From contig NMRA01000006.1 of assembly GCA_002633005.1 (NCBI GenBank), positions 1,508,442-1,572,441 of the forward strand: 64,000 bases of DNA, written 5' to 3'. This document shows, one piece after another, positions 1 to 64,000 of the stretch. How positions within the stretch are numbered: the first letter of the stretch is position 1; the number at the start of each line of letters is the position of its first letter. This stretch comes from Phoronis australis (taxonomy: Eukaryota; Animalia; Phoronida). Below the pieces are notes generated by a model. That model did no database searches. It was given only the letters and a program-made list of their open reading frames with translations, and was not told the origin of the DNA. The translations under genes were made by a program, and so were the position numbers.

Positions 1-126
1 GAGCTGCAGATTGATGTAGACAACATTCTGGAGGAACTCGGACGCCGCCATGTACTTCTGCTGAATGATCATTATGCGGCAGGCTTTGATGCTGGCTTCC
101 AGTTCGATGATTCCAGCAAAACGATA
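1..126 (-). CDS. TRAPPC9: TRAPPC9 coding exon 5 (truncated by window edge)
   Basis: gttgtag|TATCGTTTTGCTGGA...; encodes [42 protein letters not shown]. Confidence 0.92.
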
Positions 127-3100
127 CTACAACACAGCAGTTGGTGAAGTGTTGAGGCCACATAAAAACTGATCAAGAATATTTCACTGTCCTTACTACA
201 TGTATGACTAGAACAACGCTTTTTGAAGAGCAACATTTTACAAAGTGCTCACTTTAATCACAGGAACACAAAACCAATTCATGTAATTACCACCATAGAT
301 AAAATATAGTACACGTCAAAAATATTCAGACAAAATGACTCGGAATTCCCCACCATGACAGCTGGGTGGAAGCCAAATTCAACCTCAGACTAGTCTTCCT
401 TCATGATCGAGAATGAATGAGGAATTAATGGGAAAGTTATCAAGGAGGCTAAGCGATTTTGTAATAAGAATTTTGCTGCCCTAATATTGTACTACCAATG
501 TTTTTTGTTGTTACCAGCATTAGCCGTCACGACGGGGAAACGGTCTGATTATTTTATTTGTCTTATGTAAGCCACGAATATTTATTAATCTTTATAAAAG
601 ACCCTACACGTCTTTTCTGGGATACCATAAAACAGAGTAAAACGTATACAATGCCAACTAAGACAGCTGATTCGTAACAAATTGTGCATCAGAAGACCGC
701 GAACAATTTAGGTGAGTGAGACATAGAAAGAGATCCAAGCTTTTGGTATATTTTACCTTACTATACTGTATGATGGCTTCTTTGTACTTGTCTATAATAT
801 CGTTAGGGGCCAGGCAGTTTTTGCTGACGTGAACCTTAGGGTCCAGGCCATTTGTACCTGCTATAAAACTGTTCACTGAAAACACAAAATGGTCAAGCTT
901 GAATAACATAACAATGATTCTTTTCAAATCTCCATGAGCACATCTTTCAAACAATGAGGAATGACAGTCTCAAGGAACAATAACACACAGACCTTGTCCA
1001 AAATGGACTCTAACACTGCTGTAAACCCATGTTCCATAAAAGAAAGGGACTTTTTTAACAAAAAATTCTCCAGTTTGGGACTGTCTGTAAATTTCAGGAC
1101 GCCAAAACTTAAGTCAAAATTGGATTTTCTTGATTCTGATGACAGGGACATGTGCAGTTTTGGCGCTCACCCCATTTCTCAAACATCTGACACATCGATT
1201 TTTATCAACAGCCTGATAATAGACTCCGCAGTTTATAAAATCGTCGAAAAAAAAAAATGCTGATGCAAAATTTTGATGCTTCCCCATAATGTGTAACATC
1301 AGGGTGAATGATTGTTTGTCATTGATTGTAATTCTTGAATTTGGGGCAAACAATATTGCCTATTTCTAAAATTTGGTACAACCTCTGACCTCAAGAAAAA
1401 TAATTTTCACTGGCTCGAACTGTGGAATTTTTAACATGGACCAGTTGCTGCAATAAAACTGGTGTTGGCTTCTTCCTCAGTCAAATAAGAAATGGCTTCT
1501 AAACTTGGAATAAACTCACAGTTTGCTATTACTTCCGATTATTTTCAGTGCTTAAAATGACTTGCCGCAACAAGCCAACTGATTGAGCCAAGTCTCGAGC
1601 ACAAACGAACTGTCATGTCTTTTCCAAACCCAGCAACCATTTCTCGTCTGTTTAAGGAGCAAGCTCGGACTAGTTTTGTGGTAGTAAGTAGGCTAAATCA
1701 AAAGTTTGTTTTGCTTCATGATACTTGAGTTTGCAGCAACTTTAATGTCTGTTTTGGACATAACCAAGGTACCTAAACTACACGGCTAATGGACTCATAA
1801 ACACGGTCACAGGCGCACGAACACAACTCACGGACCTGCAAACACCGTCCACTGACTCACAAACCCGGGAACGTACTCACAAAACACGATCCATTCACCC
1901 AAATACACGGGACATGGACTCATATTCACAAGGAAACACAGTTAACGGACCGCCAAACATGGGTCATGGACTCATCGGCTTCCTGGGTCAGCTTACATCT
2001 ACATTTTGTCCGCAAACCGTATTTGGCGGTCCGTTAACCGTGCTTCTTCGTGAATGTGAGTCCGTGTCCCGTGTATTTGGGTGAATGGATCGTGTTTTGT
2101 GAGTCCGTTCCCGTGTTTGTGAGTCAGTGGACAGTGTCTGCAGGTCCATGAGTCGTGTTCATGCGACCGTGACTGTGTTTATGAGTCTGTTAACCGTGTA
2201 GTTGAGGTACCTTGATAACTGTAAAAAGAATCAAGACGTATTTTTACAGAAGGCGGGTTAATGGCTGTATATACTTTAAATACCTCTGTATGAAATTAAT
2301 ACCAACCTGACTTCATTTTGGGTTGCTGAGTGGAATTCCCACTTTTAACCGAGAATGAAAAGTTCCTATTTAAACCCAGCTTTTCCTCTTTGGGGTACAG
2401 CATGAGAGCCGACGATGCACACTGGCCTTCTAGAGCACCTGAAGAAGAGGTAGATCAAATATTATCAACACTGAAAATCTTATGTACTGAGTTAAGTATT
2501 ACTACAGCCTTGGTCACACACCGGTGTATGCTCAGCCAATATCGACGATCAAGTTCTATCTCAATGCACAACATGATAGGTTCATTTCTTCAATGGATCA
2601 ATAGCAGCATTAGGTGAGTTTTGATGTCTTCAACTGGCCAGCGCTCCCGTTAATGCTTACGACAGTCAGCTGATAGGAGCACTTTTCTATAGGCAAATTC
2701 ATCGGATCCCGATCGGAAGCTTGATGTGACCGAAGCATTAGGCACAACACAGTCTGGACACAATAAGGGTAATGCTGATCACAGGCAAGATATTCAGAGT
2801 TCAGCTCCAATACCAAGTAACATCAATTACTAATAGAGCAGACACAGACACTAACTACATGTTTCCCATATTCTGCTTGCTAAGACTATGATATTGACAA
2901 GACAGACACACTTCCATTGCTACGGTATGTACTCAAATACACAGACAATGACAATCATTACATCAAAGAGACAACATACCTGTCTCACCAAAACACCAAC
3001 CCAGCCTAGGATAAATTAATTTCACCTATTCATCATTTCTCACAAGGTATGAATGACAATAATCCTAGAAACATGTAACTGATGGTGGTAACATTGTGTG

Positions 3101-5012
3101 TGCCACTCATAGACTACAGCACTGGGTGGAGCTTAAGTCAAACAAGATCGATTTTTTCATACACAGACCATGCACCCTACATGCCAACCACAGGAAGACT
3201 TCGATATTTTACATATACAGAACAATACCTTACCTTACAACCATAACCAATCACTGGCAGACTTCAATATTTTTGCATACACAGAACAAGTACCGTACCT
3301 GCCAACCATAACCAATCACTGGCAGACTTCAAAGACTCGTTAGCCACCTCGTAGTGTTCTATGGCTGCTGACATCATTCCTGCCTGAAGACACAAATCAC
3401 CCTGGTGCTTCCGCAGTCGACCTAAGCACTTCTTCTTGAAAGTTCTGGCATAAAAACAAGAGTAGAAAACATGCTGATGAAACACCAACGCCACAGACTA
3501 TGTCTGTGATACAGCCCCCAGTTACATATCAGATCATTTCTTGTTGCTTGTAAACTTTCATCGTAACGTTCGTTTCAGTCACGGGTCTTTTTTACATTCC
3601 ACATTATGGTAGTCATAGAAAAAATACCTTCAGCAAGTATCCGAATAAGCCCAAAAGACACAGGATGTTTGCATAGTGCGACGTCATTTTCTTCAGCTGA
3701 CTATAAATATTCAGAATAAATATGCCAAACTGACCAAAATACCCTCAAAAAGGTAAAATTCCCCTTTCGCGTATCATTTTCATTTAAGCAAACTGGTACA
3801 AATGTCTAAATCAACTAATGTAGATTTCAACTGAGCACTGAAATATTTGAATTCACCAGTGACCCAGTAAGTCTTTTAAAAGTGGCCAGAGCATCCAACT
3901 ATAAATCTTACTCATAATCAAACACTACGTAATTAAAACAAGATCAATTGGAAGTCACTAACCATAACCAATCATAATGAATTCACATCTAAAAAAGTCT
4001 GACCATCTCAGTGGCTACAGTCACTTATAGGGGTCCCGCATTCTGAGAACCAGTTCGATGCCCATTATTCAGTGGACAAAACTGGTTCACAAAATGCAGC
4101 CATCTCAGCATGGTAGTGAACCCACGGTATGCTAGGTCTCAAATGACAGTGCCATACTTTCAACAAATGAAAATTTAGGTACAGCGAAATAACACACCTT
4201 GAATTAGTGTCAGACTCCGAGGCGTTATAGTCTCGCCTTTCAAACGGCGTCATGAGCAGCGGTGGTTTGTCCAGTTTCTCGTACGTTCTGTCGAGCCGCT
4301 TGCTTTCCAGCACCCAAAACAAAGCAAGAGCGAATTCTTCCATCCGCTCTTTCAAGTCTGAGCACTCGTTGACGGAAGGATAAAACCATACCTGAGTTTT
4401 TGAGCTCTCTCGATTAATTTTACTATCACTACGCTCTTCGCCATTTGATGCCATCTCGGAGCTTTTAACCTGTTCACCCCCCACTTCAGAGACCTCAGTA
4501 ATGGTATTTAAATTAGATTCAAAGCTGGAACTCAGGGACTTGCTAGTCTGCTTGAAATTTTCAATTTCTGGAGGCATTAAACTGACTTCCGCCTGCAAAG
4601 ACTGACTGCTATCCTTATTGTTAGGCAAAACGAATGTCCCGTCCTGTTGAAAACCAAACACAACAAGCCTGGAATCGAACAATGTTGAGCGGTACTGTCT
4701 CTTAATCTCCTCATAACGGTTTAACACATTTCCGAGCTGACTGTCTTGTGTACACTTGGCAACACAGACCAAGCCAAGCGCTTTCCTGTGTGCTTGAAAC
4801 TCGCCCCATTCATTATTGGATGCTGAATAACTACGCTTGTATCGTAGGCGTACCCATCTCTGCTGGTCTTGAACACGAACGCTCTGCACCTTATGAATGA
4901 TGTCATAGATACGACCGAAATTTTTCGCGCCTAATTCTGGCTCAATGTACGAGACCAACACAAGGAGGCTCTGGTGATCTTCTACAGACTGCGCATAGTC
5001 AGCTTGGCTCAT
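1..5012 (-). CDS. TRAPPC9: Trafficking protein particle complex subunit 9 (NIBP), 5' part; coding exons 5012-4198, 3444-3299, 2438-2307, 857-757 (tandem TAG/CAG acceptor, alternative start 860), 126-<1
   Basis: Spliced translation reads [20 protein letters not shown]...[13 protein letters not shown]...[23 protein letters not shown]...[16 protein letters not shown].../GTNGLDP...[37 protein letters not shown]...[13 protein letters not shown], which matches my recall of TRAPPC9. All junctions are GT-AG and phase-consistent. An acceptor (tttcag) 5 nt upstream of the ATG implies an upstream non-coding exon. Confidence 0.95.
757..857 (-). CDS. TRAPPC9: TRAPPC9 coding exon 4
   Basis: tagcag|GTACAAATGGC...AGTAAG|gtaaaa; encodes [22 protein letters not shown]. 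Confidence 0.9.
1765..2214. mobile_element. Foldback/MITE with ~190-bp inverted arms and 5-bp TSD ATAAC
   Basis: Termini CAAGGTACCT...AGGTACCTTG; the arms are reverse complements around a short central spacer; ATAAC directly flanks both ends (1760-1764, 2215-2219). Confidence 0.8.
2307..2438 (-). CDS. TRAPPC9: TRAPPC9 coding exon 3
   Basis: cttcag|GTGCTCTAGAAGGC...TCAG|gttggt; encodes [16 protein letters not shown]... Confidence 0.9.
3150..3332 (-). repeat. Degenerate ~64-bp tandem repeat (about 3 units) spanning the TRAPPC9 exon 2 3' end and donor
   Basis: caaccataaccaatcactggcagacttcaa occurs at 3238-3267 and 3303-3332; a third decayed unit lies near 3180-3225. Confidence 0.75.
3299..3444 (-). 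CDS. TRAPPC9: TRAPPC9 coding exon 2
   Basis: tgccag|AACTTTCAAG...GGCAG|gtacgg; encodes [22 protein letters not shown]...DWLWLA. Confidence 0.92.
4018..4098. mobile_element. Short hairpin/MITE family copy (core GAGAACCAGTT...AACTGGTTCTC)
   Basis: The same core occurs at ~17890, ~29990, ~34285, ~47030 and ~62195. Confidence 0.7.
4198..5012 (-). CDS. TRAPPC9: TRAPPC9 first coding exon
   Basis: ORF 4065..5012; the exon ends at donor AAG|gtgtgt at 4198. Confidence 0.93.
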
Positions 5013-8000
5013 TGTGCCTGAAACGTATCATTATTTGTAGGCAAACAAATCAAATTTAGAAATAGTCTATGTGCTGTATAAGGTTAACGAGTAACTGTCT
5101 ACCTTTGTGGATTTTTTTTAAAGAATTCAATGTTCACATATGCAAGTATAGAATTATAACTTTATTTTTCATTGATGCTCATGAAACATTTCTTAAACAT
5201 GTTATTTACTACAAGTAAGTGTCAAGTGTATGAGTAGTTTAATAGATACAATTTCAATTGATTTCATGTCAAATCATTATCGTTTCGAACATTTTCTGGG
5301 ACTTTGATTTTTGAGACTTTTAAAAGCAATATTCAACATCAATTTCTCTAATAAGTGTGCACATTTACTGACATGAAATTCTGCACACTTATTCTGTGGT
5401 ACATGGTGATGGATCCGTGGCCCAGATTTTTTATGTTTCTCCCAAGTTCAGAGATGTGGCCACCAATGACTGAAGCCTCTGTTGCTTTGTCGTAAATTAT
5501 AGTATGACCAATAGTTACCTGCACATTAAAAATCAGATTACATAGGTGAAACAAAAAGTCACAAACAGTTTAGTTTTTCTTAGAAATATTTTAATTAAAA
5601 TTGATTTTGTGGCATTTCAAAGCACAAATTAAGATTTTTCTCACTATAAACACATCGAAAACACCTGTTTTGAAAACCACCATTGATTTTCAGTTCCCAT
5701 TTAAAAGAGGTAAAAATACGTGCAACAAATAATATTTCATAACACTTCCCTCCTTCAAATAGTCCAAGTTCTGTTGAATTTGTATTCAAATAGAAACACT
5801 TTGTTAATTGGTGTGTGGTACTTCAATCTAATTTAAGAACAAGAGCATTCAACACTCTATAAATAAACATGCACTCCAAAATTCCAGACTGCAGGCTCCA
5901 AGTCACAAGAGGTCAGACAATGATAAGAGAATGGCATTTACAACTCAGCAACTGGTGGGAAATTACACACTCTTGAGCACCCAAAATGTAAAGTAGTATC
6001 CACATTTTAAATGAACTGAATGAACAGTTTGTAATTCCTCACAGACTCGATTTGCAAAAGATGAAATGTCCAGGTTTTGGAGCACGAATTTTGCAAAAAC
6101 CAAAACATATTTTATGGTTTAATTTGTTACATAACAGCCGTTCATGAACATTTTACATTCATGAACTATAGGACGACAATAGAATTCAGAGAAAAATGTG
6201 TTGTAAAAGCACAATATTGGCTACACGTTGTGTTAATCCAGTGTCCAAAATTCAAATTTTCATCTACTTTATTATTAATTGTTGCGTTCAAGTTCATTTC
6301 AGATTCGGGGGCAAAACCAAAATAGAGTCGACTGCTGAGTGCCGTACAATATCATAACCAACCAAGCCAAATTAAGGAGGGACTGGCTGAAGTCTTTGAA
6401 CTTTAACCAAGAGTTCCTTAAAACCGTACCTACCTGCTCAAACCAAATGTATCAGGGAAAGCTAACGGGGTCACTGACATTCTTTTGGTACAGCATTATC
6501 AACAGTTTGTTCACTCTCCGATGCTACATAACTAGAATAAACTAGTTTTCAGTTAGTAAAGTTTGCTCGTCAAAATCATTGAAAGACGACTCACTTTTCA
6601 CGTTACTTATTTTGATATTATTAAGTCAAACATAAAAACGCTAAAGAAAGTCCTCAATTGTCGACATGTCAAAAACATTTATGTAAAAATTAAATTGACT
6701 ATTGGACTTGTCGCGGAAATGGTCCCATACTTTGCGCTGCCTGGCGAGAATACCAGAGAACTAACTACGGTTGAACTTCTGGCAATCTGCCTGCTCCGTG
6801 GCAATGAACGCATTATCCAATGTTTCGTATTCCATTGACATGTTACTGATTTATAAGTATTCAGTCACTAACTTACGTTATCTTCAGTAGTTCATAAACT
6901 CTTACGTCTGCGTTAATTTAAAACAGCTTTTTTCATAAAATTAGTCGAGTGTTCATTTTTCCACCTTCTGTAGCACTAGCCAACTGTCAGTAATTGTCCA
7001 CAGAACACAAGATGTTAGTTTCAGCTATGTGTACTTAATCTTAACGCTAAAGCACATCACGTAAGGGAAAAATAGTTCTAATTAAAGAGGAGCCAAAAGA
7101 ATATACGAAAGGATCAACAGTATCACTCACACACACATTGAATGCACCCAGCCCACTAGACGGTTTGGCAAAAGATCCCATGAGAAAATAAAGAACTGAT
7201 TTAAGTGGAAGAAACCTTCATAAAATAATTGAATAAAGTACAAGACGGAGATATCCATGGAAATATTAATATATTTTATCATTTCTGTATAATATGTACA
7301 AACACAACATTGAACAGCGGCTCGCAAGGCAATCAACTGAACCGTTTTAGTGAAACGAGCGGAGAACTCAACAATGGTAGTTTGCATATTTTACGGCATA
7401 CTGCCACAAAAAGAAACGTTATGGTACAGGCACTTTCATAAATAATACCATGAGTCCAAATTTCTGATGTTAAAGTTAACTGAGATATAATATTCATTTA
7501 TCAGAAAGCGAGTAATAAACAACTGAAGTCATTCTTTCAGAAATAACGACACTGGGGAAATAAAGAATTTAAACCCAAAGTTTAAAGCACCACATCACCA
7601 TAGGATTTAGAAAGTAAAAGATTTTTTGATCAAAGCACATTCCTATTAAGCGCTTGACTTTTTTACAAAATTGACATGTGGCAAGATCCCACAGATTTGT
7701 GCGGAGACTATGAGTCCTGTAATCCAGAAAGTGACAAAAGTAATTGCTTGCTAGGTAAACTGACAGTTGATTTTGGACAAATGTAGCTCTTTACTCATAT
7801 CTATAACCTGAACTTGTGGCATCTTGAAGTACAACTAAAATGATGTGATGCATATAAAGGTCAATGATATGAAAACAAAACATTTCAAAGCATTACTCAA
7901 CTAGATGGAAACACAAACAGATGATAACTTTGATGTTTTACAGTAAATAGTGTCACATATTGAATTCTTCTGGGGTAACAGACTACAACCCAAAGTCAAG

Positions 8001-9151
8001 ATATAAAACTGCTCTCAGCTCTCAATCTACACTCAACACTGAGTGCAACACAAACTCTGTACAAATTATTTGCCAATAGGTGGGAAAATTCTATGAATAT
8101 TCAAATGAATCTTAAAGCGCATCCCGTCAGCTCAATGACTTTGAACACAAGTGCAAAATATGAGAACCACTGGTATAAACACAAATCAGTCAGCAAATTT
8201 TTTTATATAATTCAGTGGACAGCAAAGAAAAACGCCAATGGCTACGAACACAGAGGATCTGTGTTTCTTTTTTTACCCTTACGAGTAAAAGAATGACACG
8301 CCCACAGAAACAAGCGACGGATTGCTTAAACTAGCTATAAACTCAGTTTCGTACATCAAAGAAACTTAATTTTGACTCAATACCTTACCAATTCATACGA
8401 GGAATGATATCCGCAGAGAAGAACTGAAATTTTGTAACAGTGCTGAAGACCAAGCCCAACAGACAAAACATGACGTTGTGGAGCCGACTTATCAAGCGGG
8501 AACTCCAGTAATAATGATTTATCAGTTCTTCTCAAGCAGAATCATCTCCAAACTCAGTGAGAAACAGGTTACAACAGCAAGTACTCTAAATTAAAACTTA
8601 GCTTTTGGACGGAAGCTATGCTTATCTTATTGCCATAAAATTATAAATAAGTTGGCCCTTATATGTCTGAAGCTGTAGCAAATTTTTACAGGATAGGAGA
8701 CTCGATATTCACAAGGTTGCTTTGAAGAACAGGTGGTAAACAGAAAGCTATTCCCCAACACGGAGTGCCTGTGCCAAATCCTACATGACTACGGAAAAAG
8801 CTCACCAATTTAGGAGACAATAAGGTCTACAGTTGAAATTTTATTTAATAATTTCTTTCATATGAAATATAAATCACCAAATTACTGCTTTACTGGGTCC
8901 AACTTAATAAATGTATGACATCTACCATCACACAAATTTTGAAAACTTCTGGGCACTCACAACAATGCAAGACGACCTTGAAAAATGATAAGAGGAACTC
9001 TTTTTGCAATTGTTTTTGTCCGAAATTGATGAGATTTTACCGTATCCATTGCATGCATTCTTGAAGTTGGCAGACTCCACTACCGAGAAATAGTGCATTT
9101 CGAGCGCCTCACTAGCACAAAACATAGGATTCGCATACACAAGTATAATGT

Positions 9152-10178
9152 TTAGAAATCATTGTCACTATCTTCTTGCTCTGGGGGTTGTCCTCCTCGG
9201 CCTCCGAGAGTTCCGTTCATCGGTGCTTGGTCATCTGTGTCATCCTCATCATCGTCATCCAGCAGGTCATCATCATCAATTTCAATGTTCGAGTCACCAG
9301 AGCCTGTCTCGTCCTGTGAAAACAAAACAAGGTTCAATAATATGGTGCTTTGACAAGTTTCTCATCCTGAAAAAATAACATTACAAATGATAGTTTTCGT
9401 ATGTCTTTTTCAGTACAGTAACACTAAACTGTGCTAACAGAAGCCTTTCACGAGAACAACAATAAAATGTCCAAGAATCCCTAGGAATTATCAACAAGAA
9501 CACTTTCTCAGACAAAAACCAACGCACAACTTGGACTATAGACATGACAAATGAGGGGCTCAAATTTTGACAATCTGATCCTGTCAAAAAGCGGTACCCA
9601 GTTATCAAATAAGTCAACTTAGGCCCTGGCATTTGACTACATGTTCAAAAATCCAGGAATTTCTGTTTTTAAAAAAAAATTTCCATCAATTACATTGATG
9701 CTCACTGATGTGATAATTATTGATCGATTTAGGTAGCTCAAGAATATTTAACATGGAAGCAAATCACTATCCCTTGCAGTGGCGGATTTAGAGGGGGGCA
9801 AGGAACCCATGGCCTCCCCTAAAACTCTCCCAGATTCAATTAGGCAGTTCCGGGGTGAGAATGTCTGACGGGCTAAATCCTGGCTAATACTCTGCCCTGG
9901 CCCACCCTAACTAAAAATCCTAGATCCACTCCTGCCTTAGAAGTCACAATGTCTGCCCTTCGGTAATCAGCCAAGCCAAGATGACATCATCTTCACACAG
10001 TAGTAACTCATGGCACCTCATGACCTCATCCGATTCACTCATCACATCTACTTTTCACAAAATACATTCATCGTTGTCACAATACTTACGTCATCATCTT
10101 CATCGTCATCATCGCTGAGGTCGGCGCCCATGCTACCAAAGTTTTTAGCAGGCTGACCAGGTTCTCCACCTCCCGCTT
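9152..10178 (-). CDS. CLUAP1: Duplicate copy of CLUAP1 last two exons (10178-10090, 9313-9152), likely allelic/assembly copy
   Basis: Same peptide as 12525-12437 and 11663-11502; lies within the N-joined duplication. Confidence 0.6.
9777..9934. mobile_element. hAT-like MITE (CAGTGGCGGAT...ATCCACTCCTG); second copy 12124-12281; related ends at ~20750, ~50700, ~51510
   Basis: Imperfect short TIRs beginning CAGTGGCGGAT with G-rich/C-rich subterminal tracts; no clear TSD. Confidence 0.55.
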
Positions 10179-11501
10179 CTGAAATTAAACGAGACAGTTA
10201 CAACTTGATTGATCATTAATTCTGTTTTTACAAAAAATGACCTGCATGTGTTATGATTTCAAGTGGGCCTAATATAAATTTGGAAGTCCAAACCACACTC
10301 ATGACAACTAAACTCAAAATCTTCAACTCAAACGTCAAGTCCATCCTGCTTTACGACTCACTAAATCCATCATCAATAACGTCCGAGTGTTCATAAACAG
10401 ATGTCAGCACCAAGTCCTGTAAAGTAAGTGGTCTGACAGAGTAACAAACGAAACAGAGCCGGGCAGGAAGCCATAGAGAAACAGATTAAGAGGAGGAAGT
10501 GGAGGTGGATTGGTCACACGCTGTGAAAGACCAATCCAAACACCACCAATCTTGCCCTTAATTGGAACCCTCAAAGAAGACGGAAACGAGGCAGACCTGT
10601 GAAGAATCGAAGACTAACTGTCACATGTGAGTCTCTCTATTGGCATGGCATCGAACGAGATCCGAATAAAGGCTACCAAACGGAAAAGATGGCTAGCAGT
10701 CATGGTGGCCCTACGCACCTCAAGGTGCCTAAAGGCATAACTGTCAAGTAAGTGTAATTTAAATGTGTCCCAGTAATCAAAGGGGCTATAAACCCACCTT
10801 CCATCACAAAAACAAAATTTTGATTTAGACAGCTTAACATTAAGGAATTGGTCTCAAATTGCTACTAATTCGAATTCCAGAGCTTTGAAAGAACTGACAG
10901 CTACAACAGCGTGTCGCTTTATGCCGCGCCGAGCATGATCACAAAGAATAAGAACTGTCAGTTCGAAACCGCCTCCAGTCTAATTAAGGAACAAGCTGAG
11001 ATCAATTTCATATCAGTACGTGGTCTTAATCAAAACTTCGCNAGGATAGGAGACTCAATATTCACAAGGTTGTGTTGAAGAACACATGGTAAACAGAAAG
11101 CTATTCCCCAACACGAAGTGCCTGTGCCAAGTCCTACATGACTACGGAAAAAGCTCACCAATTTAGGACACAGTATGGCCAACAGTTGAAATTTCATTTA
11201 ATAATTTCTTTCATATGAAATGTAAATCACCAAATTACTGCTTTACTGGGTACAACTTAAATGTATGACATCTAGCATCACACAAATTTTGAAAACTTCT
11301 GGGCACTCACAACAATGCAAGACGACCTTGAAAAATGATAAGAGGAACTCTTTTGGCAATTGTTTTTGTCCGAAATTGATGAGATTTTACCGTATCCATT
11401 GCATGCATTCTTGAAGTTGGCAGACTCCATTGCCAAGAAATAGTGAATTTTGAGCGCCTCACTAGCACAAAACATAGGATTCGCATTCACAAGTATAATG
11501 T

Positions 11502-14500
11502 TTAGAAATCATTGTCACTATCTTCTTGCTCTGGGGGTTGTCCTCCTCGGCCTCCGAGAGTTCCGTTCATCGGTGCTTGGTCGTCTGTGTCATCTTCATC
11601 ATCGTCATCCAGCAGGTCATCATCATCAATTTCAATGTTCGAGTCACCAGAGCCTGTCTCGTCCTGTGAAAATAAAACACGTTTCCATAATATGGTGCAT
11701 TGACAAGTTTCTCACCCTGAAAAAATAGCATTACAAATGTTAGTTTTCGTATGTCTTTTTCAGTACAGTAACACTAAACTGTGCTAACAGAAACTTTTCA
11801 CAAGAACAACAATAAAATGTCCAAGAATCCCAAGGAATTATCAACAAGAACACTTTCTCAGACAAAAACCAATGCACAACATGGACAATAGACATCACAA
11901 ACGAGGGGCTCAAATTTCGACAATCTGATCCTTTCAAAAAGCGGTACCCAGTTATCAAATAAGTCAGCTTAGGCCCTGGCATTTGACTACATGTTCAAAA
12001 ATCCAGGAATTTCTGTTTTTAAAAAATTTCCATCAATTACATTGATGCTCACTCATGTGATAATTATTGATTGTTTTAGGTATCTCAAGAATATTTAACA
12101 CAGAAGCAAATCACTATCCCTTGCAGTGGCAGATTTAGAGGGGGGCAAGGAACCCATGGCCTCCCCTAAAACTCTCCCAGATTCAATTAGGCAGTTCCGG
12201 GGTGAGAATGTCTGACGGGCTAAATCCTGGCTAATACTCTGCCCTGGCCCCCCCTAACTAAAAATCCTAGATCCACTCCTGCCTTAGAAGTCACAATGTC
12301 TGCCCTTCGGTAATCAGCCAAGCCAAGATGACATCATCTTCACACAGTAGTAACTCATGGCACCCCATGACCTCATCCCATTCACTCATCACATCTACTT
12401 TACGCAAAATGCATTCATCGTTGTCACAATACTTACGTCATCATCTTCATCGTCATCATCGCTGAGGTCGGCGCCCATGCTACCAAAGTTTTTAGCAGGC
12501 TGACCAGGTTCTCCACCTCCCGCTTCTGAAATTAAACGAGACAGTTACAACTTGATTGATCATTAATTCTGTTTTTACAAAAAATGACCTGCATGTGTTA
12601 TGATTTCAAGTGGGCCTAATATAAATTTGGAAGTCCAAACCACACTCATGAAAACTAAACTCAAAATCTTCAACTCAAACGTCAAGTCCATCCTGCTTTA
12701 CGACTCACTAAATCCATCATCAATAACGTCCGAGTGTTCATAAACAGATGTCAGCACCAAGTCCTGTAAAGTAAGTGGTCTGACAGAGTAACAAATGAAA
12801 CAGAGCCGGGCAGGAAGCCATAGAGAAACAGATTAAGAGGAGGAAGTGGAGGTGGATTGGTCACACGCTGTGAAAGACCAATCCAAACACCACCAATCTT
12901 GCCCTTAATTGGAACCCTCAAAGAAGACGGAAACGAGGCAGACCTGTGAAGAATCGAAGACTAACTGTCACATGTGAGTCTCTCTATTGGCATGGCATCG
13001 AACGAGATCCGAATAAAGGCTACCAAACGGAAAAGATGGCTAGCAGTCATGGTGGCCCTACGCACCTCAAGGTGCCTAAAGGCATAACTGTCAAGTAAGT
13101 GTAATTTAAATGTGTCCCAGTAATCAAAGGGGCTATAAACCCACCTTCCATCACAAAAACAAAATTTTGATTTAGACAGCTTAACATTAAGGAATTGGTC
13201 TCAAATTGCTACTAATTCGAATTCCAGAGCTTTGAAAGAACTGACAGCTACAACAGCGTGTCGCTTTATGCCGCGCCGAGCATGATCACAAAGAATAAGA
13301 ACTGTCAGTTCGAAACCGCCTCCAGTCTAATTAAGGAACAAGCTGAGATCAATTTCATATCAGTACGTGGTCTTAATCAAAACTTCGCTTCTTGGACAGA
13401 ACACAGGTTTATAGCAGCTTAACAGCCTGGTAAATTTGTATAAAAAACAAGGAATGTAAACTTTTAGTGCAACATGATGGACAAAAATACTTCACTGATT
13501 ATTAGCCTACAAATACGCTCGTATCATTGTACGATTTTCAAGTGCACAGGCACGAATTCTCAAGAAAAAGTAAGACATGCAGCAAGTTTGTTGACAAGGG
13601 TACGTTACAAGTACATGCATTAATTTTCAAACAGAGACGCACATTCACCCAGTCACGTTTATTGTGAATTCAATTTGTGTTAAAAGAAGTATTGCAGGCG
13701 ATCTGGTACACGTTGTGCCACACATGCGTAGGACGCTCAGGTGGCAACATTGCACTATCACGTGGTACCAATTTTATGCTTTAATCACACATAGTCAAAA
13801 CCAAGCTGAGGAGCTAGAGACCTGACTCAAGGGACTAGCAGTGCGCCCTAGTGGGACTCAAACCCATGACTTTGAGTAAAGGAAGTGGACACTTATCCCA
13901 CTAGGCCACACTGCCTCCTCTCAATTTGTGTTACTTGAACTAATATTCATGACTGTGTTTACGATGTCAGGCATACACAGGTAAACACGTATGACCCACC
14001 TTCTCTACCTGACCGGCCATGCATGTGTCTTGGTCTCGCTGGACGTATATCTTCCTCCTCACTCTCCCCGTCGTCCTCCTTCACAAAGTCTACAAACAAC
14101 AACAATGGGTTTTAGTCAAAAGTAAAGAAAAAAGCCATTTCAATGCACCACAAATCAAGTCTTCTGTCAATTTTGTTTCCAATTTGGTCACATACAGCTA
14201 TGAAACTGATCATAACTGTTCCGTACTCAGATTGGAAAAGATTCTAAGTTTGGGAATACCTTACAATTCGTAATCTCTCGAGATCATTATCAGTGCATGA
14301 AATGTCCTGGTGGGTAAAGTCAAAGCACAGGCAGATTTAAGAGATGTCCCTAAATAGCATGGACACCACAAAAAACCACACCATCAGTATTGCCACCTTT
14401 AGGGCATACAAGGACACTTTTCCTTCAAAAACACAGGACACCCCCTTTACCACAACTGTATGACGTACTCTGATTTGGAGCAATAACAAACTGCCCCTTC

Positions 14501-17500
14501 TTCACAAACACAGGACACCCCCTTTACCACAACTGTATTACGTACTCTGATTTGGAGCAATAACAAACTGCCACTTCTTCACAAACACAATAAAATCTTT
14601 CAATCACAGTAAGGAACAGATTGAAGCCAGGTATTTATGTCACGAAAATCAAAAACCAGCTTTTAGATTGGAGACAGGTATATATCACTTTTAAAGTGGC
14701 TATAAATTCCCATTCAGACAAAGAAGCGAACTTTCGACTTGTACTACTTAAAGCTGGCTTCAGCTTGATCCTTGCTCAGATTAGAATTGCTTTCTGGGTT
14801 TGCAAAGCACCAATAGTTCATTATTCCTCAAGATTATGACAGCGGTTAAAATGTAGCAGAGCCTGGTTTCAAGGAATAATGAACTCAGTTCATTCAAAGC
14901 CCTGAAATAACCTCTGAATTGGGCGAGGTACAATACGATGGGCTTGGAATGATCAATGACAAAAAATAGGAAAATGTTTCAGTTGATGTATCGCACCACA
15001 AATAAATAGGCTTGTGTGATTCAAATATTCTTTGTGTTGTAAAATTTAACTGAAACAATGCTTTTGCAATGATTAAAGTCAAAATAATGATAAAAAATGG
15101 AAACAGGAAATAGGAAATCAAATAAGAGGAAATCAAAACCAAAAATAGGAAATCCTCTTAAAAGTGGAAAATTCCAAGCCCTAAATAAGAGACACATCTC
15201 ATAATGGTGTACATTCCAAATGAAAACTTGGGTATTCATGGCCACTTCAAGTGTTCCTGCATCAGTAGTAGACTATAGACATGCCGACCTCTTCCTTCGA
15301 CTGACAACTTTACTCCACAGCAATTTTGCACACAAAAGCTCATTATACGAGATTTTGACATAACATGATAACTTATGAAAAAGATGATTATGACCAACAC
15401 TGAAGGTTTTACCAAACAACAGGGCACAATTGAATCACAAAATCACCTGCCTGACAAATATATGTCAAACTTTAATAGCATGGAAATGGACTGATGAATA
15501 AGTTACACAAAAATTCACTCCAAAGGCAAAATCACCAGGTTCAATGTCACTGAAATTAATCTTCTTAAGAAGCACGCAAGAGTGGGTGTGTTTTGCCAAT
15601 GTATTTACTTCAAATTCTCAAATGCTAATAAACAAATGCAAACAAGACAATACAACTGACATTTCAACTCAACAAGTGGTAATCTCAACCAAAAAGGTTC
15701 ATGATGAGGGGGTTAGTTCTGGGTAGAAGCTTTAACAAAAATCAACACAAACATCAAAACTGGACAACTCGGGGCAAACTAGCCTCGTTTTGTTTCATTT
15801 CTCTTCTTTTTTGAAGACGCTTTGGCCTTGTCATCTCGTCGTTGGAGTGTGCTCTCAATTTTTTTGTTAACCTGTTTCCTGGAGAACTTGTCAAGTACAA
15901 CTGAGAAAAGGGTACAACATTAAGTTAATGGTGATTGTACGTGTATAATTACTGTTTGACTATTAAACATATAATGAAACAATGTATGGCTTCAACACTG
16001 ATTTCGTACTGGAGAGAAATAGTCAATATAATCTAAATGTTTGTAGAAAGAAAAGCCCTCAACTCAGAACTCTTGGCCGCATTCACTCTTTCAAAAACAA
16101 GGGTAAATATTTTGTATATTAGACCAATGCTTTACAGACATCTAACTACATTAAAGATGTATTTGCATGCTCCTAACTATGCCAATGTGTAGCAGGAACT
16201 AAACGGCAATGCTATTCTAACATAATCTGTGCTAAACAAAGTGCAGTAGTATTCATTGATAGGTTTAAATGTGAAAACAAAAAAAAATTGGCAAATTGTT
16301 CACCTTTGCACAAACGATGTACCTCACAGGCTCACATATCCCGCATCATGCAGGGTTATTCCCCAGCACCATGTCACGTTACCTACTGGACACGGTTCAG
16401 TGTTTTGCGGCGGATCATTTTCGCCACAAAACTCGTTCTTTAAATGGTTTAACAACTTTCAAGCTACTCAATATTCACATCATCGCTATATGTTGTGTTT
16501 CTAATTAAGTTGACCAAGCAGTCGCAGAGATAAGTAATTAGCCTCCATGTTCCAATCCCACACTAAAGGTGCCGTTGAAAGCGCAGTGAAGATGCAATCC
16601 TCAAAGTGGCTATAAACCCATGCTCCATTCAAGGAACAAATTTCTTAATATTTAGATAGCTTACCGCTATAAAATTGGTCTCAACTTGCTCCTCACTCTG
16701 ACGAGAAGTGATTTGTGGGTTTATAAAGACCTGACAGTTGGCTATCGCTTGAGAAGACACTCGGCGCATGGAAAGACATGCTATGACAAGCCAAAGTAAA
16801 GAGCCTGCTCTCTACCAGTAACCAATTGCCGGTTATTTCAAAGTCCTGAAATATCTCCAATTTGTCTGAGGAAAATTTTGAGACCAATATCAAAAGGGCA
16901 AGTGGTCTGTATGAAAAGTTGTTTTTTGTTGTGGAAGGTGGGTTTATAGCCACTTTGATTGCAGAGCTTATCGTCCAAAATAAGTACTACGTCACAAACT
17001 AATGAATGTATGACTTTCATTACCTCCGAGGTCATCCTCATCCTCGTCCGAGTCATTCCTCTGGCTTCCTTTACCAGTGTTTTTCATCTGATCAGCCATC
17101 ATCTTCAGAGTCCTCTCCGTTTCCTTGAAAGAATGTCATAATTACTAAAATTGGTATTACTAAACAGATTGGCTGATAGGCTTTCATATATCACACTGAC
17201 AGGGTAGTTAACATTCACTAGTTGGTGGTCATGAAGAAAGGACCTGCCTTAATGGAAATGCACATAATAATATTCACGTAGGGCTGTTGGTTCACTAGCG
17301 CCACCTAGCGAGTTTCAAGTTTCTCATTGTGAACATTTTTGAAAATGAGAAAATGAGAATACAGATGGTAAAGTCACAAAATTTAAGAATATCAGTAATG
17401 CATCATAGAAAATACAGTAGTGTAAAATAAAATCACAATTTATGAATAAATTAATGCACTTCTGTGGTTGTTCTGGATTTTTATAAGATTTTTGCTACTT

Positions 17501-20500
17501 CGACATATACTTGAACTCAATCACAATTTAATTCAGAATAAATTACTTAAACTCTCTAGTCATGAGCTTAAAAATTATCAAATACAGATTTAGCCAGTCT
17601 TATCTTAGATTATCCAGCAATTTGTGATATGTTTACACAAAACTGAATGCACGACCAATGAGATACCATAAACTAAAATTAAGTGAAAGAAAACAGCTTT
17701 AAAATATTCCTTAATTTCGCAACACTCACCTCAAACCTGTCCTGCTCAGCTCTATTCAGCTCTTCCATCTTGTGCTCCAAAAACGTCAAATTGCGGAATT
17801 TTTCCAAGTACTGCTGGTACAGCACTGCCAGATCCTCTTCCAGCTTTTCATATTCATCCATGTAAGCAGGCCTGTCAGGAAATGTTGGCGATAGTCTGAT
17901 ATAATGTGCTCGAGTTTTGAGAACCAGTTTGATGCCCGTTATTTAGTGGAGAAAACTAGTTCTCAAAATTCGGGGCACGCTACATCAAAGTTTCATCAAT
18001 AGCAATCGTACAACAAACAATTTGTATCAGGGGTGAAAGCGCAAAAGTGACATATCATTTCCAGTTATTTAATATCCTTGTTCATGCCACCGCAATACGG
18101 TGGTAATTTAACAAAAAAACATGATCAAAGCTGTAAACAAATCTCACTTTAAATCCCCTTCCACATAACAATGGGTCAAAGCAGTCATGTGCCATTGAAA
18201 CTTGGAGATTTAAAAAGCACTGACTGTTGATATTGAGTGGATCACGTAATGAGAAGCATTAAGAGGAAAAGCTAAATACGTACACCAGCCAAGCTTACCT
18301 GACACTCTGTAGTGTTGCAAGCTAAATACGTACACCAGCCAAGCTTACCTGACACTCTGTAGTGTTGCAAGCTAAATACGTACACCAGCCAAGCTTACCT
18401 GACACTCTGTAGTGTTTCAAGCTAAATACGTACACCAGCCAAGCTTACCTGACACTCTGTAGTGTTTCAAGCTAAATACCTACACCAGCCAAACTTACCT
18501 GACACTCTGTAGTGTTGCAAGCTAAATACGTACACCAGCCAAACTTACCTGACACTCTGTAGTGTTGCAAGGCGTTTCTGGTTCCGCTCTAGTTCCGTTT
18601 TCTTTTTAGTAATTTTGGCTTCAAGATTTGCTTCATCCGACGCCACATTGTCGATCATGTTCAGCGTCTTTTTGATATCTTGCTGTAGAGACAAGCAAAG
18701 AAAACATTGTTTGCAAGTCAGCAGATGAACGTTTGTGCTACGCCTCATTTTTATCTGATTTCCGATTACGTTTATTTACTGTCATATAAAAAATAACAAC
18801 ATTAAGAATAAACTAAGAAATGAATAACAATGTTTGTTAATCCAAAGTGCAGTAAAGTACTTCGATGAATTTTGTAACTTTAACGCAGGACAAACACTAT
18901 CTGTTCTCATGGAGCCAAATTCAGTAATAAACTTACCTCAACAGCTTTTATAGAACTGTTCAAGCCCTTTTCAACTTCGTTTATTTCCAAAGGTCTTGCA
19001 ATTACAGTTGACCTTGTGTCCTGGAAAATCATAATGAATAATATTATGTCCCAAATCAGTGTACATGGGAAATCAGTCTTAGTAAAATAGTAGTTAGAAA
19101 CATTATTTTACAAATGAACCAGCCTGGGAAAATGTAGTACTGATCACAGAAGTTGTCATTAATCGCGATGATTGAATTTTCCGCAGTGGACTATTTAGGT
19201 TACACAAGGAAAAATTAGCCAAGTAAGCCATTGTAGTTATTAAAGTTTTTATTGTGTAGAAAACTTACTCTTAGGTCAACTTCTCGGCCAAGTAAGTCAT
19301 GCAAAGATGCCCCTTTAGCTGTTATGGCTGAGGCCAGCTTGCGAGCTTCTTTTAATTCACCAACCTGAATGAACGAAAAGAAAATGACTTACTTGAATCA
19401 ACCAATGAACACACAGTCATTGCAAGTAAGACAATGTTAATGCAAAACACCCTCATGTTTCAGTATTTTCAAATTACCATACATCCACTATGCTCAAATG
19501 AGATTGAAATAAATTTTGAATGGTGGATTAGCATCCATCATAAGTTGTCTTTATGTCTCCAAATTATGAGATCAAGTTCAAGTTACATTAACAAGGCGGT
19601 GTCAAAGGTCAAGTGTGACCAATAATATCCTCCACTTGCAAAGTGTCAAAGTTCAACCTCGGTCCAATAAAATCAAAGGTCTTTTTGAGTACACACCCTT
19701 GATGAGATGTCAAAGTTCACGTTGGATGACTCATCCTCCTCTTCGTTGGTCTCCTCAGTGCCTACGACATTCTGTTTCATGGCATTGTATAGAACACTGG
19801 TCACTTTAATCAGTTCTTTTACTGCATAACCATCTGCCTGGTACAGTTTCTTGGTGTTCAGCTTAATGTGGGCTTTTGTGGCCTGGAAACATCAAACGTC
19901 ATACAATCATTGGCCATTGCTATTGGTTAACAAGGAAACAGACGGAATGTTCATTTCTTGGAGAATGTTGTATGACTAGACTGCACATATTAGAAAAGCC
20001 AGCAAAATTTATTTAGTTTTAAAGTTGGTTTCAGACTCACGAACATAGCTCAGCACTCATGAACACAGCTTACAGACTTGTAAACTTAGATGGGTTACAT
20101 TGAATTAACAAACTTGCCTGAAACTATTTACTGTCTCAAAATGAGTCATCCACTCTCACATCAGGTATACGGTCACTTGTAAAATCCTTTTTCTTACTAC
20201 AACCCGTTATATTTTTCCGAGCATTTCAAATTTTTTATTGAGTAACTCCAAAGTTTTCATTAAGATGCAGTTTTAAACTAAATGTTGATGTTTTCAAGAC
20301 CGAGAAAAGTTTATTGTGACGCAAAGCCCCTTCAAAATTGCCTACGCTTTACGCCCAAATAAATAATTGTGAGACTGTAATGGAGGGCTATTAATGGTTG
20401 GTACCACGATCCTATATTCTTAACTCTATTCAACACAGTAAACACAAATAAAACATGCATTATACGTTATTTTTTGCTCAACAGCATTAGCGCAGACATT

Positions 20501-23474
20501 GTCAAGCCACAGAATCTGAGACACATGAGGTGTTACTTAATTAATGAGAGAACTAAATTTATAACTATTCTTGCTCACCTAAACACTTGCTGTCCACGAG
20601 AATGCACAGCGGTGTTCAGACAGTGCAAATAAGACAAAAAAATAATGAAAAATAAAGAAGTTGGAACTAGTTGGATAATAAACAAACTGTGCAATCAACT
20701 CTCTCTCAAACTTTGATAGCCCATTGTACCACTATAACACTGTGAATACACTGGCGGATCTATGATGCCGTAAGGGGGGGGGGGCAACCACAAATTTTTT
20801 AAGAAATTGTTAGCGTAAGATCTGGCAAGGACTTGCAAATAGGGTTTTTTGGTGGTGTCTGAAGGGTAGTTGAGCCCCCACCCACCCCATAAATCCACCT
20901 GTGGCGCACAATGACATTGACAAAACTACCATAGTAGGGCGTGTGCGGATATTGGCATGTCTGCCAAAGTATGGTCTGTTCAGGTAATTGCTACAAACCA
21001 TAAACTGTGCGGATGACTTGATAAAGATCACTCTGTCCTGTTCTGAATCAACATCAGTTGGCAGGTCAGCATTTGGGTCATATCTGAAAGTTAAGAAAGC
21101 AGTTTACACTTGTGATAAAATCCAGTATTATAGTGCTATCAATTTTAAACAAATATTACTGTTATGAGTTATCTGCTTTTGCAGGCGGGTAATATTTTTA
21201 ATTTTTGACCCGTGGTTCAATGTCAATTTCTCTCAAATTAAAACAGGACCATTTTTTATGCCTTTGCAGTTATCCCTAACAGACTTGTGAGCCATATATA
21301 AAGCCTAGCATTAAGACCTGTACATGTGAATTTGAGGTATGGTAATAAAGACACAATGCGTCTATGTACTTTGTGGAATTACCACCATCACATTTGTGTA
21401 TGGTGAAATAACTATAACAATGACATTCAAAAAAAATTAAATTCGAAAAGGAAAAAAATGGATGACAATAGCAAATAAAATACTTAAAAGTATTGATAAC
21501 AGCACAACTTTTACGCGATATCTTTGTTTCCTAACTGAAGCATGTATCACCAGGGCAACTTCCCATATCTAGCGTAAACCAGTTAAAGCCGATTCCATTA
21601 CACTAGCTAGTAACCGTGCAGAGCATGGGTTCCAGCTAGTTAACATCACTTTCTTCCACAAGTCTTACATCCTCTGAAGCAGCATAAATACAACCTTCTG
21701 CATCATATGTTGCTATCAGCAATAGAATTTTAGTCCAAGTACAAACCTCTTCACAAGCCAAATTAAGACTTCAGCTACGAGTGGAAAATTCGGGTTGCGG
21801 AAGTTTTCCATCGAGATGAGACGAGGGTACCCGAGGGCCCTCATCATTTCCGTAAAGTCTACAAGAAGATATCACACAAAGAGTTCAAATTTGTTTGAGA
21901 AAATACTGCATCTAAGGTTCTCATGTGGTAGGTAAATGTGCAACCTTCATGTAAAATGTGGGAACCAGCATCAACAGGAGACAAAGAAATGCATGTGTTA
22001 GCTGACTAAGTTAGTGTTTATATTAGAAAGGTTGAATGTGACATTTTTAGAAAGTACTTTTTTGGGTCAACTTGATATATTTTACTTGCTATAATAGATA
22101 TTTTGAATCTCAGAGTCTTTAATTGGTTTTTCACCAAAACAAAACATTTTTTCAAACCAGAAGTTAGGGTGCTGTGAGCTCGTAGCACAATGTAACTGAA
22201 AGCAGGACAGTGGGCACCTATGACAATGGGGCATATTAGGAGCGTACGGTAGACTTTTCCGTTTTTAAAAAAGCGGGAGTGTGGCCTTGTGAGTACATGA
22301 AGTTCTTTGGCTTGTTATTTCTTTTATATTGCCATAACGCCACAATTTGAGCTTCGTTTTTGGCCTTTTTACCCACACCAATTCACAAAATACTTAGTAG
22401 TAGGAGACCAGTTTATTGAATGAGACCAGTTTATAAAATACCATTAAAATTCTCAGAAACATTTAAAATAAAATCAATGATAGAAGTTAATTGTGTTACA
22501 GCCGAATACATGTCAGCCTTGTTCAAGGATGCATTCAATAGGTGGTGCTAATTTGTGTCGTACATAATAGTTACCTTTCATTATTTCAATATATAACTTC
22601 ACGACAACAGCATATTTTGTGAATTTAAACTGAACTTGAGGCTCAAAACATCGCCTGATTTATCATGAGCATGCACCATCGTAACTCTCGAATTCCGCTT
22701 CGACTTCAGCAATTAGAAAAGCAGCGATGTCACGATGCCACGTCAGTTTTACTTAACATGAAAATTTCTAACACTTCTCTAGTAGGCATCAGCCAAGATA
22801 CCTCGAACAAAATAAAATTAATTCAGATTAAGTACAAACCATCTTTTACTGTATGCACAGTTAGTGATAGTTAGTGAATACTAAAATCTTCTGAGTTGCA
22901 GCATCATTGCCACCGTTGACTTCATTTTTCAAGTCGTTTGATTAACTGTTCCTTGAGCACTTCTTAGTGTCTAATTGAGCAGGTGAGTGAATGATAGTAA
23001 ATGAAGTGCTTTGCCTTTGGTGAACTAAAGATTTGCTGTATGAGTTTACTTAGTTTAGACAGTCCAAACCAGTGGTTATTGAGGTCCAAACTACTTCAGG
23101 TAAGTAACACCAAAAATGCACATCAAGCTTTCATCAAACAATTGTAATGTGTGTTGATTAGTGTTGGTGAATTCACTGGAGAATGTGTTTCCAAAATGTT
23201 CGATAATCTGGCCCTCTCCGTATTTGCACTGGTCTGGTTGTCACTGAGTGACTGTGTAATATTGGGAATGTAGAATAACTAAAAGCGTACTTAGCAACCC
23301 AACATTTTTGTAACTGGATGTTTCAGATACAGTGAACATAATGCAACTGCTAAGGCCCATATAAGTAGTACAACACTAAAATCTGGCTGGAATTTCAATA
23401 GAGTCACACATTAGGTAAATTTTGAAGCTTTGACACGGGAACATTTACTCACTTCTCAAGTCTCTGTACGACAT
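11502..23474 (-). CDS. CLUAP1: Clusterin-associated protein 1 / IFT38; 12 coding exons: 23474-23453, 21858-21747, 21083-20999, 19882-19697, 19364-19269, 19020-18937, 18682-18549, 17871-17730, 17123-17024, 14089-14000, 12525-12437, 11663-11502 (433 aa)
   Basis: Spliced translation [48 protein letters not shown]...QDRVIFIKS...[26 protein letters not shown]...[44 protein letters not shown]..., with an acidic tail ending EDSDNDF*. All junctions are GT-AG and the phases sum to 1302 nt. Confidence 0.95.
13124..13422. mobile_element. Non-autonomous DNA transposon, AAG(T/G)GGCTATAAACC TIR family (truncated copy 10777-11041)
   Basis: Termini tcaaaggggctataaacc...ggtttatagcagcttaa; internal similarity to 16601-16958. 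Confidence 0.6.
13690..13915 (-). mobile_element. tRNA-derived SINE (decayed)
   Basis: Minus strand starts GGCAGTGTGGCCTAGTGGGATAAG (A box) ... GGGTTTGAGTCCCAC (B-box-like) over a tRNA-length head with no clean cloverleaf; the 3' boundary is approximate. Confidence 0.55.
14423..14590. repeat. 77-bp tandem duplication (about 2.1 units)
   Basis: aaacacaggacacccccttt... recurs with period 77. Confidence 0.85.
15779..15900 (-). CDS. CLUAP1: Candidate alternative terminal exon of CLUAP1 (basic tail)
   Basis: Acceptor ccttttctcag; in phase 1 after exon 17123-17024 it reads [40 protein letters not shown]. Confidence 0.55.
16601..16958. mobile_element. MITE with perfect 20-bp inverted termini (Kolobok-like non-autonomous element)
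   Basis: TCAAAGTGGCTATAAACCCA ... TGGGTTTATAGCCACTTTGA; family assignment is inferred from TTAA-like ends. Confidence 0.7.
18271..18570 (-). repeat. Six-unit 50-bp minisatellite comprising the CLUAP1 exon 7 3' end and donor
   Basis: Unit gctaaatacgtacaccagccaagcttacctgacactctgtagtgttgcaa starts at 18271, 18321, 18371, 18421, 18471 and 18521. Confidence 0.95.
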
Positions 23475-23760
23475 TTTGAAGAATGTTTCAGCACGCATGC
23501 GCTGTTTGGTAAAATTGTCATGTAAAAAGGGTAAAAACAAACTACTTAAACATGTTATTATCTATTAAGGATAATGCTTTGGCTCAATGACTTTCTAATT
23601 TTTCTAATTCCATTGCCCTGATCTCTTTAACACACCTATTTGTAATATTTTAATATTACATGAAGCGTTTTACACCCGGAAAGCTAACTGCGCCTGCGCG
23701 TCAAACTTTTGCCAGCAACCGATGGGTAAATAATGGCGGAGATTGGGTGTAACAATACTC
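23475..23760. promoter_or_regulatory. Putative bidirectional promoter between CLUAP1 and CK1
   Basis: Head-to-head genes with ATGs 520 bp apart. NRF1-like GCACGCATGCGC (23491) and TGCGCCTGCGC (23689), ETS-like CCGGAA (23676), YY1-like AATGGCGG (23732), reverse CCAAT (23742). Confidence 0.6.
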
Positions 23761-23993
23761 CAACTTGAAAATCCAAGTCATCTGGGATAATAGCAAAGCT
23801 GTATTGCCATTCGTTGTCGCTTCACTGATGTAATATACAATATCCTAACAGACTAGGGAGTTTGAACACCAGATAATTATTCCAAGTAAGTGAATTCTAC
23901 GTCAAGAGAACTGTTGTCAACTCGAATTTTCGTCAAGTTAAAACTGTCTTGGTTTTGTCCGTTCTTTCTACGTTCTTGTTTTGTTGTTGTAGG

Positions 23994-24069
23994 ATGGAGC
24001 TCAGGGTTGGCGGAAAGTTCCGTCTTGGTCGCAAGATTGGTAGCGGCTCATTTGGTGATATATACCTCG
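23994..24069 (+). CDS. CSNK1D: CK1 coding exon 1 (glycine-rich loop)
   Basis: ttgtag|GATGGAG...CTCG|gtaagt; a 5'UTR intron 23886-23992 is likely. Confidence 0.93.
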
Positions 24070-27000
24070 GTAAGTTCCTTTTTATTGTTATTGTTTTTAT
24101 TTATTTATCCAAGATACGAGAATCCGGAAATGGCGTTTACAGTTTGCGATTCATTCAAAATCATTTCTTTTTCTTTCCTGTAATCAGAATTTCGGAAACC
24201 AAATAGCATTCTGTGGCAAATAGAGCAAGATTCAAATGAATTTCGGTTATTTGTTTATTTCTGTTCTCAATATTCACCAACCATTTTAACAAATCGCAAA
24301 ATCAGTCAGTGACAAATGTGATGTTTCTGATAAAAAAAGTCCTGTGCGTTTTTCATACATGTAATTGAAGTCATGACAATAAAGCAATTTCCACATATAA
24401 TTGTAGATTTTAACTGCTGAAAACAATAATAATTGGATAATAAGAACCCTGGCATTAATTGTCTAAATGTGTGTCTCTGTGTTGTTGTGTCGGCTAACAT
24501 TCTAACCCACTGATGACTGTATGCTGAGCTTTGGTTCTTACTCTTAGTCATACATTCTGCGCCTGTTACGCACTACTTCGCAATGTAGCATTGAAATTTA
24601 GCTAAAAGTAATGTTTCTCATTTGTTATTCCACAGTGTAGTGTGACAGTGTTAATCTTATCTTTAGTGCTATGAATCATGGTAGCAGATCAATATGAGAT
24701 GAGTTTTAGTCAGATTAAATATTGTTTCCTTTTTTGCTTGTCAATTTGGCGGCAATAAGAAATGCCATACCAGCGATTGAACTCCTTATTAGACATTGTG
24801 TAAATTCCCTGTCATCTTAATCAGCAAGAGTCTAAATTGGGTTGCATAGGAAAAACTTTTCATCTCTTTGAAAATATGTTTTAAACTTAAGACGAGTTTC
24901 AAAAACTCTTACCAGGGCCGTCAATGCCTCAGTTTTGGGTCTGAATATCAACCTCATTGCTCTCTGAAGGAAATATTTACTTATTTGCTTTTAAAGTGCG
25001 TAAAATCACTGATGTCATCTTAAAAAACGTCGAAATTCAACCCCACCAGTCTATCAGCTGTCAAATTGCACCCTCAAACACTATCTTACGATATGTTAAT
25101 TTGCTGATCTCTGAGTTATGAGCATATATTGTTACGTAAAATTGGGACAACCAATCACACCACTAGTCATCCTCCACTGCTTTGGTATGAAATTCCATTA
25201 GATAGTACTGTTCATTTTCCCGTGGTTCATGGAATAATAAAGAATGGAGAGACGGTGCGTTTTTGGTGGTTATGACAACTCTGTGTATATAGGCCCTTTC
25301 GTGCTGACTTTACTCCAGTATAAGCGCAGTGTCAACGTAAATTGTGAAGTTAATTGAATCGTTCATTCCGGTCTTGGTAGTCAACAGACATCGAAGTAAA
25401 CGGTTGGTGACGTTGTCACCATCGAAGTTATCGCAAGATATTGCTCATGCGTATGTGAAAACTTGAGAACATTTATGTGTGCTAATTGACATACGGTAAA
25501 ACTTATTTACAATTCGATTGGTGATAATTCAAGCAAAGTATAAGCAACTTTAATTGTTGATGATAGCAGTGGCCCCTGGTGGTAATTTCAATGAGACCAC
25601 AGTTGACCGTAAATACCGTACAGCAGCGTCGACACTCCAATGTTAAGTCCACCTGGTTACTGTGAGGTTAACTGGTGCTGTTAACTTCGATACAGGACTG
25701 AAGTTGATCGTTCATACTGACCGCAACTCCCCAAAACATGGACGCGTCGAGGTTAGTATGAAAAGGCCTATGACAATGCTGTGCTGTGGCTTTTTTACTT
25801 TCCCTTGGAACATCAGAGAAGCACGGATATTGTGCATGGTGTACAATAAACTCGTGTGTTGGTGGACATGACATTAGAGTTGGGTACATTCATACGACAC
25901 GTTCATTTCTGTGGGGCTAGGAAACTCTCAAGTATAGTAATTTTTCTTCTGTTTTCTCATTATGTGGATATTGAATTCAGGATTGTGATGTGCAGTACTA
26001 TAAAGGATGGTCTAATGATGCTGACAATGAAGTCACTTTTCAAAACAATGTAAACTGTGGTTTTAAGCACTTATAGCAAAATTTGCTTCACCAGGCCCAG
26101 AAACTCCTCACTAATGATCAACGTTCTCCTCAAGATTAGACATTCCGTTAGTAAGTTTTATTAACGGCAAAACTCCGCACGTCTACGCCATGTGTCACAG
26201 CCTTGAGCTGGTGAACAGGATGTAGGTTAGTTTATTGCAGTCTGCAAATGTAGGGGCAGTTATGCAGTGTCGAGAAAGAATGGCAATCATGGGAGTCCTC
26301 GGTTCACAATTCAACTCCCCTGCTACTTAGGCGACACTACCAAGTGGTGTTCAAGGCATTGCTTTGAAATTACTTCAGAGAGCTCAGTTTTGGGGCTATT
26401 GATAGGCTGAAAACGAAGAGCGGGGTTGTAGTTAGGGTAAAATCGGCGGGGTATTTTCTCGTTGAAAATAATTTCCGTATCAGAAGAGATTGTCGTCCTT
26501 CCCTTCAGGTGAGCGAGGGCACTGCTTATTACCTTCAACTCTTAATTATTCTATTCGTAACCTCATTGAAGCATGCTTATGCGAATTATGACAGATTTAA
26601 NAAAACAATGTAAACTGTGGTTTTAAGCACTTATAGCAAAATTTGCTTCACCAGGCCCAGAAACTCCTCACTAATGATCAACGTTCTCCTCAAGATTTGA
26701 CATTCCGTTAGTAAGTTTTATTAACGGCAAAACTCCGCACGTCTACGCCATGTGCCACAGCCTCGAGCTGGTGAACAGGATGTAGGTCATTGCCTAGTTA
26801 GTTTATTGCAGTCTGCAAATGTAGGGGCAGTTATGCAGTGTCGAGAAATAATGGCAATCATGGGAGTCCTCGGTTCACACTTCAACTCCCCTGCTACTTA
26901 GGCGACACTACCAAGTGGTGTTCAAGGCATTGCTTTGAAATTACTTCAGAGAGCTCAGTTTTGGGGCTATTGATAGGCTGAAAACGAAGAGCGGGGTTGT

Positions 27001-30000
27001 AGTTAGGGTAAAATCGGCGGGGTATTTTCTCGTTGAAAATAATTTCCGTATCAGAAGAGATTGTCGTCCTTCCCTTCAGGTGAGCGAGGGCACTGCTTAT
27101 TACCTTCAACTCTTAATTATTCTATTCGTAACCTCATTGAAGCATGCTTATGCGAATTATGACAGATTTAACATAGAACTTGCGCCCCATTTTTGATGCC
27201 ATTAACTTCGGAGTTGAGCTTATGAAACGTGACGAATAACGACCTTCAGCATTTTGTCTATCATAGCACGTCATTTATTGAACTATTACTATATTGCAAA
27301 ATCTGCTTGTTGAGATAAAAGTCTATGTTGACTTGGCAGAGTTTTTGTGGTTTAGTCAAGCTCTCTTCTCAATGATTATGTGATTAAATTATCTTGTAAT
27401 ATTCCAGTTAATTAAGCTTTATTTTACGCCTTTCCTGAATTTTTTAAATGATTAGTTTTTATTAGGAAGCTCACTCACCTTTCTCTTTATGTGGTGACAA
27501 GAGCAGGCAAGAGGTTGACACAGAGTGTTGCTGCTATATATTTAGTTGTTTGATTTGTAAGACAAATTTTTAAGCTCAAGGTTTAAGAGTAGCTGATTGT
27601 AGAAATGGTCAACACAGAATTGCTTTACGTTATTGTCATCAGTTCAGTTTGGTAACGGTTTTTGGTTGTGGAGGGGTTTCAGTTATGAGGAATTTTTGTT
27701 TTGAGTAACAACATCATCATTCCCACTATTGTGGGTATGAAGTCTGCGTAATGTCTTGAGTCTATTTGTTTGAGCTGTCATAATTTCGTAAGTGCTAGCT
27801 TGTTGCCATCACGAGGTTCAGGTTGAGGTTAAAGCCAGGTCAGTGCGCTTTTAATCTCTAATCAGGTTGTGTCGTGGCTCTGAGGCATTGTCTGTCCCGA
27901 TTCTGGCCTGGGACACTTGGCCCTTAGTAGACAGAGCTTGGCAGCATTCGCTTGACTGGTTCCTTGCAGTGTTACCAGTGCACTATTGAACAGCTGAGGA
28001 GGTCAAGTTCATTGTTTACCTATTGTTATTGTTGTAGGGCTATGTTATTGGTTGTTCCTGTGGTTGTGGGATGAGACAGACCTTGCCACTTCAAAGTCTA
28101 CTGCAGGGACTAGTCTAAGTGCCTTTGTTCTTGGCTGGTCTGGTTATAACTTTGTGATTCGGCTGTCTAATTTGTAACTCCTGCAAATGTTAAGGTATAC
28201 CCCTGCTAAAAATTCTGATAGTCCGACCTAACGTAATTTTGCCCCATTGTGCTGCTGGTAAATGTAGAGCATCCAATAATACAGTTGTTTTATTTTGTTC
28301 CTGCCCGTTGTTTAGAAAACACCTATGTCCTCTTGTGATAGTGTTCAATTTGGCGCTGTTTTTGCTTATAAATATAATTTTATTTGTTAGGAAGACTGAA
28401 CCTGGCAATGTGACATGTAGTAGTTGCACTGGTACTTTCTTTGTTTCTGAAAGCATTTCTATCTCTGCCTCTGCGCACACGTGTGGCTTTAGTATGGAGC
28501 TACTAATTGATGCCTGGCAAATTAAGTCAGCACGCAGCACTGGCCTCCCAGCAGCTGGTCCTGCCTATTTAGATTATACAGGAGCTATCATCCTGATGCA
28601 GGAATGTGCACTAAACAAAGATTTGTCTGGTGGAACTCCACTTGACCCTGTTAGGGGGAGGGGGCTCAGGTTGCCATCTCGCTTACAGGAGCTATGAACT
28701 GAACTTTGTGCTTGTCATTGGTTGGCGTGGTCCTGTATTCTGCACTTTTTTAGGTCATTGAGTTAGCCAAACCTGTCCCCTTGGGAGTCCTAACATCCTG
28801 GTGTAGGTGAGACAAAGCAGTTAATAGGAACATCCATGTAATGTCTTATCATGAATTTGATGGAGATGAACTATTCTAATTCCTTGTTGAAGAGGAACAT
28901 TTTTGATAGGTGAGAATTAGTAAACTACTTGCTAATAGTGGGAACGTTAATGTGGATAGATTTCACCCATTGTTCGTAAGGTTGAGGGTTTCGTTTAGGC
29001 TACATTCACTGAGATTGACAGGTTCTTGTTAGGTATATCTGCTGAGTCACGCGCCCAACTTTGATGTACACTTTATTGAGTATTAGAATGCACTCACCGC
29101 CTTGTTTGATTTGTGGAGAGATTATAGGTACTCAAGAGCTTCTGCCGTTTGTTGACAAGGCTCTAGTAAATGCTAATTCTAGTTCAAACTCGCTAAGTTT
29201 TGACAGAAACATTCAATAATGCTTGCACGCTTTTGTTGGCCTGTACGTTACTTTCTATATTTATGCCAGTCCCTCTTCACGCTATGCGCTAAAAACTGCT
29301 TTCTGTGAATGTGCTGTGTTGCGCACTGCCAATAACAACAGCAGTCCTGGTATGTGATGTGTTCAGGGATTTAGTCTCTTATGAACAGGTGTGTAATCTC
29401 ATCTGGCTTGTTGACTCCAATGTTCTAAACTCTACTTCACTGCAGTGCCTGTAGCTTATTTGTTGTGTCACAAATGGATGTATGACATTTAATGTGCACT
29501 TCACCTTTGCTTGAACTTCGATAACCCTTGACCCCACAGAAACTGCCATATGTACCAGGGGACCACTATACTGCAGTGTAGGCTGTATGGCTTACTCTCC
29601 ATTTCAAAACGGTGTTGTCTGTCTTGTTACCAGACTTGGATGACAGTGTCAAGTGTGTGCCAATAACCGTGCAGAGCATATGTCAGTGCCATGTTGGGTT
29701 CAATTTACATTAGTGCATTGTACCATGGGATGGTACACAACATGATGAAACAGAGGGGTGGGAACAGTGTTAGATGTTTACACATGTTAGTGACAAGCAG
29801 AGTTGTGCAGTCTGACTCTGTTGTGGTAGTTTTCATTGCCCTCATCTAAATCAACAAATTCACCATATCTTGACAATTTCCAGATGTTATGTTCTATGTG
29901 GGTCATTGCATATAAACATGGTGTAATACACATGAACACTGCTTCTCCCAATCTGATTTTGCAGTCTAATCATGTAGCATGGTGGGTAATGGTCTGGTAT

Positions 30001-33000
30001 AATAACTGCCCGAATTTTGAGAACCAGTTTTCTCCACTGAATCACTGGCATAAACTGGTTCTCAAAATACGGACACGTTATATCAGACTATTGCCACATG
30101 GTCAGTGCTGATGGTGACCATTTGCAGAAAAAAATGCTTACGTCTGATACAAGTCTAAACTTTGGAGGAAGGTGCCTGGTCACAAGACCTGGGTAATGGT
30201 AGGACCTCGCTAAAATCTAGCCAAAATCTCGTGTTCTCGCGAGGTCCTGGGGTTACTAAACTCTACCCTGCAGTTGCCTTGATTGCTGTGCAGGCCTCGA
30301 CATAGCAAGTACACACTCGAAAATACAAGTTGCAATTGTGAAATAAAAAGAAGCAGTGTCTCACGCATAGATTTTCACCAAATGCAAATTTGCGAGAATC
30401 CCAGAATTCCCAAGTCGCCTAACAAGATCTGAGGTCGCCGAAATTGACATAATCGACCAAAAACTTTCATGCTGCACTCCGTTCTCAAAAATATGCGCAT
30501 ACCTCTTCCGTTTCCATTTCTCACGTGAAAAATATGCACCTTTAAATTTCCAACTCAATTCCTCCTGCCAATGAAGAACACAAATGATCAGATACACTGG
30601 AGGTGCATGTTTCATGATCCAATCTTGATCGATTTTGGCTGAACATGTCCGACTTCTGTCTGTTTACTTCCTGTTTTAATTTAAGCGCATGTTTATTGTG
30701 TGCTGGATTTGCAAAATAAATGGAACAACTGTGAACCAAAGGCATTGAATGTAGGAAAACTGTTAGTAATTTAAAGTTTGGAAGTTACCACAAATTTGGA
30801 GGGAAATATTGCCTCACTTTGATACTCGTGGCGGCTTCGGGGATTTTTCCCAGGTCGCTAAACACAATCTGAAGTTGCTTTGGTGACTTGTAGGTCGTCA
30901 AAGCGAGCACTGAAGCAAAAAATTGACCTCACTGTTTATGAGTGAAAATCTGGAGACACAGCGCCGAATACGTCCTCGCTCATATTTTCGAACGGTCATA
31001 TTTTCGTGTGGGCATTTTTACCTGTGTCGAGCACTGCAGTGTGTATGTTTGTTGTGGGGTCAGAAACGTGCAGAACTCGACCACTTGGTCCGCTTCACAC
31101 CGCTTCTCCGTCTCTGGTAACGTTGCCTCTGGCTGTGGTGGGCTGCGCTAGCGTACTATACCTATCTCTCTCAAACAGGCACTAACATTTCCATGGGCGA
31201 AGAGGTGGCCATCAAGCTGGAGTGTGTCAAGACCAAACACCCGCAGTTACACATCGAGAGCAAGTTCTACAAGATGATGCAGGGCGGAGGTAGGTCGCGC
31301 TCTGTTTAACCCCTACCATTAACATACTCACCCGTGGCTGTGGCGGTAGATCATGACAGCCACACTGCCCTGTCCGCCTGTCTGCATCTGTCCGCCTGTC
31401 TTGTCTGTTCAGCGTCTCTTCGTTGGACATCGTCGGCATAGTGCTAATGGCGTGCGCCTGTTGCAATTTCTCCCCAACTAGGTACGGAGGTCCCGACGGG
31501 GGAGGAGGTAGGCATCAAGCTAGAGTGCGCCAAAACGCACCACCCCCAGCTGCACATTGAGGCGCGCATGTACAAAATCCTGCACCCGGGTGGTAAGTCG
31601 ATGACCGTCTGTAATTGTGAAGTGCTGTGTCCGCAACTGACTGTATGTATGTCGCCAATGTGCAACTATCTGTATTTGCTGAGAATGAATGCGTGTGTGT
31701 GCTTGTCATCGACGAGGAGCTGACTGTTTGAGTATTGTTAGCCAACCGTGACTGGTAAGGACTCTGAGCGTGCGTTTTCTGTGATCATGTGACCATGTTG
31801 TCCAGAACTGTGATGCTGAATTTGTTCATAAACTTGACTGCAGGGAATGGATTGCCTGATGTTCTTGTAGTGTGTGCGTTTCTGAATTTGTTTCAGATTT
31901 TTGAAACTGAACAGTACATCTGCAGACATTGGCAACTGTTTTTGGGCTTGGGTAGGCACAAACCATCCTGGCTGATCTTTTGTAGGTAGCCACTCAACGG
32001 TGAACCTTGGTCTATTGTCTTAGTAAAGGAGGAGATCATTTATTAACGATAACTGAAACCTGTTCACACAAGCACCTGAGGAGGTGCCTTTGTTTGTAGA
32101 CCTGGCAGTGGCAACTTATAGGAAATCTATAAGTGTTTGGTTACAGCACACACATTTGTTTGGTACTGTATTGTTTACTGATATGTGGGCAGGATTCCCT
32201 CTAGGGTTTTCTCAGTCAGCTGCTGCTCCTGATGATGTGAATAACGGCAGTGCAGTTGCAGTTGACTCTATTGTTGGGATGGGTCTCTTATAGTGATTCA
32301 GACATCCTGTTTGCTCAAAGGAAATAAGAAATTTTATCCAAAATTTGAAATGAGGTGTATTTAGTCTATGCTCGACTCATAATACTTAAAAAATCCTTGT
32401 TTAATTCTTGAAAGAGTGTCTCATTTTTGAGTTTGATTATTTTCCGCAGTAGTTCACCAACATGAATGTGAAACCATCCAGATTGAGGAAATGCGCCCTT
32501 AGCGAGAGACCCTGATTCTCCGCAATACCGGAAATGGATGTAATTTAGATAATTGGACTTCATTTCTGGAATTAGAGGTTTTGAATGTAATTCAGGTACT
32601 CTAACTAACGTTACCATAATTGAATATTTTTTGTTTTTAATTACAAAAATTAAGAATCAAATTTTGCGATTCTGGCTACAAATCTATCAACGGTCATATT
32701 GCAGGGGACATGTTCAATTATTTTTGAAAATGGTGCTCCTCTTTTTCCAGTTTTGAGAATCAACAAACATGGTTTGCAGCAAGTTATCGATAAAGTGTAC
32801 TCATGTTTATCACTTTGAAATGAAAAAGATTTTGCTAATTAACTGAATTGGGAACTTGGAATTCTATGCTTGCTCACTGGATTTCTCTGTTAATGAAAAT
32901 GGGCCTCTGATGAGTCTAACCTTGCAAGGTGTGATGCGATATCACCTAGAGTAGACTTTGATTAATGAAGAGTTTTTTGTTGCCACGTAACTAGGACGTT

Positions 33001-36000
33001 CTATGCCCTGTCTGCCTAATATTACTGCAAAAAGCAGTAATTAATCACGGTAGATAAAAACTCCACCATTTACAAGCAAGCTGCGACAGAAAGCAGACAC
33101 TGCTAAGGACACTATTGATTTCTGTTAGTTAGTTCACCCCGTGTCCATGCATGTCATTCCAAAGGCTTTCATGCAGGGATTTTGCCAAGTCATTCTACTA
33201 ACTGTTCTTGGGGTTAGGTTCAGTTGTGTAGGGGGGGTTCCTCAACATATTAGTTTAGTTGGTTGATGATTGGTAGACTGTTGATTCTATCAATGGTTTG
33301 CATTGGTGTGAGGTCATGTGGTGTGTTTGAAGATATCCTATCCACCAGCGAGGTTGGTACCGTTCAGTGATCGTGAGGAACAGGTAGGACAGCTCTGGCA
33401 TTAAAGTGGTATCTGGTACAATATTCAGTTGAAAAATCAACAGATGGCTCTGATAATGAATTTACTTTCGAAACATAGATCAACCTAGGATGTTGCCCTT
33501 GCCTCCATGGTTGCCTTGACGACTGCCTGGGTGTGTTTTGTGTTGGTGTTTGTGTGTGTATGTGTTGGTGGTTCTTAAGGTGTGTGGTTGTGCAATCAAT
33601 GTCATCTTACTGTCCATTGTTCAAACAAACTGACTTGATGTGTAATTAAGGAGTGGCTTTTGAGACTGCCGCCAGACGTGCAGCAACCAAAGGGCAGCTT
33701 GCCCCAGATCAGCTGAGCATCAAAATACACAAATGAGTCACCGGTGCTGTGAGGGAAATGATGCGAGTCGATCTCCTGTGGATTAACTATATGAGCTGGG
33801 TGCACATGCACTTAGCTGACTGTTACATTCATAAATATGAAACGGAAAACTGCCATTTGTTGTTGCTGTTCTATTGCGAAACTATAATCGTGGAACGTGT
33901 TGTAAGTTGTATTGTTTAGCAAGTGGAGAAACTATGACCACTGCTTATTCATTTAATGTCATGTTTTGGGGTAAAATCTCTCATTTTTGGATAAAATTTC
34001 CAAATTTACGCTTTTAGATTCTAACATTGTTGTGAATGCGCACAATGTTTCAAAACGTCGTATCTGTGGTACAGTATTTGATCATGGAGATGCATTTAAT
34101 TTGTTTCGTTTCATACTACATGTTTCATGAAAAAATGTTAAAAACAAAATTTCACTTGTCCCCATATTGTGTCCTAAATTGTAGAGAGTTTTCCATAGGT
34201 TACAAACTGCAGATTGCTGTAAAATTTTTACTTAATATCTCTGCTTTCATCATTGCTTGGGCTTTCTGTCCTGTGGTAAAGTAGTCACTGCTTGAACGGT
34301 AATTATCTCTTAGAACCGGTTTTCTACACTGAATAATTGGCATCGAACTGGTTCTCAAAACCTGGGACCCCCTGTAAGTGACTGTAGCCATTCAGCCTAT
34401 AATTTGAGCATTACTTTGAGGTGCTTGTTTTTTCACATTTGCGTCGAAACTTTTGTGTTTTTTTATTTTACCATTTTTGGCAATGGTGCTACAGGCTTTG
34501 TGTTCTTTTTACCATATCTGGGGGGTATACAAAAAGGACTCCTTAAAGGCGAAATCTTAAGACGTGTTTGGTTTATTTATGGACATTCAGAGGAAATTAC
34601 TCAATTGTTAGACATCTTCGGAGACAACTGTTGTTAATTTATTCTCTTGATAAGAAAAGTTCGCCAGCGTGACATTATGATTTCTTTTCAGTGGGTATTC
34701 CCAGTATTAAGTGGAGCGGTACGGAGGGTGATTACAATGTGCTGGTCATGGAACTCCTCGGTCCGAGTCTAGAGGACCTATTCAACTTCTGTAATCGCAA
34801 GTTCAGCACAAAGACAGTATTGCTATTAGCCGACCAGCTAGTAAGTGGACAGTGCCAAGGACGTCGTTCTCACATACGGATGTATTGGGACTGAAATGAT
34901 GCACTGGCGCACAGTTCAAGGGCCCTTTGAGCCCGCACTTAACATCACAATGGGGGTGGGGTTGTGTTTGATTTGTTTGATTTTGGTTTAGGTTAAACTT
35001 TTTGTATAGAACAAAGACTCGACGCTACAATGTCTGTAACTGACATTTTTTTATAAAAACATCAAGTTGGATTTACTTGGAAATCCTGAAGTGCTTTTTG
35101 CTAACATTTGTCCACAGCATTTCGGAGTCCAAAGAAAATACGTTTTCTGAGTCCTGCGTATCAAAATCATTAACAACCGCATTGAAATTAACTGTGCCAG
35201 TAGGCTGTTGCCTCGTTTCAGTCCCGGTGCGGGTGTATGTGTGCACGCGTGCGTAGGTGGTTCCCAGTAGATGACCCATCTCTCTATCGCGTCTGTCTGT
35301 TGTTGGTTTCAGTCGGCATCCCCACCATCAAGTGGTGCGGGGCAGAGGGCGACTACAACGTGTTGGTCATGGAGCTACTCGGCCCCAGCATCGAGGATCT
35401 GTTCAACTTCTGCTCGCGCCGCTTCAGCCTGAAAACGGTGCTGCTGCTGGCCGACCAGCTAGTAAGTGCCCGCCCCGCGTACCCACCCCACCCTGCCCCC
35501 CTTCCCTGTCCCCTGGGGGGTAGTGTGCGGGGGTGGTGGGCGTGCTCTGCATGTTGTCACCGCGTGACTCGATGTTGTATGCATCCTCTCTCACCCACCA
35601 CTTGACGGTTGTAGCCGGCAGTTACACAGGAACGTCCATCCTCTAGAAGCACCTATGGGTGCCTTTCGAGGAAAATTGTCATTGCTATTTTAAGAGGGCA
35701 TTCACATGTAAATTTACCTTTTTTAACTGAAAAGTAACTATTTCTATGAACACTGCTGTTAACTTGACCAATTGAGTTTCAGAAACGACAAAACAGTTTT
35801 CTTCACAAAACCCCCTTGTGCCACCACACATGGACTGCCAGACTAAACCAAGTGTCTTGTGTGAAGTTAGGCTGTTGTGCTATAGCTTCTGCTGCCTTAT
35901 CTGCCATTTTCACATCCACAACCGGTCATCAAAAAGGTCATTCGTTGTGGACGTCCTCATTATCTATGCTAGCACTTCCAGTCCTAGTTGTTGTTATCTC

Positions 36001-39000
36001 TGCTAGATGTTTGCCAACAACCCTGTGTGTGTTTGTGTGGATTTGACTGATAGTTTGTTGATGACTTAACTTCATTGTCCCCCGCCACGCAGTCAAACGC
36101 GAAGGAGGGACATCGTATTCATGTCTGTATGATGCATTGTTTTTGACTTTATATATTAAGAAGGTCAATTCTAATGTCCTTGATGTCATTTTCAAAGCTG
36201 TGAGAAATTTAGTTTTGATCTGAGGGATGCACCTGAGTGATATGTCAGGGTGGGAGGTTTCGATTTCGTTCATGTTGGCAAACTTGGCCTCATCTTCATG
36301 GTAGTAGCGAGTAATTTAAGAGTGGTCGTACATCTCAAGGAATCTGTTGACTGTGGAATTTAGGAGTTGGATTTAGAAAATGTTGGCCCGGCATCTTTAG
36401 AAGGTACAAGCTACCCAAACAATATAGCTCAGTCACCCAAGAACATAGCTCGGCACTCATTAACACGACTCACTGACCGTTAAAGTCAGATCACTGGCTC
36501 CTGAAAAGCCTCACACAACACGACTTAGGCATCCAAATGGCATGGTTCATGTAACACAAACATGACCCAAGGACGAAATGTTCACTTTTTTGTTTTCCAC
36601 TTTGCCATCTAGGGGCAATAAAAAGTACAATGTAGAAATCTCTAAAGACTATTCAGTTCTGTAGCAAAGTGCTACCTTTCCCCTGTCATTCTAGTCGCCA
36701 ATCCGATGGTTACGCACACATCATGAATATTATTAATGTCCAACAGTTTTAAGCCCCTGTCCTATGAATACATTTGTTTAAACAGATTTTTTGTGTAACA
36801 AATGACTACTTGGCTTCACGTGATTTGGTATGCCTGAGCACTTTTTTTCAAGTGTATACAGACCGCCTTGTTGCTAATTGCTGCATTTGACAAGTGTTGC
36901 AGCAAGACTCTTATTGCCGTGGCCTGCCTATCTAGGTTAGTCGGTCCTCACAGTACACATAATCATTCTCATGTTTTGGACGTTTTGTCTCATGCAGCAT
37001 GTGCTTTCCTTAGAATCAAATTTTGCTCCATGAACCACTTTCTCTCTCTTGTCCAGTTGTAGAGTACAGACAAGTTGAGTAAGCTGGCACTCATGGTACA
37101 GTCATTGCAATTCTGGAGCTTTCATATTAAGATAACTGAGCTGATGGTCGTTTTTCAAATGCATTGTATAGTGGTTGTCTGTTCGCAAATGTCCACTGAC
37201 ATCACTGAAAATTTGGAGACATGTAGAAACCAGGGTTGTATTTAGTAGGCGCAACAATTTAGCGAGTTAAGGTTGGATCAGATGACACGTGTCTTGAGAA
37301 ACTTTTGCACAAAAAAATGCTGAAAGTCTGCGTATTCATCCAATGCTTCTGTAGCTTGTGTCAGTTTTATATTTTTATATGATTGTTGTTTTGTCATTTT
37401 CGCACCAAAAAGCAGTTGTGTTCCGGTGATTTCAGTTCTAGTGCATACAAGAGATAAGTGTTGTTTTTTGTCTTGCGGTTTAATACTCATCAAGTTTTCT
37501 GTGATGTCACCGAATGTTTCCAAGCCATCAGCCGTCTGATACTGCATTTGAAAAACGACAGCAGACCGGAAATTCCCCAAATTAATGTACGTGTATGTTA
37601 TCAAGTGCCAAATGTTTGCAAAAAGCAGTCTTGCTAATTGGTTTGCTAAAATGGCTAAATGATTTCAAATGTTTTAGCAAACTGGGCTGAAGCATTTAAA
37701 GGCTATCATGAGCCTACTTTGATACACTGTACAGAGAGCGACGATGGCTGGGGTTCATGAGGATCAAAGTGTGTTCTTAAGCATTAAAGTGCATGAGAAC
37801 GTAAATACCCGCTGTAGCTCGTAAGGAACGAATTGTGCCCGTGAAAAAGAAAACCTTCGTGAGAACTTCCTTTCAGATTGTTTAGGGAGGACTGCTTACC
37901 TTGCTGTATATGCTGGCTTGTGTGTCACATTTAGTGTGTGAAACTACTGTCTGTACCAGTTACATGTGTTGGTTTATTATCGAATGTGCTTTCTTATTCT
38001 TCTAGAGATTCGGTTACACAATGACAATAAAAAGTCAGTCCTAACAATACCTGTTCTGCACAAGTAGAATGTTAGACTGTGCTTAAATCTTCTGTAGGGA
38101 GATCTTCAGTTTTTTTCAAGAAGCAAAAATGTTGCTTGCTCATTAAGTGAAGTTTGATATTTTGGGTGTTCCAAACGACACGCGTGTGCCTTATGTGCAT
38201 TCGCCTTTGAGGGTGTACGTTCTCCCAGACTTTCCTGACTTTATAAGTGTCTGTTCACAAAACATGATAAAATGAAAAGTGCAATCTGTCCGCTCACAGT
38301 ATCCCGATTTCGGTATTCAAATATGGAACCATCTGCTGACATTCCCTGACCAAGGATCATGCAAATCCCAGAATTTGTTACACTCACCAAATATATGAGC
38401 CAACACGCATTGTCAATACGTTTGTCATCGTCCACTTCAGGGAAACTAACCCGCCAGATACTGATCTGCTTACAGTTCCAAGAGGGTCTTTTCGAGACCA
38501 ACCTTGTTGCATTATCACGACACCTGGTGGTTTACTTTGCTTACTTTCTGTGTAGATAAGTCGAATAGAATACATCCACTCCAAAAACTTCATCCACCGT
38601 GACGTCAAGCCAGACAACTTCCTAATGGGCCTGGGCAAGAAGGGCAATCTGGTGTATATCATTGACTTTGGCCTAGCCAAGAAGTACCGGGACGCGCGCA
38701 CCCACCAGCACATCCCCTACAGAGAAAACAAGAATCTCACGGGCACGGCCCGCTACGCCAGCATCAACACACATCTGGGTATAGGTGAGTTGAGAAACGA
38801 CCTCGTTGACGGGAGAGAACGCATGGCGAGTGGATTTGGGGTTGTGGTTTCAGAAATCCGAAGGCCGGAGAAAGTTTTGCACAGCCTTTGAAGCCTTGGT
38901 TCATTATCACACAGTCCACGTAAGAACTAGTTCTCATCAAGGCTCTCTGTAGACTACCGTGCCTTAAAGTTCAGTCGGATCTTGGCTTTGCCTGGACATA

Positions 39001-41772
39001 GTTTTGCAGTTGATCTCAGTATTTCCAACAAGTATGATTTTGCCGTTTTAGAATACAATTTTTGTCCAACTTGTATTGAGTTTTCTTATTGTTTTTACAA
39101 GGACTTTAAGATTTTCACTGTTGAAAGAGTTGCATTCACTGCAGTTCTGTGTCCACATCTGGTCGTGTAACTGTCACCGTTTCATTCCCGCTGTAGAACA
39201 AAGTCGGCGAGATGACATGGAGTCGCTGGGCTACGTCTTCATGTACTTCCTGAAGGGTAGTCTGCCTTGGCAGGGCCTTAAGGCGGCCACCAAGAGACAG
39301 AAATACGAAAGGATCAGCGAAAAGAAAATGTCCACACAGATAGAGGACTTGTGCAAGGGCTTTCCCAGTGAGTATTATTGTCGTAGGAGGTGGTAGTGAC
39401 AAAAATTAATGCGCGACACCTTCTGGGAGGGCCTGTTTATTAAAGGCTTTATGGCCTTGACTAGTTTGGCTTACTTGGTTCTTGTTAGAAAATCCAGTTT
39501 GAAGTATTGGGAGATTTGGCAGCTGTTTAGCAAATTACAATATGTTTGCTTTTAGTAACAATTCGGTGCATTTATTGCAAGAACACACAAACTGCCCATG
39601 GTATGGACATAGGTATTCGAACACGTACATGAAATTTATGTTCCCGTCTTGCTTGAATTTTCTATTTTGGAGAGCATTGGTTATGAATTTTTTTCAGTGC
39701 GTGTATGTAGTTTTGAAGTGCAGGTTTGGAATTTGTACTGCAAATTTGGCGTTTGCTAGATTAGTGGATCCAAGCGGGAAATTTTGAGGCATGGAGTCAT
39801 TTCCACCTCAGAATTTGGTTTGTGGTGTTGTCATTAGTGTAATGCTGTTGAAGAGCCAAAACAATGGGGTCCATTTCAAAATTGTAGCTTTTAAAAATGA
39901 TGCTGCGTTAATGACCACAGTATGATACAACCATCTTAGTAACTGTGCATTTAAACTTTATTAATAAAATGGGTTCTTGAAGTTAACAAAGTCCTCATGG
40001 TTTTAGCATAACATCCATTTCAGTACGAGCACACTTGTGGGTATAACATAATAACACTAAACGAATGTGAATTACGTATAAGAGACATTGAACCAAGAGT
40101 TTTATGCCAAGTCAATTTTTAAAAAATCCGGTAACTCAGCACCATCTGTACTGATACAGAGCTGTCAGGTCTGTGTTGAATGGTTACATGTTGATTGTGT
40201 GTTACGGCAGTCTGAAACGAGGCACAAGTTTTCTCATTCGCATGTAAAATAGAAGACAGAATAAGAATTATAAGTGATGACTTGCTCTGCTTCATGTAAA
40301 TTGTCTTGCATTCAGATGTTCCGGGTGGTTCGTTATTTGTTTTTGCATGCATGTAATCTTTGCCCGCTGATAGATTCGTTGTCTTTTTGTACGATATCGT
40401 AATATCTGATTATAAGTTGTTACTAAAACTTTGTCCCTGTGGCATTTGCAGCCGAGTGTTCGACCTACCTGAACTTCTGCCGGTCGCTACGCTTTGACGA
40501 CAAACCCGACTATTCCTACTTGAGGCAGCTCTTCAGAAACTTGTTCCACCGCCATGGATTTACCTACGACTACATTTTCGACTGGAACCTGCTCAAATTT
40601 GTAAGCAGCACCCTTTGATAAGTTCCCCGTCGCATGGTCCCTCCCTCTCTTTCTCTTTATTAATGTTGTTTTCCGTTGTTGGATTTTACGTGGATTGTTG
40701 TTTATGCCCTCTGTAGGAATGAAGTCCGCAGTGATTTGTTACTACACCAAAGTCTTCAAAGAATTTGACATTGAATGTGTGGATTTTTTCACTTTCTCAC
40801 AATAGAATTTCTGTAATGCTAATGAGCATCACAAGCTGCGTTCAGTGGTGCACCCCATAATATCCAGTATGTATTACTAAAATAAGTCCCTTCCTTGTTA
40901 CTTGGTATGAGCTTGAATTCTTTCTTATTGTTTTCCTTGACGTGCAGTCAAAGATGTGGTGACAGTAATTGGGTCTTAGGTCAGGCTATTAGGGTCAGGT
41001 CAATTTTTCAGCCTTAACTGATTCAGACCCTTGCCTGTCTTCCCAGATAATTAAAAGGCTGATGCTCAAACTCCGTATGTGCTACAGTACATGCCAAAAG
41101 TAATCAGGGAAAATACAATTTCCCCGTTATGATGGGTCAGTATCTGCCATGTCAGGTCATGCTATTTATTCACTTCGAAGGTGAATTTCACTTGCGCTCG
41201 GTCACCTTGATGGGGAAATCCACCTGCGCTCAGTCGCCATGACAGAGAGTTCCGGGTCATTTTGTCTGATTTTTCATGGCGTGAACTGTACCTCACAAAT
41301 GCTTGCTTGTTAATTTTCTGCCTGCCTAGTCCCTTACGTAATCTGTTCAGTGCCCAAATACTTTTCACTTATGCCTGTTGAATGTTGTATGGGTGTTCAG
41401 ATCCCTGATGTGGAGATAGAGCCATTGGCGTTAAGCTTCACAAGTTATGTTGTAATGTTTCATGGTGTTTAGCCTCTGTTGTACTGTGCTGCATGTTGCT
41501 GTCGCTAGAGCATGTTCACCCTCCTTGCGGTGGCTTTTGACCATCTCGACCCCTGTCCCCTAGGGGGGTCTGTCTGCATGCCCGGCCCCGTTCTAGTGCT
41601 GTGTCTGTCTCTCTCGTTTGCAGGGCGGTCCGGGTTCGCGTGCGGCACATGAAGACCGTTGCAAAGACCAGCTGAGAACACCGGTAAACCATCTGCGTGT
41701 TGAGTCACATCGTTTGCCAACGTCCGACTAAACTAATCACCATCCCCTAGCTTGGGTTGGCCGCCATGTTTC

Positions 41773-41804
<32 letters not shown>

Positions 41805-43155
41805 GAAGGGTGCCTGGGTGTCTGGACTAACTAGCATTTTTAACCTGCTTTAGGTTGTGATGTATCAGTCGAAAGATTTGGTTGAGGTTGAGAAATAATC
41901 GGAATGTTAACGTGTGCTTGTGTCCAAAGAGCTTCTGTTGAGAGTTACCGTTCAACATTGTACTAGCAGTATTTAATCCCTTCTACGAGCTAACGTGTAT
42001 TTGCATGTTGTGAACCTGTTGTTCTTTGCCTATGATATGTCGACCTTGTCTACAATGACAAAAATTCCATAAACGCTCGACTAGTTATTCATGTTCTATA
42101 TGCACCTTATCGAAATTTTGGCCGTGCGTCACTCTTTGACTTTGTCCAGTGTTTTGCATGCTGATGTCATTTTTGTCTATGCTATTTTATCTGTGTACGC
42201 GTTTACCCGAGTACTGAGTTCGGTTGCCTTATAGGTTTGCGTATTACGCACTCCTGCTTACGAATTGTGCACTCAGTGTCAATTCCTTTGTTTATGTAAT
42301 GTATAAAAAGTTGCTACTGTTCTTTTAAAAATCTTTTTTAGATCGAATTTCCCAGTTCATTTAGCCTCTGAAAATTCGTATGAGATTTGAAAATGAAGAC
42401 CTACTGTATAAATAAAACAATTTTATCCAGCAGTGAGCCAACGCAGATACTTCAGTAAAACCTGTGCTCACCTTAAAATTCATGGTGTACTTTAACGGAG
42501 CAAAAGTGTTTTAGTTATGATTTGATGCAACTCCCCATGGTAGTGAAAGTCTGTGCTTCTGAGACATTGGTGTGGAATTTGTCCATGCTGGTGACAGGGG
42601 TAGCGATAGTAGTTTCTTGTAGAGACTGATGGAAGTTTTACGTTCCATTTGTTGATTGCAGGGTGGCACTGGTGCTGATGATCGTACGCGTCACCACATC
42701 CACAGCTCAACGACGCGCGCCGTCCAGGGGACGAGTACGGGCCGGATACGCAGCTCCGACCATGCTGCTGGTGCTACAGCTAGTCCATCGGCCGACTACG
42801 GAGGTAGGTCGGGCGTCACTGCTGCAGGGAGTCCTGGTCATCTTGTGGGGGGATCCTGAGTTGCCCGTGTGGGCATTACTGACCGTAGTGAATATTGAGA
42901 CGGGCATGGGTAAAAATAGTGTTATGATTACGTGAAACTGCTTGAATTTTGCAGTTTTGTTTTTGGTTATGGATTTTGGTTTAGTTATTTTACATATCAT
43001 TTTTCTAAGAATTCTCTAACTAATTTATCTTTTGAATTGTGGTATTGAATTTTCTTAAATTATTTTTCAATAAGTAATTTAATTGCAGTCACTTTGAACA
43101 ATTTCTATTCAGTTGTGGCTATCCGTGGTGCTTGTATTCTTATGTGTCTGTGCAT

Positions 43156-43187
<32 letters not shown>

Positions 43188-45920
43188 GCTGTCATTGCTG
43201 TAGAATAGGCGTGTGTTAAGCTTACCCTGATGCACTCTATGCAAACTATGGGCTTCACTGAAACTCTCTAGTCTATGCATCCAAAAGGTCTCCAAAGATC
43301 CTTCACTGCCTCTTTCTGCTAGTGCCTCTCCAGCTTCTCTTGAAATAATTCACCATCACTGTGAATTGAAAAGGGAGCCTTGTAATCCACTGTTCTCATT
43401 CACGTAATGTTGAATGTCGATACATAATCCAAGATATTCTGTAAACGTGTTGGCGCATGTGTTAGTGACCTACTTAATGGTGAGTTTTGTCTTCCTCCTC
43501 CTACTTTGACGAGGTTGTAGCGGTTTGACTGATTTCAGATGTCAAGTTGTTCAGAAGGCATGTGGCTGGCACCTTCTATGTTGTTTGTTCTTAGAAGCAC
43601 CCCTGGTGTCGGCATGAGCATCTTTGGAGACTTGCACTGCTCTATTTTTCCTTTCACCTTTATCTCGCTCTATCTCTCTCTCTCTCTGTGCCACCCGTAG
43701 ACCCTGGCCCTGATCGAGTGCTTGTGCGGCCACAGACTCTGGAGCCGGCAGCCCTCCTTGCCGACCGGCCCCTAACCAGGTCACAGTCCAAAGACAAAGG
43801 CGGTGGTCTGACCCGACAGGCAGACTTGCGACCTTCTGGTCGCACAGCCAGTGCTCAGCCCAGACTGTCTGCCAATATGCACGGTCTACAGCCGGGCTCT
43901 TCAACAAAGAAGCGCAAGGAATCTGATGATTCGCGTCTACGTAGTGGGTCCTCTCGAAAGTCTGCACTTTCAAGGCCAAAGATGACAAATAACTAGCAGC
44001 GCCATCTGTTGTGAAGGAATTATCATTTTGGTTTTGGGACACTTGGTTCTGTTGTAAAAGGGTTGTCCTCATCACCTCCATTGTTGTAACGGGTCAAGAT
44101 ATAACTATATGAATCATGATTTTGAGTTTGTTGAACATCAAATCCAGTAATGTCTGGTGTTAGCCAGCTCTGTTGTACTCAATTTCCTAACACCTCAGTT
44201 TTTAGTAATGTGTAAATACTGTGTGCATATCCGTTTTATTTATTATATTTCTCAATAATTTCTATCAATTTGGAAGTGATCTGTATTGTTCCGTTTTTAT
44301 TGTTTGTGGCCGTTACTATCCACAAGTGCTGTGTATCTGCTGGGCTGAATAAACAAGATGAGTCCAAGAGTAACAGTGCACTTGTTTATGTTGAGTACAC
44401 TAGGAAATGGAGGTTGTCTCAGTCAGAATTTTTTTACAATTGCATTTATTTCATTATCGTTCATGTTGTTCTCTTGAACTGTATCCGTGTACATAATAAT
44501 ATTCCTACAGAGTTCAGGCGTCAGGAGTTCACTGTGGTTCACTGTGAAATGTGTTTGTAACCACTCCAAGTTTTTGTATGAAACGAACTTTGTCATAGTC
44601 TGTGTTGTTATCTGTTTCGTTTGTGTTTAATGTTTGCCACTGTTCAACTTATTTGTTGCCTTTGAACCACTACTGTAGAAAGTGTGAACTTTCATAAACG
44701 CTGATTTGATGAATTTGATGAAGCAGTTTTCAACAGCTGCTGTTACGTATGGCATGAAGACTCCCTCACTATTGACTTAAGTGACAAAACGAGTTGGTAC
44801 CAAGACATAAAAACTTTGTTATCAGACTCTATACACTATGGATGTTAATCACATCTCGAAACGTTAGGCCGGATTTTCTAAATCCATTTGCTAGACATTG
44901 CGAGCAGGGTATGTCGAAATATCCAATACTTAGTCCATGGGTGTTTTACGTAGATTCGAGACACTCGCGTGCTTCACTTGCAATAAGTGGCGACATCTTT
45001 TGACGACTTGCGTTTTTGCAAGTTTCTTTTGTCTGCGAAATACAGCCGTTATCACAGCTGATTGGCCAGTGTATTTTTATGTTCATAGATGATTGGTGAG
45101 ATTATATATATATATTTATATGCGAATCTGACCACTAAATGGTTTCATTACCTGTTGCCAACAGCCAAGCCTTGGGTTGCTGACACTACTTTGTTGAGGC
45201 TGGCGCATGATCACTGTACTAACATTGTTCGTAGTTTTCGTTGAGTAACCCTAACCTACCACCTTAGACTTTGTTCTGATAGTAACTGTAAACGTGTTCT
45301 CTGCTCTGTTCTGTGGTGTTGGCTTAACCTTATTTCTACCCCCAATGACTCAGTGGTGCAAGAAATGGTGACCTCACCTTCTCATGACAGTGAGTAGTGA
45401 TGAACGACTCTGGGTCACAATTTAATGAGAACTGTTCTCTCGTAAAAAAGACGGGTTTCAACTGTCTTTGTGAAATTTTAAATTCACTTTACTTTCTGTT
45501 AGTAGTATTTTGAAGGAGAGGGGTAATTTTTCTTTATTTTGGTTTGCTGGATTTCCAATTGGGTTTCTGTTACTTGGGTTTGCTGACAGTTTGCTTCACT
45601 GGAATTCCCTTTTATCGCGATGGTATGGGCTAGTGCCCTGTCCACCACGTGGTCTTCATGTCTTGCTAACCACCGAGTCGTGGGTTCTGTGTCGTCTGCA
45701 CTACTAATGCATGCTTTGTTAACCTCGTTCTACAGCCGCTCCCTCACCTAGTCGTCCAATCTCTCGTGCAGAACGCGAGCGGCGGATCAGCCAACGGCTG
45801 CACCGTGGCCAGCCACCTCTGATGACTAACCCGGAGCTGGCGCGTGAAGGCACGCGGCTGTCAAGCATGGGCCCGCCGGCGTCCAATACCCGCAAGACCA
45901 GCGCTAGCGCTCGGAGGTGA
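23994..45920 (+). CDS. CSNK1D: Casein kinase I delta/epsilon (doubletime-like); exons 23994-24069, [31179-31289 | 31482-31592], [34692-34840 | 35313-35461], 38556-38784, 39197-39367, 40452-40600, 42662-42803, 45736-45920 (403 aa), plus alternative tails
   Basis: [26 protein letters not shown]...EEVAIKLE...[10 protein letters not shown]...DFG...[15 protein letters not shown]...LPWQGLKA...DWNLLKF. Exon sizes 76/111/149/229/171/149 match the vertebrate CSNK1D/E layout as I recall it. The tail contains the delta/epsilon-type motif [20 protein letters not shown]. This is a co-ortholog of CSNK1D and CSNK1E. Confidence 0.95.
26042..27171 (+). repeat. ~560-bp direct duplication joined by single N (26601); probable haplotype overlap artefact
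   Basis: 26042-26600 versus 26602-27171 differ by a few SNPs and one short indel. Confidence 0.85.
29990..30095. mobile_element. Short hairpin/MITE family copy
   Basis: GAATTTTGAGAACCAGTT...AACTGGTTCTCAAAAT with complementary outer arms. Confidence 0.7.
31179..31289 (+). CDS. CSNK1D: CK1 exon 2a (canonical)
   Basis: aaacag|GC...GGAG|gtaggt; [37 protein letters not shown]; 111 nt. Confidence 0.93.
31482..31592 (+). CDS. CSNK1D: CK1 exon 2b (paralogous alternative exon)
   Basis: caactag|GT...GGTG|gtaagt; [37 protein letters not shown]; 111 nt, same phase, K38 and E52 retained. Confidence 0.85.
34692..34840 (+). CDS. CSNK1D: CK1 exon 3a
   Basis: ttttcag|TG...CTA|gtaagt; [50 protein letters not shown]; 149 nt. 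Confidence 0.9.
35313..35461 (+). CDS. CSNK1D: CK1 exon 3b
   Basis: gtttcag|TC...CTA|gtaagt; [50 protein letters not shown]; 149 nt. Confidence 0.9.
38556..38784 (+). CDS. CSNK1D: CK1 exon 4 (HRD, DFG, activation loop)
   Basis: [44 protein letters not shown]...ASINTHLGI; 229 nt, GT-AG. Confidence 0.95.
39197..39367 (+). CDS. CSNK1D: CK1 exon 5
   Basis: [44 protein letters not shown]...; 171 nt. Confidence 0.95.
40452..40600 (+). CDS. CSNK1D: CK1 exon 6 (end of kinase domain)
   Basis: [49 protein letters not shown]|gtaagc; 149 nt. Confidence 0.95.
41624..41731 (+). CDS. CSNK1D: CK1 candidate alternative exon 7a (short terminal tail; internal donor at 41683 also possible)
   Basis: Strong acceptor ctctctcgtttgcag; phase-0 [35 protein letters not shown]; AATAAA at 42411. 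Confidence 0.6.
   Translation, partial: GGPGSRAAHEDRCKDQLRTPVNHLRVESHRLPTSD
41774..41803 (+). repeat. (CTG)10 microsatellite
   Basis: Seen directly. Confidence 0.95.
42662..42803 (+). CDS. CSNK1D: CK1 exon 7b (tail)
   Basis: ttgcag|GGTGGC...GGAG|gtaggt; [15 protein letters not shown] resembles vertebrate ATRGLPSTASGRLRG. Confidence 0.8.
43156..43188 (+). repeat. (TTG)11 microsatellite
   Basis: Seen directly. Confidence 0.9.
43701..43996 (+). CDS. CSNK1D: CK1 candidate alternative terminal exon 8a (basic, Ser/Arg-rich)
   Basis: Long (TC)n tract then ccgtag|; phase 1 is compatible with exon 7b; ~98 codons open, including STKKRKE; AATAAA at 44348. Confidence 0.65.
45736..45920 (+). CDS. CSNK1D: CK1 terminal exon 8b (conserved delta/epsilon tail)
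   Basis: ctacag|CC...; [28 protein letters not shown]...ARR*, similar to vertebrate [21 protein letters not shown]. Confidence 0.85.
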
Positions 45921-48900
45921 ACAAATACTGTCGTGGTCGTGTGTACCATTGAGGTTGTGTACAGATGTGACTGCCAGTGCTCGCAATAGGAGTCGGACTG
46001 TCGGCTGTGCATTAGATGTGCATAGAATGTGCAGTTGTTGGTAAATGCATCGGAATGTGAACTGTTCATCAGTGTAGCATTTTTGAAATGACTGTAAATA
46101 TATAGGCCACAGACTTATGTGTGAACAGTTCACATTTCTTGACTCGTGAGACTGCTATGAATTTCATACTGTTTTGATTTTATCACTTGTAAGAAGGTCT
46201 GGTACAGGCTGCGAGCTCTAGGTGAACTGCTTGTACTGTAAGTGTGAGTGGACTTCTTTGCAGGATGACTGTACACGGACTGAACATACATCAAGGATAA
46301 TATGATTGGCCAATTACATGGCAGACTTTGCTGTTGGGCATTTGCTTGGTGATCATGGCCAACTGTTCAATGCACACTTATATATGCATCTCATTCATGA
46401 CAATCTGGTGGATAGGTGTTTGAAATGTCCAACTGCACTGTTTGCATAAATACTAAGTCTAAAAGACCATTGCCTTTAGCTCGGAACTGGGACCGGAATC
46501 AGCATTCTAGTCTTGAGCTAGTAGATTAGCAAGAGCTAGTAGACTAGCAAGATCTAGTATATAAAATCCGTTGGTAATTCCGGGAAGTGTTGGTTTCGAA
46601 ACTTTTTCACTGCTGAAGGCATCTCGTAAATATGTCTCTGTTATAGGAATCTTATGTCTGTAATAGTGTCGCTGAATGTGTGTGTATATATATTGCTCCG
46701 TGGGTGAAAGTTGTGTGCAATAGAGGGTTTACTAACAGTGTAATTCTTGCGTTTAAAAGGTCAAGCTCATGCTGAGGTCGCGCGTTGGAATTCTTTTAAC
46801 ATTGTTCTTTATGTGGTCTTTGAGGGAGCCACAGCCATGTTATGTGTATTATAACGTTCTTTTCTGTGCTTTTATTGAATTGCAAGACTTGTAAATAATA
46901 GGCCAGGGAGGAGTCAAAATATCTGTTGAGTGAGAAGTGGGATGGGAGCATTTTAATGCTTAAAAGCTCTAGTCACGAGAGCATGCTTCTTGGGTACATA
47001 GTCATGGTTATGTCAGAACAGTCATGGGCAATAGTCACTTACAGGGGTACCGGTTTTTGACAACCAGTTTGAGGCCCGTTATTCAGTGGGAAAACTGGTT
47101 CTCAAATTGGCGGGACCCCTGTTACTATTACCAAGCTGTGGGGGGAAGTTCGTGATCAAGAACACTTTTAGAATGTACACGCTCTGGACTTATGAGATAA
47201 ACCTCAGCCTATCGTTGTATGTTATGCGCTCAATACGGAATTGAAAAATATGTGTACCTTTTGTGAGGGAGTAGTTATGAAAGTGATGACGTTTTCAAAA
47301 CGTTCTTTAATACACCTTGGTGAGTCGACCAATCTCATATTTTGACGTAAGTGTAGTTTCCTGTGGGGTAAGTGGATCAACCATGCACAGTCCTGTTAAT
47401 TATAACGTTGGAATGGTTTTGCCTGGTATCTATATGCTGTACAGTGTTAAAATCTTTTAGTTGCTATGTTGGTCAATTTGTTCGCTGATTCGACTGTGTA
47501 ATATTTTGTTGTTTAGCTCCGTCTTATTAGTGTATATACCTATTTTGTGCTATCTGTCTATCTATATATAAATTTATTGTTGATAATTTGATCTCATGTG
47601 ACTGGCTTTATTGAACGTCGTACTAGTGATGTTTGAGAAAATCGCAAATTTTAACCGCAAACCAAACGCTACAGAAATCGACTACCTTTTTGCTATGAAT
47701 GTAGAGGCAAATCTTCGGCAAACTTGGTGAATTTGTGTCTTGACACAACCCAGTCTTCGCATCCTGTAGGCTTGCTTCCATGTTGGTTATCAGTATCGTG
47801 AAAATCGGTGCTCTGTATTTCGATAATGGCAAAACTAACGTCACTGCTCACCTACGCACACTGAGGTGGGCCCTATCTTCAGCGAAGTGTTGCAATCAGA
47901 CGAGTGTATGAATTTTTGCTTTGTTTTATTGTGTTCGGAATGGCGATTTCCAAATATAAACTATTCTAGACACGTTTTAGATAGTCTGATGTTCATGGCT
48001 GCCGTCGTTGTGTGTCTGCTCTCATGAATAGATGCAAAAATCAATCTGTGGGGTTTCAGGGTCGCGCTTACTGAACGAAACTCGGGCGCGTGCATAATGG
48101 CCGATTATTTTATATTAAATATGGGCGTGTCCAGTGGGAGAATTTTTCACATTTGCCTTCAACTCATGGTTACCTTCTTCAATGTTAATTAGTCGTGTTG
48201 GTCGGTCTAGCCATAGATTATAGCGAGATGCGCACGTTCGCCTCGTTCAGCATTGTCACGTGGGAAATGCTTTTTGTTCCAGATAGTGACTGATGTATCC
48301 GCGATTGGCGTTATTCTAGCACGTCCATTTTGCGGAAGACGGGCGATTAGGTCCTTGATTTTTTTACATGCACTTTGGTGGTTGAAGGTAATGTTCAGTG
48401 CCGGATTACTCGTAGCTTGGGCACCGCCTCCTCAGTCGTACTGTCCCGTCTTGCAAAACGTAACACTATGTTGGGTAAACATGATAACGACCGCAGGGTG
48501 TTTGACTGAGAGCCTTGAAATTGTGGGTCCTGGGAGGGGTGAACTTTTTGGTTTACCGTCGAGGGCTATTTTGAAGCGACGGGGTGTGACATTTTGACGA
48601 CTGGGAGTTGGCTCCACACCCCTAGGTAGCGCTAGTGTGTTTAATTAACCAGAACTAAAAAGCATTACGGGACACATAGTATGGGCGTAGGGAAGCGGAA
48701 GTCAGCGGGCACATGTCCCAAAATTAAGTCAACACTTCTGCGAGCAAATGTTATGCTATACGTTCTTACCCTGCCAGACTGTGCTTATCATTAGTAATTT
48801 CCAACCTTGCACATTTTTATTGCCCTGGCGTTAAGAACTTTGTGGGTATTGGCGTCCATAGGGTACTCCACCTGTACATAATTAACGTGCATGCGCTGCG

Positions 48901-51645
48901 TTGGCATGCGTTTGAAATGTGAACGATTGACTACAGCTAGAGTGTGGGGCTGCGCATCCTCGTAAGCTACTGATACGGCTGAAAGGAGCTTTGCATGCAA
49001 CGTTAAAATTGTTAGTTCGCCGAGAAGGTTTCCAATGCTTGGTTTCCTGGTTGTTTTGTAAAGTTTGTAAAAATACTGTAAGAAAGTGTAGAGTAGCGTG
49101 GTCGCCGCTTGGCGTCTCTGTGTGTTTATGATCACTGTGTATAAAGTTTAAAACGAAATAAATACATTCTACATTGCTCCTTTTAGTTTCAAGTACCTTC
49201 ACTGCATAACGGTTTTCAGTTCTTGGACGTTTCGAAATATCTGCACGAACATTATATATGGCTCGATCCATGCTCATTTTGAATGGTTTACTTGAAACCC
49301 AGGGTAAAATGGAACTAACAATGGTAGCTTAGACCACAGGCGTCCTCAGATCGTCCCCAATACACTATATATAATACTACAAGGTATGAGTGAGACTCCG
49401 GACTAGAAATTCCACGGGTGCTTCACTTCAGCCGCCCATAACAAACATAAAACTCAATAAATTTACATAAAACAGAAGTTCAACAAACCATGAAGAATTG
49501 TTCTTTCTCCCAATGCCATTTATGGTGTCCTGCTCCACCAAGTTCGCAAGAAATTCGCGGTCAAAACACAGAAATCGTCCCAAAAAGCTCGTCCGGAGCA
49601 ACTCATTGGTCCCACGCGCAGGGTACGGAATTATCCAAGGAGTTGCGGATGAACGGCAATTTGCCTTGATGTATAGTGCGTATTGAGAGGGCGCTCCTCG
49701 CTCGTGCAGACGCCTCAGTCCGCCGGGCTTCAACAATACAACGCTAACACTATTGTTGACTGGCGTGTCGTTTTTATATGAAGTATGCATTTCAGTTCGT
49801 CCTTTCTGGAGTTAAATGGAAACCTTATTTATGTTTTGAAGCCAAATAATGTCCTGTAGCCCTCGACAACTCTAAAAAAATTGAGAGAAGTACATTTTTG
49901 AAAACTCGAACTCTGCAAAACGGACGTAAGCTTTGGCGAATTTCACGCTTGTAGGAAAAGACCACCCACCAAGGACTATAATATTTAACCTGTAACTTGG
50001 GGAGTATAAATTTTTAATTGATTCCTGCCTTGTCCTTGGAGGATCGACGCCAATGATGCATTAGAAGGTGTCGTGCACATACCGAGGATTGGTGGAAATC
50101 CGATCACGGATTTCTTAACCCCGTGGTCGGTTTGGCGATTACATAACCAGGTCTTCGGAATTTCCTCTTTTATCCTCTCCGTTTCATCATTTCTTGCAGT
50201 TAATTTTACAATTCAAAAAAAATTCTATCACATAAACCTATTTGTAGAACGATAGGTCACCTGGAAAATTTTCCTCGTCCATTTCAAGCCTCGATTCTCA
50301 AGACAAATGCGTTACATCCTCTTAATTGGATATACGCTATTTCAATGAGATGGAAGGTTCAGCATTGCCTAAATAGACCACATGTACGTATTAGCAAAGC
50401 AATCGACCAGTTGTAGGGCAAGACAGGAAAACGTGAAATAAAGAGCAAATTACAGGGTCTTGTGTCCGCAGAAAACTTAATGGAGATTGCTGAGATATTG
50501 GTGAACAGATTCAAGGCGACAGTTGACAGAACAGTGAGAGTGTAATGATAGTGGCCAACAGACAGAGGGACAGGGAACGATAAAAATGCAAATAAACATC
50601 ATGATGAACTGTCTGCCCGCAAATATATATCCATCAACATGGGGAAAGGTCAATTGACAGGCTCCGACATCCTGTTCAAATTGTGTGTGCCATGGATCCT
50701 GGATCCGCCAGTGCAATGCATGTAAATATTTTATAAACGAGTTACTTGTCTAGTGGAGGTCGGAAAGGACATTCAGAAAAGAAAGTCTGCCATTCCCGTC
50801 GCTACGATGTCTAGTCGGAAAGTTTTTTAAAATGTTAAAAACATAACTGGGGTTCAACCAGTGGCACGGTAAGCCTATGAATGCCGAAAAAAATTTGTGG
50901 TCACTGCAATGCTCGAAACAATTTGTTTCCGAGTCATTCAAGACTGGGTCTTGGTCATGGCAAATTAGCTCCGTACGCGTATGGGATTTCAGTGGAACCA
51001 GAACCTAGGCCACTCATAGTTTGTACGGCGGGTTCCCCAGTTCAATGAATGATGGAATAACTTTTTCCAGTCTTACCGGAACATATTTGTGCCAAGTTGT
51101 TCTCACGGTTGCCACCACCATAGACTCAAGTGACCCTCCGCGTCTCGCCAATATCCGATGATACGTTTTTAGTTGGAATGCCAATTTTCACGGGGCCGAC
51201 GAGCGGCTTGTCCGGTGTGTACACCGATGGAGTATGCTATGCGCTGATCAAGGCGAACATTCATTTGACTGTTTTTCAGAAATTACCTATGAGGCAGACC
51301 GTGAATTAGAACATGTTTTGTTTCCTGCCTACACCTATAACCTACTGGTGGGTTCCGTTTCGCTGGCGGCACAGCCGTACTGCATGACTCAGTTCTGCTA
51401 CTCCGGGGAACTTAACACAAATCACCGTTCGGTGCAATGCGCATCTACACTCGTGCTTTGCGCAAATTTTTACAGACAAGATGTTGCCCCCCCTCTTGTG
51501 ATATCCTAGATCCGCCACTGAGAAATTTTGACGAAGTCCTCCCGCATTCGCCCCTCAAAATGCAAAAGCCGGTGGCCACCAACCTCATTGGCAGCCACCG
51601 GGTACTCCGCCACTAGGTGCCGCTTTATCATACTCAAAATCAATC

Positions 51646-54600
51646 ATGGCTGCCGTACTGAAGTGTTTACGGAAAATTGGAGTGTTCACAAAAACTGCTT
51701 CAAACACTATAAAATTTTCCCGGTCGGTTGGCTCATTCTATCCTATCAATGATGACATGCATGGCTTAACAGATCATCACAAGCAGGTTTGTTTTTTACT
51801 CTGCTTAGTTAAAATATCTGAAAGCAAGCCCTCTGTCTGGCTCTGGTTATTAGGCCTAGAGCCGCCTAGATCAACTTCAGAAGTTCAGTCTTCAGACTAG
51901 TCTTCAACTTCAAGTTCAAGCCCAAGGAGGCTAGTCGTAGTTGATCTGCCCTGAGCGCTTTCCTGTATGGCAGTTCTCATAAGTAACTTTCCAACCTATA
52001 GTTATAATCGGAAACTGGCGATAACGTTTGAGTGAAAATACACTGAAAGCTAGAAAGCACAATCGATAGTCATAGATTTCAAACTTGTCTCGTTAGATAA
52101 ATTTTCTTTAGCACTCCACATCACAGTGTTAACTTCGAACCACGTGAGGGTTTGACTTTAAAGGACTTTATTATTCACTGGTGCAGTAACTGTGAATCTA
52201 CAATACGAGAAAACAAAGCAGACTAAGACTTATAAGACTAAGATTAAATTCACAAAATTAAAGAAATGTAATAAGACCACTTTGAGTAAATATCAAATAC
52301 CTATAAAATATATCAGTGTAGGACTACACTAGACTATGCATAATAGCAAGCTATCCGCGATAATATAATACTGGAAGTTATGTGTCAATTTTTGAAATAG
52401 ACCACTTTAAAACACATCATGTAAAACTCACAACTTTAGCCCCAATGACTTGTTCACACGAAGATATTCAGGGATCATCTTAACCTAAATAATGCAAACA
52501 CCGAATGTAAGTATTATGACCACTACAGAATAAAATGGCTTGTGGGCAACACCCCCTTAGTACTAAACAAAATGCAACACAACAGAACATGAACTGTAAC
52601 GCATAGGAACACAGGGAAAATACAGATATAATCAGCAAATAGGGACTGTCTCCTACAGTCAATTAAATGTGCTATTTTACAAAAACAACACACTTGGAGC
52701 CTTAAACCAAAGGAATAGCGAGATCCCAAGCTTAACAAGCACTAAACATGGTATAAGTGCCAAACCTAGCAAAATAATGATTTACCTCAAATAGGGCAAT
52801 TCCGTGAAAAGGTCAACCTCTAGACAAAATATTAAAATTGTGACTACACTAACTTTTTTGGTCTCATCGGAAAGCCCATTCTCTCTAGTTTTAGGACCCA
52901 TATTTGACTGTCCTATAACTTTAAATGTTTTGCCTAAATGGACCCATTTTTAGGGGTCAGTTGACCCTAAAAAATTAGCTTGATTTTCATGTGTGTTGCT
53001 TATTATTGTCATAAAAAGGTAATTATGGGTATTTCACTATACTATCAGTTTTGTGCAATCAGATGAACCCCAAACTTTATAAAAAATAACATTTCAACTT
53101 TGGCACATCATCGACCTCATGGGGTCAAAGGTCAACTCCTGGATATTGTGGTGCCGTACATCCATCACAAAAAAGTGTTAAAAAGTTTAGTTACGTTAAA
53201 AGTTTTCAATCAAAATTAAAATAATTTCTGATTCTCTTTTAACTTGTTACTCAATACTATTGACAAAAATTTTANATTCTTGACACGAATTCTATATAAA
53301 GCTGGTGAAATGACTTCAGTGATAATACCAGGTCCCCTCCAAGGAGACGATAACTTCTTACATTTATGCTTTGCTGAAGCTGAGTCAAAGATAAACACCA
53401 GATCGCCTGTTCGAAAAACACGTTTAAATATAGTAAGGTCATAATCTTTCTTCATAGAAGACTAAGTAACTTTCCAACCTATAGTTGTAATCGGAAACTG
53501 GCGATAACGTTTGAGTGAAAATACACTGAAAGCTAGAAAGCACAATCGATAGTCACTCATAGATTTCAAACTTGTCTCGTTAGATAAATTTTCTTTAGCA
53601 CTCCACATCACAGTGTTAACTTCGAGCCACGTGAGGGTTTGACTTCAAAGGACTTTATTATTCACTGGTGCAGTAACTGTGAATCTACAATACGAGAAAA
53701 CAAAGCAGACTAAGACTTATATTAAGAGTCTTATTACAGTAATAAGACTACTTTGAGTAAATATCAAATACCTATAAAATATATCAGTGTAGGACTACAC
53801 TAGACTATGCATAATAGCAAGCTATACGCGATAATATAATACTGGAAGTTATGTGTCAATTTTTGAAATAGACCACTTTAAAACACATTATGTAAAACTC
53901 ACAACTTTAGCCCCAATGACTCGTTCACACGAAGATATTCAGGGATCGTCTTAACCTAAATAATGCAAACACCGAATGTAAGTATTATGACCACTACAGA
54001 ATAAAATGGCTTGTGGGCAACACCCCCTTAGTACTAAACAAAATACAACACAACAGAACATGAGCTGTAACGCATAGGAACACAGGGAAAATACAGATAT
54101 AGTCAGCAAATAGGGACTGTCTCCTACAGTCAATTAAATGTGCTATTTTACAAAAACAACACACTTGGAGCCTTAAACCAAAGGAATAGCAAGATCCCAA
54201 GCTTAACAAGCACTAAACATGGTATAAGTGCCAAACCTAGCAAAATAATGATTTACCTCAAATAGGGCAATTCCGTGAAAAGGTCAACCTCTATACAAAA
54301 TATTAAAATTGTGACTACACTAACTTTTTTGGTCTCATCGGAAAGCCCATTCTCTCTAGTTTTAGGACCCATATTTGACTGTCCTATAACTAAATGTTTT
54401 GCCTAAATGGACCCATTTTTAGGGGTCAGTTGACCCTAAAAAATTAGCTTGATTTTCATGTGTGTTGCTTATTATTGTCATAAAAAGGTAATTATGGGTA
54501 TTTCACTATACTATCAGTTTTGTGCAATCAGATGAACCCCAAACTTTATAAAAAATAACATTTCAACTTTGGCACATCATCGACCTCATGGGGTCAAAGG

Positions 54601-57600
54601 TCAACTCCTGGATATTGTGGTGCCGTACATCCATCACAAAAAAGTGTTAAAAAGTTTAGTTACGTTAAAAGTTTTCAATCAAAATTAAAATAATTTCTGA
54701 TTCTCTTTTAACTTGTTACTCAATACTATTGACAAAAATTTTANACCAAACAGGTATTACAGATATTACAGATATTGGTTGAACGATGAGTGCACTGTTT
54801 TTGGTCATCTCAAGTCAAATTCTGTTATAAAGTTTATTATATCAACTTCACTAGCTTTATATTCTGTACAATGAGTCATCAAAGCTGCAGTTACCAACAA
54901 AAGAAAAATGCACAGATGATGTGTGGTTTATATTTTGGCAACAGGTGTCACTGCTGCTCCATTTTAGACGCACATACAAAAGCATGAAACGGGCGAAAAC
55001 TCAAACATTTTAAATGGGGACATTCTTGCTCCACATCATATTATTAAAATAATGACATTTATTTCGCTTTTGGTGTTTTCAAAAAAAGATGAAGTAGATG
55101 AAACTACAGCTCTGAAACACCAGTTTGGAGTTGAGCAAGGTCCGTGTCCCTATATAAAGTACAGAATTGCGGTGGCGCATGAGTCTACTGAAAGCAGACA
55201 CTCTGGCAACCAAACACGTGCTAATGATTGACAGGTCTACCAAATAGGTATAAAATAGTTTGAACATTGCAACATTTGAAATACATTGTATATTTCTTTC
55301 TGAGTTGAAAGGGCCAACTTCTCTCTTTGATTAACTGGGAGTCTTAGTAATCTTACAATGTGGGTGTACAAACTGGAGAAATTCTGATTGACAGGGCGTC
55401 CAAATGATACATTGGGCGTCCTTGCCAGGGCGTCTACATTAGTGCTAGGGCGTCCATTTAGGGCGTCCAAATGGACGCCCAGGACCTACGCTGCATGAAG
55501 GCCTGATCATCGACCTCATGGGGTCAAAGGTCAACTCCTGGATATTGTGGTGCCGTACATCCATCACAAAAAAGTGTTAAAAAGTTTAGTTACGTTAAAA
55601 GTTTTCAATCAAAATTAAAATAATTTCTGATTCTCTTTTAACTTGTTACTCAATACTATTGACAAAAATTTTAAATCCCAGGGATAATTCGTTAAGTCAG
55701 AAATTGCGTGACAGACATATAGTAAATTTGTACATCCATCACGTACGTAAGTCACACCCATCAAATAACAATTTTTCAGCAAATAAAAGTAACCTGAGGT
55801 CATATTTTTACTTTCTAAACTTGCAGAAGTTAAAATGTATCACACACCTAAGAAATTAAAAACAATACAATAATACAAAGGCAGCTTTAAAATTATGTGA
55901 ATAAGTTGCTACAGATTTAAACTAAATGCATCGGATTTTTTCAATTTCAAAAGTATTTGCAGAAAAGTTATAGTTTGCAATGTCATCTAGTAAATCTTAG
56001 TAAAATTCAACTTATTAAAATCAGACAGTTGACCCACATTATAAAATGTGAATAAAACAAAATGCTAATTTAATGAACTTATTGTTTATCTGTTGTTACC
56101 CCGTGTTTGTAAAGAAATGCTTAGCTTTTGGGAAATTCAAGATTCAAAAATCTTCATACAAAAGAAATCCTAAGGTGCTCTAGAGTATAAATAACAAGAG
56201 ATCTAAAGGAATACATGTCAAGTTGCTACTGTGCTGGAATTAACATGTTATTTCTGCCCTTACCTGCTATGCTGTGTTGGGTGTTGAAAAAGCCTATACT
56301 GGGCATTTTTAAGCGGTAGGAACCTTTCACCTACTTTATTGGGGATTTTTGTCACAGCCTCACTGATTTGTTTTTCAGTGTATTGGGTCATTGGGTGGCT
56401 GGTATGAAATGGTTCAAAGCAAATGATTACATTGTCTCATCTTACATATTTTTGATCCCTCAATCTTTTTAAGAATAAGACTAATTTTTTTTTGTGCTGA
56501 GCTTCTAGGAGATTGAATCGGCATTTAGAAACGATAGAAGAAATTGTTGGAGACCAAAACAATTAAAATGTGTTTTTATGACAGAGGTTAGTATTCTTTT
56601 AAAATTTTATTTCCAATTTTATATTTTGACAGTCACATTTACTTATTGATTTTGAATTAGTATTCTATTTAACTCATAAAAACAGGTTTTTACTGGTAAC
56701 TAGTAGTTGTCAAATACAAAATGATTATCACTCTCATTTCCACGTGGCTTACCATCTTCAAAGGAAAGTGAAGATTTTAGGGTAGTTTTATATCTTAATC
56801 AAATGGATTGAAAAGTTAAAATCTTAGAGTACATTTCTAGCATAGGCCTACCTGTGATGATATCGTATGAAAGGTCAATTGGTACATTTTAATTAAAAAA
56901 ATGAATCAATAGCTTAAATACTGCAAAAGCTTGAATAATTTTAAGTTAATATCTTAGTCACAACAAACAATTTAATACTAAAAATTCAGACCATACGTCC
57001 ATCACGTACGTCCGTCACACTAACTCAACTTCTATCGAGCTGTCTGACAAAAATTTCTTGAAAGATATTATCAAAAAAATTAGTGTGTTGTACTTTGCAA
57101 ACATTCCACTATATCATCATACAAAACAAAAAACTGTAACTTAATGCAACTCACAGAAAATTCACGTTAAAAATTTTTTTTTAAAAATTCAAATTCTCTG
57201 CAAACGTCCATCACGCCCCTTTAAAAGCAATTTTCTCAGTCAGATTAAAAGATAGGGGAAAAGTTGATACATGCTTTGAAAGCTGTCAATGAGACCTATC
57301 AAGTGATTTATTAATTATTTTCTTAGGATGAACATTTTTTTCACAATTGACCAAAATGTTCTGTGATTGCACCTCCGTCACAAATGGAATTCTCACATCA
57401 ATTTATGTGTAGATGACACTTGATTTTACCTAGATTGACCTTGATTATGTTACCAGAAATACAGCCCTTGAATGGTGTTAGACAAGATGGCTGTCAAAAA
57501 GAAAGACACCATCCCAAGATGCTTGAGGGCAAAACAAGAGATGACTGTAATTACATAATACATCTGGCTGGTGGTTCACCAGACTTGCATAACATGTAGG

Positions 57601-60600
57601 CCATGAGCCATAGCTCCAGTCTTTTCATCCTGTGTCCATGTCAGGGGGGCAACTTGATTTTTTTGTATGGATAGGTATTAAGCAATTGATACCTGAGAAG
57701 TTCCCACATTTTAAGTTGCACATTTTTGTAGAAAAACAGTTTTTGTGAGTCCAAAAGTTACATTATTGAACAAGAGGTGGCGCTAAATCCAACAAAAGAC
57801 TAACACAAGATGGCATCTGAAGCCAATCACAAGCTCAGAAATTAAAAGCGAAGGCAACCTTTTTTCGTGTCATTTTTAGCAAAAATGAGGTTCGTCGATT
57901 ATCCCAGACATATTTTTCACTTTACTGCTTTTCGTAATTTAATTAATTATTCGTCGTCTACTCCGGAAGTGACGTTTTGGGAGGCAAGAATTTCGCGCCA
58001 ATTTCTTTTCATATAGTCTGACTGTGAGAGCAGTCGACTCAGTCATTGTTCTACCTCGGTAGTGATAAGTTCAGTTGTCGTTTGCTTTTGCTTACGAGTC
58101 AGTCAACATGCCACGCTGTTGCTGCGTACTGGGGTGTACTCATTATCGTCTCACGTACAGAGGAAGAACTGTCCCCTGCCACTTGCCAGAGTGTCCCGCG
58201 ACACACTCCCACTGGAGGGTGATGTGAGCACCCAAACTGCTTAGATCCCGCCATGTGACTCCCTCGCCACACACCTGGCACCTTCTAAATAGCTCCAATA
58301 CAAGTCCTCAATAAACTTATCAAACTTAGGCTCACCGATCTGTTCATTGGATGACGAACTGTCCTCTTCACTGGGTGTCGAACTGTGCCTGTATTCACTC
58401 CCACTACTCAACATCGCTGCAGGGCTGCTTACAGGCTCTGGGCTAGAGACAACAGCACAGGGCGAATCACTGCTAATTCCCAGAATTGCACGCCATGGGG
58501 TAGGTTCGGAGGCACGGGTGACAGTAGATGAAGTGCCTCCAGTCACTGTATATAGTGGCCACAGCTCGCAAGGCTTCTCGCTTCAAAACCGCACTTCTTG
58601 GGGTTGGCGACGGAGCACTGCTGGGAATCAACAGCAACGGTATGGTACCCTTCTTCAGGAGTTGTTTCGCAGGGACCTTCATCAATTCAGCTTACATATC
58701 TCTGCCGTAATCTGACGGAAGTGCTTGCCACACACTCGGTAACGGGCACGGGTAGCGCTGCGTTCTTCACATGAACGAGCTAGCCAAGTACGGCGAAGTG
58801 TGTCACCCTTCCGAAAGCGACGCAAGGTACCCAAAGCGCGTGTGAGACGATGATGAGTACATCCCGGCACGCAGCAACAGCGCCGTGGCATGTTGACTGA
58901 CTTGTAAACAAAAGCAAACGACGACCGAACTTATCACAACCGAGGTAGAACAAGAGTGACTCGACAGCCCTCACAGTCAGACTATAATGAAAAGAAATTG
59001 GCGTGAAAGTTTGGCCTCCCAAAACGTCACTTCCGGTGTAGAGGACGAGAAATTAATCAAAATACGAAAAGCTATAATTAAGTGAAAAATGTGACTGGGA
59101 TAATCAACGAACCTTATTTTTTGCTTAAAGTGACATGAAGAAAGGTTACCTTCGCCTTTAAGTAACTGCAGACCTAATCTAACATGGCAGCTCCCTTAGA
59201 AGATGCTGTCAGTGATTGCTGCATACACTTTTAAGCAGTAAGTTCATCTGATCTGTTGAGTTTCTTGAAACTGACATGGGCAAAAAGCATTGACTGTGTG
59301 AAGGAATGACTTTCCCTTGGAGATAAAGACAGAAATGAGCACAATGTGTGTCACCAGTTGGCATTTGCATCAAGTAAATTGGCGTGGGCTCCAGGCAGTA
59401 GTATCGCAAATCATGTTTTATCAGCTTACTGATGTTACAAAGATTGAAAGAGCAAAGAGGAAAGATTGCGAAACTAAAAAGTATGCTGAGAACAGAACCA
59501 CCTGATTACGACCAAGAGAAAGATGAGTGTTAATATTTTTCTGGTATAGTGTGATAAATTGACGAAAGTCAGTCAGTGACAGCTGTGTAGTCAGTGGTGA
59601 CAATGGGAAACAGGTCACTTCAAGTTCAAACCCAAGTCAACTCGTACCCAAGTCAAATTTCAAAAGTATTTCAAAACTATTTTATTTGGCAAAAGCAGTG
59701 ATTAAAATCAATGATGGGCTAATAATTTTTACACACAGGGATGTCTTTGTCTTGATGGCTTAAGTGAGTCATCCACAGATAAAAAGAACATTCTTTGTTA
59801 TTGTTGCATTATTGTACCAATCGAAATTTAGACTGCGAATATTGCACACACTTAAGTATTCTGCCCCTATGTACAATATTAAAAATCTACAACGGATGTC
59901 GAACCCCAACCCTTTTTGTTAATGATCTTGTTATTGGGAATACTCAACCGATTTACTTGATAAAATGAACTATGCTAAACAATATTTATGGAAACAATTA
60001 CAGGGTGATATTATTGACACATGAATACAGTTGTAAAACTGCTGTTATCTTCCTTTACTTCATCTTTTGTTGAATATCTGAATGTAATTACACTGGACCA
60101 AAAAGTCATTACCCTGGCTGTAAGAAAACAACTCTGAACAGATAAATTGGTCATGTAATCTGTACTATACTGGTGATAGGTTTGAATTGATTAATTGTAA
60201 GTAACGGATCACAGAACATCAGAAACTACAAAGTTTGCTGACCGGTAGACAGTGACCATTGTCCGCAGCTGGCCAGTAGAGACGCTGAAACTTTTTGACG
60301 AATTATGCCTCACACTGATTGAAAATCAAAGTTATGTTATAGGTTCCTTTTGCGCATAGAGGGACATCTTATGAGGCTGTCGGTGTCTTTAATTACTTGC
60401 AATCTAACAAATACTCCTGTAATAAAACGTTTTCTTCAAGCAATCCTTCGTTTAGTTGCCCGAATGGGCACCTGGCCATTTTTAAGACTGTGCGCGCCAG
60501 GTGCTATGACATTATATCTCCTGGAGCTTCACCACCTCTACTGGCCAGCTAGAGACGGTGGTCACCGTCTAATTGACATGTAGCCAACTAGCTAGCTGTA

Positions 60601-63492
60601 TGAAGACTATTGTCAACATAATCGGTAGACAGCTTTGCACCAAGGCTACTAGTAGCTGACAGGCAAGTCTGTACTTGTTGGGCTTTTTAGTTTTTGCAAT
60701 ATTCGTAAAAGGATTTCGATTACGAGAGTACTTGTTCAATGTCGAAAGATTTGATGATATCAGCTGCCTCCAAGGTGTGTCCATCAATGCTCGAAAGGTA
60801 CATAAAGTAATATGATTTTGATATTTTATCCAATCTTTCAGTGCACAGGATGTATGAGAGTGTGCTACACCTTGTGGAAGATATGTGACTGAAAACACAT
60901 CTGACTTACAGAAATGTTTTCCTCCGCTGAAGCTCAGTTGGTGTGAATGGATTGAATTGACTCAAATATTTGGTATTGTGGATATATACCACTAGCCAAC
61001 AAATAATTTTCTCAGCGCCCTATGTGATTGTGTGATGCAGTAAGATTTTTGTGTGAAACATCCGGAACACGTCAAAAAATTGTTATTGCTGTGCATATAA
61101 GCAGAGCCAATATTTGCTTTGCGCTCATGGATCTTAACAACAATTATAGTTGGTGCGGCCTAACTGTGTTTGTAGCACAACCAAAACTAAGGTTGTCTAA
61201 TGGTGCTTCAAAATTTTATGGAAGACAAAAGGTACCCATAAAACCAGCCATATTTAGCTTGAAACATTTTATGTGATGTATGATAAAACACTGTCATGTT
61301 GTTTCTCAAATATTTTGGGCCACGTCACACGTGTTCAAGGTGTGGCTTGTTAATGAAATATTTTTAGCACAATGTGTTTGTTTCAGCTAAGAGAAACGAT
61401 ATTTCAATTCGCTCAGAAAGAATTGGCCCCACATGCTGACACAATTGACAAAGAAAATGGCTGGTCTGACCTCAAGGTAGGTAAATCAGAATAGACAATG
61501 TCTGGTGGTTGTTGTGTGGTGATAGCTGTTCCCAGAACATTACTTGCATACTTGCTCCACCAAAGCCTGGTTATGTCAGATCTCCTATTAATGAATCCGA
61601 ACCCAGCTGTTGATCTACCAAGAGAGGTAACGACCTGTTATCGAGACTGCATAGTTAAAATGTCAATGTTCTCACCAAGCTTTTTGGTGGGACGCCATTC
61701 TCAAAAGCAGAGCAGTCTCTACAAGATGACTTGTCTTGATGTTTCATTTTATTAACTGCATGGTCTCGAGTAACAGCGAACTGTCACTTTGCATGACCAA
61801 ACTGATGTCTCACTGGAAAATTTATAGCAGCGAGTGGTCTAAATCAGAAGTTAGTTGATCGACCCTCTTAATTTTGCATATTTTCACACTAAGATAATGG
61901 CATTGCAGCGCTTCCGCTATTGCCGTGGTCATAGAAAATTTTTAGTCATCTGTTGTCACAATAAGATCCTAAGTGGTTGTGTTCACTGAACTATAGCATT
62001 TTACTTCTTAGGAATTCTGGAAAAAGTGTGGTAATCTTGGAATCCTGGGTATCACAGCTCCAGGTAAGTGGGTAGGGGTTCACATTTGCATAGAGAAGTT
62101 CTCCCCTAGAGGTATTTGCTAGCAACATGTTATACTACAAGCTGTCTGTTTTAGCAGTTGATTAACTCTTGAGTCATCATCTATTGTGTGGCGAGGCAAT
62201 AGTCATTCATTTACAGGGGTCCCCAGCTTTTGAGAACCAGTTTGGTGCCCTTTATTCAGTAGAGAAAACTGGTTCTTGAAATGCTGGTACCCCTGTAAGT
62301 GACTATTGGTGTGGCAATACAATAGCGACCACTTGGTTATGTTCATTGTTAGGTATCCTCTTAGCAGATCAAATCGCCCATTAAACTCTAAACAATTGAT
62401 TTTCCCAGTTGTTCTGCTCTCTGTTTTTCGATCAGGATTCACGTATACTGCCCAAGTGTGGTGACTGACAAAGTGTAGCTATGTATTTGAAACCGTATCA
62501 TTCAATTAAAAAATTCTCGCACATTATTGCTCTTCACCTCAAAAATATTCCATTGTCAATGTTTAGAGCTATATTTTGTGTGGATGTAACGTTTAGGATT
62601 TGGGAAATCTAGCTTCACGGGTGTGTAAACAATCCCTGAAAAACGGTCTTTTCTATTTCATGTCATGTATGTGTATTTCTTCCTGTAGCTGAATATGGTG
62701 GTAGTGAAGGATCTTACTTTGATCACGTGCTCATCATGGAGGAGCTGTCAAGAGTGCATGCTGGGATTGCCTTGAGCTACGGTGCTCACTCCAACCTTTG
62801 CGTAAACCAGATTGTACGCAATGGAAATGATAGGCAGAAAGAAAAGTTCCTTCCAAAAGTACGGTTCAATAAGTCTAAAAGTTTCTTTTTAAAGACGATT
62901 TGGACCACTTAGTCGTGTGCTTTGACTTTGTTTAAATCAGCTTGCATATCATGAATCTTTATGTAATAATCCACAGTGATTATGTTGTATAACATACATT
63001 AATCCCATATACGTGTGAATATGCCATGGAATATGATGTGGAATATGCCATTGAATACGGAAAGTAGAGCCACTCCTTATTCAGTGGTAGAGGCCGTATT
63101 TCACGGTTGATGTACAATCTCCTGGTGGAGTATATTCTCCTCTATTGTGGCAAGTTTGATTGGGCTTGTTCATTTGGGCTACCTTAATTATTGTTCGAAG
63201 GCATCATTCCTGAAAAAGCAGTTTTACTGCTCTAAAAACTGTAAACTTTCAGCAGAGATTTACCGACGAAAATTCAAATGCACGGTCATCAAGTGACTGT
63301 TTTTAGGCTTCGCTAGTTTTAATCTGGATCCCTTATTCATTAGCGCTTCCTGGTGAACGTAAAGTTGCCCACTAGAACTTATTTACTTCTTTCTACAGTT
63401 GATCTCTGGCGAAGCGATAGGAGCTCTGGCAATGAGTGAACATGGCAGTGGGTCTGATGTGGTCTCCATGAAATTGAAGGCTGAGAAAAAAG
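51646..63492 (+). CDS. IVD: Isovaleryl-CoA dehydrogenase, mitochondrial; exons 51646-51786, 61387-61476, 62012-62063, 62689-62858, 63399-63492; continues beyond window
   Basis: Basic targeting-like N-terminus, then [69 protein letters not shown]...IMEELSR...[18 protein letters not shown]...[34 protein letters not shown]. Exon sizes 90/52/170/94 match IVD as I recall it. Intron 1 is 9.6 kb. Confidence 0.93.
51980..54743 (+). repeat. ~1.3-kb direct duplication (51980-53274 / 53463-54743), each copy ending at a single N; third partial copy 55506-55672
   Basis: Near-identical copies end at the same base before the Ns at 53275 and 54744. Confidence 0.85.
53276..53462 (-). mobile_element. Gypsy-type LTR retrotransposon pol fragment (post-integrase GPY/F-like region)
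   Basis: YD...FRTGDLVFI...[24 protein letters not shown] matches the GPY/F module pattern. Confidence 0.7.
54745..55505. mobile_element. Right end of a probable hAT-like DNA element
   Basis: Five GGGCGTC subterminal motifs plus an inverted copy, terminus GAAGGCCTG, then an abrupt return to duplicated host sequence at ATCATCGA (55506). Confidence 0.5.
57842..59161 (-). mobile_element. Kolobok-like THAP DNA transposon relic with ~315-bp TIRs and TTAA ends
   Basis: TTAAAAGCGAAGG...CCTTCGCCTTTAA; the inverted repeats extend to about 58155 and 58842; an internal frameshifted THAP + CxxC/CxxxH ORF is present. Confidence 0.8.
58143..58891 (-). pseudogene. Frameshifted, truncated THAP-domain transposase N-terminus
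   Basis: [11 protein letters not shown]...RRF...RRTW...RVCGKHF, then after a frameshift LLKKGTIP (AVPT-box-like), a Ser/Pro linker, EPKF, and [12 protein letters not shown]...[19 protein letters not shown]; no DDE core. Confidence 0.75.
62195..62310. mobile_element. Short hairpin/MITE family copy (most complete)
   Basis: caatagtca...ttacaggggtccccagcttttgagaaccagtt...aactggttcttgaaatgctggtacccctgtaagtgactattg. Confidence 0.7.
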
Positions 63493-64000
63493 GTAGCAAT
63501 GAGCAGAGTTCAACGTGTAGTGTGCTGCTGAATAACCTAGGGGTGTGTTCTATTGATGTAAGAGTCTCATGAGAAAAGCTGGTGTGATCACATTCTTCGC
63601 TTGTATAGCATGGCATAATCTCACAAAACGTGCGTGGTCTTGTTTTCACGAGTTTCTCGTGTCTATGCACCGCAGGCCTGGGGAGATGGTATGGCTCAAA
63701 AATTTGTGACAACTGGGGTGGGAGGCAGCACTGATACCTTTCGCCCATGTTGGTGTAGTCCTGGCTATGCAACTGGATGTGATTTGTTGAGTATCTTGTT
63801 TGCAGTTAGCATGGGGTGGACATTTCTTGGGAACACCAAAAATCAACTTCATATAAATATGTGGGCGCATATTGCCATCATCTGCGTCTGAGCGTCTGGG
63901 CATCTGGTGTCCGCAGCTGTGTCTCCTAAACTCCTTGCAGTATCTTGATGAGAAATTGGCAGATGTGTTCCTATGAAGCTGACAGATGGCGACGAATTTC

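What the first reader, a model, noticed from the sequence alone, without database searches (positions are those of the whole stretch)
31179..45920. Combinatorial splicing system in the clock kinase CK1delta/epsilon: 2 x 2 mutually exclusive kinase-domain exons x at least 3 tails
Seen: exon 2 and exon 3 each occur as two tandem paralogous copies of identical length and phase, with intact splice sites and no stops, while exons 1 and 4-6 are single copy. Three compatible 3' endings (7a; 7b+8a; 7b+8b) follow. Established: CK1delta/epsilon (doubletime) phosphorylates PERIOD and sets clock period, and its tail is autoinhibitory. Vertebrates diversify it by gene duplication and tail splicing, and to my knowledge not by swapping N-lobe exons. 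Inference: one gene can encode four different catalytic domains and up to about 12 kinases, a way to tune clock or Wnt kinase activity by tissue or rhythm. I am not aware of this being described, but cannot check the literature.
Basis: partly seen in the sequence, partly recalled or inferred. Interest (0 to 1): 0.88.

Follow-up and report, generated by a model that had tools for sequence, protein, structure and literature searches.

The report
Clock kinase with swappable core exons
In this invertebrate the gene for the clock kinase CK1 delta/epsilon carries second, diverged copies of two exons that build the enzyme's core; RNA reads show both second copies being spliced in as minority forms that vary between samples, which likely lets some cells make a kinase with different target preferences.

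Summary
Real and partly confirmed by RNA. A CK1delta/epsilon gene (likely lophotrochozoan) has tandem copies of exon 2 (111 nt; 23/37 aa identical) and exon 3 (149 nt; 43/50 aa). All have AG/GT ends, no stops, saturated synonymous divergence and low amino-acid change. Raw RNA-seq of three samples from one study shows GT-AG joints 2b>3a (6/1/15 reads), 3a>4 (127/85/43) and 3b>4 (1/4/9), plus exon 1 joined straight to 2b (11 reads, one sample); no 3a>3b joint is listed. So 2b and 3b are minor, sample-dependent forms. '2x2x3 = 12 kinases' is therefore unproven. Exon 2b keeps K38/E52 but changes 14 residues, including K45H between the period alleles T44A/H46R/P47S. The kind is known (JNK, p38, Fyn), and insect CK1gamma (gish) models duplicate the same exon-3 segment. 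I found no report for CK1delta/epsilon in 10 literature searches, and no duplicate in 10 (exon 2) and 9 (exon 3) testable loci of other organisms.

The parts
23994..24069 (+). First coding exon (residues 1-25, glycine-rich loop); preceded by an AG acceptor, so a non-coding exon likely lies upstream
   Evidence: its 3' end is the loose-end consensus at the 2b start in run X4 (11 reads)
31179..31289 (+). Exon 2a, canonical copy (residues 26-62: VAIK lysine 38, alphaC); inferred major form
   Evidence: 85% mean identity to 35 full-length homologues; junctions not tested by reads
31482..31592 (+). Exon 2b, diverged copy (14 of 36 full codons change the residue, incl. A36G, K45H, G61P; K38, T44, H46, P47, E52 kept); minor form
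   Evidence: joints 2b>3a 6/1/15 reads and exon1>2b 11 reads
34692..34840 (+). Exon 3a (residues 63-112); major form
   Evidence: 3a>4 joints 127/85/43; best PDB hits CK1epsilon/delta
35313..35461 (+). Exon 3b; minor form; 7 residue differences from 3a (S67T, S71C, T73A, L89I, N97S, K99R, T102L)
   Evidence: 3b>4 joints 1/4/9
38556..38784 (+). Exon 4, single copy (HRD, DFG, activation loop)
   Evidence: Pkinase; acceptor confirmed by joints
39197..39367 (+). Exon 5, single copy
40452..40600 (+). Exon 6, single copy, end of kinase domain
41624..41731 (+). Candidate terminal exon 7a (35-aa tail, 5 Ser/Thr); AATAAA at 42411
   Evidence: DNA only: acceptor, GC 0.57 against 0.40-0.44 in flanking introns
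42662..42803 (+). Exon 7b (tail, phase 0-1)
   Evidence: resembles the Paralvinella CK1 tail
43701..43996 (+). Candidate terminal exon 8a (7b+8a tail 145 aa, 34 Ser/Thr); AATAAA at 44348
   Evidence: DNA only; frame length not beyond chance
45736..45920 (+). Terminal exon 8b (7b+8b tail 108 aa, 27 Ser/Thr), the conserved tail
   Evidence: 53% identical over 95% to Paralvinella CK1 P0122, E 6.7e-4

Best explanation
This CK1delta/epsilon gene holds two adjacent pairs of tandemly duplicated kinase-domain exons, and RNA reads show the second copy of each (2b, 3b) spliced in as a minority form whose share differs between samples, likely a cell-type-regulated swap that would change substrate preference or activity rather than the fold. 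Shown: exon1>2b, 2b>3a, 3a>4, 3b>4. Inferred: 2a-3a is the bulk form; 2a-3b supplies the 3b reads; so at least three catalytic domains are likely made. Exclusivity: keeping both 3a and 3b shifts the frame into a stop (shown in sequence), so such RNAs would be removed by nonsense-mediated decay (inferred); keeping both 2a and 2b stays in frame, so exon 2 needs an active choice, most likely by splicing proteins, since no docking helix stood out and the 2b branch-site candidate lies about 155 nt from the 2a donor (inferred). Effect: 2b leaves K38 and E52 but remodels the beta3-alphaC region around the period alleles T44A/H46R/P47S; by analogy with those alleles and with JNK2 exons 7a/7b it is predicted to shift site preference. 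The duplications are old (synonymous sites saturated) but lineage-restricted.
For: Joints and loose end. pN 0.24 against pS 0.81 for exon 2 (Fisher p 1e-6), pN 0.10 against pS 0.83 for exon 3 (p 1e-15). 3b share 0.8%, 4.5%, 17.3% across X2/X3/X4 (chi-square p 3e-5, small expected counts); 2b>3a per 3a>4 joint 0.05, 0.01, 0.35; both minor exons peak in X4. Frames of double inclusion. G36, V29, I58, L59 also occur together in a single-copy exon 2 of another organism (L028, L030), so those 2b residues are tolerated in a CK1delta/epsilon gene. Period alleles T44A, H46R, P47S cluster in the N-lobe and alter FASP/degron activity (10.1101/734624, passages). JNK2 7a/7b change substrate affinity (PMC9636906, passages).
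Against: No 2a junction was measured, so 2a dominance and absence of 2a+2b RNA are not shown; reads resembling human DNA are dropped without notice, which may inflate the 2b share. Only three samples of one study, about 18-19% of each run, tissues unknown, no protein evidence. Intronic depth of 1-10 on the sense strand shows much unspliced RNA, so low-count joints could include unproductive splicing. 2b has drifted (61% mean identity to 35 homologues; K45H, F55M, Q60H, G61P, V42A, E28, P30 in 0 of 147 exon-2 hits) and may be a weak kinase. No conserved orthologous pair was found elsewhere.
Confidence: 0.72

Rival explanations
1. One reading: both pairs and three tails combine freely into about 12 kinases that tune clock or Wnt timing by tissue or rhythm.
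For: All combinations are in frame; three of the four internal exon copies have direct joints; tails differ strongly in Ser/Thr content (5, 34, 27); tail splicing matters in mouse CK1delta (PMC9794997, passages).
Against: 2b>3b is not among the listed joints (about 3.1 expected in X4 if independent, chance of 2 or fewer 0.39: inconclusive); no tail junction was laid; 7a and 8a lack homology support; nothing links the samples to time of day; CK1delta/epsilon has many non-clock roles.
Confidence: 0.2
2. 2b makes a low-activity or decoy kinase that binds partners but phosphorylates poorly, so the swap lowers CK1 output instead of redirecting it.
For: A36G sits two residues from K38 and was Ala in 35 of 35 full-length homologues; G61P and Q60H follow alphaC; low-activity K38R lengthens period in flies.
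Against: K38, E52, T44, H46, P47 are kept; G36 with I58/L59 occurs in a single-copy exon 2 elsewhere.
Confidence: 0.2
3. 2b and 3b are old duplicates on the way out, included by splicing noise.
For: Low shares in two of three samples; no orthologous duplicates in testable loci.
Against: Saturated synonymous sites with intact frames and splice sites need lasting selection on both copies; 17% 3b in X4; among the 40 best-supported of 65 variant places listed none lies in 2b, 3a or 3b.
Confidence: 0.08
4. Assembly artefact (two haplotypes or paralogues merged).
For: A true haplotype-like duplication exists at an N gap in intron 1.
Against: Exon copies differ at 27-36% of bases with unrelated flanks, no N nearby, and reads join both copies to the same exon 4.
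Confidence: 0.01

Closest known systems
Insect CK1gamma (gilgamesh, gish) duplicated kinase exon
   Same: Gene models of a moth (KAI5651320.1, P0007) and a mayfly (KAF4518386.1, P0008), both with CK1gamma_C, hold two tandem copies of the very segment encoded by exon 3 here; copy 1 pairs with copy 1 (42/51) and copy 2 with copy 2 (47/50) across species. FBgn0250823 (gish) is in the fly list of a homologous-MXE study (PMC7954323 supplement; the list does not say which exons).
   Different: Different paralogue; the gish copies are closer to each other (38-39) than to 3a/3b (31-33) and 3a/3b share 43, so the duplications are independent; only the exon-3 segment is doubled in those two models.
JNK1/2 (MAPK8/9) exons 7a/7b, p38alpha (MAPK14), FYN tandem-duplicated internal exons
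   Same: Homologous mutually exclusive exons in protein kinases; listed among 236 human events (PMC8373072 supplement); JNK 7a/7b alter substrate affinity (PMC9636906).
   Different: One pair per listed event, other parts of the domain, conserved across vertebrates or chordates; 'CSNK1' has 0 hits in that supplement.
C-terminal tail splicing of CK1delta (delta1/delta2) and insect dbt
   Same: Alternative tails with different phosphorylation content; four dbt isoforms in Pyrrhocoris (PMC9794997, passages).
   Different: Confined to the tail; that paper has 0 hits for 'mutually exclusive' or 'mollus'.
CK1alpha / CK1alphaL splice variants
   Same: Splicing gives CK1 enzymes with different catalytic properties (reference title seen in PMC7733671).
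   Different: A cassette insertion in the domain (recalled), not a swap of homologous exons.

Membership tests
CK1delta/epsilon (doubletime) subfamily | Kinase domain closer to delta/epsilon than to alpha or gamma | tested here: met
   PDB search: 3a 88/85 bits to epsilon/delta, 75 to alpha, 50-53 to gamma; 2b 44/42 bits to delta/epsilon, 29-35 to alpha. The tree separates gamma only; alpha versus delta/epsilon is unresolved.
CK1delta/epsilon (doubletime) subfamily | Minimal N-terminus and long Ser/Thr-rich tail without CK1gamma_C | tested here: met
   Numbering matches CK1delta from Met1; no Pfam hit in 7a, 7b, 8a, 8b; 7b+8b resembles the Paralvinella tail.
CK1delta/epsilon (doubletime) subfamily | Phosphorylates PERIOD and sets clock period in this species | not testable with these tools
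   Inferred from orthology only.
Tandem-duplicated mutually exclusive exons | Adjacent homologous exons of equal length, phase and splice sites | tested here: met
Tandem-duplicated mutually exclusive exons | Each copy joined to both flanking constitutive exons in RNA | tested here: inconclusive
Tandem-duplicated mutually exclusive exons | Copies never joined to each other | tested here: inconclusive
   No 3a>3b joint listed beside 269 exon-3>4 joints (threshold 3 reads, 2 starts); 2a>2b not testable, 22 loose ends not shown.
Tandem-duplicated mutually exclusive exons | Purifying selection on both copies | tested here: met
Docking-site/selector RNA control (Dscam1 type) | Strong intronic helix beyond shuffled background, conserved across species | tested here: not met
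   15 region pairs: best was -25.6 against a shuffle minimum of -25.4 (0 of 12), the other 14 were reached by 1-12 of 12 shuffles; ungapped search of about 300-nt flanks only, no relatives to test conservation.

The most novel reading that the evidence does not exclude
One animal lineage has turned the most conserved clock kinase into a splice-switchable enzyme: a cell-type programme co-selects 2b and 3b to give a CK1delta/epsilon whose beta3-alphaC loop is a natural equivalent of the T44A/H46R/P47S period mutants, so different cells run CK1-dependent timers (daily, tidal or lunar) at different speeds from one gene; with gish it marks residues 63-112 as a recurrent hotspot for exon-swap tuning in the CK1 family.
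Probability: 0.15. Interest if true: 0.85.

Novelty: new member of a known kind. Interest (0 to 1): 0.5.

Why it matters
The CK1delta/epsilon catalytic domain barely changes between sponges and people, and single substitutions in residues 38-80 shift clock period in flies and humans. An expressed natural variant with 14 changes in that stretch is a ready-made probe of what sets CK1 site preference and inhibitor sensitivity. It also warns that PF-670462 or knock-down experiments in such animals may hit several catalytic forms, and that single-model annotation hides them. The independent duplication of the same exon in insect CK1gamma suggests this segment is repeatedly used for tuning.

Tried and rejected
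The 2b homologue search returned no candidates (weak). phmmer of 2b against 1.84 billion representatives: best single-exon hits 69-72%, no close 2b orthologue; the 2-copy hit P0124 has two identical copies in a record labelled unverified contaminant and was set aside. 5 of 147 hits share G36/V29/I58/L59 with 2b, but L028/L030 show that type as the only exon 2, so it is not an orthologous alternative exon. P0002 and P0003 repeat whole multi-exon blocks and were set aside as gene-model duplications. RNA-helix search: first script timed out, second found nothing convincing. ESM Atlas did not answer. Earlier scan findings: none for this gene. No structure or complex was predicted, since the spliced forms are not contiguous in the window.

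Full report
Observation. The window holds a plus-strand CK1 gene with coding exons at 23994-24069, 31179-31289 (2a), 31482-31592 (2b), 34692-34840 (3a), 35313-35461 (3b), 38556-38784, 39197-39367, 40452-40600 and candidate tails 7a, 7b, 8a, 8b. 2a/2b are both 111 nt (71/111 nt, 23/37 aa identical, 192-nt intron between); 3a/3b both 149 nt (109/149 nt, 43/50 aa, 472-nt intron). All four combinations give 295 codons without a stop. Joining 2a+2b stays in frame; joining 3a+3b shifts into a stop. The four Ns of the window lie outside 31-46 kb and 100-nt flanks of the copies show no similarity (local scores 14-17).

Identity. 3a and 2b match CK1epsilon/delta chains best in the PDB with unchanged numbering (63-112 and 26-61). 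The 8b tail found one protein among 174 candidates, the CK1 of the annelid Paralvinella (53%), whose tail also resembles 7b. An exon-5 motif is shared with Paralvinella and with none of the eight sponge, cnidarian and mite proteins printed. The host is therefore likely a lophotrochozoan (inference); the 14-row tree did not resolve this.

Transcripts. Four runs were listed: one contig set and three raw RNA-seq runs of one study under the same species label. Laid on 31290-38700 (about 18-19% of each raw run), four joints were listed: 2b>3a 6/1/15 reads, 3a>4 127/85/43, 3b>4 1/4/9 (all GT..AG), and a 45-base step back inside intron 3. In X4, 11 reads stop at the 2b start with a loose part equal to the 3' end of exon 1 (compared), so exon 1 joins 2b while skipping 2a. 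No 3a>3b, 2b>3b or 2b>4 joint reached the listing threshold; 22 loose ends and 25 variant places were not shown. 3b makes 14 of 269 exon-3>4 joints (5.2%, Wilson interval 3.1-8.5%), from 0.8% to 17.3% by sample. Independent choice predicts about 3.1 2b>3b reads in X4, so their absence is uninformative. Exon 2a, exon 1, exons 5-6 and all tails were outside the stretch laid; 2a as the bulk form is inferred from the excess of 3a>4 over 2b>3a, from its closeness to homologues, and from thin depth at the 5' end of 3a. Introns carry depth of about 1-10 on the sense strand, so only joints were counted.

Selection and residues. Exon 2: pS 0.81, pN 0.24; exon 3: pS 0.83, pN 0.10. Both duplications are old and both copies constrained. 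Mean identity to 35 ungapped full-length homologues: 2a 85%, 2b 61%, 3a 93%, 3b 88%. 2b changes N28E, I29V, S30P, M31T, A36G, V42A, K45H, S53A, K54R, F55M, M58I, M59L, Q60H, G61P and keeps K38, T44, H46, P47, E52. In passages of 10.1101/734624, T44A, H46R and P47S are short-period alleles that cluster in the N-lobe, keep FASP priming and modestly raise degron phosphorylation; M80I lies next to K38. K45H falls between them. Neither exon 3 copy is simply ancestral: 3a alone has S71 (C in 35 of 35) and T102, 3b alone has I89 and R99 (L and K in 35 of 35). Position 80 and the MELLG hinge stretch are identical in both. Roles of E52, the hinge and helix names are recalled.

Distribution. No second copy in 10 loci testable for exon 2 or 9 for exon 3 among 80 fetched; these include L006, whose exon 2 is identical to Paralvinella's. 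No close 2b orthologue among the best 150 of 549 phmmer hits. A single-copy exon 2 with V29, G36, I58, L59 occurs in L028/L030. No eukaryotic genome collection was searchable, so close relatives are untested.

Mechanism. Exon 3 exclusivity can be enforced by frame and decay (inferred). Exon 2 cannot; the CTAAT at 31444 is about 155 nt from the 2a donor, beyond the roughly 50-nt steric range (recalled), and no intronic helix stood out in 15 region pairs. Protein-regulated choice is the default; both minor exons peaking in the same sample fits a shared cell-type factor.

Tails. 7b+8b is homology-supported. 7a and 8a have acceptors, raised GC (0.57 against about 0.40) and downstream AATAAA, but the 97-codon frame of 8a is matched by 56 of 200 shuffles. 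Tail splicing of CK1delta and dbt is known in vertebrates and many insects (PMC9794997, passages).

Known kin. Homologous exon swaps in kinases are catalogued for MAPK8, MAPK9, MAPK14 and FYN, with no CSNK1 hit (PMC8373072, passages and supplement search); JNK2 7a/7b alter substrate affinity (PMC9636906, passages). Two insect CK1gamma models double the exon-3 segment, copy-for-copy orthologous between moth and mayfly and independent of 3a/3b; gish is in the fly gene list of PMC7954323 (passages, supplement search and file list; identifier confirmed in PMC6826512, one passage), without the exons named. PMC7733671 (passages) mentions CK1 splice variants only. Ten searches (listings and abstract starts), of which 10, 16, 34 and 60 bear directly on CK1 exon swapping, showed no report for CK1delta/epsilon; subscription journals, database annotations and bioRxiv supplements were not covered, and an automatic annotation of this species may already list the isoforms.

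Verdict. A real, expressed pair of alternative exon clusters in CK1delta/epsilon: new for this kinase as far as searched, a known kind of system, with the combinatorial and clock claims still open. Interest 0.5.

Noticed in passing
window 26042-26600 and 26602-27171: Near-identical tandem blocks (about 560 nt) on either side of a single N in intron 1: likely a haplotype or scaffolding duplication.
   Followed up: partly
window about 23700-23886: Likely non-coding first exon ending at a GTAAGT donor, with a short upstream ORF from an ATG near 23733; further donor-like sites near 22983 and 23100.
   Followed up: no
window 4065-5027 (minus strand): ORF that looks like the N-terminus of TRAPPC9 (recalled; Pfam gave no hit), divergent from the CK1 gene.
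   Followed up: partly
window about 42733, inside exon 7b: A possible internal donor would shorten the tail by about 23 residues, close to the length of the Paralvinella tail between the two conserved motifs.
   Followed up: no
P0007, P0008 (insect CK1gamma): Gene models include both copies of a duplicated kinase-domain exon in tandem, conserved between moth and mayfly.
   Followed up: partly
L028:9635-9745, L030:1933-2043; P0126-P0128, P0140, P0240: Single-copy exon 2 with V29, G36, I58, L59, as in 2b, in unnamed organisms: apparent convergence.
   Followed up: partly
window 34146-34181 and 34327-34377: Short repeat-like stretches in the 2b-3a intron that attract reads from both strands and other loci.
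   Followed up: no
window 38063-38107: Reads step back 45 bases in two samples: likely a tandem-duplication allele in intron 3.
   Followed up: no

Follow-up and report, generated by a model that had tools for sequence, protein, structure and literature searches.

Duplicated exons encoding part of a kinase N-lobe are already known from FYN, where they cover the ATP site and are used in a tissue-specific manner, and where the paralogues have each kept one exon (PMC9741552). Among human exon clusters, 484 of 629 are left to regulation beyond steric hindrance, U12 incompatibility and NMD (PMC5740500). Steric hindrance operates when the branch point lies less than 50 nt from the donor (PMC5740500, PMC7969005), and exons 4a and 4b of OGDH are kept exclusive by branch points 25–41 nt from the donor (PMC7969005). 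Verified distant branch points are followed by a long AG-free zone (PMC1431707).

Circadian period is set by the catalytic domain of CK1δ/ε, which hardly varies among animals, and the control of isoforms described in the literature consulted sits in the tail. The splicing described for CK1/DBT concerns the C-terminal tail and untranslated 5′ exons, and the term "mutually exclusive" is absent from that text (PMC9794997). T44A, H46R and P47S are short-period alleles that cluster in the N-lobe and keep activity (PMC7012598). Neither PMC9741552 nor PMC5740500 mentions CSNK1 in its main text. The literature searched, with supplements and most subscription journals outside its scope, contained no report of duplicated kinase-domain exons in CK1δ/ε. 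Here we describe a CK1δ/ε gene of Phoronis australis in which two exon pairs lie inside the catalytic domain, such that one gene probably gives rise to two forms of an enzyme that normally shows almost no variation. The window analysed is a stretch of 64,000 nucleotides of contig NMRA01000006.1.

The kinase gene and its duplicated exons

The gene lies on the forward strand; its first coding exon starts at 23994, and it extends to about 45920 (Table 1). The closest solved relatives of the kinase are CK1δ/ε, not α or γ; the best PDB matches are CK1ε for exon 2a (E 2.7e-17) and, narrowly, CK1δ for exon 2b. Exon 5 has 93–95% identity with lophotrochozoan proteins annotated as casein kinase I, CSNK1D or KC1D, the tail is 54% identical to that of Lineus, and both match lophotrochozoans best. 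A tree built from exons 4–6 and the tail puts the gene among nemertean, brachiopod, annelid and bryozoan sequences and inside no starred group; the exon pattern would suit a lophophorate. Exons 1 and 4–6 are single copies within the window. The path 1-2b-3a-4-5-6 is an open frame of 295 codons in which the catalytic set K38, E52, HRD and DFG is intact. The tail is likely spliced alternatively, with a 60-nt cassette and two possible last exons predicted from sequence. The cassette is in frame, with two TGCATG motifs upstream and two ACTAAY motifs downstream.

Table 1. Features of the CK1δ/ε gene in the window
Feature	Position	Strand	Basis or remark
First coding exon, 76 nt of CDS, glycine-rich loop	23994..24069	+	Translation, splice sites
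Exon 2a, 111 nt, N28/F55 (epsilon-like) type	31179..31289	+	Near-identical to Lingula exon 2
Spacer intron 2a/2b, 192 nt, 55% GC	31290..31481	+	
Branch-point-like/STAR-protein-like motif cluster	31304..31331	+	Candidate regulatory element
Candidate ordinary branch point of 2b, A31447	31442..31448	+	34 nt from acceptor, AG-free between
Exon 2b, 111 nt, diverged copy	31482..31592	+	V29, T31, G36, H45, M55, I58, L59, H60, P61
Exon 3a, 149 nt	34692..34840	+	RNA: joined from 2b, onward to exon 4
Exon 3b, 149 nt	35313..35461	+	Second duplicated pair, with 3a
Exon 4, catalytic loop/DFG/activation loop, single copy	38556..38784	+	Read ends behind 3a match
Exon 5, single copy	39197..39367	+	
Exon 6, single copy	40452..40600	+	
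Likely 60-nt cassette exon, tail start	41624..41683	+	Inferred from splice sites, frame
Tail exon	42662..42803	+	Resembles tails of Lineus and others
Possible alternative last coding exon	43701..43996	+	Inferred, in frame behind tail exon
Likely last coding exon	45736..45920	+	Conserved tail motif

The preliminary description had noted that exon 2b differs from 2a at 14 of 37 residues; all the changes that it named are present, and the complete set numbers 14. Exon 2b is preceded by TAG and followed by GTAAGT, in phase 1/1, and 2a has the same length and phase. The two exons have 71 of 111 nt and 22 of 36 residues in common (tblastn E 3e-13 within the window), and there is no third copy of exon 2 in the 64-kb window. 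Fourteen of the 36 full codons differ between them (numbering from the initiator Met): N28E, I29V, S30P, M31T, A36G, V42A, K45H, S53A, K54R, F55M, M58I, M59L, Q60H and G61P. K38, E52 and the H46–E52 core (HPQLHIE) are kept, as had been noted.

We take these changes to map to the β2–β3 hairpin, β3 and αC, mainly on the basis of the CK1δ structure. An AlphaFold model of a G36-type relative, not of 2b itself, reached a mean pLDDT of 56.8 from a 32-row alignment. Strands were supported at residues 21–28 and 34–38. The model was unreliable over residues 40–85 (pLDDT below 50), and it therefore says nothing on αC. The motif H60-P61 of 2b was considered as the canonical kinase HPN motif and dropped, being out of register in the alignment. 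The proximity to period mutations proposed earlier holds in part: T44, H46 and P47 lie in the segment and the changes adjoin them, but the sites themselves are the same in 2b, and it is the neighbours 42 and 45 that change. Residue 55 was considered as a determinant of inhibitor selectivity, a role for which no confirmation was found in PMC13637069, PMC8778358 or the other literature searched. A36 contacts ATP and inhibitors, and its earlier placement in the adenine pocket agrees with its description as an ATP-binding residue (PMC8778358).

The exons of the second pair, 3a and 3b, on which the preliminary description is silent, have 42 of 49 residues in common (pS 0.80, pN 0.10). Joining 3a to 3b leads to a stop after 151 residues; to judge by the reading frame, frameshift-NMD could police 3a+3b, unlike 2a+2b. 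N97 of exon 3a recurs in bryozoans, and its T72 in Lingula and Lineus X2. Lineus has two forms of exon 3 whose difference at residue 72 mirrors that between 3a and 3b. The two exon-3 forms of Babylonia, located on different contigs, were excluded from the count.

Elsewhere in the window, a 320-codon open frame on the reverse strand (4065–5027) has no Pfam or PDB sequence match and shows weak CENP-M/small-GTPase-like features in the atlas. Its sequence resembles the N-terminus of TRAPPC9. The AT skew changes sign near 22 kb, which fits a head-to-head pair formed by this frame and the kinase gene. Between 51980 and 55676, direct repeats 98–100% identical and about 1470 nt apart end at single N bases (53275 and 54744); they are probably an assembly or haplotype duplication.

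Splicing, age and constraint of exon 2b

Four RNA runs chosen by species label (three of raw reads, one of contigs) were mapped to positions 31300–35300, a stretch whose only exons of this gene are 2b and 3a; about 18–19% of each raw-read run was examined. The joint 31592 to 34692, which connects 2b to 3a across a GT..AG intron, was present in each of the raw-read runs, supported by 6, 1 and 15 sense-strand reads (5, 1 and 13 start places), and absent from the contig run. Exon 3a shows good expression and leads on to exon 4: the base after 3a (34841) was the first letter of exon 4 in 84 of 87, 70 of 74 and 24 of 35 reads, giving 84, 70 and 24 reads from 3a to exon 4, and loose read ends behind 3a matched exon 4 in two runs. 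The first base of 3b, an exon that itself lies outside the mapped stretch, followed 3a in none of the listed rows at 34841 (40 of 65).

The ratio of 2b-3a to 3a-4 reads, two counts taken from different tables, was 0.07, 0.014 and 0.63 in the three runs (chi-square p 4.5e-9; by start places 4e-5). The ratio of depth over 2b to that over 3a (0.08, 0.05 and 0.46) agrees with it, with the proviso that some reads from conserved parts may have been dropped in mapping, so that the absolute share of 2b may be inflated. Since the joint occurs in all three raw-read runs and the ratios are unequal, 2b is a real spliced exon, with minor use in two samples and major use in the third. The possibility that 2b is untranscribed, raised in the preliminary description, is thus eliminated. 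The difference may reflect tissue-specific use. By depth, most 3a transcripts are without 2b in two of the three runs; for this reason a strict coupling of 2a to 3b and of 2b to 3a was rejected, these transcripts being presumed to use 2a. Within the 2b-3a intron, positions 34147–34385 hold a short dispersed repeat to which reads of both strands and of many loci map. A similar element was seen by eye near 30030–30100 and 47060–47120.

Between 2a and 2b, synonymous sites are saturated (pS 0.78, pN 0.25), and the introns that flank the two exons are no more alike than shuffled sequences. A recent duplication or an assembly artefact is ruled out by the saturated synonymous sites and unrelated flanks. 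Constraint was assessed against 70 distinct δ/ε-type exon-2 peptides, gathered partly with 2b as bait. Thirteen columns are invariant in this set and none of the 14 changes of 2b falls there (p 2e-4; p 1.7e-3 without the four columns fixed by our own filter). Because synonymous sites are saturated and the invariant columns are all kept, we conclude from these comparisons that 2b is old and constrained, and not decaying neutrally, the other possibility left by the preliminary description. A pseudo-exon or chance open frame is ruled out, 2b being both spliced and constrained.

Exon 2b is also fast-evolving, with a branch length of 1.01 against a median of 0.021 in the exon tree, and seven of its 14 changed residues (E28, P30, A42, H45, M55, H60 and P61) occur in none of the 70 relatives. 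The long branch and the unique residues also fit relaxed constraint. They would moreover suit a down-regulating exon, which, either added behind 2a or giving a weak or unstable kinase, would lower CK1 output; prolines 30 and 61 are among the unique residues, 2a+2b is in frame, and 2b use is low in two of the three runs. However, the retention of every invariant residue despite synonymous saturation is needless for a mere disruptive insert, and the characteristic residues of 2b match the exon of full-length bryozoan proteins. We therefore hold such a down-regulating role to be decidedly unlikely.

Relatives of exon 2

No close orthologue of 2b was found among 1.84 billion representatives, where the best short-exon matches were 72% identical, or in a follow-up search; a word-based homologue search with 2b gave no candidate, which is weak evidence. 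The peptides with the largest number of 2b states (4–5 of 14) come from exon 2 of two bryozoans, Watersipora and Bugula, and from similar records. The common states are V29, T31, G36, I/V58 and L59, and on sequence grounds we favour orthology of 2b with the bryozoan exon. The latter belongs to the sole protein returned per species and differs from 2b by the presence of L44 and the absence of the seven unique residues. In bryozoan-type CK1δ/ε, L44 occupies the site of the human T44A sleep-phase mutation, together with G36.

G36 is found in 8 of the 70 exon-2 peptides, the Watersipora and Bugula proteins included. Its presence in full-length bryozoan CK1 indicates that G36 is a tolerated state, probably compatible with normal function, and weakens the case for a drastic effect of A36G alone. 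Two exon-2 forms are annotated as RefSeq isoforms in 4 of the 22 species sets compared, these four being heterodont bivalves (Mya, Dreissena, Mercenaria and Ruditapes), and G36 sits in the alternates of Mya and Dreissena. One Mya gene model strings both copies together, showing that the Mya copies are tandem. The two bivalve copies are both of the D28/I55/R57 type, are marked by Y41 and stand only 1–3 residues apart, whereas 2a and 2b are 14 apart; the bivalve pair is likely a separate, younger duplication. The recurrence of G36 in alternate exons suggests a tuning role, and the second duplication of this exon, again with G36, hints at a repeated benefit. I58 of Argonauta, considered as an alternative exon, was seen in a single form for this species and was not counted. 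Haliotis and Gigantopelta have isoforms that lack one glycine where exons 2 and 3 meet, which suggests a 3-nt alternative splice site at this place.

The bivalve pair bears on the idea that 2b, while genuinely used as an alternative exon, drifts with relaxed constraint, the two kinases being functionally equivalent. This idea draws on the very long branch, the mostly conservative substitutions, the tolerance of G36 elsewhere and the identity of T44, H46 and P47. It would leave unexplained why 2b use differs strongly between samples, why the pair was kept long enough for synonymous saturation, and why exon 2 was duplicated again in heterodont bivalves, with G36 arising in the alternate copy. 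We consider it quite improbable.

The N28/F55 residues of 2a are like those of human CK1ε, while CK1δ has D28/I55. Residues 28 and 55 travel together in the 70 peptides (27 N/F, 30 D/I, 8 mixed and 5 other, in phylogenetically dependent counts). In an exon tree of 36 columns, the N/F clade (97/92) includes 2a but not 2b. The latter groups with the D/I exons of bryozoans at 89/63, which is not firm, and a sister pairing of the two copies is not rejected (p-AU 0.33). E28 and M55 of 2b are one base step from D and I and two from N and F. A descent of 2b from the D28/I55, δ-like type is thus the more likely. One may go further and regard 2a/2b as the remnant of an alternative exon pair, N28/F55 and D28/I55, that dates back to early bilaterians. 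A single lophotrochozoan gene would then produce both an ε-like and a δ-like N-lobe through splicing, each of vertebrate CK1ε and CK1δ would have retained one of the exons following gene duplication, and a like sorting would have taken place between Lingula and the bryozoans, molluscs and annelids. The scarcity of mixed peptides, the placement of 2a and 2b in the tree and the base steps of E28 and M55 speak for such an ancestry; the small number of columns, the dependence of the counts and the surviving 2a-2b sisterhood speak against it, and no second species with both exon types was found in the collected peptides. We view this ancestry as unlikely; if true, it would explain the origin of the N-lobe difference between δ and ε.

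Probable choice between 2a and 2b, and comparison with known systems

When 2a is joined to 2b the frame stays open (332 codons), so that frameshift-NMD cannot enforce their exclusivity, as anticipated. The further argument that a 192-nt spacer is long enough to splice and therefore implies an active mechanism stands at most in its conclusion. Given the OGDH precedent, the spacer length alone settles nothing, and the spacer sequence that best resembles a branch point (6 of 7 positions) lies 41 nt from the 2a donor. The motif cluster behind this donor contains adenosines at 20, 33 and 41 nt. Such a branch-point match arose there in 106 of 5000 shuffles and three YTNAY motifs in 80 of 5000, the motif having been picked post hoc.

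According to the mechanism of OGDH and α-tropomyosin, 2b would branch at the adenosines 20–41 nt from the 2a donor, and U1 and U2 could not both load. The position of the best match, within the range of the OGDH branch points, and the pyrimidine-rich tract behind it (31364–31424, 45 of 61) are consistent with such passive exclusivity, as is the predicted pairing of three of the four YAGs of the spacer (31348, 31358, 31411 and 31440). Against it, these four YAGs intervene, one of them predicted to be mostly unpaired, whereas the verified cases are AG-free. A candidate ordinary branch point is moreover available close to the 2b acceptor, the predicted fold of the spacer does not surpass that of shuffled sequences (z -0.88), and the statistics are post hoc. 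Passive exclusivity therefore appears unlikely to us. Because four YAGs intervene, a protein-guided choice between 2a and 2b is more likely than steric exclusion, and this part of the earlier argument is retained.

Which proteins would guide the choice is suggested only as a lead. The cluster behind the 2a donor resembles STAR/Quaking sites, and SF1 and QKI compete for ACUAA (PMC13004596). YTAAC is mildly enriched in both spacers, marginally so (P 0.07 for 2a/2b and 0.02 for 3a/3b), and counts of splicing-factor motifs were not decisive.

Taken together, the most probable explanation is that 2b is an old, constrained tandem copy that is spliced to 3a in a sample-dependent manner, likely in place of 2a, and that the resulting kinase is predicted to be active, with a retuned N-lobe. 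Exon 2a would be the default. Exon 2b would come into use in certain tissues or states through RNA-binding proteins that act on the GC-rich spacer; the strongest candidate for a regulatory site there is the YUAAC/ACUCAC cluster downstream of the 2a donor. Some cells would then make a 2b kinase with a retuned β2–β3 hairpin, β3 and αC. The change likely tunes ATP affinity, N-lobe motion or the choice of partner or substrate, catalysis not being lost. A rare 2a+2b product would be in frame, with a doubled β3–αC segment, and likely misfolded. The 3a/3b pair would offer a second choice, which frameshift-NMD could police. Splicing would in this way swap part of the ATP-binding lobe next to T44, H46 and P47, and provide a natural pair of enzymes, the same elsewhere, with which to ask how the β3–αC segment contributes to substrate choice, period and inhibitor selectivity.

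Exons 2a and 2b match tandem duplicated mutually exclusive exons in homology, adjacency, length, phase, canonical splice sites and splicing of the alternative copy. They share with OGDH 4a/4b and Tpm1 2/3 a short spacer, branch-like adenosines less than 50 nt from the donor and a pyrimidine tract behind, but differ from them by the absence of an AG exclusion zone and the presence of a candidate proximal branch point. Docking/selector clusters of the Dscam type have conserved, competing intronic helices; the helices predicted here are only short ones, of 8–13 bp. Structure matches and intact catalytic motifs assign the enzyme to the CK1δ/ε–Doubletime group (CSNK1D, CSNK1E, fly dbt), whose described splicing lies outside the catalytic domain, unlike the two pairs found here. 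Among CK1 genes, the closest parallel is that of the heterodont bivalves, with two exon-2 versions; the bivalve and Lineus isoforms are already in RefSeq. The FynT/FynB exons of FYN are likewise homologous, of the same length, placed over part of the ATP-binding N-lobe and unevenly used between samples. The Phoronis gene differs from FYN in encoding a Ser/Thr kinase of the CK1 family, in belonging to an invertebrate and in having two adjacent pairs.

What the first reader, a model, noticed from the sequence alone, without database searches (positions are those of the whole stretch)
34692..35461. Exon 3a/3b pair: old duplication under purifying selection across the hinge region
Seen: both exons are 149 nt with only 7 of 50 amino-acid differences (e.g. 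WSGTE/WCGAE, GPSLED/GPSIED, CNRKFST/CSRRFSL). Many synonymous positions differ and the flanking introns are unrelated, which excludes an assembly duplicate. Gatekeeper M82 is kept in both. Inclusion of both or neither shifts frame, so NMD could enforce exclusivity (inference). 3b is GC-rich at third positions like 2a/2b, whereas 3a is less so.
Basis: partly seen in the sequence, partly recalled or inferred. Interest (0 to 1): 0.7.

Follow-up and report, generated by a model that had tools for sequence, protein, structure and literature searches.

The report
Swappable exons in kinase CK1 delta/epsilon
An invertebrate gene for casein kinase 1 delta/epsilon carries two intact copies of the exon that spans the kinase hinge, RNA reads join each copy to the next exon (one about 95%, the other about 5%), and the pair is likely an either-or splice switch that would give one gene two slightly different kinase cores.

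Summary
Observation confirmed. Exons 3a (34692-34840) and 3b (35313-35461) of a lophotrochozoan-like CK1 delta/epsilon gene are 149 nt, differ at 7 of 50 residues, and show saturated synonymous but low replacement divergence (pS 0.83, pN 0.097). RNA-seq joins both to exon 4: 141 reads for 3a, 8 for 3b, rising to 5 of 22 in one of three samples. No 3a-3b joint was listed, but 3b's upstream junction was not seen either, so exclusivity is likely, not shown. Hinge and gatekeeper are identical; the changes flank them. The minor 3b is nearer the family consensus; the major 3a is the derived copy. GC3 follows local flank GC and says nothing about coupling. Two predicted RNA helices (one closing intron 3a-3b, one intronic element complementary to the start of both exons) are leads; the shared-site test was not significant. 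No duplicate in 80 related loci; no paper found on kinase-domain exon swapping in CK1 delta/epsilon. The scan noted such pairs before in PKA, PKC-delta and CSK, not CK1. New member of a known kind.

The parts
23994..24069 (+). CK1 delta/epsilon coding exon 1 (76 nt, ATG)
   Evidence: translation; loose ends matching its 3' end sit before exon 2b in 3, 5 and 11 reads
31179..31289 (+). exon 2a (111 nt), consensus-like copy of a second duplicated pair
   Evidence: 3 loose-end reads matching its 3' end before exon 3a in run X3
31482..31592 (+). exon 2b (111 nt), strongly derived copy, 14 of 37 residues differ from 2a
   Evidence: joined to exon 1 (19 loose-end reads) and to exon 3a (22 reads)
34692..34840 (+). 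exon 3a (149 nt, residues 63-112), major form; carries rare S71 and T102
   Evidence: 141 junction reads to exon 4, 22 from exon 2b
34865..34911 (+). 5' arm of predicted helix closing intron 3a-3b
   Evidence: prediction only:
35193..35247 (+). 3' arm of that predicted helix (19 uninterrupted pairs 34881-34899 with 35213-35231)
   Evidence: prediction only:
35271..35312 (+). candidate branch point (A 35274), pyrimidine tract and AG acceptor of exon 3b; no other AG for 42 nt
   Evidence: motif scan; use not seen in reads
35313..35461 (+). exon 3b (149 nt, residues 63-112), minor form; nearer the family consensus; carries rare I89
   Evidence: 8 junction reads to exon 4
35562..35620 (+). element D: intronic stretch complementary to the first ~60 nt of both 3a and 3b (candidate shared docking site)
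   Evidence: prediction only; significance weak
38556..38784 (+). exon 4 (229 nt), common acceptor of 3a and 3b
39197..39367 (+). exon 5 (171 nt)
40452..40600 (+). exon 6 (149 nt), end of kinase domain

Best explanation
Exons 3a and 3b are tandem copies of the CK1 delta/epsilon exon for residues 63-112, each is spliced to exon 4, and they are likely used one at a time, with 3a as default and 3b as a minor, probably sample- or tissue-dependent alternative. Shown: homology, equal length and phase, protein-level constraint, use of both donors. Inferred: transcripts with both or neither exon shift frame and would be removed by nonsense-mediated decay, which is the most likely safeguard; two predicted RNA helices may bias the choice towards 3a. 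Inferred function: since gatekeeper and hinge are the same, the swap would tune surfaces beside the ATP pocket (strand beta-4, start of helix D, the D-E loop) rather than the pocket; with the 2a/2b pair the gene could make up to four N-lobes, of which the 2a-3a and 2b-3a junctions were seen.
For: Constraint: pS 0.83 against pN 0.097, also in codons 21-49 that element D does not cover (0.79 against 0.121, p 3e-8). Reads from three stranded RNA samples, 18-19% of each run read: 3a-exon 4 72/52/17, 3b-exon 4 1/2/5, 2b-3a 6/1/15; no 3a-3b and no 2b-exon 4 joint listed at the 3-read threshold. 3b share 5 of 22 in X4 against 3 of 127 in X2+X3, Fisher p 0.002. In X4 estimated 3b depth 5.6 against 2.2 upstream and 0.02 downstream. 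Both donors read CTA/GTAAGTG; 3b keeps branch point, pyrimidine tract and AG. Frame shift with both or neither. In C. elegans 14 of 19 such non-3n clusters rely partly on NMD (PMC4165533, passages).
Against: Only 8 reads carry the 3b donor, and no read joining any upstream exon to 3b was listed; missing a 3a-3b joint at a mean of 5 reads has probability 0.12. In X2 and X3, 3b depth does not exceed the upstream intron (2.0 against 5.3; 6.4 against 6.1), so those reads could be unfinished pre-mRNA. All three samples come from one study, tissue unknown, and X4 also differs in alleles, so tissue regulation is not separated from genotype. No relative with the same pair was found. No protein-level evidence.
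Confidence: 0.8

Rival explanations
1. Exclusivity is set mainly by RNA structure: intronic element D masks the start of 3b (default, so 3a is used) or of 3a (so 3b is used), while a second helix closes intron 3a-3b and brings the 3a donor to about 50 nt from the 3b branch point, too close for the two exons to be joined.
For: D pairs with 3b at -62.7 and 3a at -50.4 kcal/mol, 46 pairs each, 36 using the same D nucleotide in register; these exon starts are the best two sites for D among 6380 windows. Ensemble: D core with 3b 0.66, with 3a 0.16, the same direction as the read ratio; a slightly longer fold pairs D with 3a. Intron 3a-3b folds at z -3.05, 0 of 100 shuffles as good; its 19-pair helix equals the best of 47 tiled windows and beats 60 of 60 shuffles. 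Precedent: human ATE1 R1/R4 compete for R3 and hinder one acceptor (PMC7797038, passages).
Against: D was found after the fact. With search space counted, 3b-D has p 0.01 as 1 of 16 tests and 3a-D p 0.36; 3a pairs no better than its likeness to 3b predicts (p 0.05-0.26). A shared site as good arose in 4 of 25 shuffles. Control exons reach similar local z-scores. The region is GC-rich. No covariation data. A helix that closes an intron can also promote its splicing (recalled). The ~50 nt limit is recalled from mammals.
Confidence: 0.2
2. 3b works mostly as a poison cassette or appears only in splicing intermediates: 3a plus 3b gives a premature stop and lowers CK1 mRNA.
For: 3b acceptor use not seen; intronic depth of 2-6 shows pre-mRNA in these libraries; double inclusion gives a stop with several junctions downstream.
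Against: 3b is constrained in the replacement reading frame and stays closer to other animals' exon 3 (2-6 residues) than 3a does (6-8); a poison exon would not need that. No 3a-3b joint listed.
Confidence: 0.1
3. 3b is a decaying or recently silenced leftover, with 3a having taken over.
For: 3b is 1-4% of exon-4 junctions in two of three samples.
Against: Open frame, intact splice signals, pN far below pS, 23% use in one sample; no exonic variant among the 40 of 47 differences shown (low depth).
Confidence: 0.07
4. Assembly artefact (uncollapsed haplotype).
For: The window holds three such artefact-like blocks.
Against: Those are ~97% identical and abut an N; 3a/3b are 73% identical with unrelated flanks, and reads cover the intron between them.
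Confidence: 0.01

Closest known systems
Tandem duplicated exon substitutions in human kinases: FYN (FynB/FynT), MAPK8, MAPK14, CAMK2D (PMC9741552, PMC8373072; passages and one supplementary table)
   Same: Homologous exons inside the kinase domain, used either-or, giving isoforms that differ in a short homologous stretch.
   Different: CSNK1 genes do not occur in that table or in either main text; here two adjacent pairs cover residues 26-112, and the exon-3 copies differ in only 7 residues.
Alternative splicing of CK1 delta / doubletime (PMC9794997, passages; PMC7733671, passages)
   Same: Same gene family; splice isoforms are said to tune kinase behaviour towards clock substrates.
   Different: The splicing described there is in the C-terminal tail, in insects and deuterostomes; lophotrochozoans are not mentioned. 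CK1 alpha L is an inserted cassette (recalled; seen only as a reference title), not a swap.
Human ATE1 exons 7a/7b (PMC7797038, passages) and Dscam-type docking/selector systems (PMC6071210 first fifth of text and passages; PMC8791459 passages; PMC8042237 one passage)
   Same: One element complementary to matching positions of both exon copies; masking represses the paired exon; duplication of one stem arm yields competing pairings.
   Different: There the elements are conserved and tested by mutation, and lie in introns or at intron-exon borders; here the element lies downstream of both exons, pairs wholly with coding sequence, and is only predicted with weak statistics.
NMD-backed mutually exclusive exons of C. 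elegans (PMC4165533, passages)
   Same: Non-3n homologous exons; some with one copy strongly predominant.
   Different: NMD dependence was tested there, not here.

Membership tests
CK1 delta/epsilon (doubletime) | Kinase domain closer to CK1 delta/epsilon than to alpha or gamma | tested here: met
   Exon 3b against solved structures: delta/epsilon E about 1e-26, alpha 2e-21, gamma 1e-13; 273 of 295 residues identical to Pomacea CK1
CK1 delta/epsilon (doubletime) | TKRQK motif and conserved exon boundaries | tested here: met
   Motif in exon 5 (named in PMC9794997); same split exons in related loci such as L010; equality with human exon lengths is recalled
Mutually exclusive tandem duplicated exons | Homologous exons of equal length and phase with intact splice signals | tested here: met
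Mutually exclusive tandem duplicated exons | Each copy is spliced to the common downstream exon | tested here: met
   141 and 8 reads
Mutually exclusive tandem duplicated exons | Each copy is spliced to an upstream exon | tested here: inconclusive
   Met for 3a; not listed for 3b; exon 2a lay outside the laid stretch and about 4 reads 2b-3b were expected in X4, P(2 or fewer) 0.22
Mutually exclusive tandem duplicated exons | Double inclusion and double skipping rare in steady-state mRNA | tested here: inconclusive
   Neither 3a-3b nor 2b-exon 4 listed at 3 reads, but depth on 3b is low
Mutually exclusive tandem duplicated exons | Both copies under purifying selection | tested here: met
   (pairwise only)
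Mutually exclusive tandem duplicated exons | Both protein isoforms made | not testable with these tools
   no proteomics
Docking-site/selector competing RNA structure | One site complementary to both alternatives beyond chance | tested here: inconclusive
   complementary in register; 4 of 25 shuffles as good; p 0.01 and 0.36
Docking-site/selector competing RNA structure | Conservation, covariation and rescue by compensatory mutation | not testable with these tools
   no related genome with the pair
Steric or spliceosome-incompatibility exclusion | Donor-to-branch-point distance too short in the linear RNA, or mixed U2/U12 sites | tested here: not met
   Intron is 472 nt, branch candidate 39 nt from the acceptor, both donors GTAAGT; U12 consensus recalled

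The most novel reading that the evidence does not exclude
A CK1 delta/epsilon gene builds up to four N-lobes from two adjacent exon pairs in a tissue-regulated way, and the exon-3 choice is made by one downstream intronic antisense element that competes for the coding starts of both exon copies, backed by a helix that folds the intervening intron into a steric block: a docking system whose selectors are the coding sequence itself, switching the core of the main clock and Wnt kinase.
Probability: 0.2. Interest if true: 0.72.

Novelty: new member of a known kind. Interest (0 to 1): 0.5.

Why it matters
CK1 delta/epsilon is nearly invariant in its kinase domain, and the splice variation I found described is in its tail. 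A natural pair of expressed core variants that differ at seven positions, three of them almost never changed in homologues (C71, L89, L102), is a ready-made test of which N-lobe and helix D-E surfaces set activity, partner binding or temperature behaviour. The dominant form is the derived one, the reverse of the exon-2 pair. If the RNA element holds up it would be a compact two-exon model of competing structures that use coding sequence.

Tried and rejected
No whole genome is held. Listed isoforms of Pomacea (5) and Physella (3) each share one kinase domain, but not all isoform numbers were listed. Exon 2b: no hit; best 72% among 150 of 539 representatives; the one protein with exon 2 twice has two identical copies and is flagged as unverified, so it was dropped. 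A shared antisense site for 2a/2b: not found (20 of 60 shuffles as good). Four read-derived alleles beside the 3b donor weaken a local hairpin slightly (-50.4 to -46.8): uninformative. AlphaFold model of a gastropod homologue had pLDDT 49.9: not relied on. Atlas search of a neighbouring exon gave no taxon. Run X1 gave one intronic contig piece only; no indexed RNA holder was listed. Plus-strand reads at 34328-34360 come from a dispersed repeat. Coupling of exon 2 and 3 choice could not be tested. The Aplysia PKA cassette precedent came from an earlier scan note and was not confirmed in the passages seen. Literature searches without a CK1 kinase-domain case.

Full report
What the gene is. The region lies in a plus-strand casein kinase 1 delta/epsilon gene: exon 1 (23994-24069), 2a/2b, 3a/3b, 4, 5, 6 of 76, 111, 149, 229, 171 and 149 nt. 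Exon 3 matches residues 64-112 of human CK1 delta, ahead of alpha and gamma. The 2a-3a kinase domain is 273 of 295 identical to Pomacea CK1 and sits beside Capitella and four gastropod-type rows at 93/91 support, short of the tool's star; the host is probably a non-gastropod lophotrochozoan (inference).

3a and 3b are 109 of 149 nt identical with 7 of 50 residue differences: S67T, S71C, T73A, L89I, N97S, K99R, T102L. pS is 0.83 and pN 0.097 (p 1.3e-15), the longest identical run is 12 nt, and flanks are unrelated. Residues 74-88, with gatekeeper M82 and the hinge, are identical, so the exon spans the hinge but does not change it. By the canonical kinase fold (recalled; a low-confidence model agrees) the changes fall in strand beta-4, the start of helix D, the D-E loop and the start of helix E.

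Age and direction. Synonymous sites are saturated: 3a and 3b share 108 of 147 nt, while 12 chosen exon-3 homologues share 98-112 with 3a and 105-126 with 3b, so no date can be given. 3b differs from those homologues at 2-6 residues, 3a at 6-8. Among 214 of 215 fetched homologues, S71 occurs in 2, T102 in 0 and I89 in 0 (these were the top hits of the two exons, a biased set). Thus the minor exon is the conservative one, the reverse of exon 2, where 2a is consensus-like and 2b derived. GC3 differs (28 of 49 against 44 of 49, p 0.0005) but follows flank GC (0.40 against 0.56).

Splicing evidence. Three stranded RNA samples of one study, 18-19% of each read, were laid on 31330-38600. Junction reads: 3a-exon 4 72, 52, 17; 3b-exon 4 1, 2, 5; 2b-3a 6, 1, 15. 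Loose ends tie exon 1 directly to 2b (3, 5, 11 reads) and 2a to 3a (3 reads, one run). No 3a-3b, 2b-3b or 2b-exon 4 joint reached the 3-read listing threshold. 3b is 8 of 149 overall (5.4%), 5 of 22 in X4 against 3 of 127 elsewhere (p 0.002); 2b is also enriched in X4. Against: the 3b acceptor was never seen in use; exon 2a was outside the laid stretch and the tool drops human-like reads, so 2a-3b junctions were hard to see; introns carry depth 2-6, so some 3b-exon 4 reads may be intermediates. In X4 estimated 3b depth (5.6) exceeds the upstream intron (2.2), in X2 and X3 it does not. X4 also differs in alleles, so tissue and genotype are confounded.

Mechanism. Linear steric exclusion is out: the intron is 472 nt and the branch candidate lies 39 nt from the acceptor; both donors are GTAAGT. 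Both or neither exon creates early stops, so NMD is the likeliest safeguard (inferred; 14 of 19 comparable worm clusters depend on it in part, PMC4165533 passages). Two structures were predicted. A helix 34865-34911/35193-35247 closes intron 3a-3b (z -3.05; 19 uninterrupted pairs, equal to the best of 47 windows, above 60 of 60 shuffles) and would leave about 50 unpaired nt between the 3a donor and the 3b branch point. Element D (35562-35620) is complementary in register to the first 60 nt of 3b (-62.7) and 3a (-50.4), its two best partners among 6380 windows, and favours 3b in the ensemble (0.66 against 0.16), which would silence 3b by default as observed. But corrected tests are weak: p 0.01 for 3b as one of 16 tests, 0.36 for 3a, no clear excess for 3a over its likeness to 3b, 4 of 25 shuffles give an equally good shared site, and control exons reach similar local z-scores. 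It is a lead only.

Distribution. None of 80 related loci has a doubled exon 2 or 3, though only 8 span the split exons 2-4 and none is a close relative. Listed gastropod isoforms share one kinase domain, from incomplete lists. No 2b-like exon above 72% was found. The arrangement looks lineage-limited, on thin evidence.

Comparison. Kinase-domain exon swaps are known in FYN, MAPK8, MAPK14 and CAMK2D; CSNK1 is absent from both main texts and from the one supplementary table searched (supplements of PMC9741552 and PMC9794997 not seen and may bear on this). The CK1/doubletime survey reports tail splicing and does not mention lophotrochozoans (PMC9794997 passages). PMC10167241 (passages) and PMC7733671 (passages) add no such case; five searches found none, in a library that lacks most subscription papers. 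The nearest structural precedent is ATE1 (passages); PMC6071210 (first fifth and passages), PMC4691838 (passages), PMC8042237 (one passage) and PMC8791459 (passages) give the docking/selector background; PMC12608923 (passages) added nothing. Earlier scan notes describe similar pairs in PKA, PKC-delta and CSK of other invertebrates, none in CK1.

Verdict. A real, expressed, constrained exon pair; mutually exclusive use likely (0.8). New member of a known kind, apparently unreported for CK1 delta/epsilon. Interest 0.5; the RNA-switch reading has probability 0.2 and would deserve 0.72.

Noticed in passing
window 31179-31592: Second duplicated pair 2a/2b, both multiples of three, 14 of 37 residues different; 2b is joined directly to exon 1 and to 3a, and is far more used in sample X4. 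Probably the larger functional switch.
   Followed up: partly
window 31600-34690 and 35462-38130: In X4 the intron before exon 3 keeps depth of about 1-8 while the intron after 3b is mostly near 0-2; in X2 and X3 the downstream intron is the better covered. May reflect a different order of intron removal.
   Followed up: no
window 41624-45920: Tail region: exon 42662-42803, a candidate alternative stop-containing exon near 41624, and two candidate terminal exons near 43701 and 45736 (read by eye; partly off frame; no reads laid).
   Followed up: partly
window 8690-13388, 26042-27171, 51980-54743: Three ~97%-identical tandem blocks, each abutting an N: likely uncollapsed haplotypes.
   Followed up: partly
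window 34313-34390: Short dispersed repeat with copies near 4012, 17914, 30020, 47027 and 62204; the 30007-30075 copy is a hairpin, MITE-like.
   Followed up: partly
window 35471-35542: GC-rich predicted hairpin just after the 3b donor, carrying four allele differences in X2 and X3 but with almost no coverage in X4.
   Followed up: partly
window 4065-18775 (-), 58682-58930 (-), 62640-62912 (+): Neighbours: CLUAP1 exons, a THAP domain, an acyl-CoA dehydrogenase exon (Pfam); the 4065-5027 exon looks like TRAPPC9 (recalled, no Pfam hit).
   Followed up: partly
window 24012-24020 and exons 3a/3b codon 80: Exon 1 has G7 and F9 where most homologues have N and Y; both exon-3 copies have L80 where gastropods and human have M, a shared state that fits a duplication within this lineage.
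   Followed up: no
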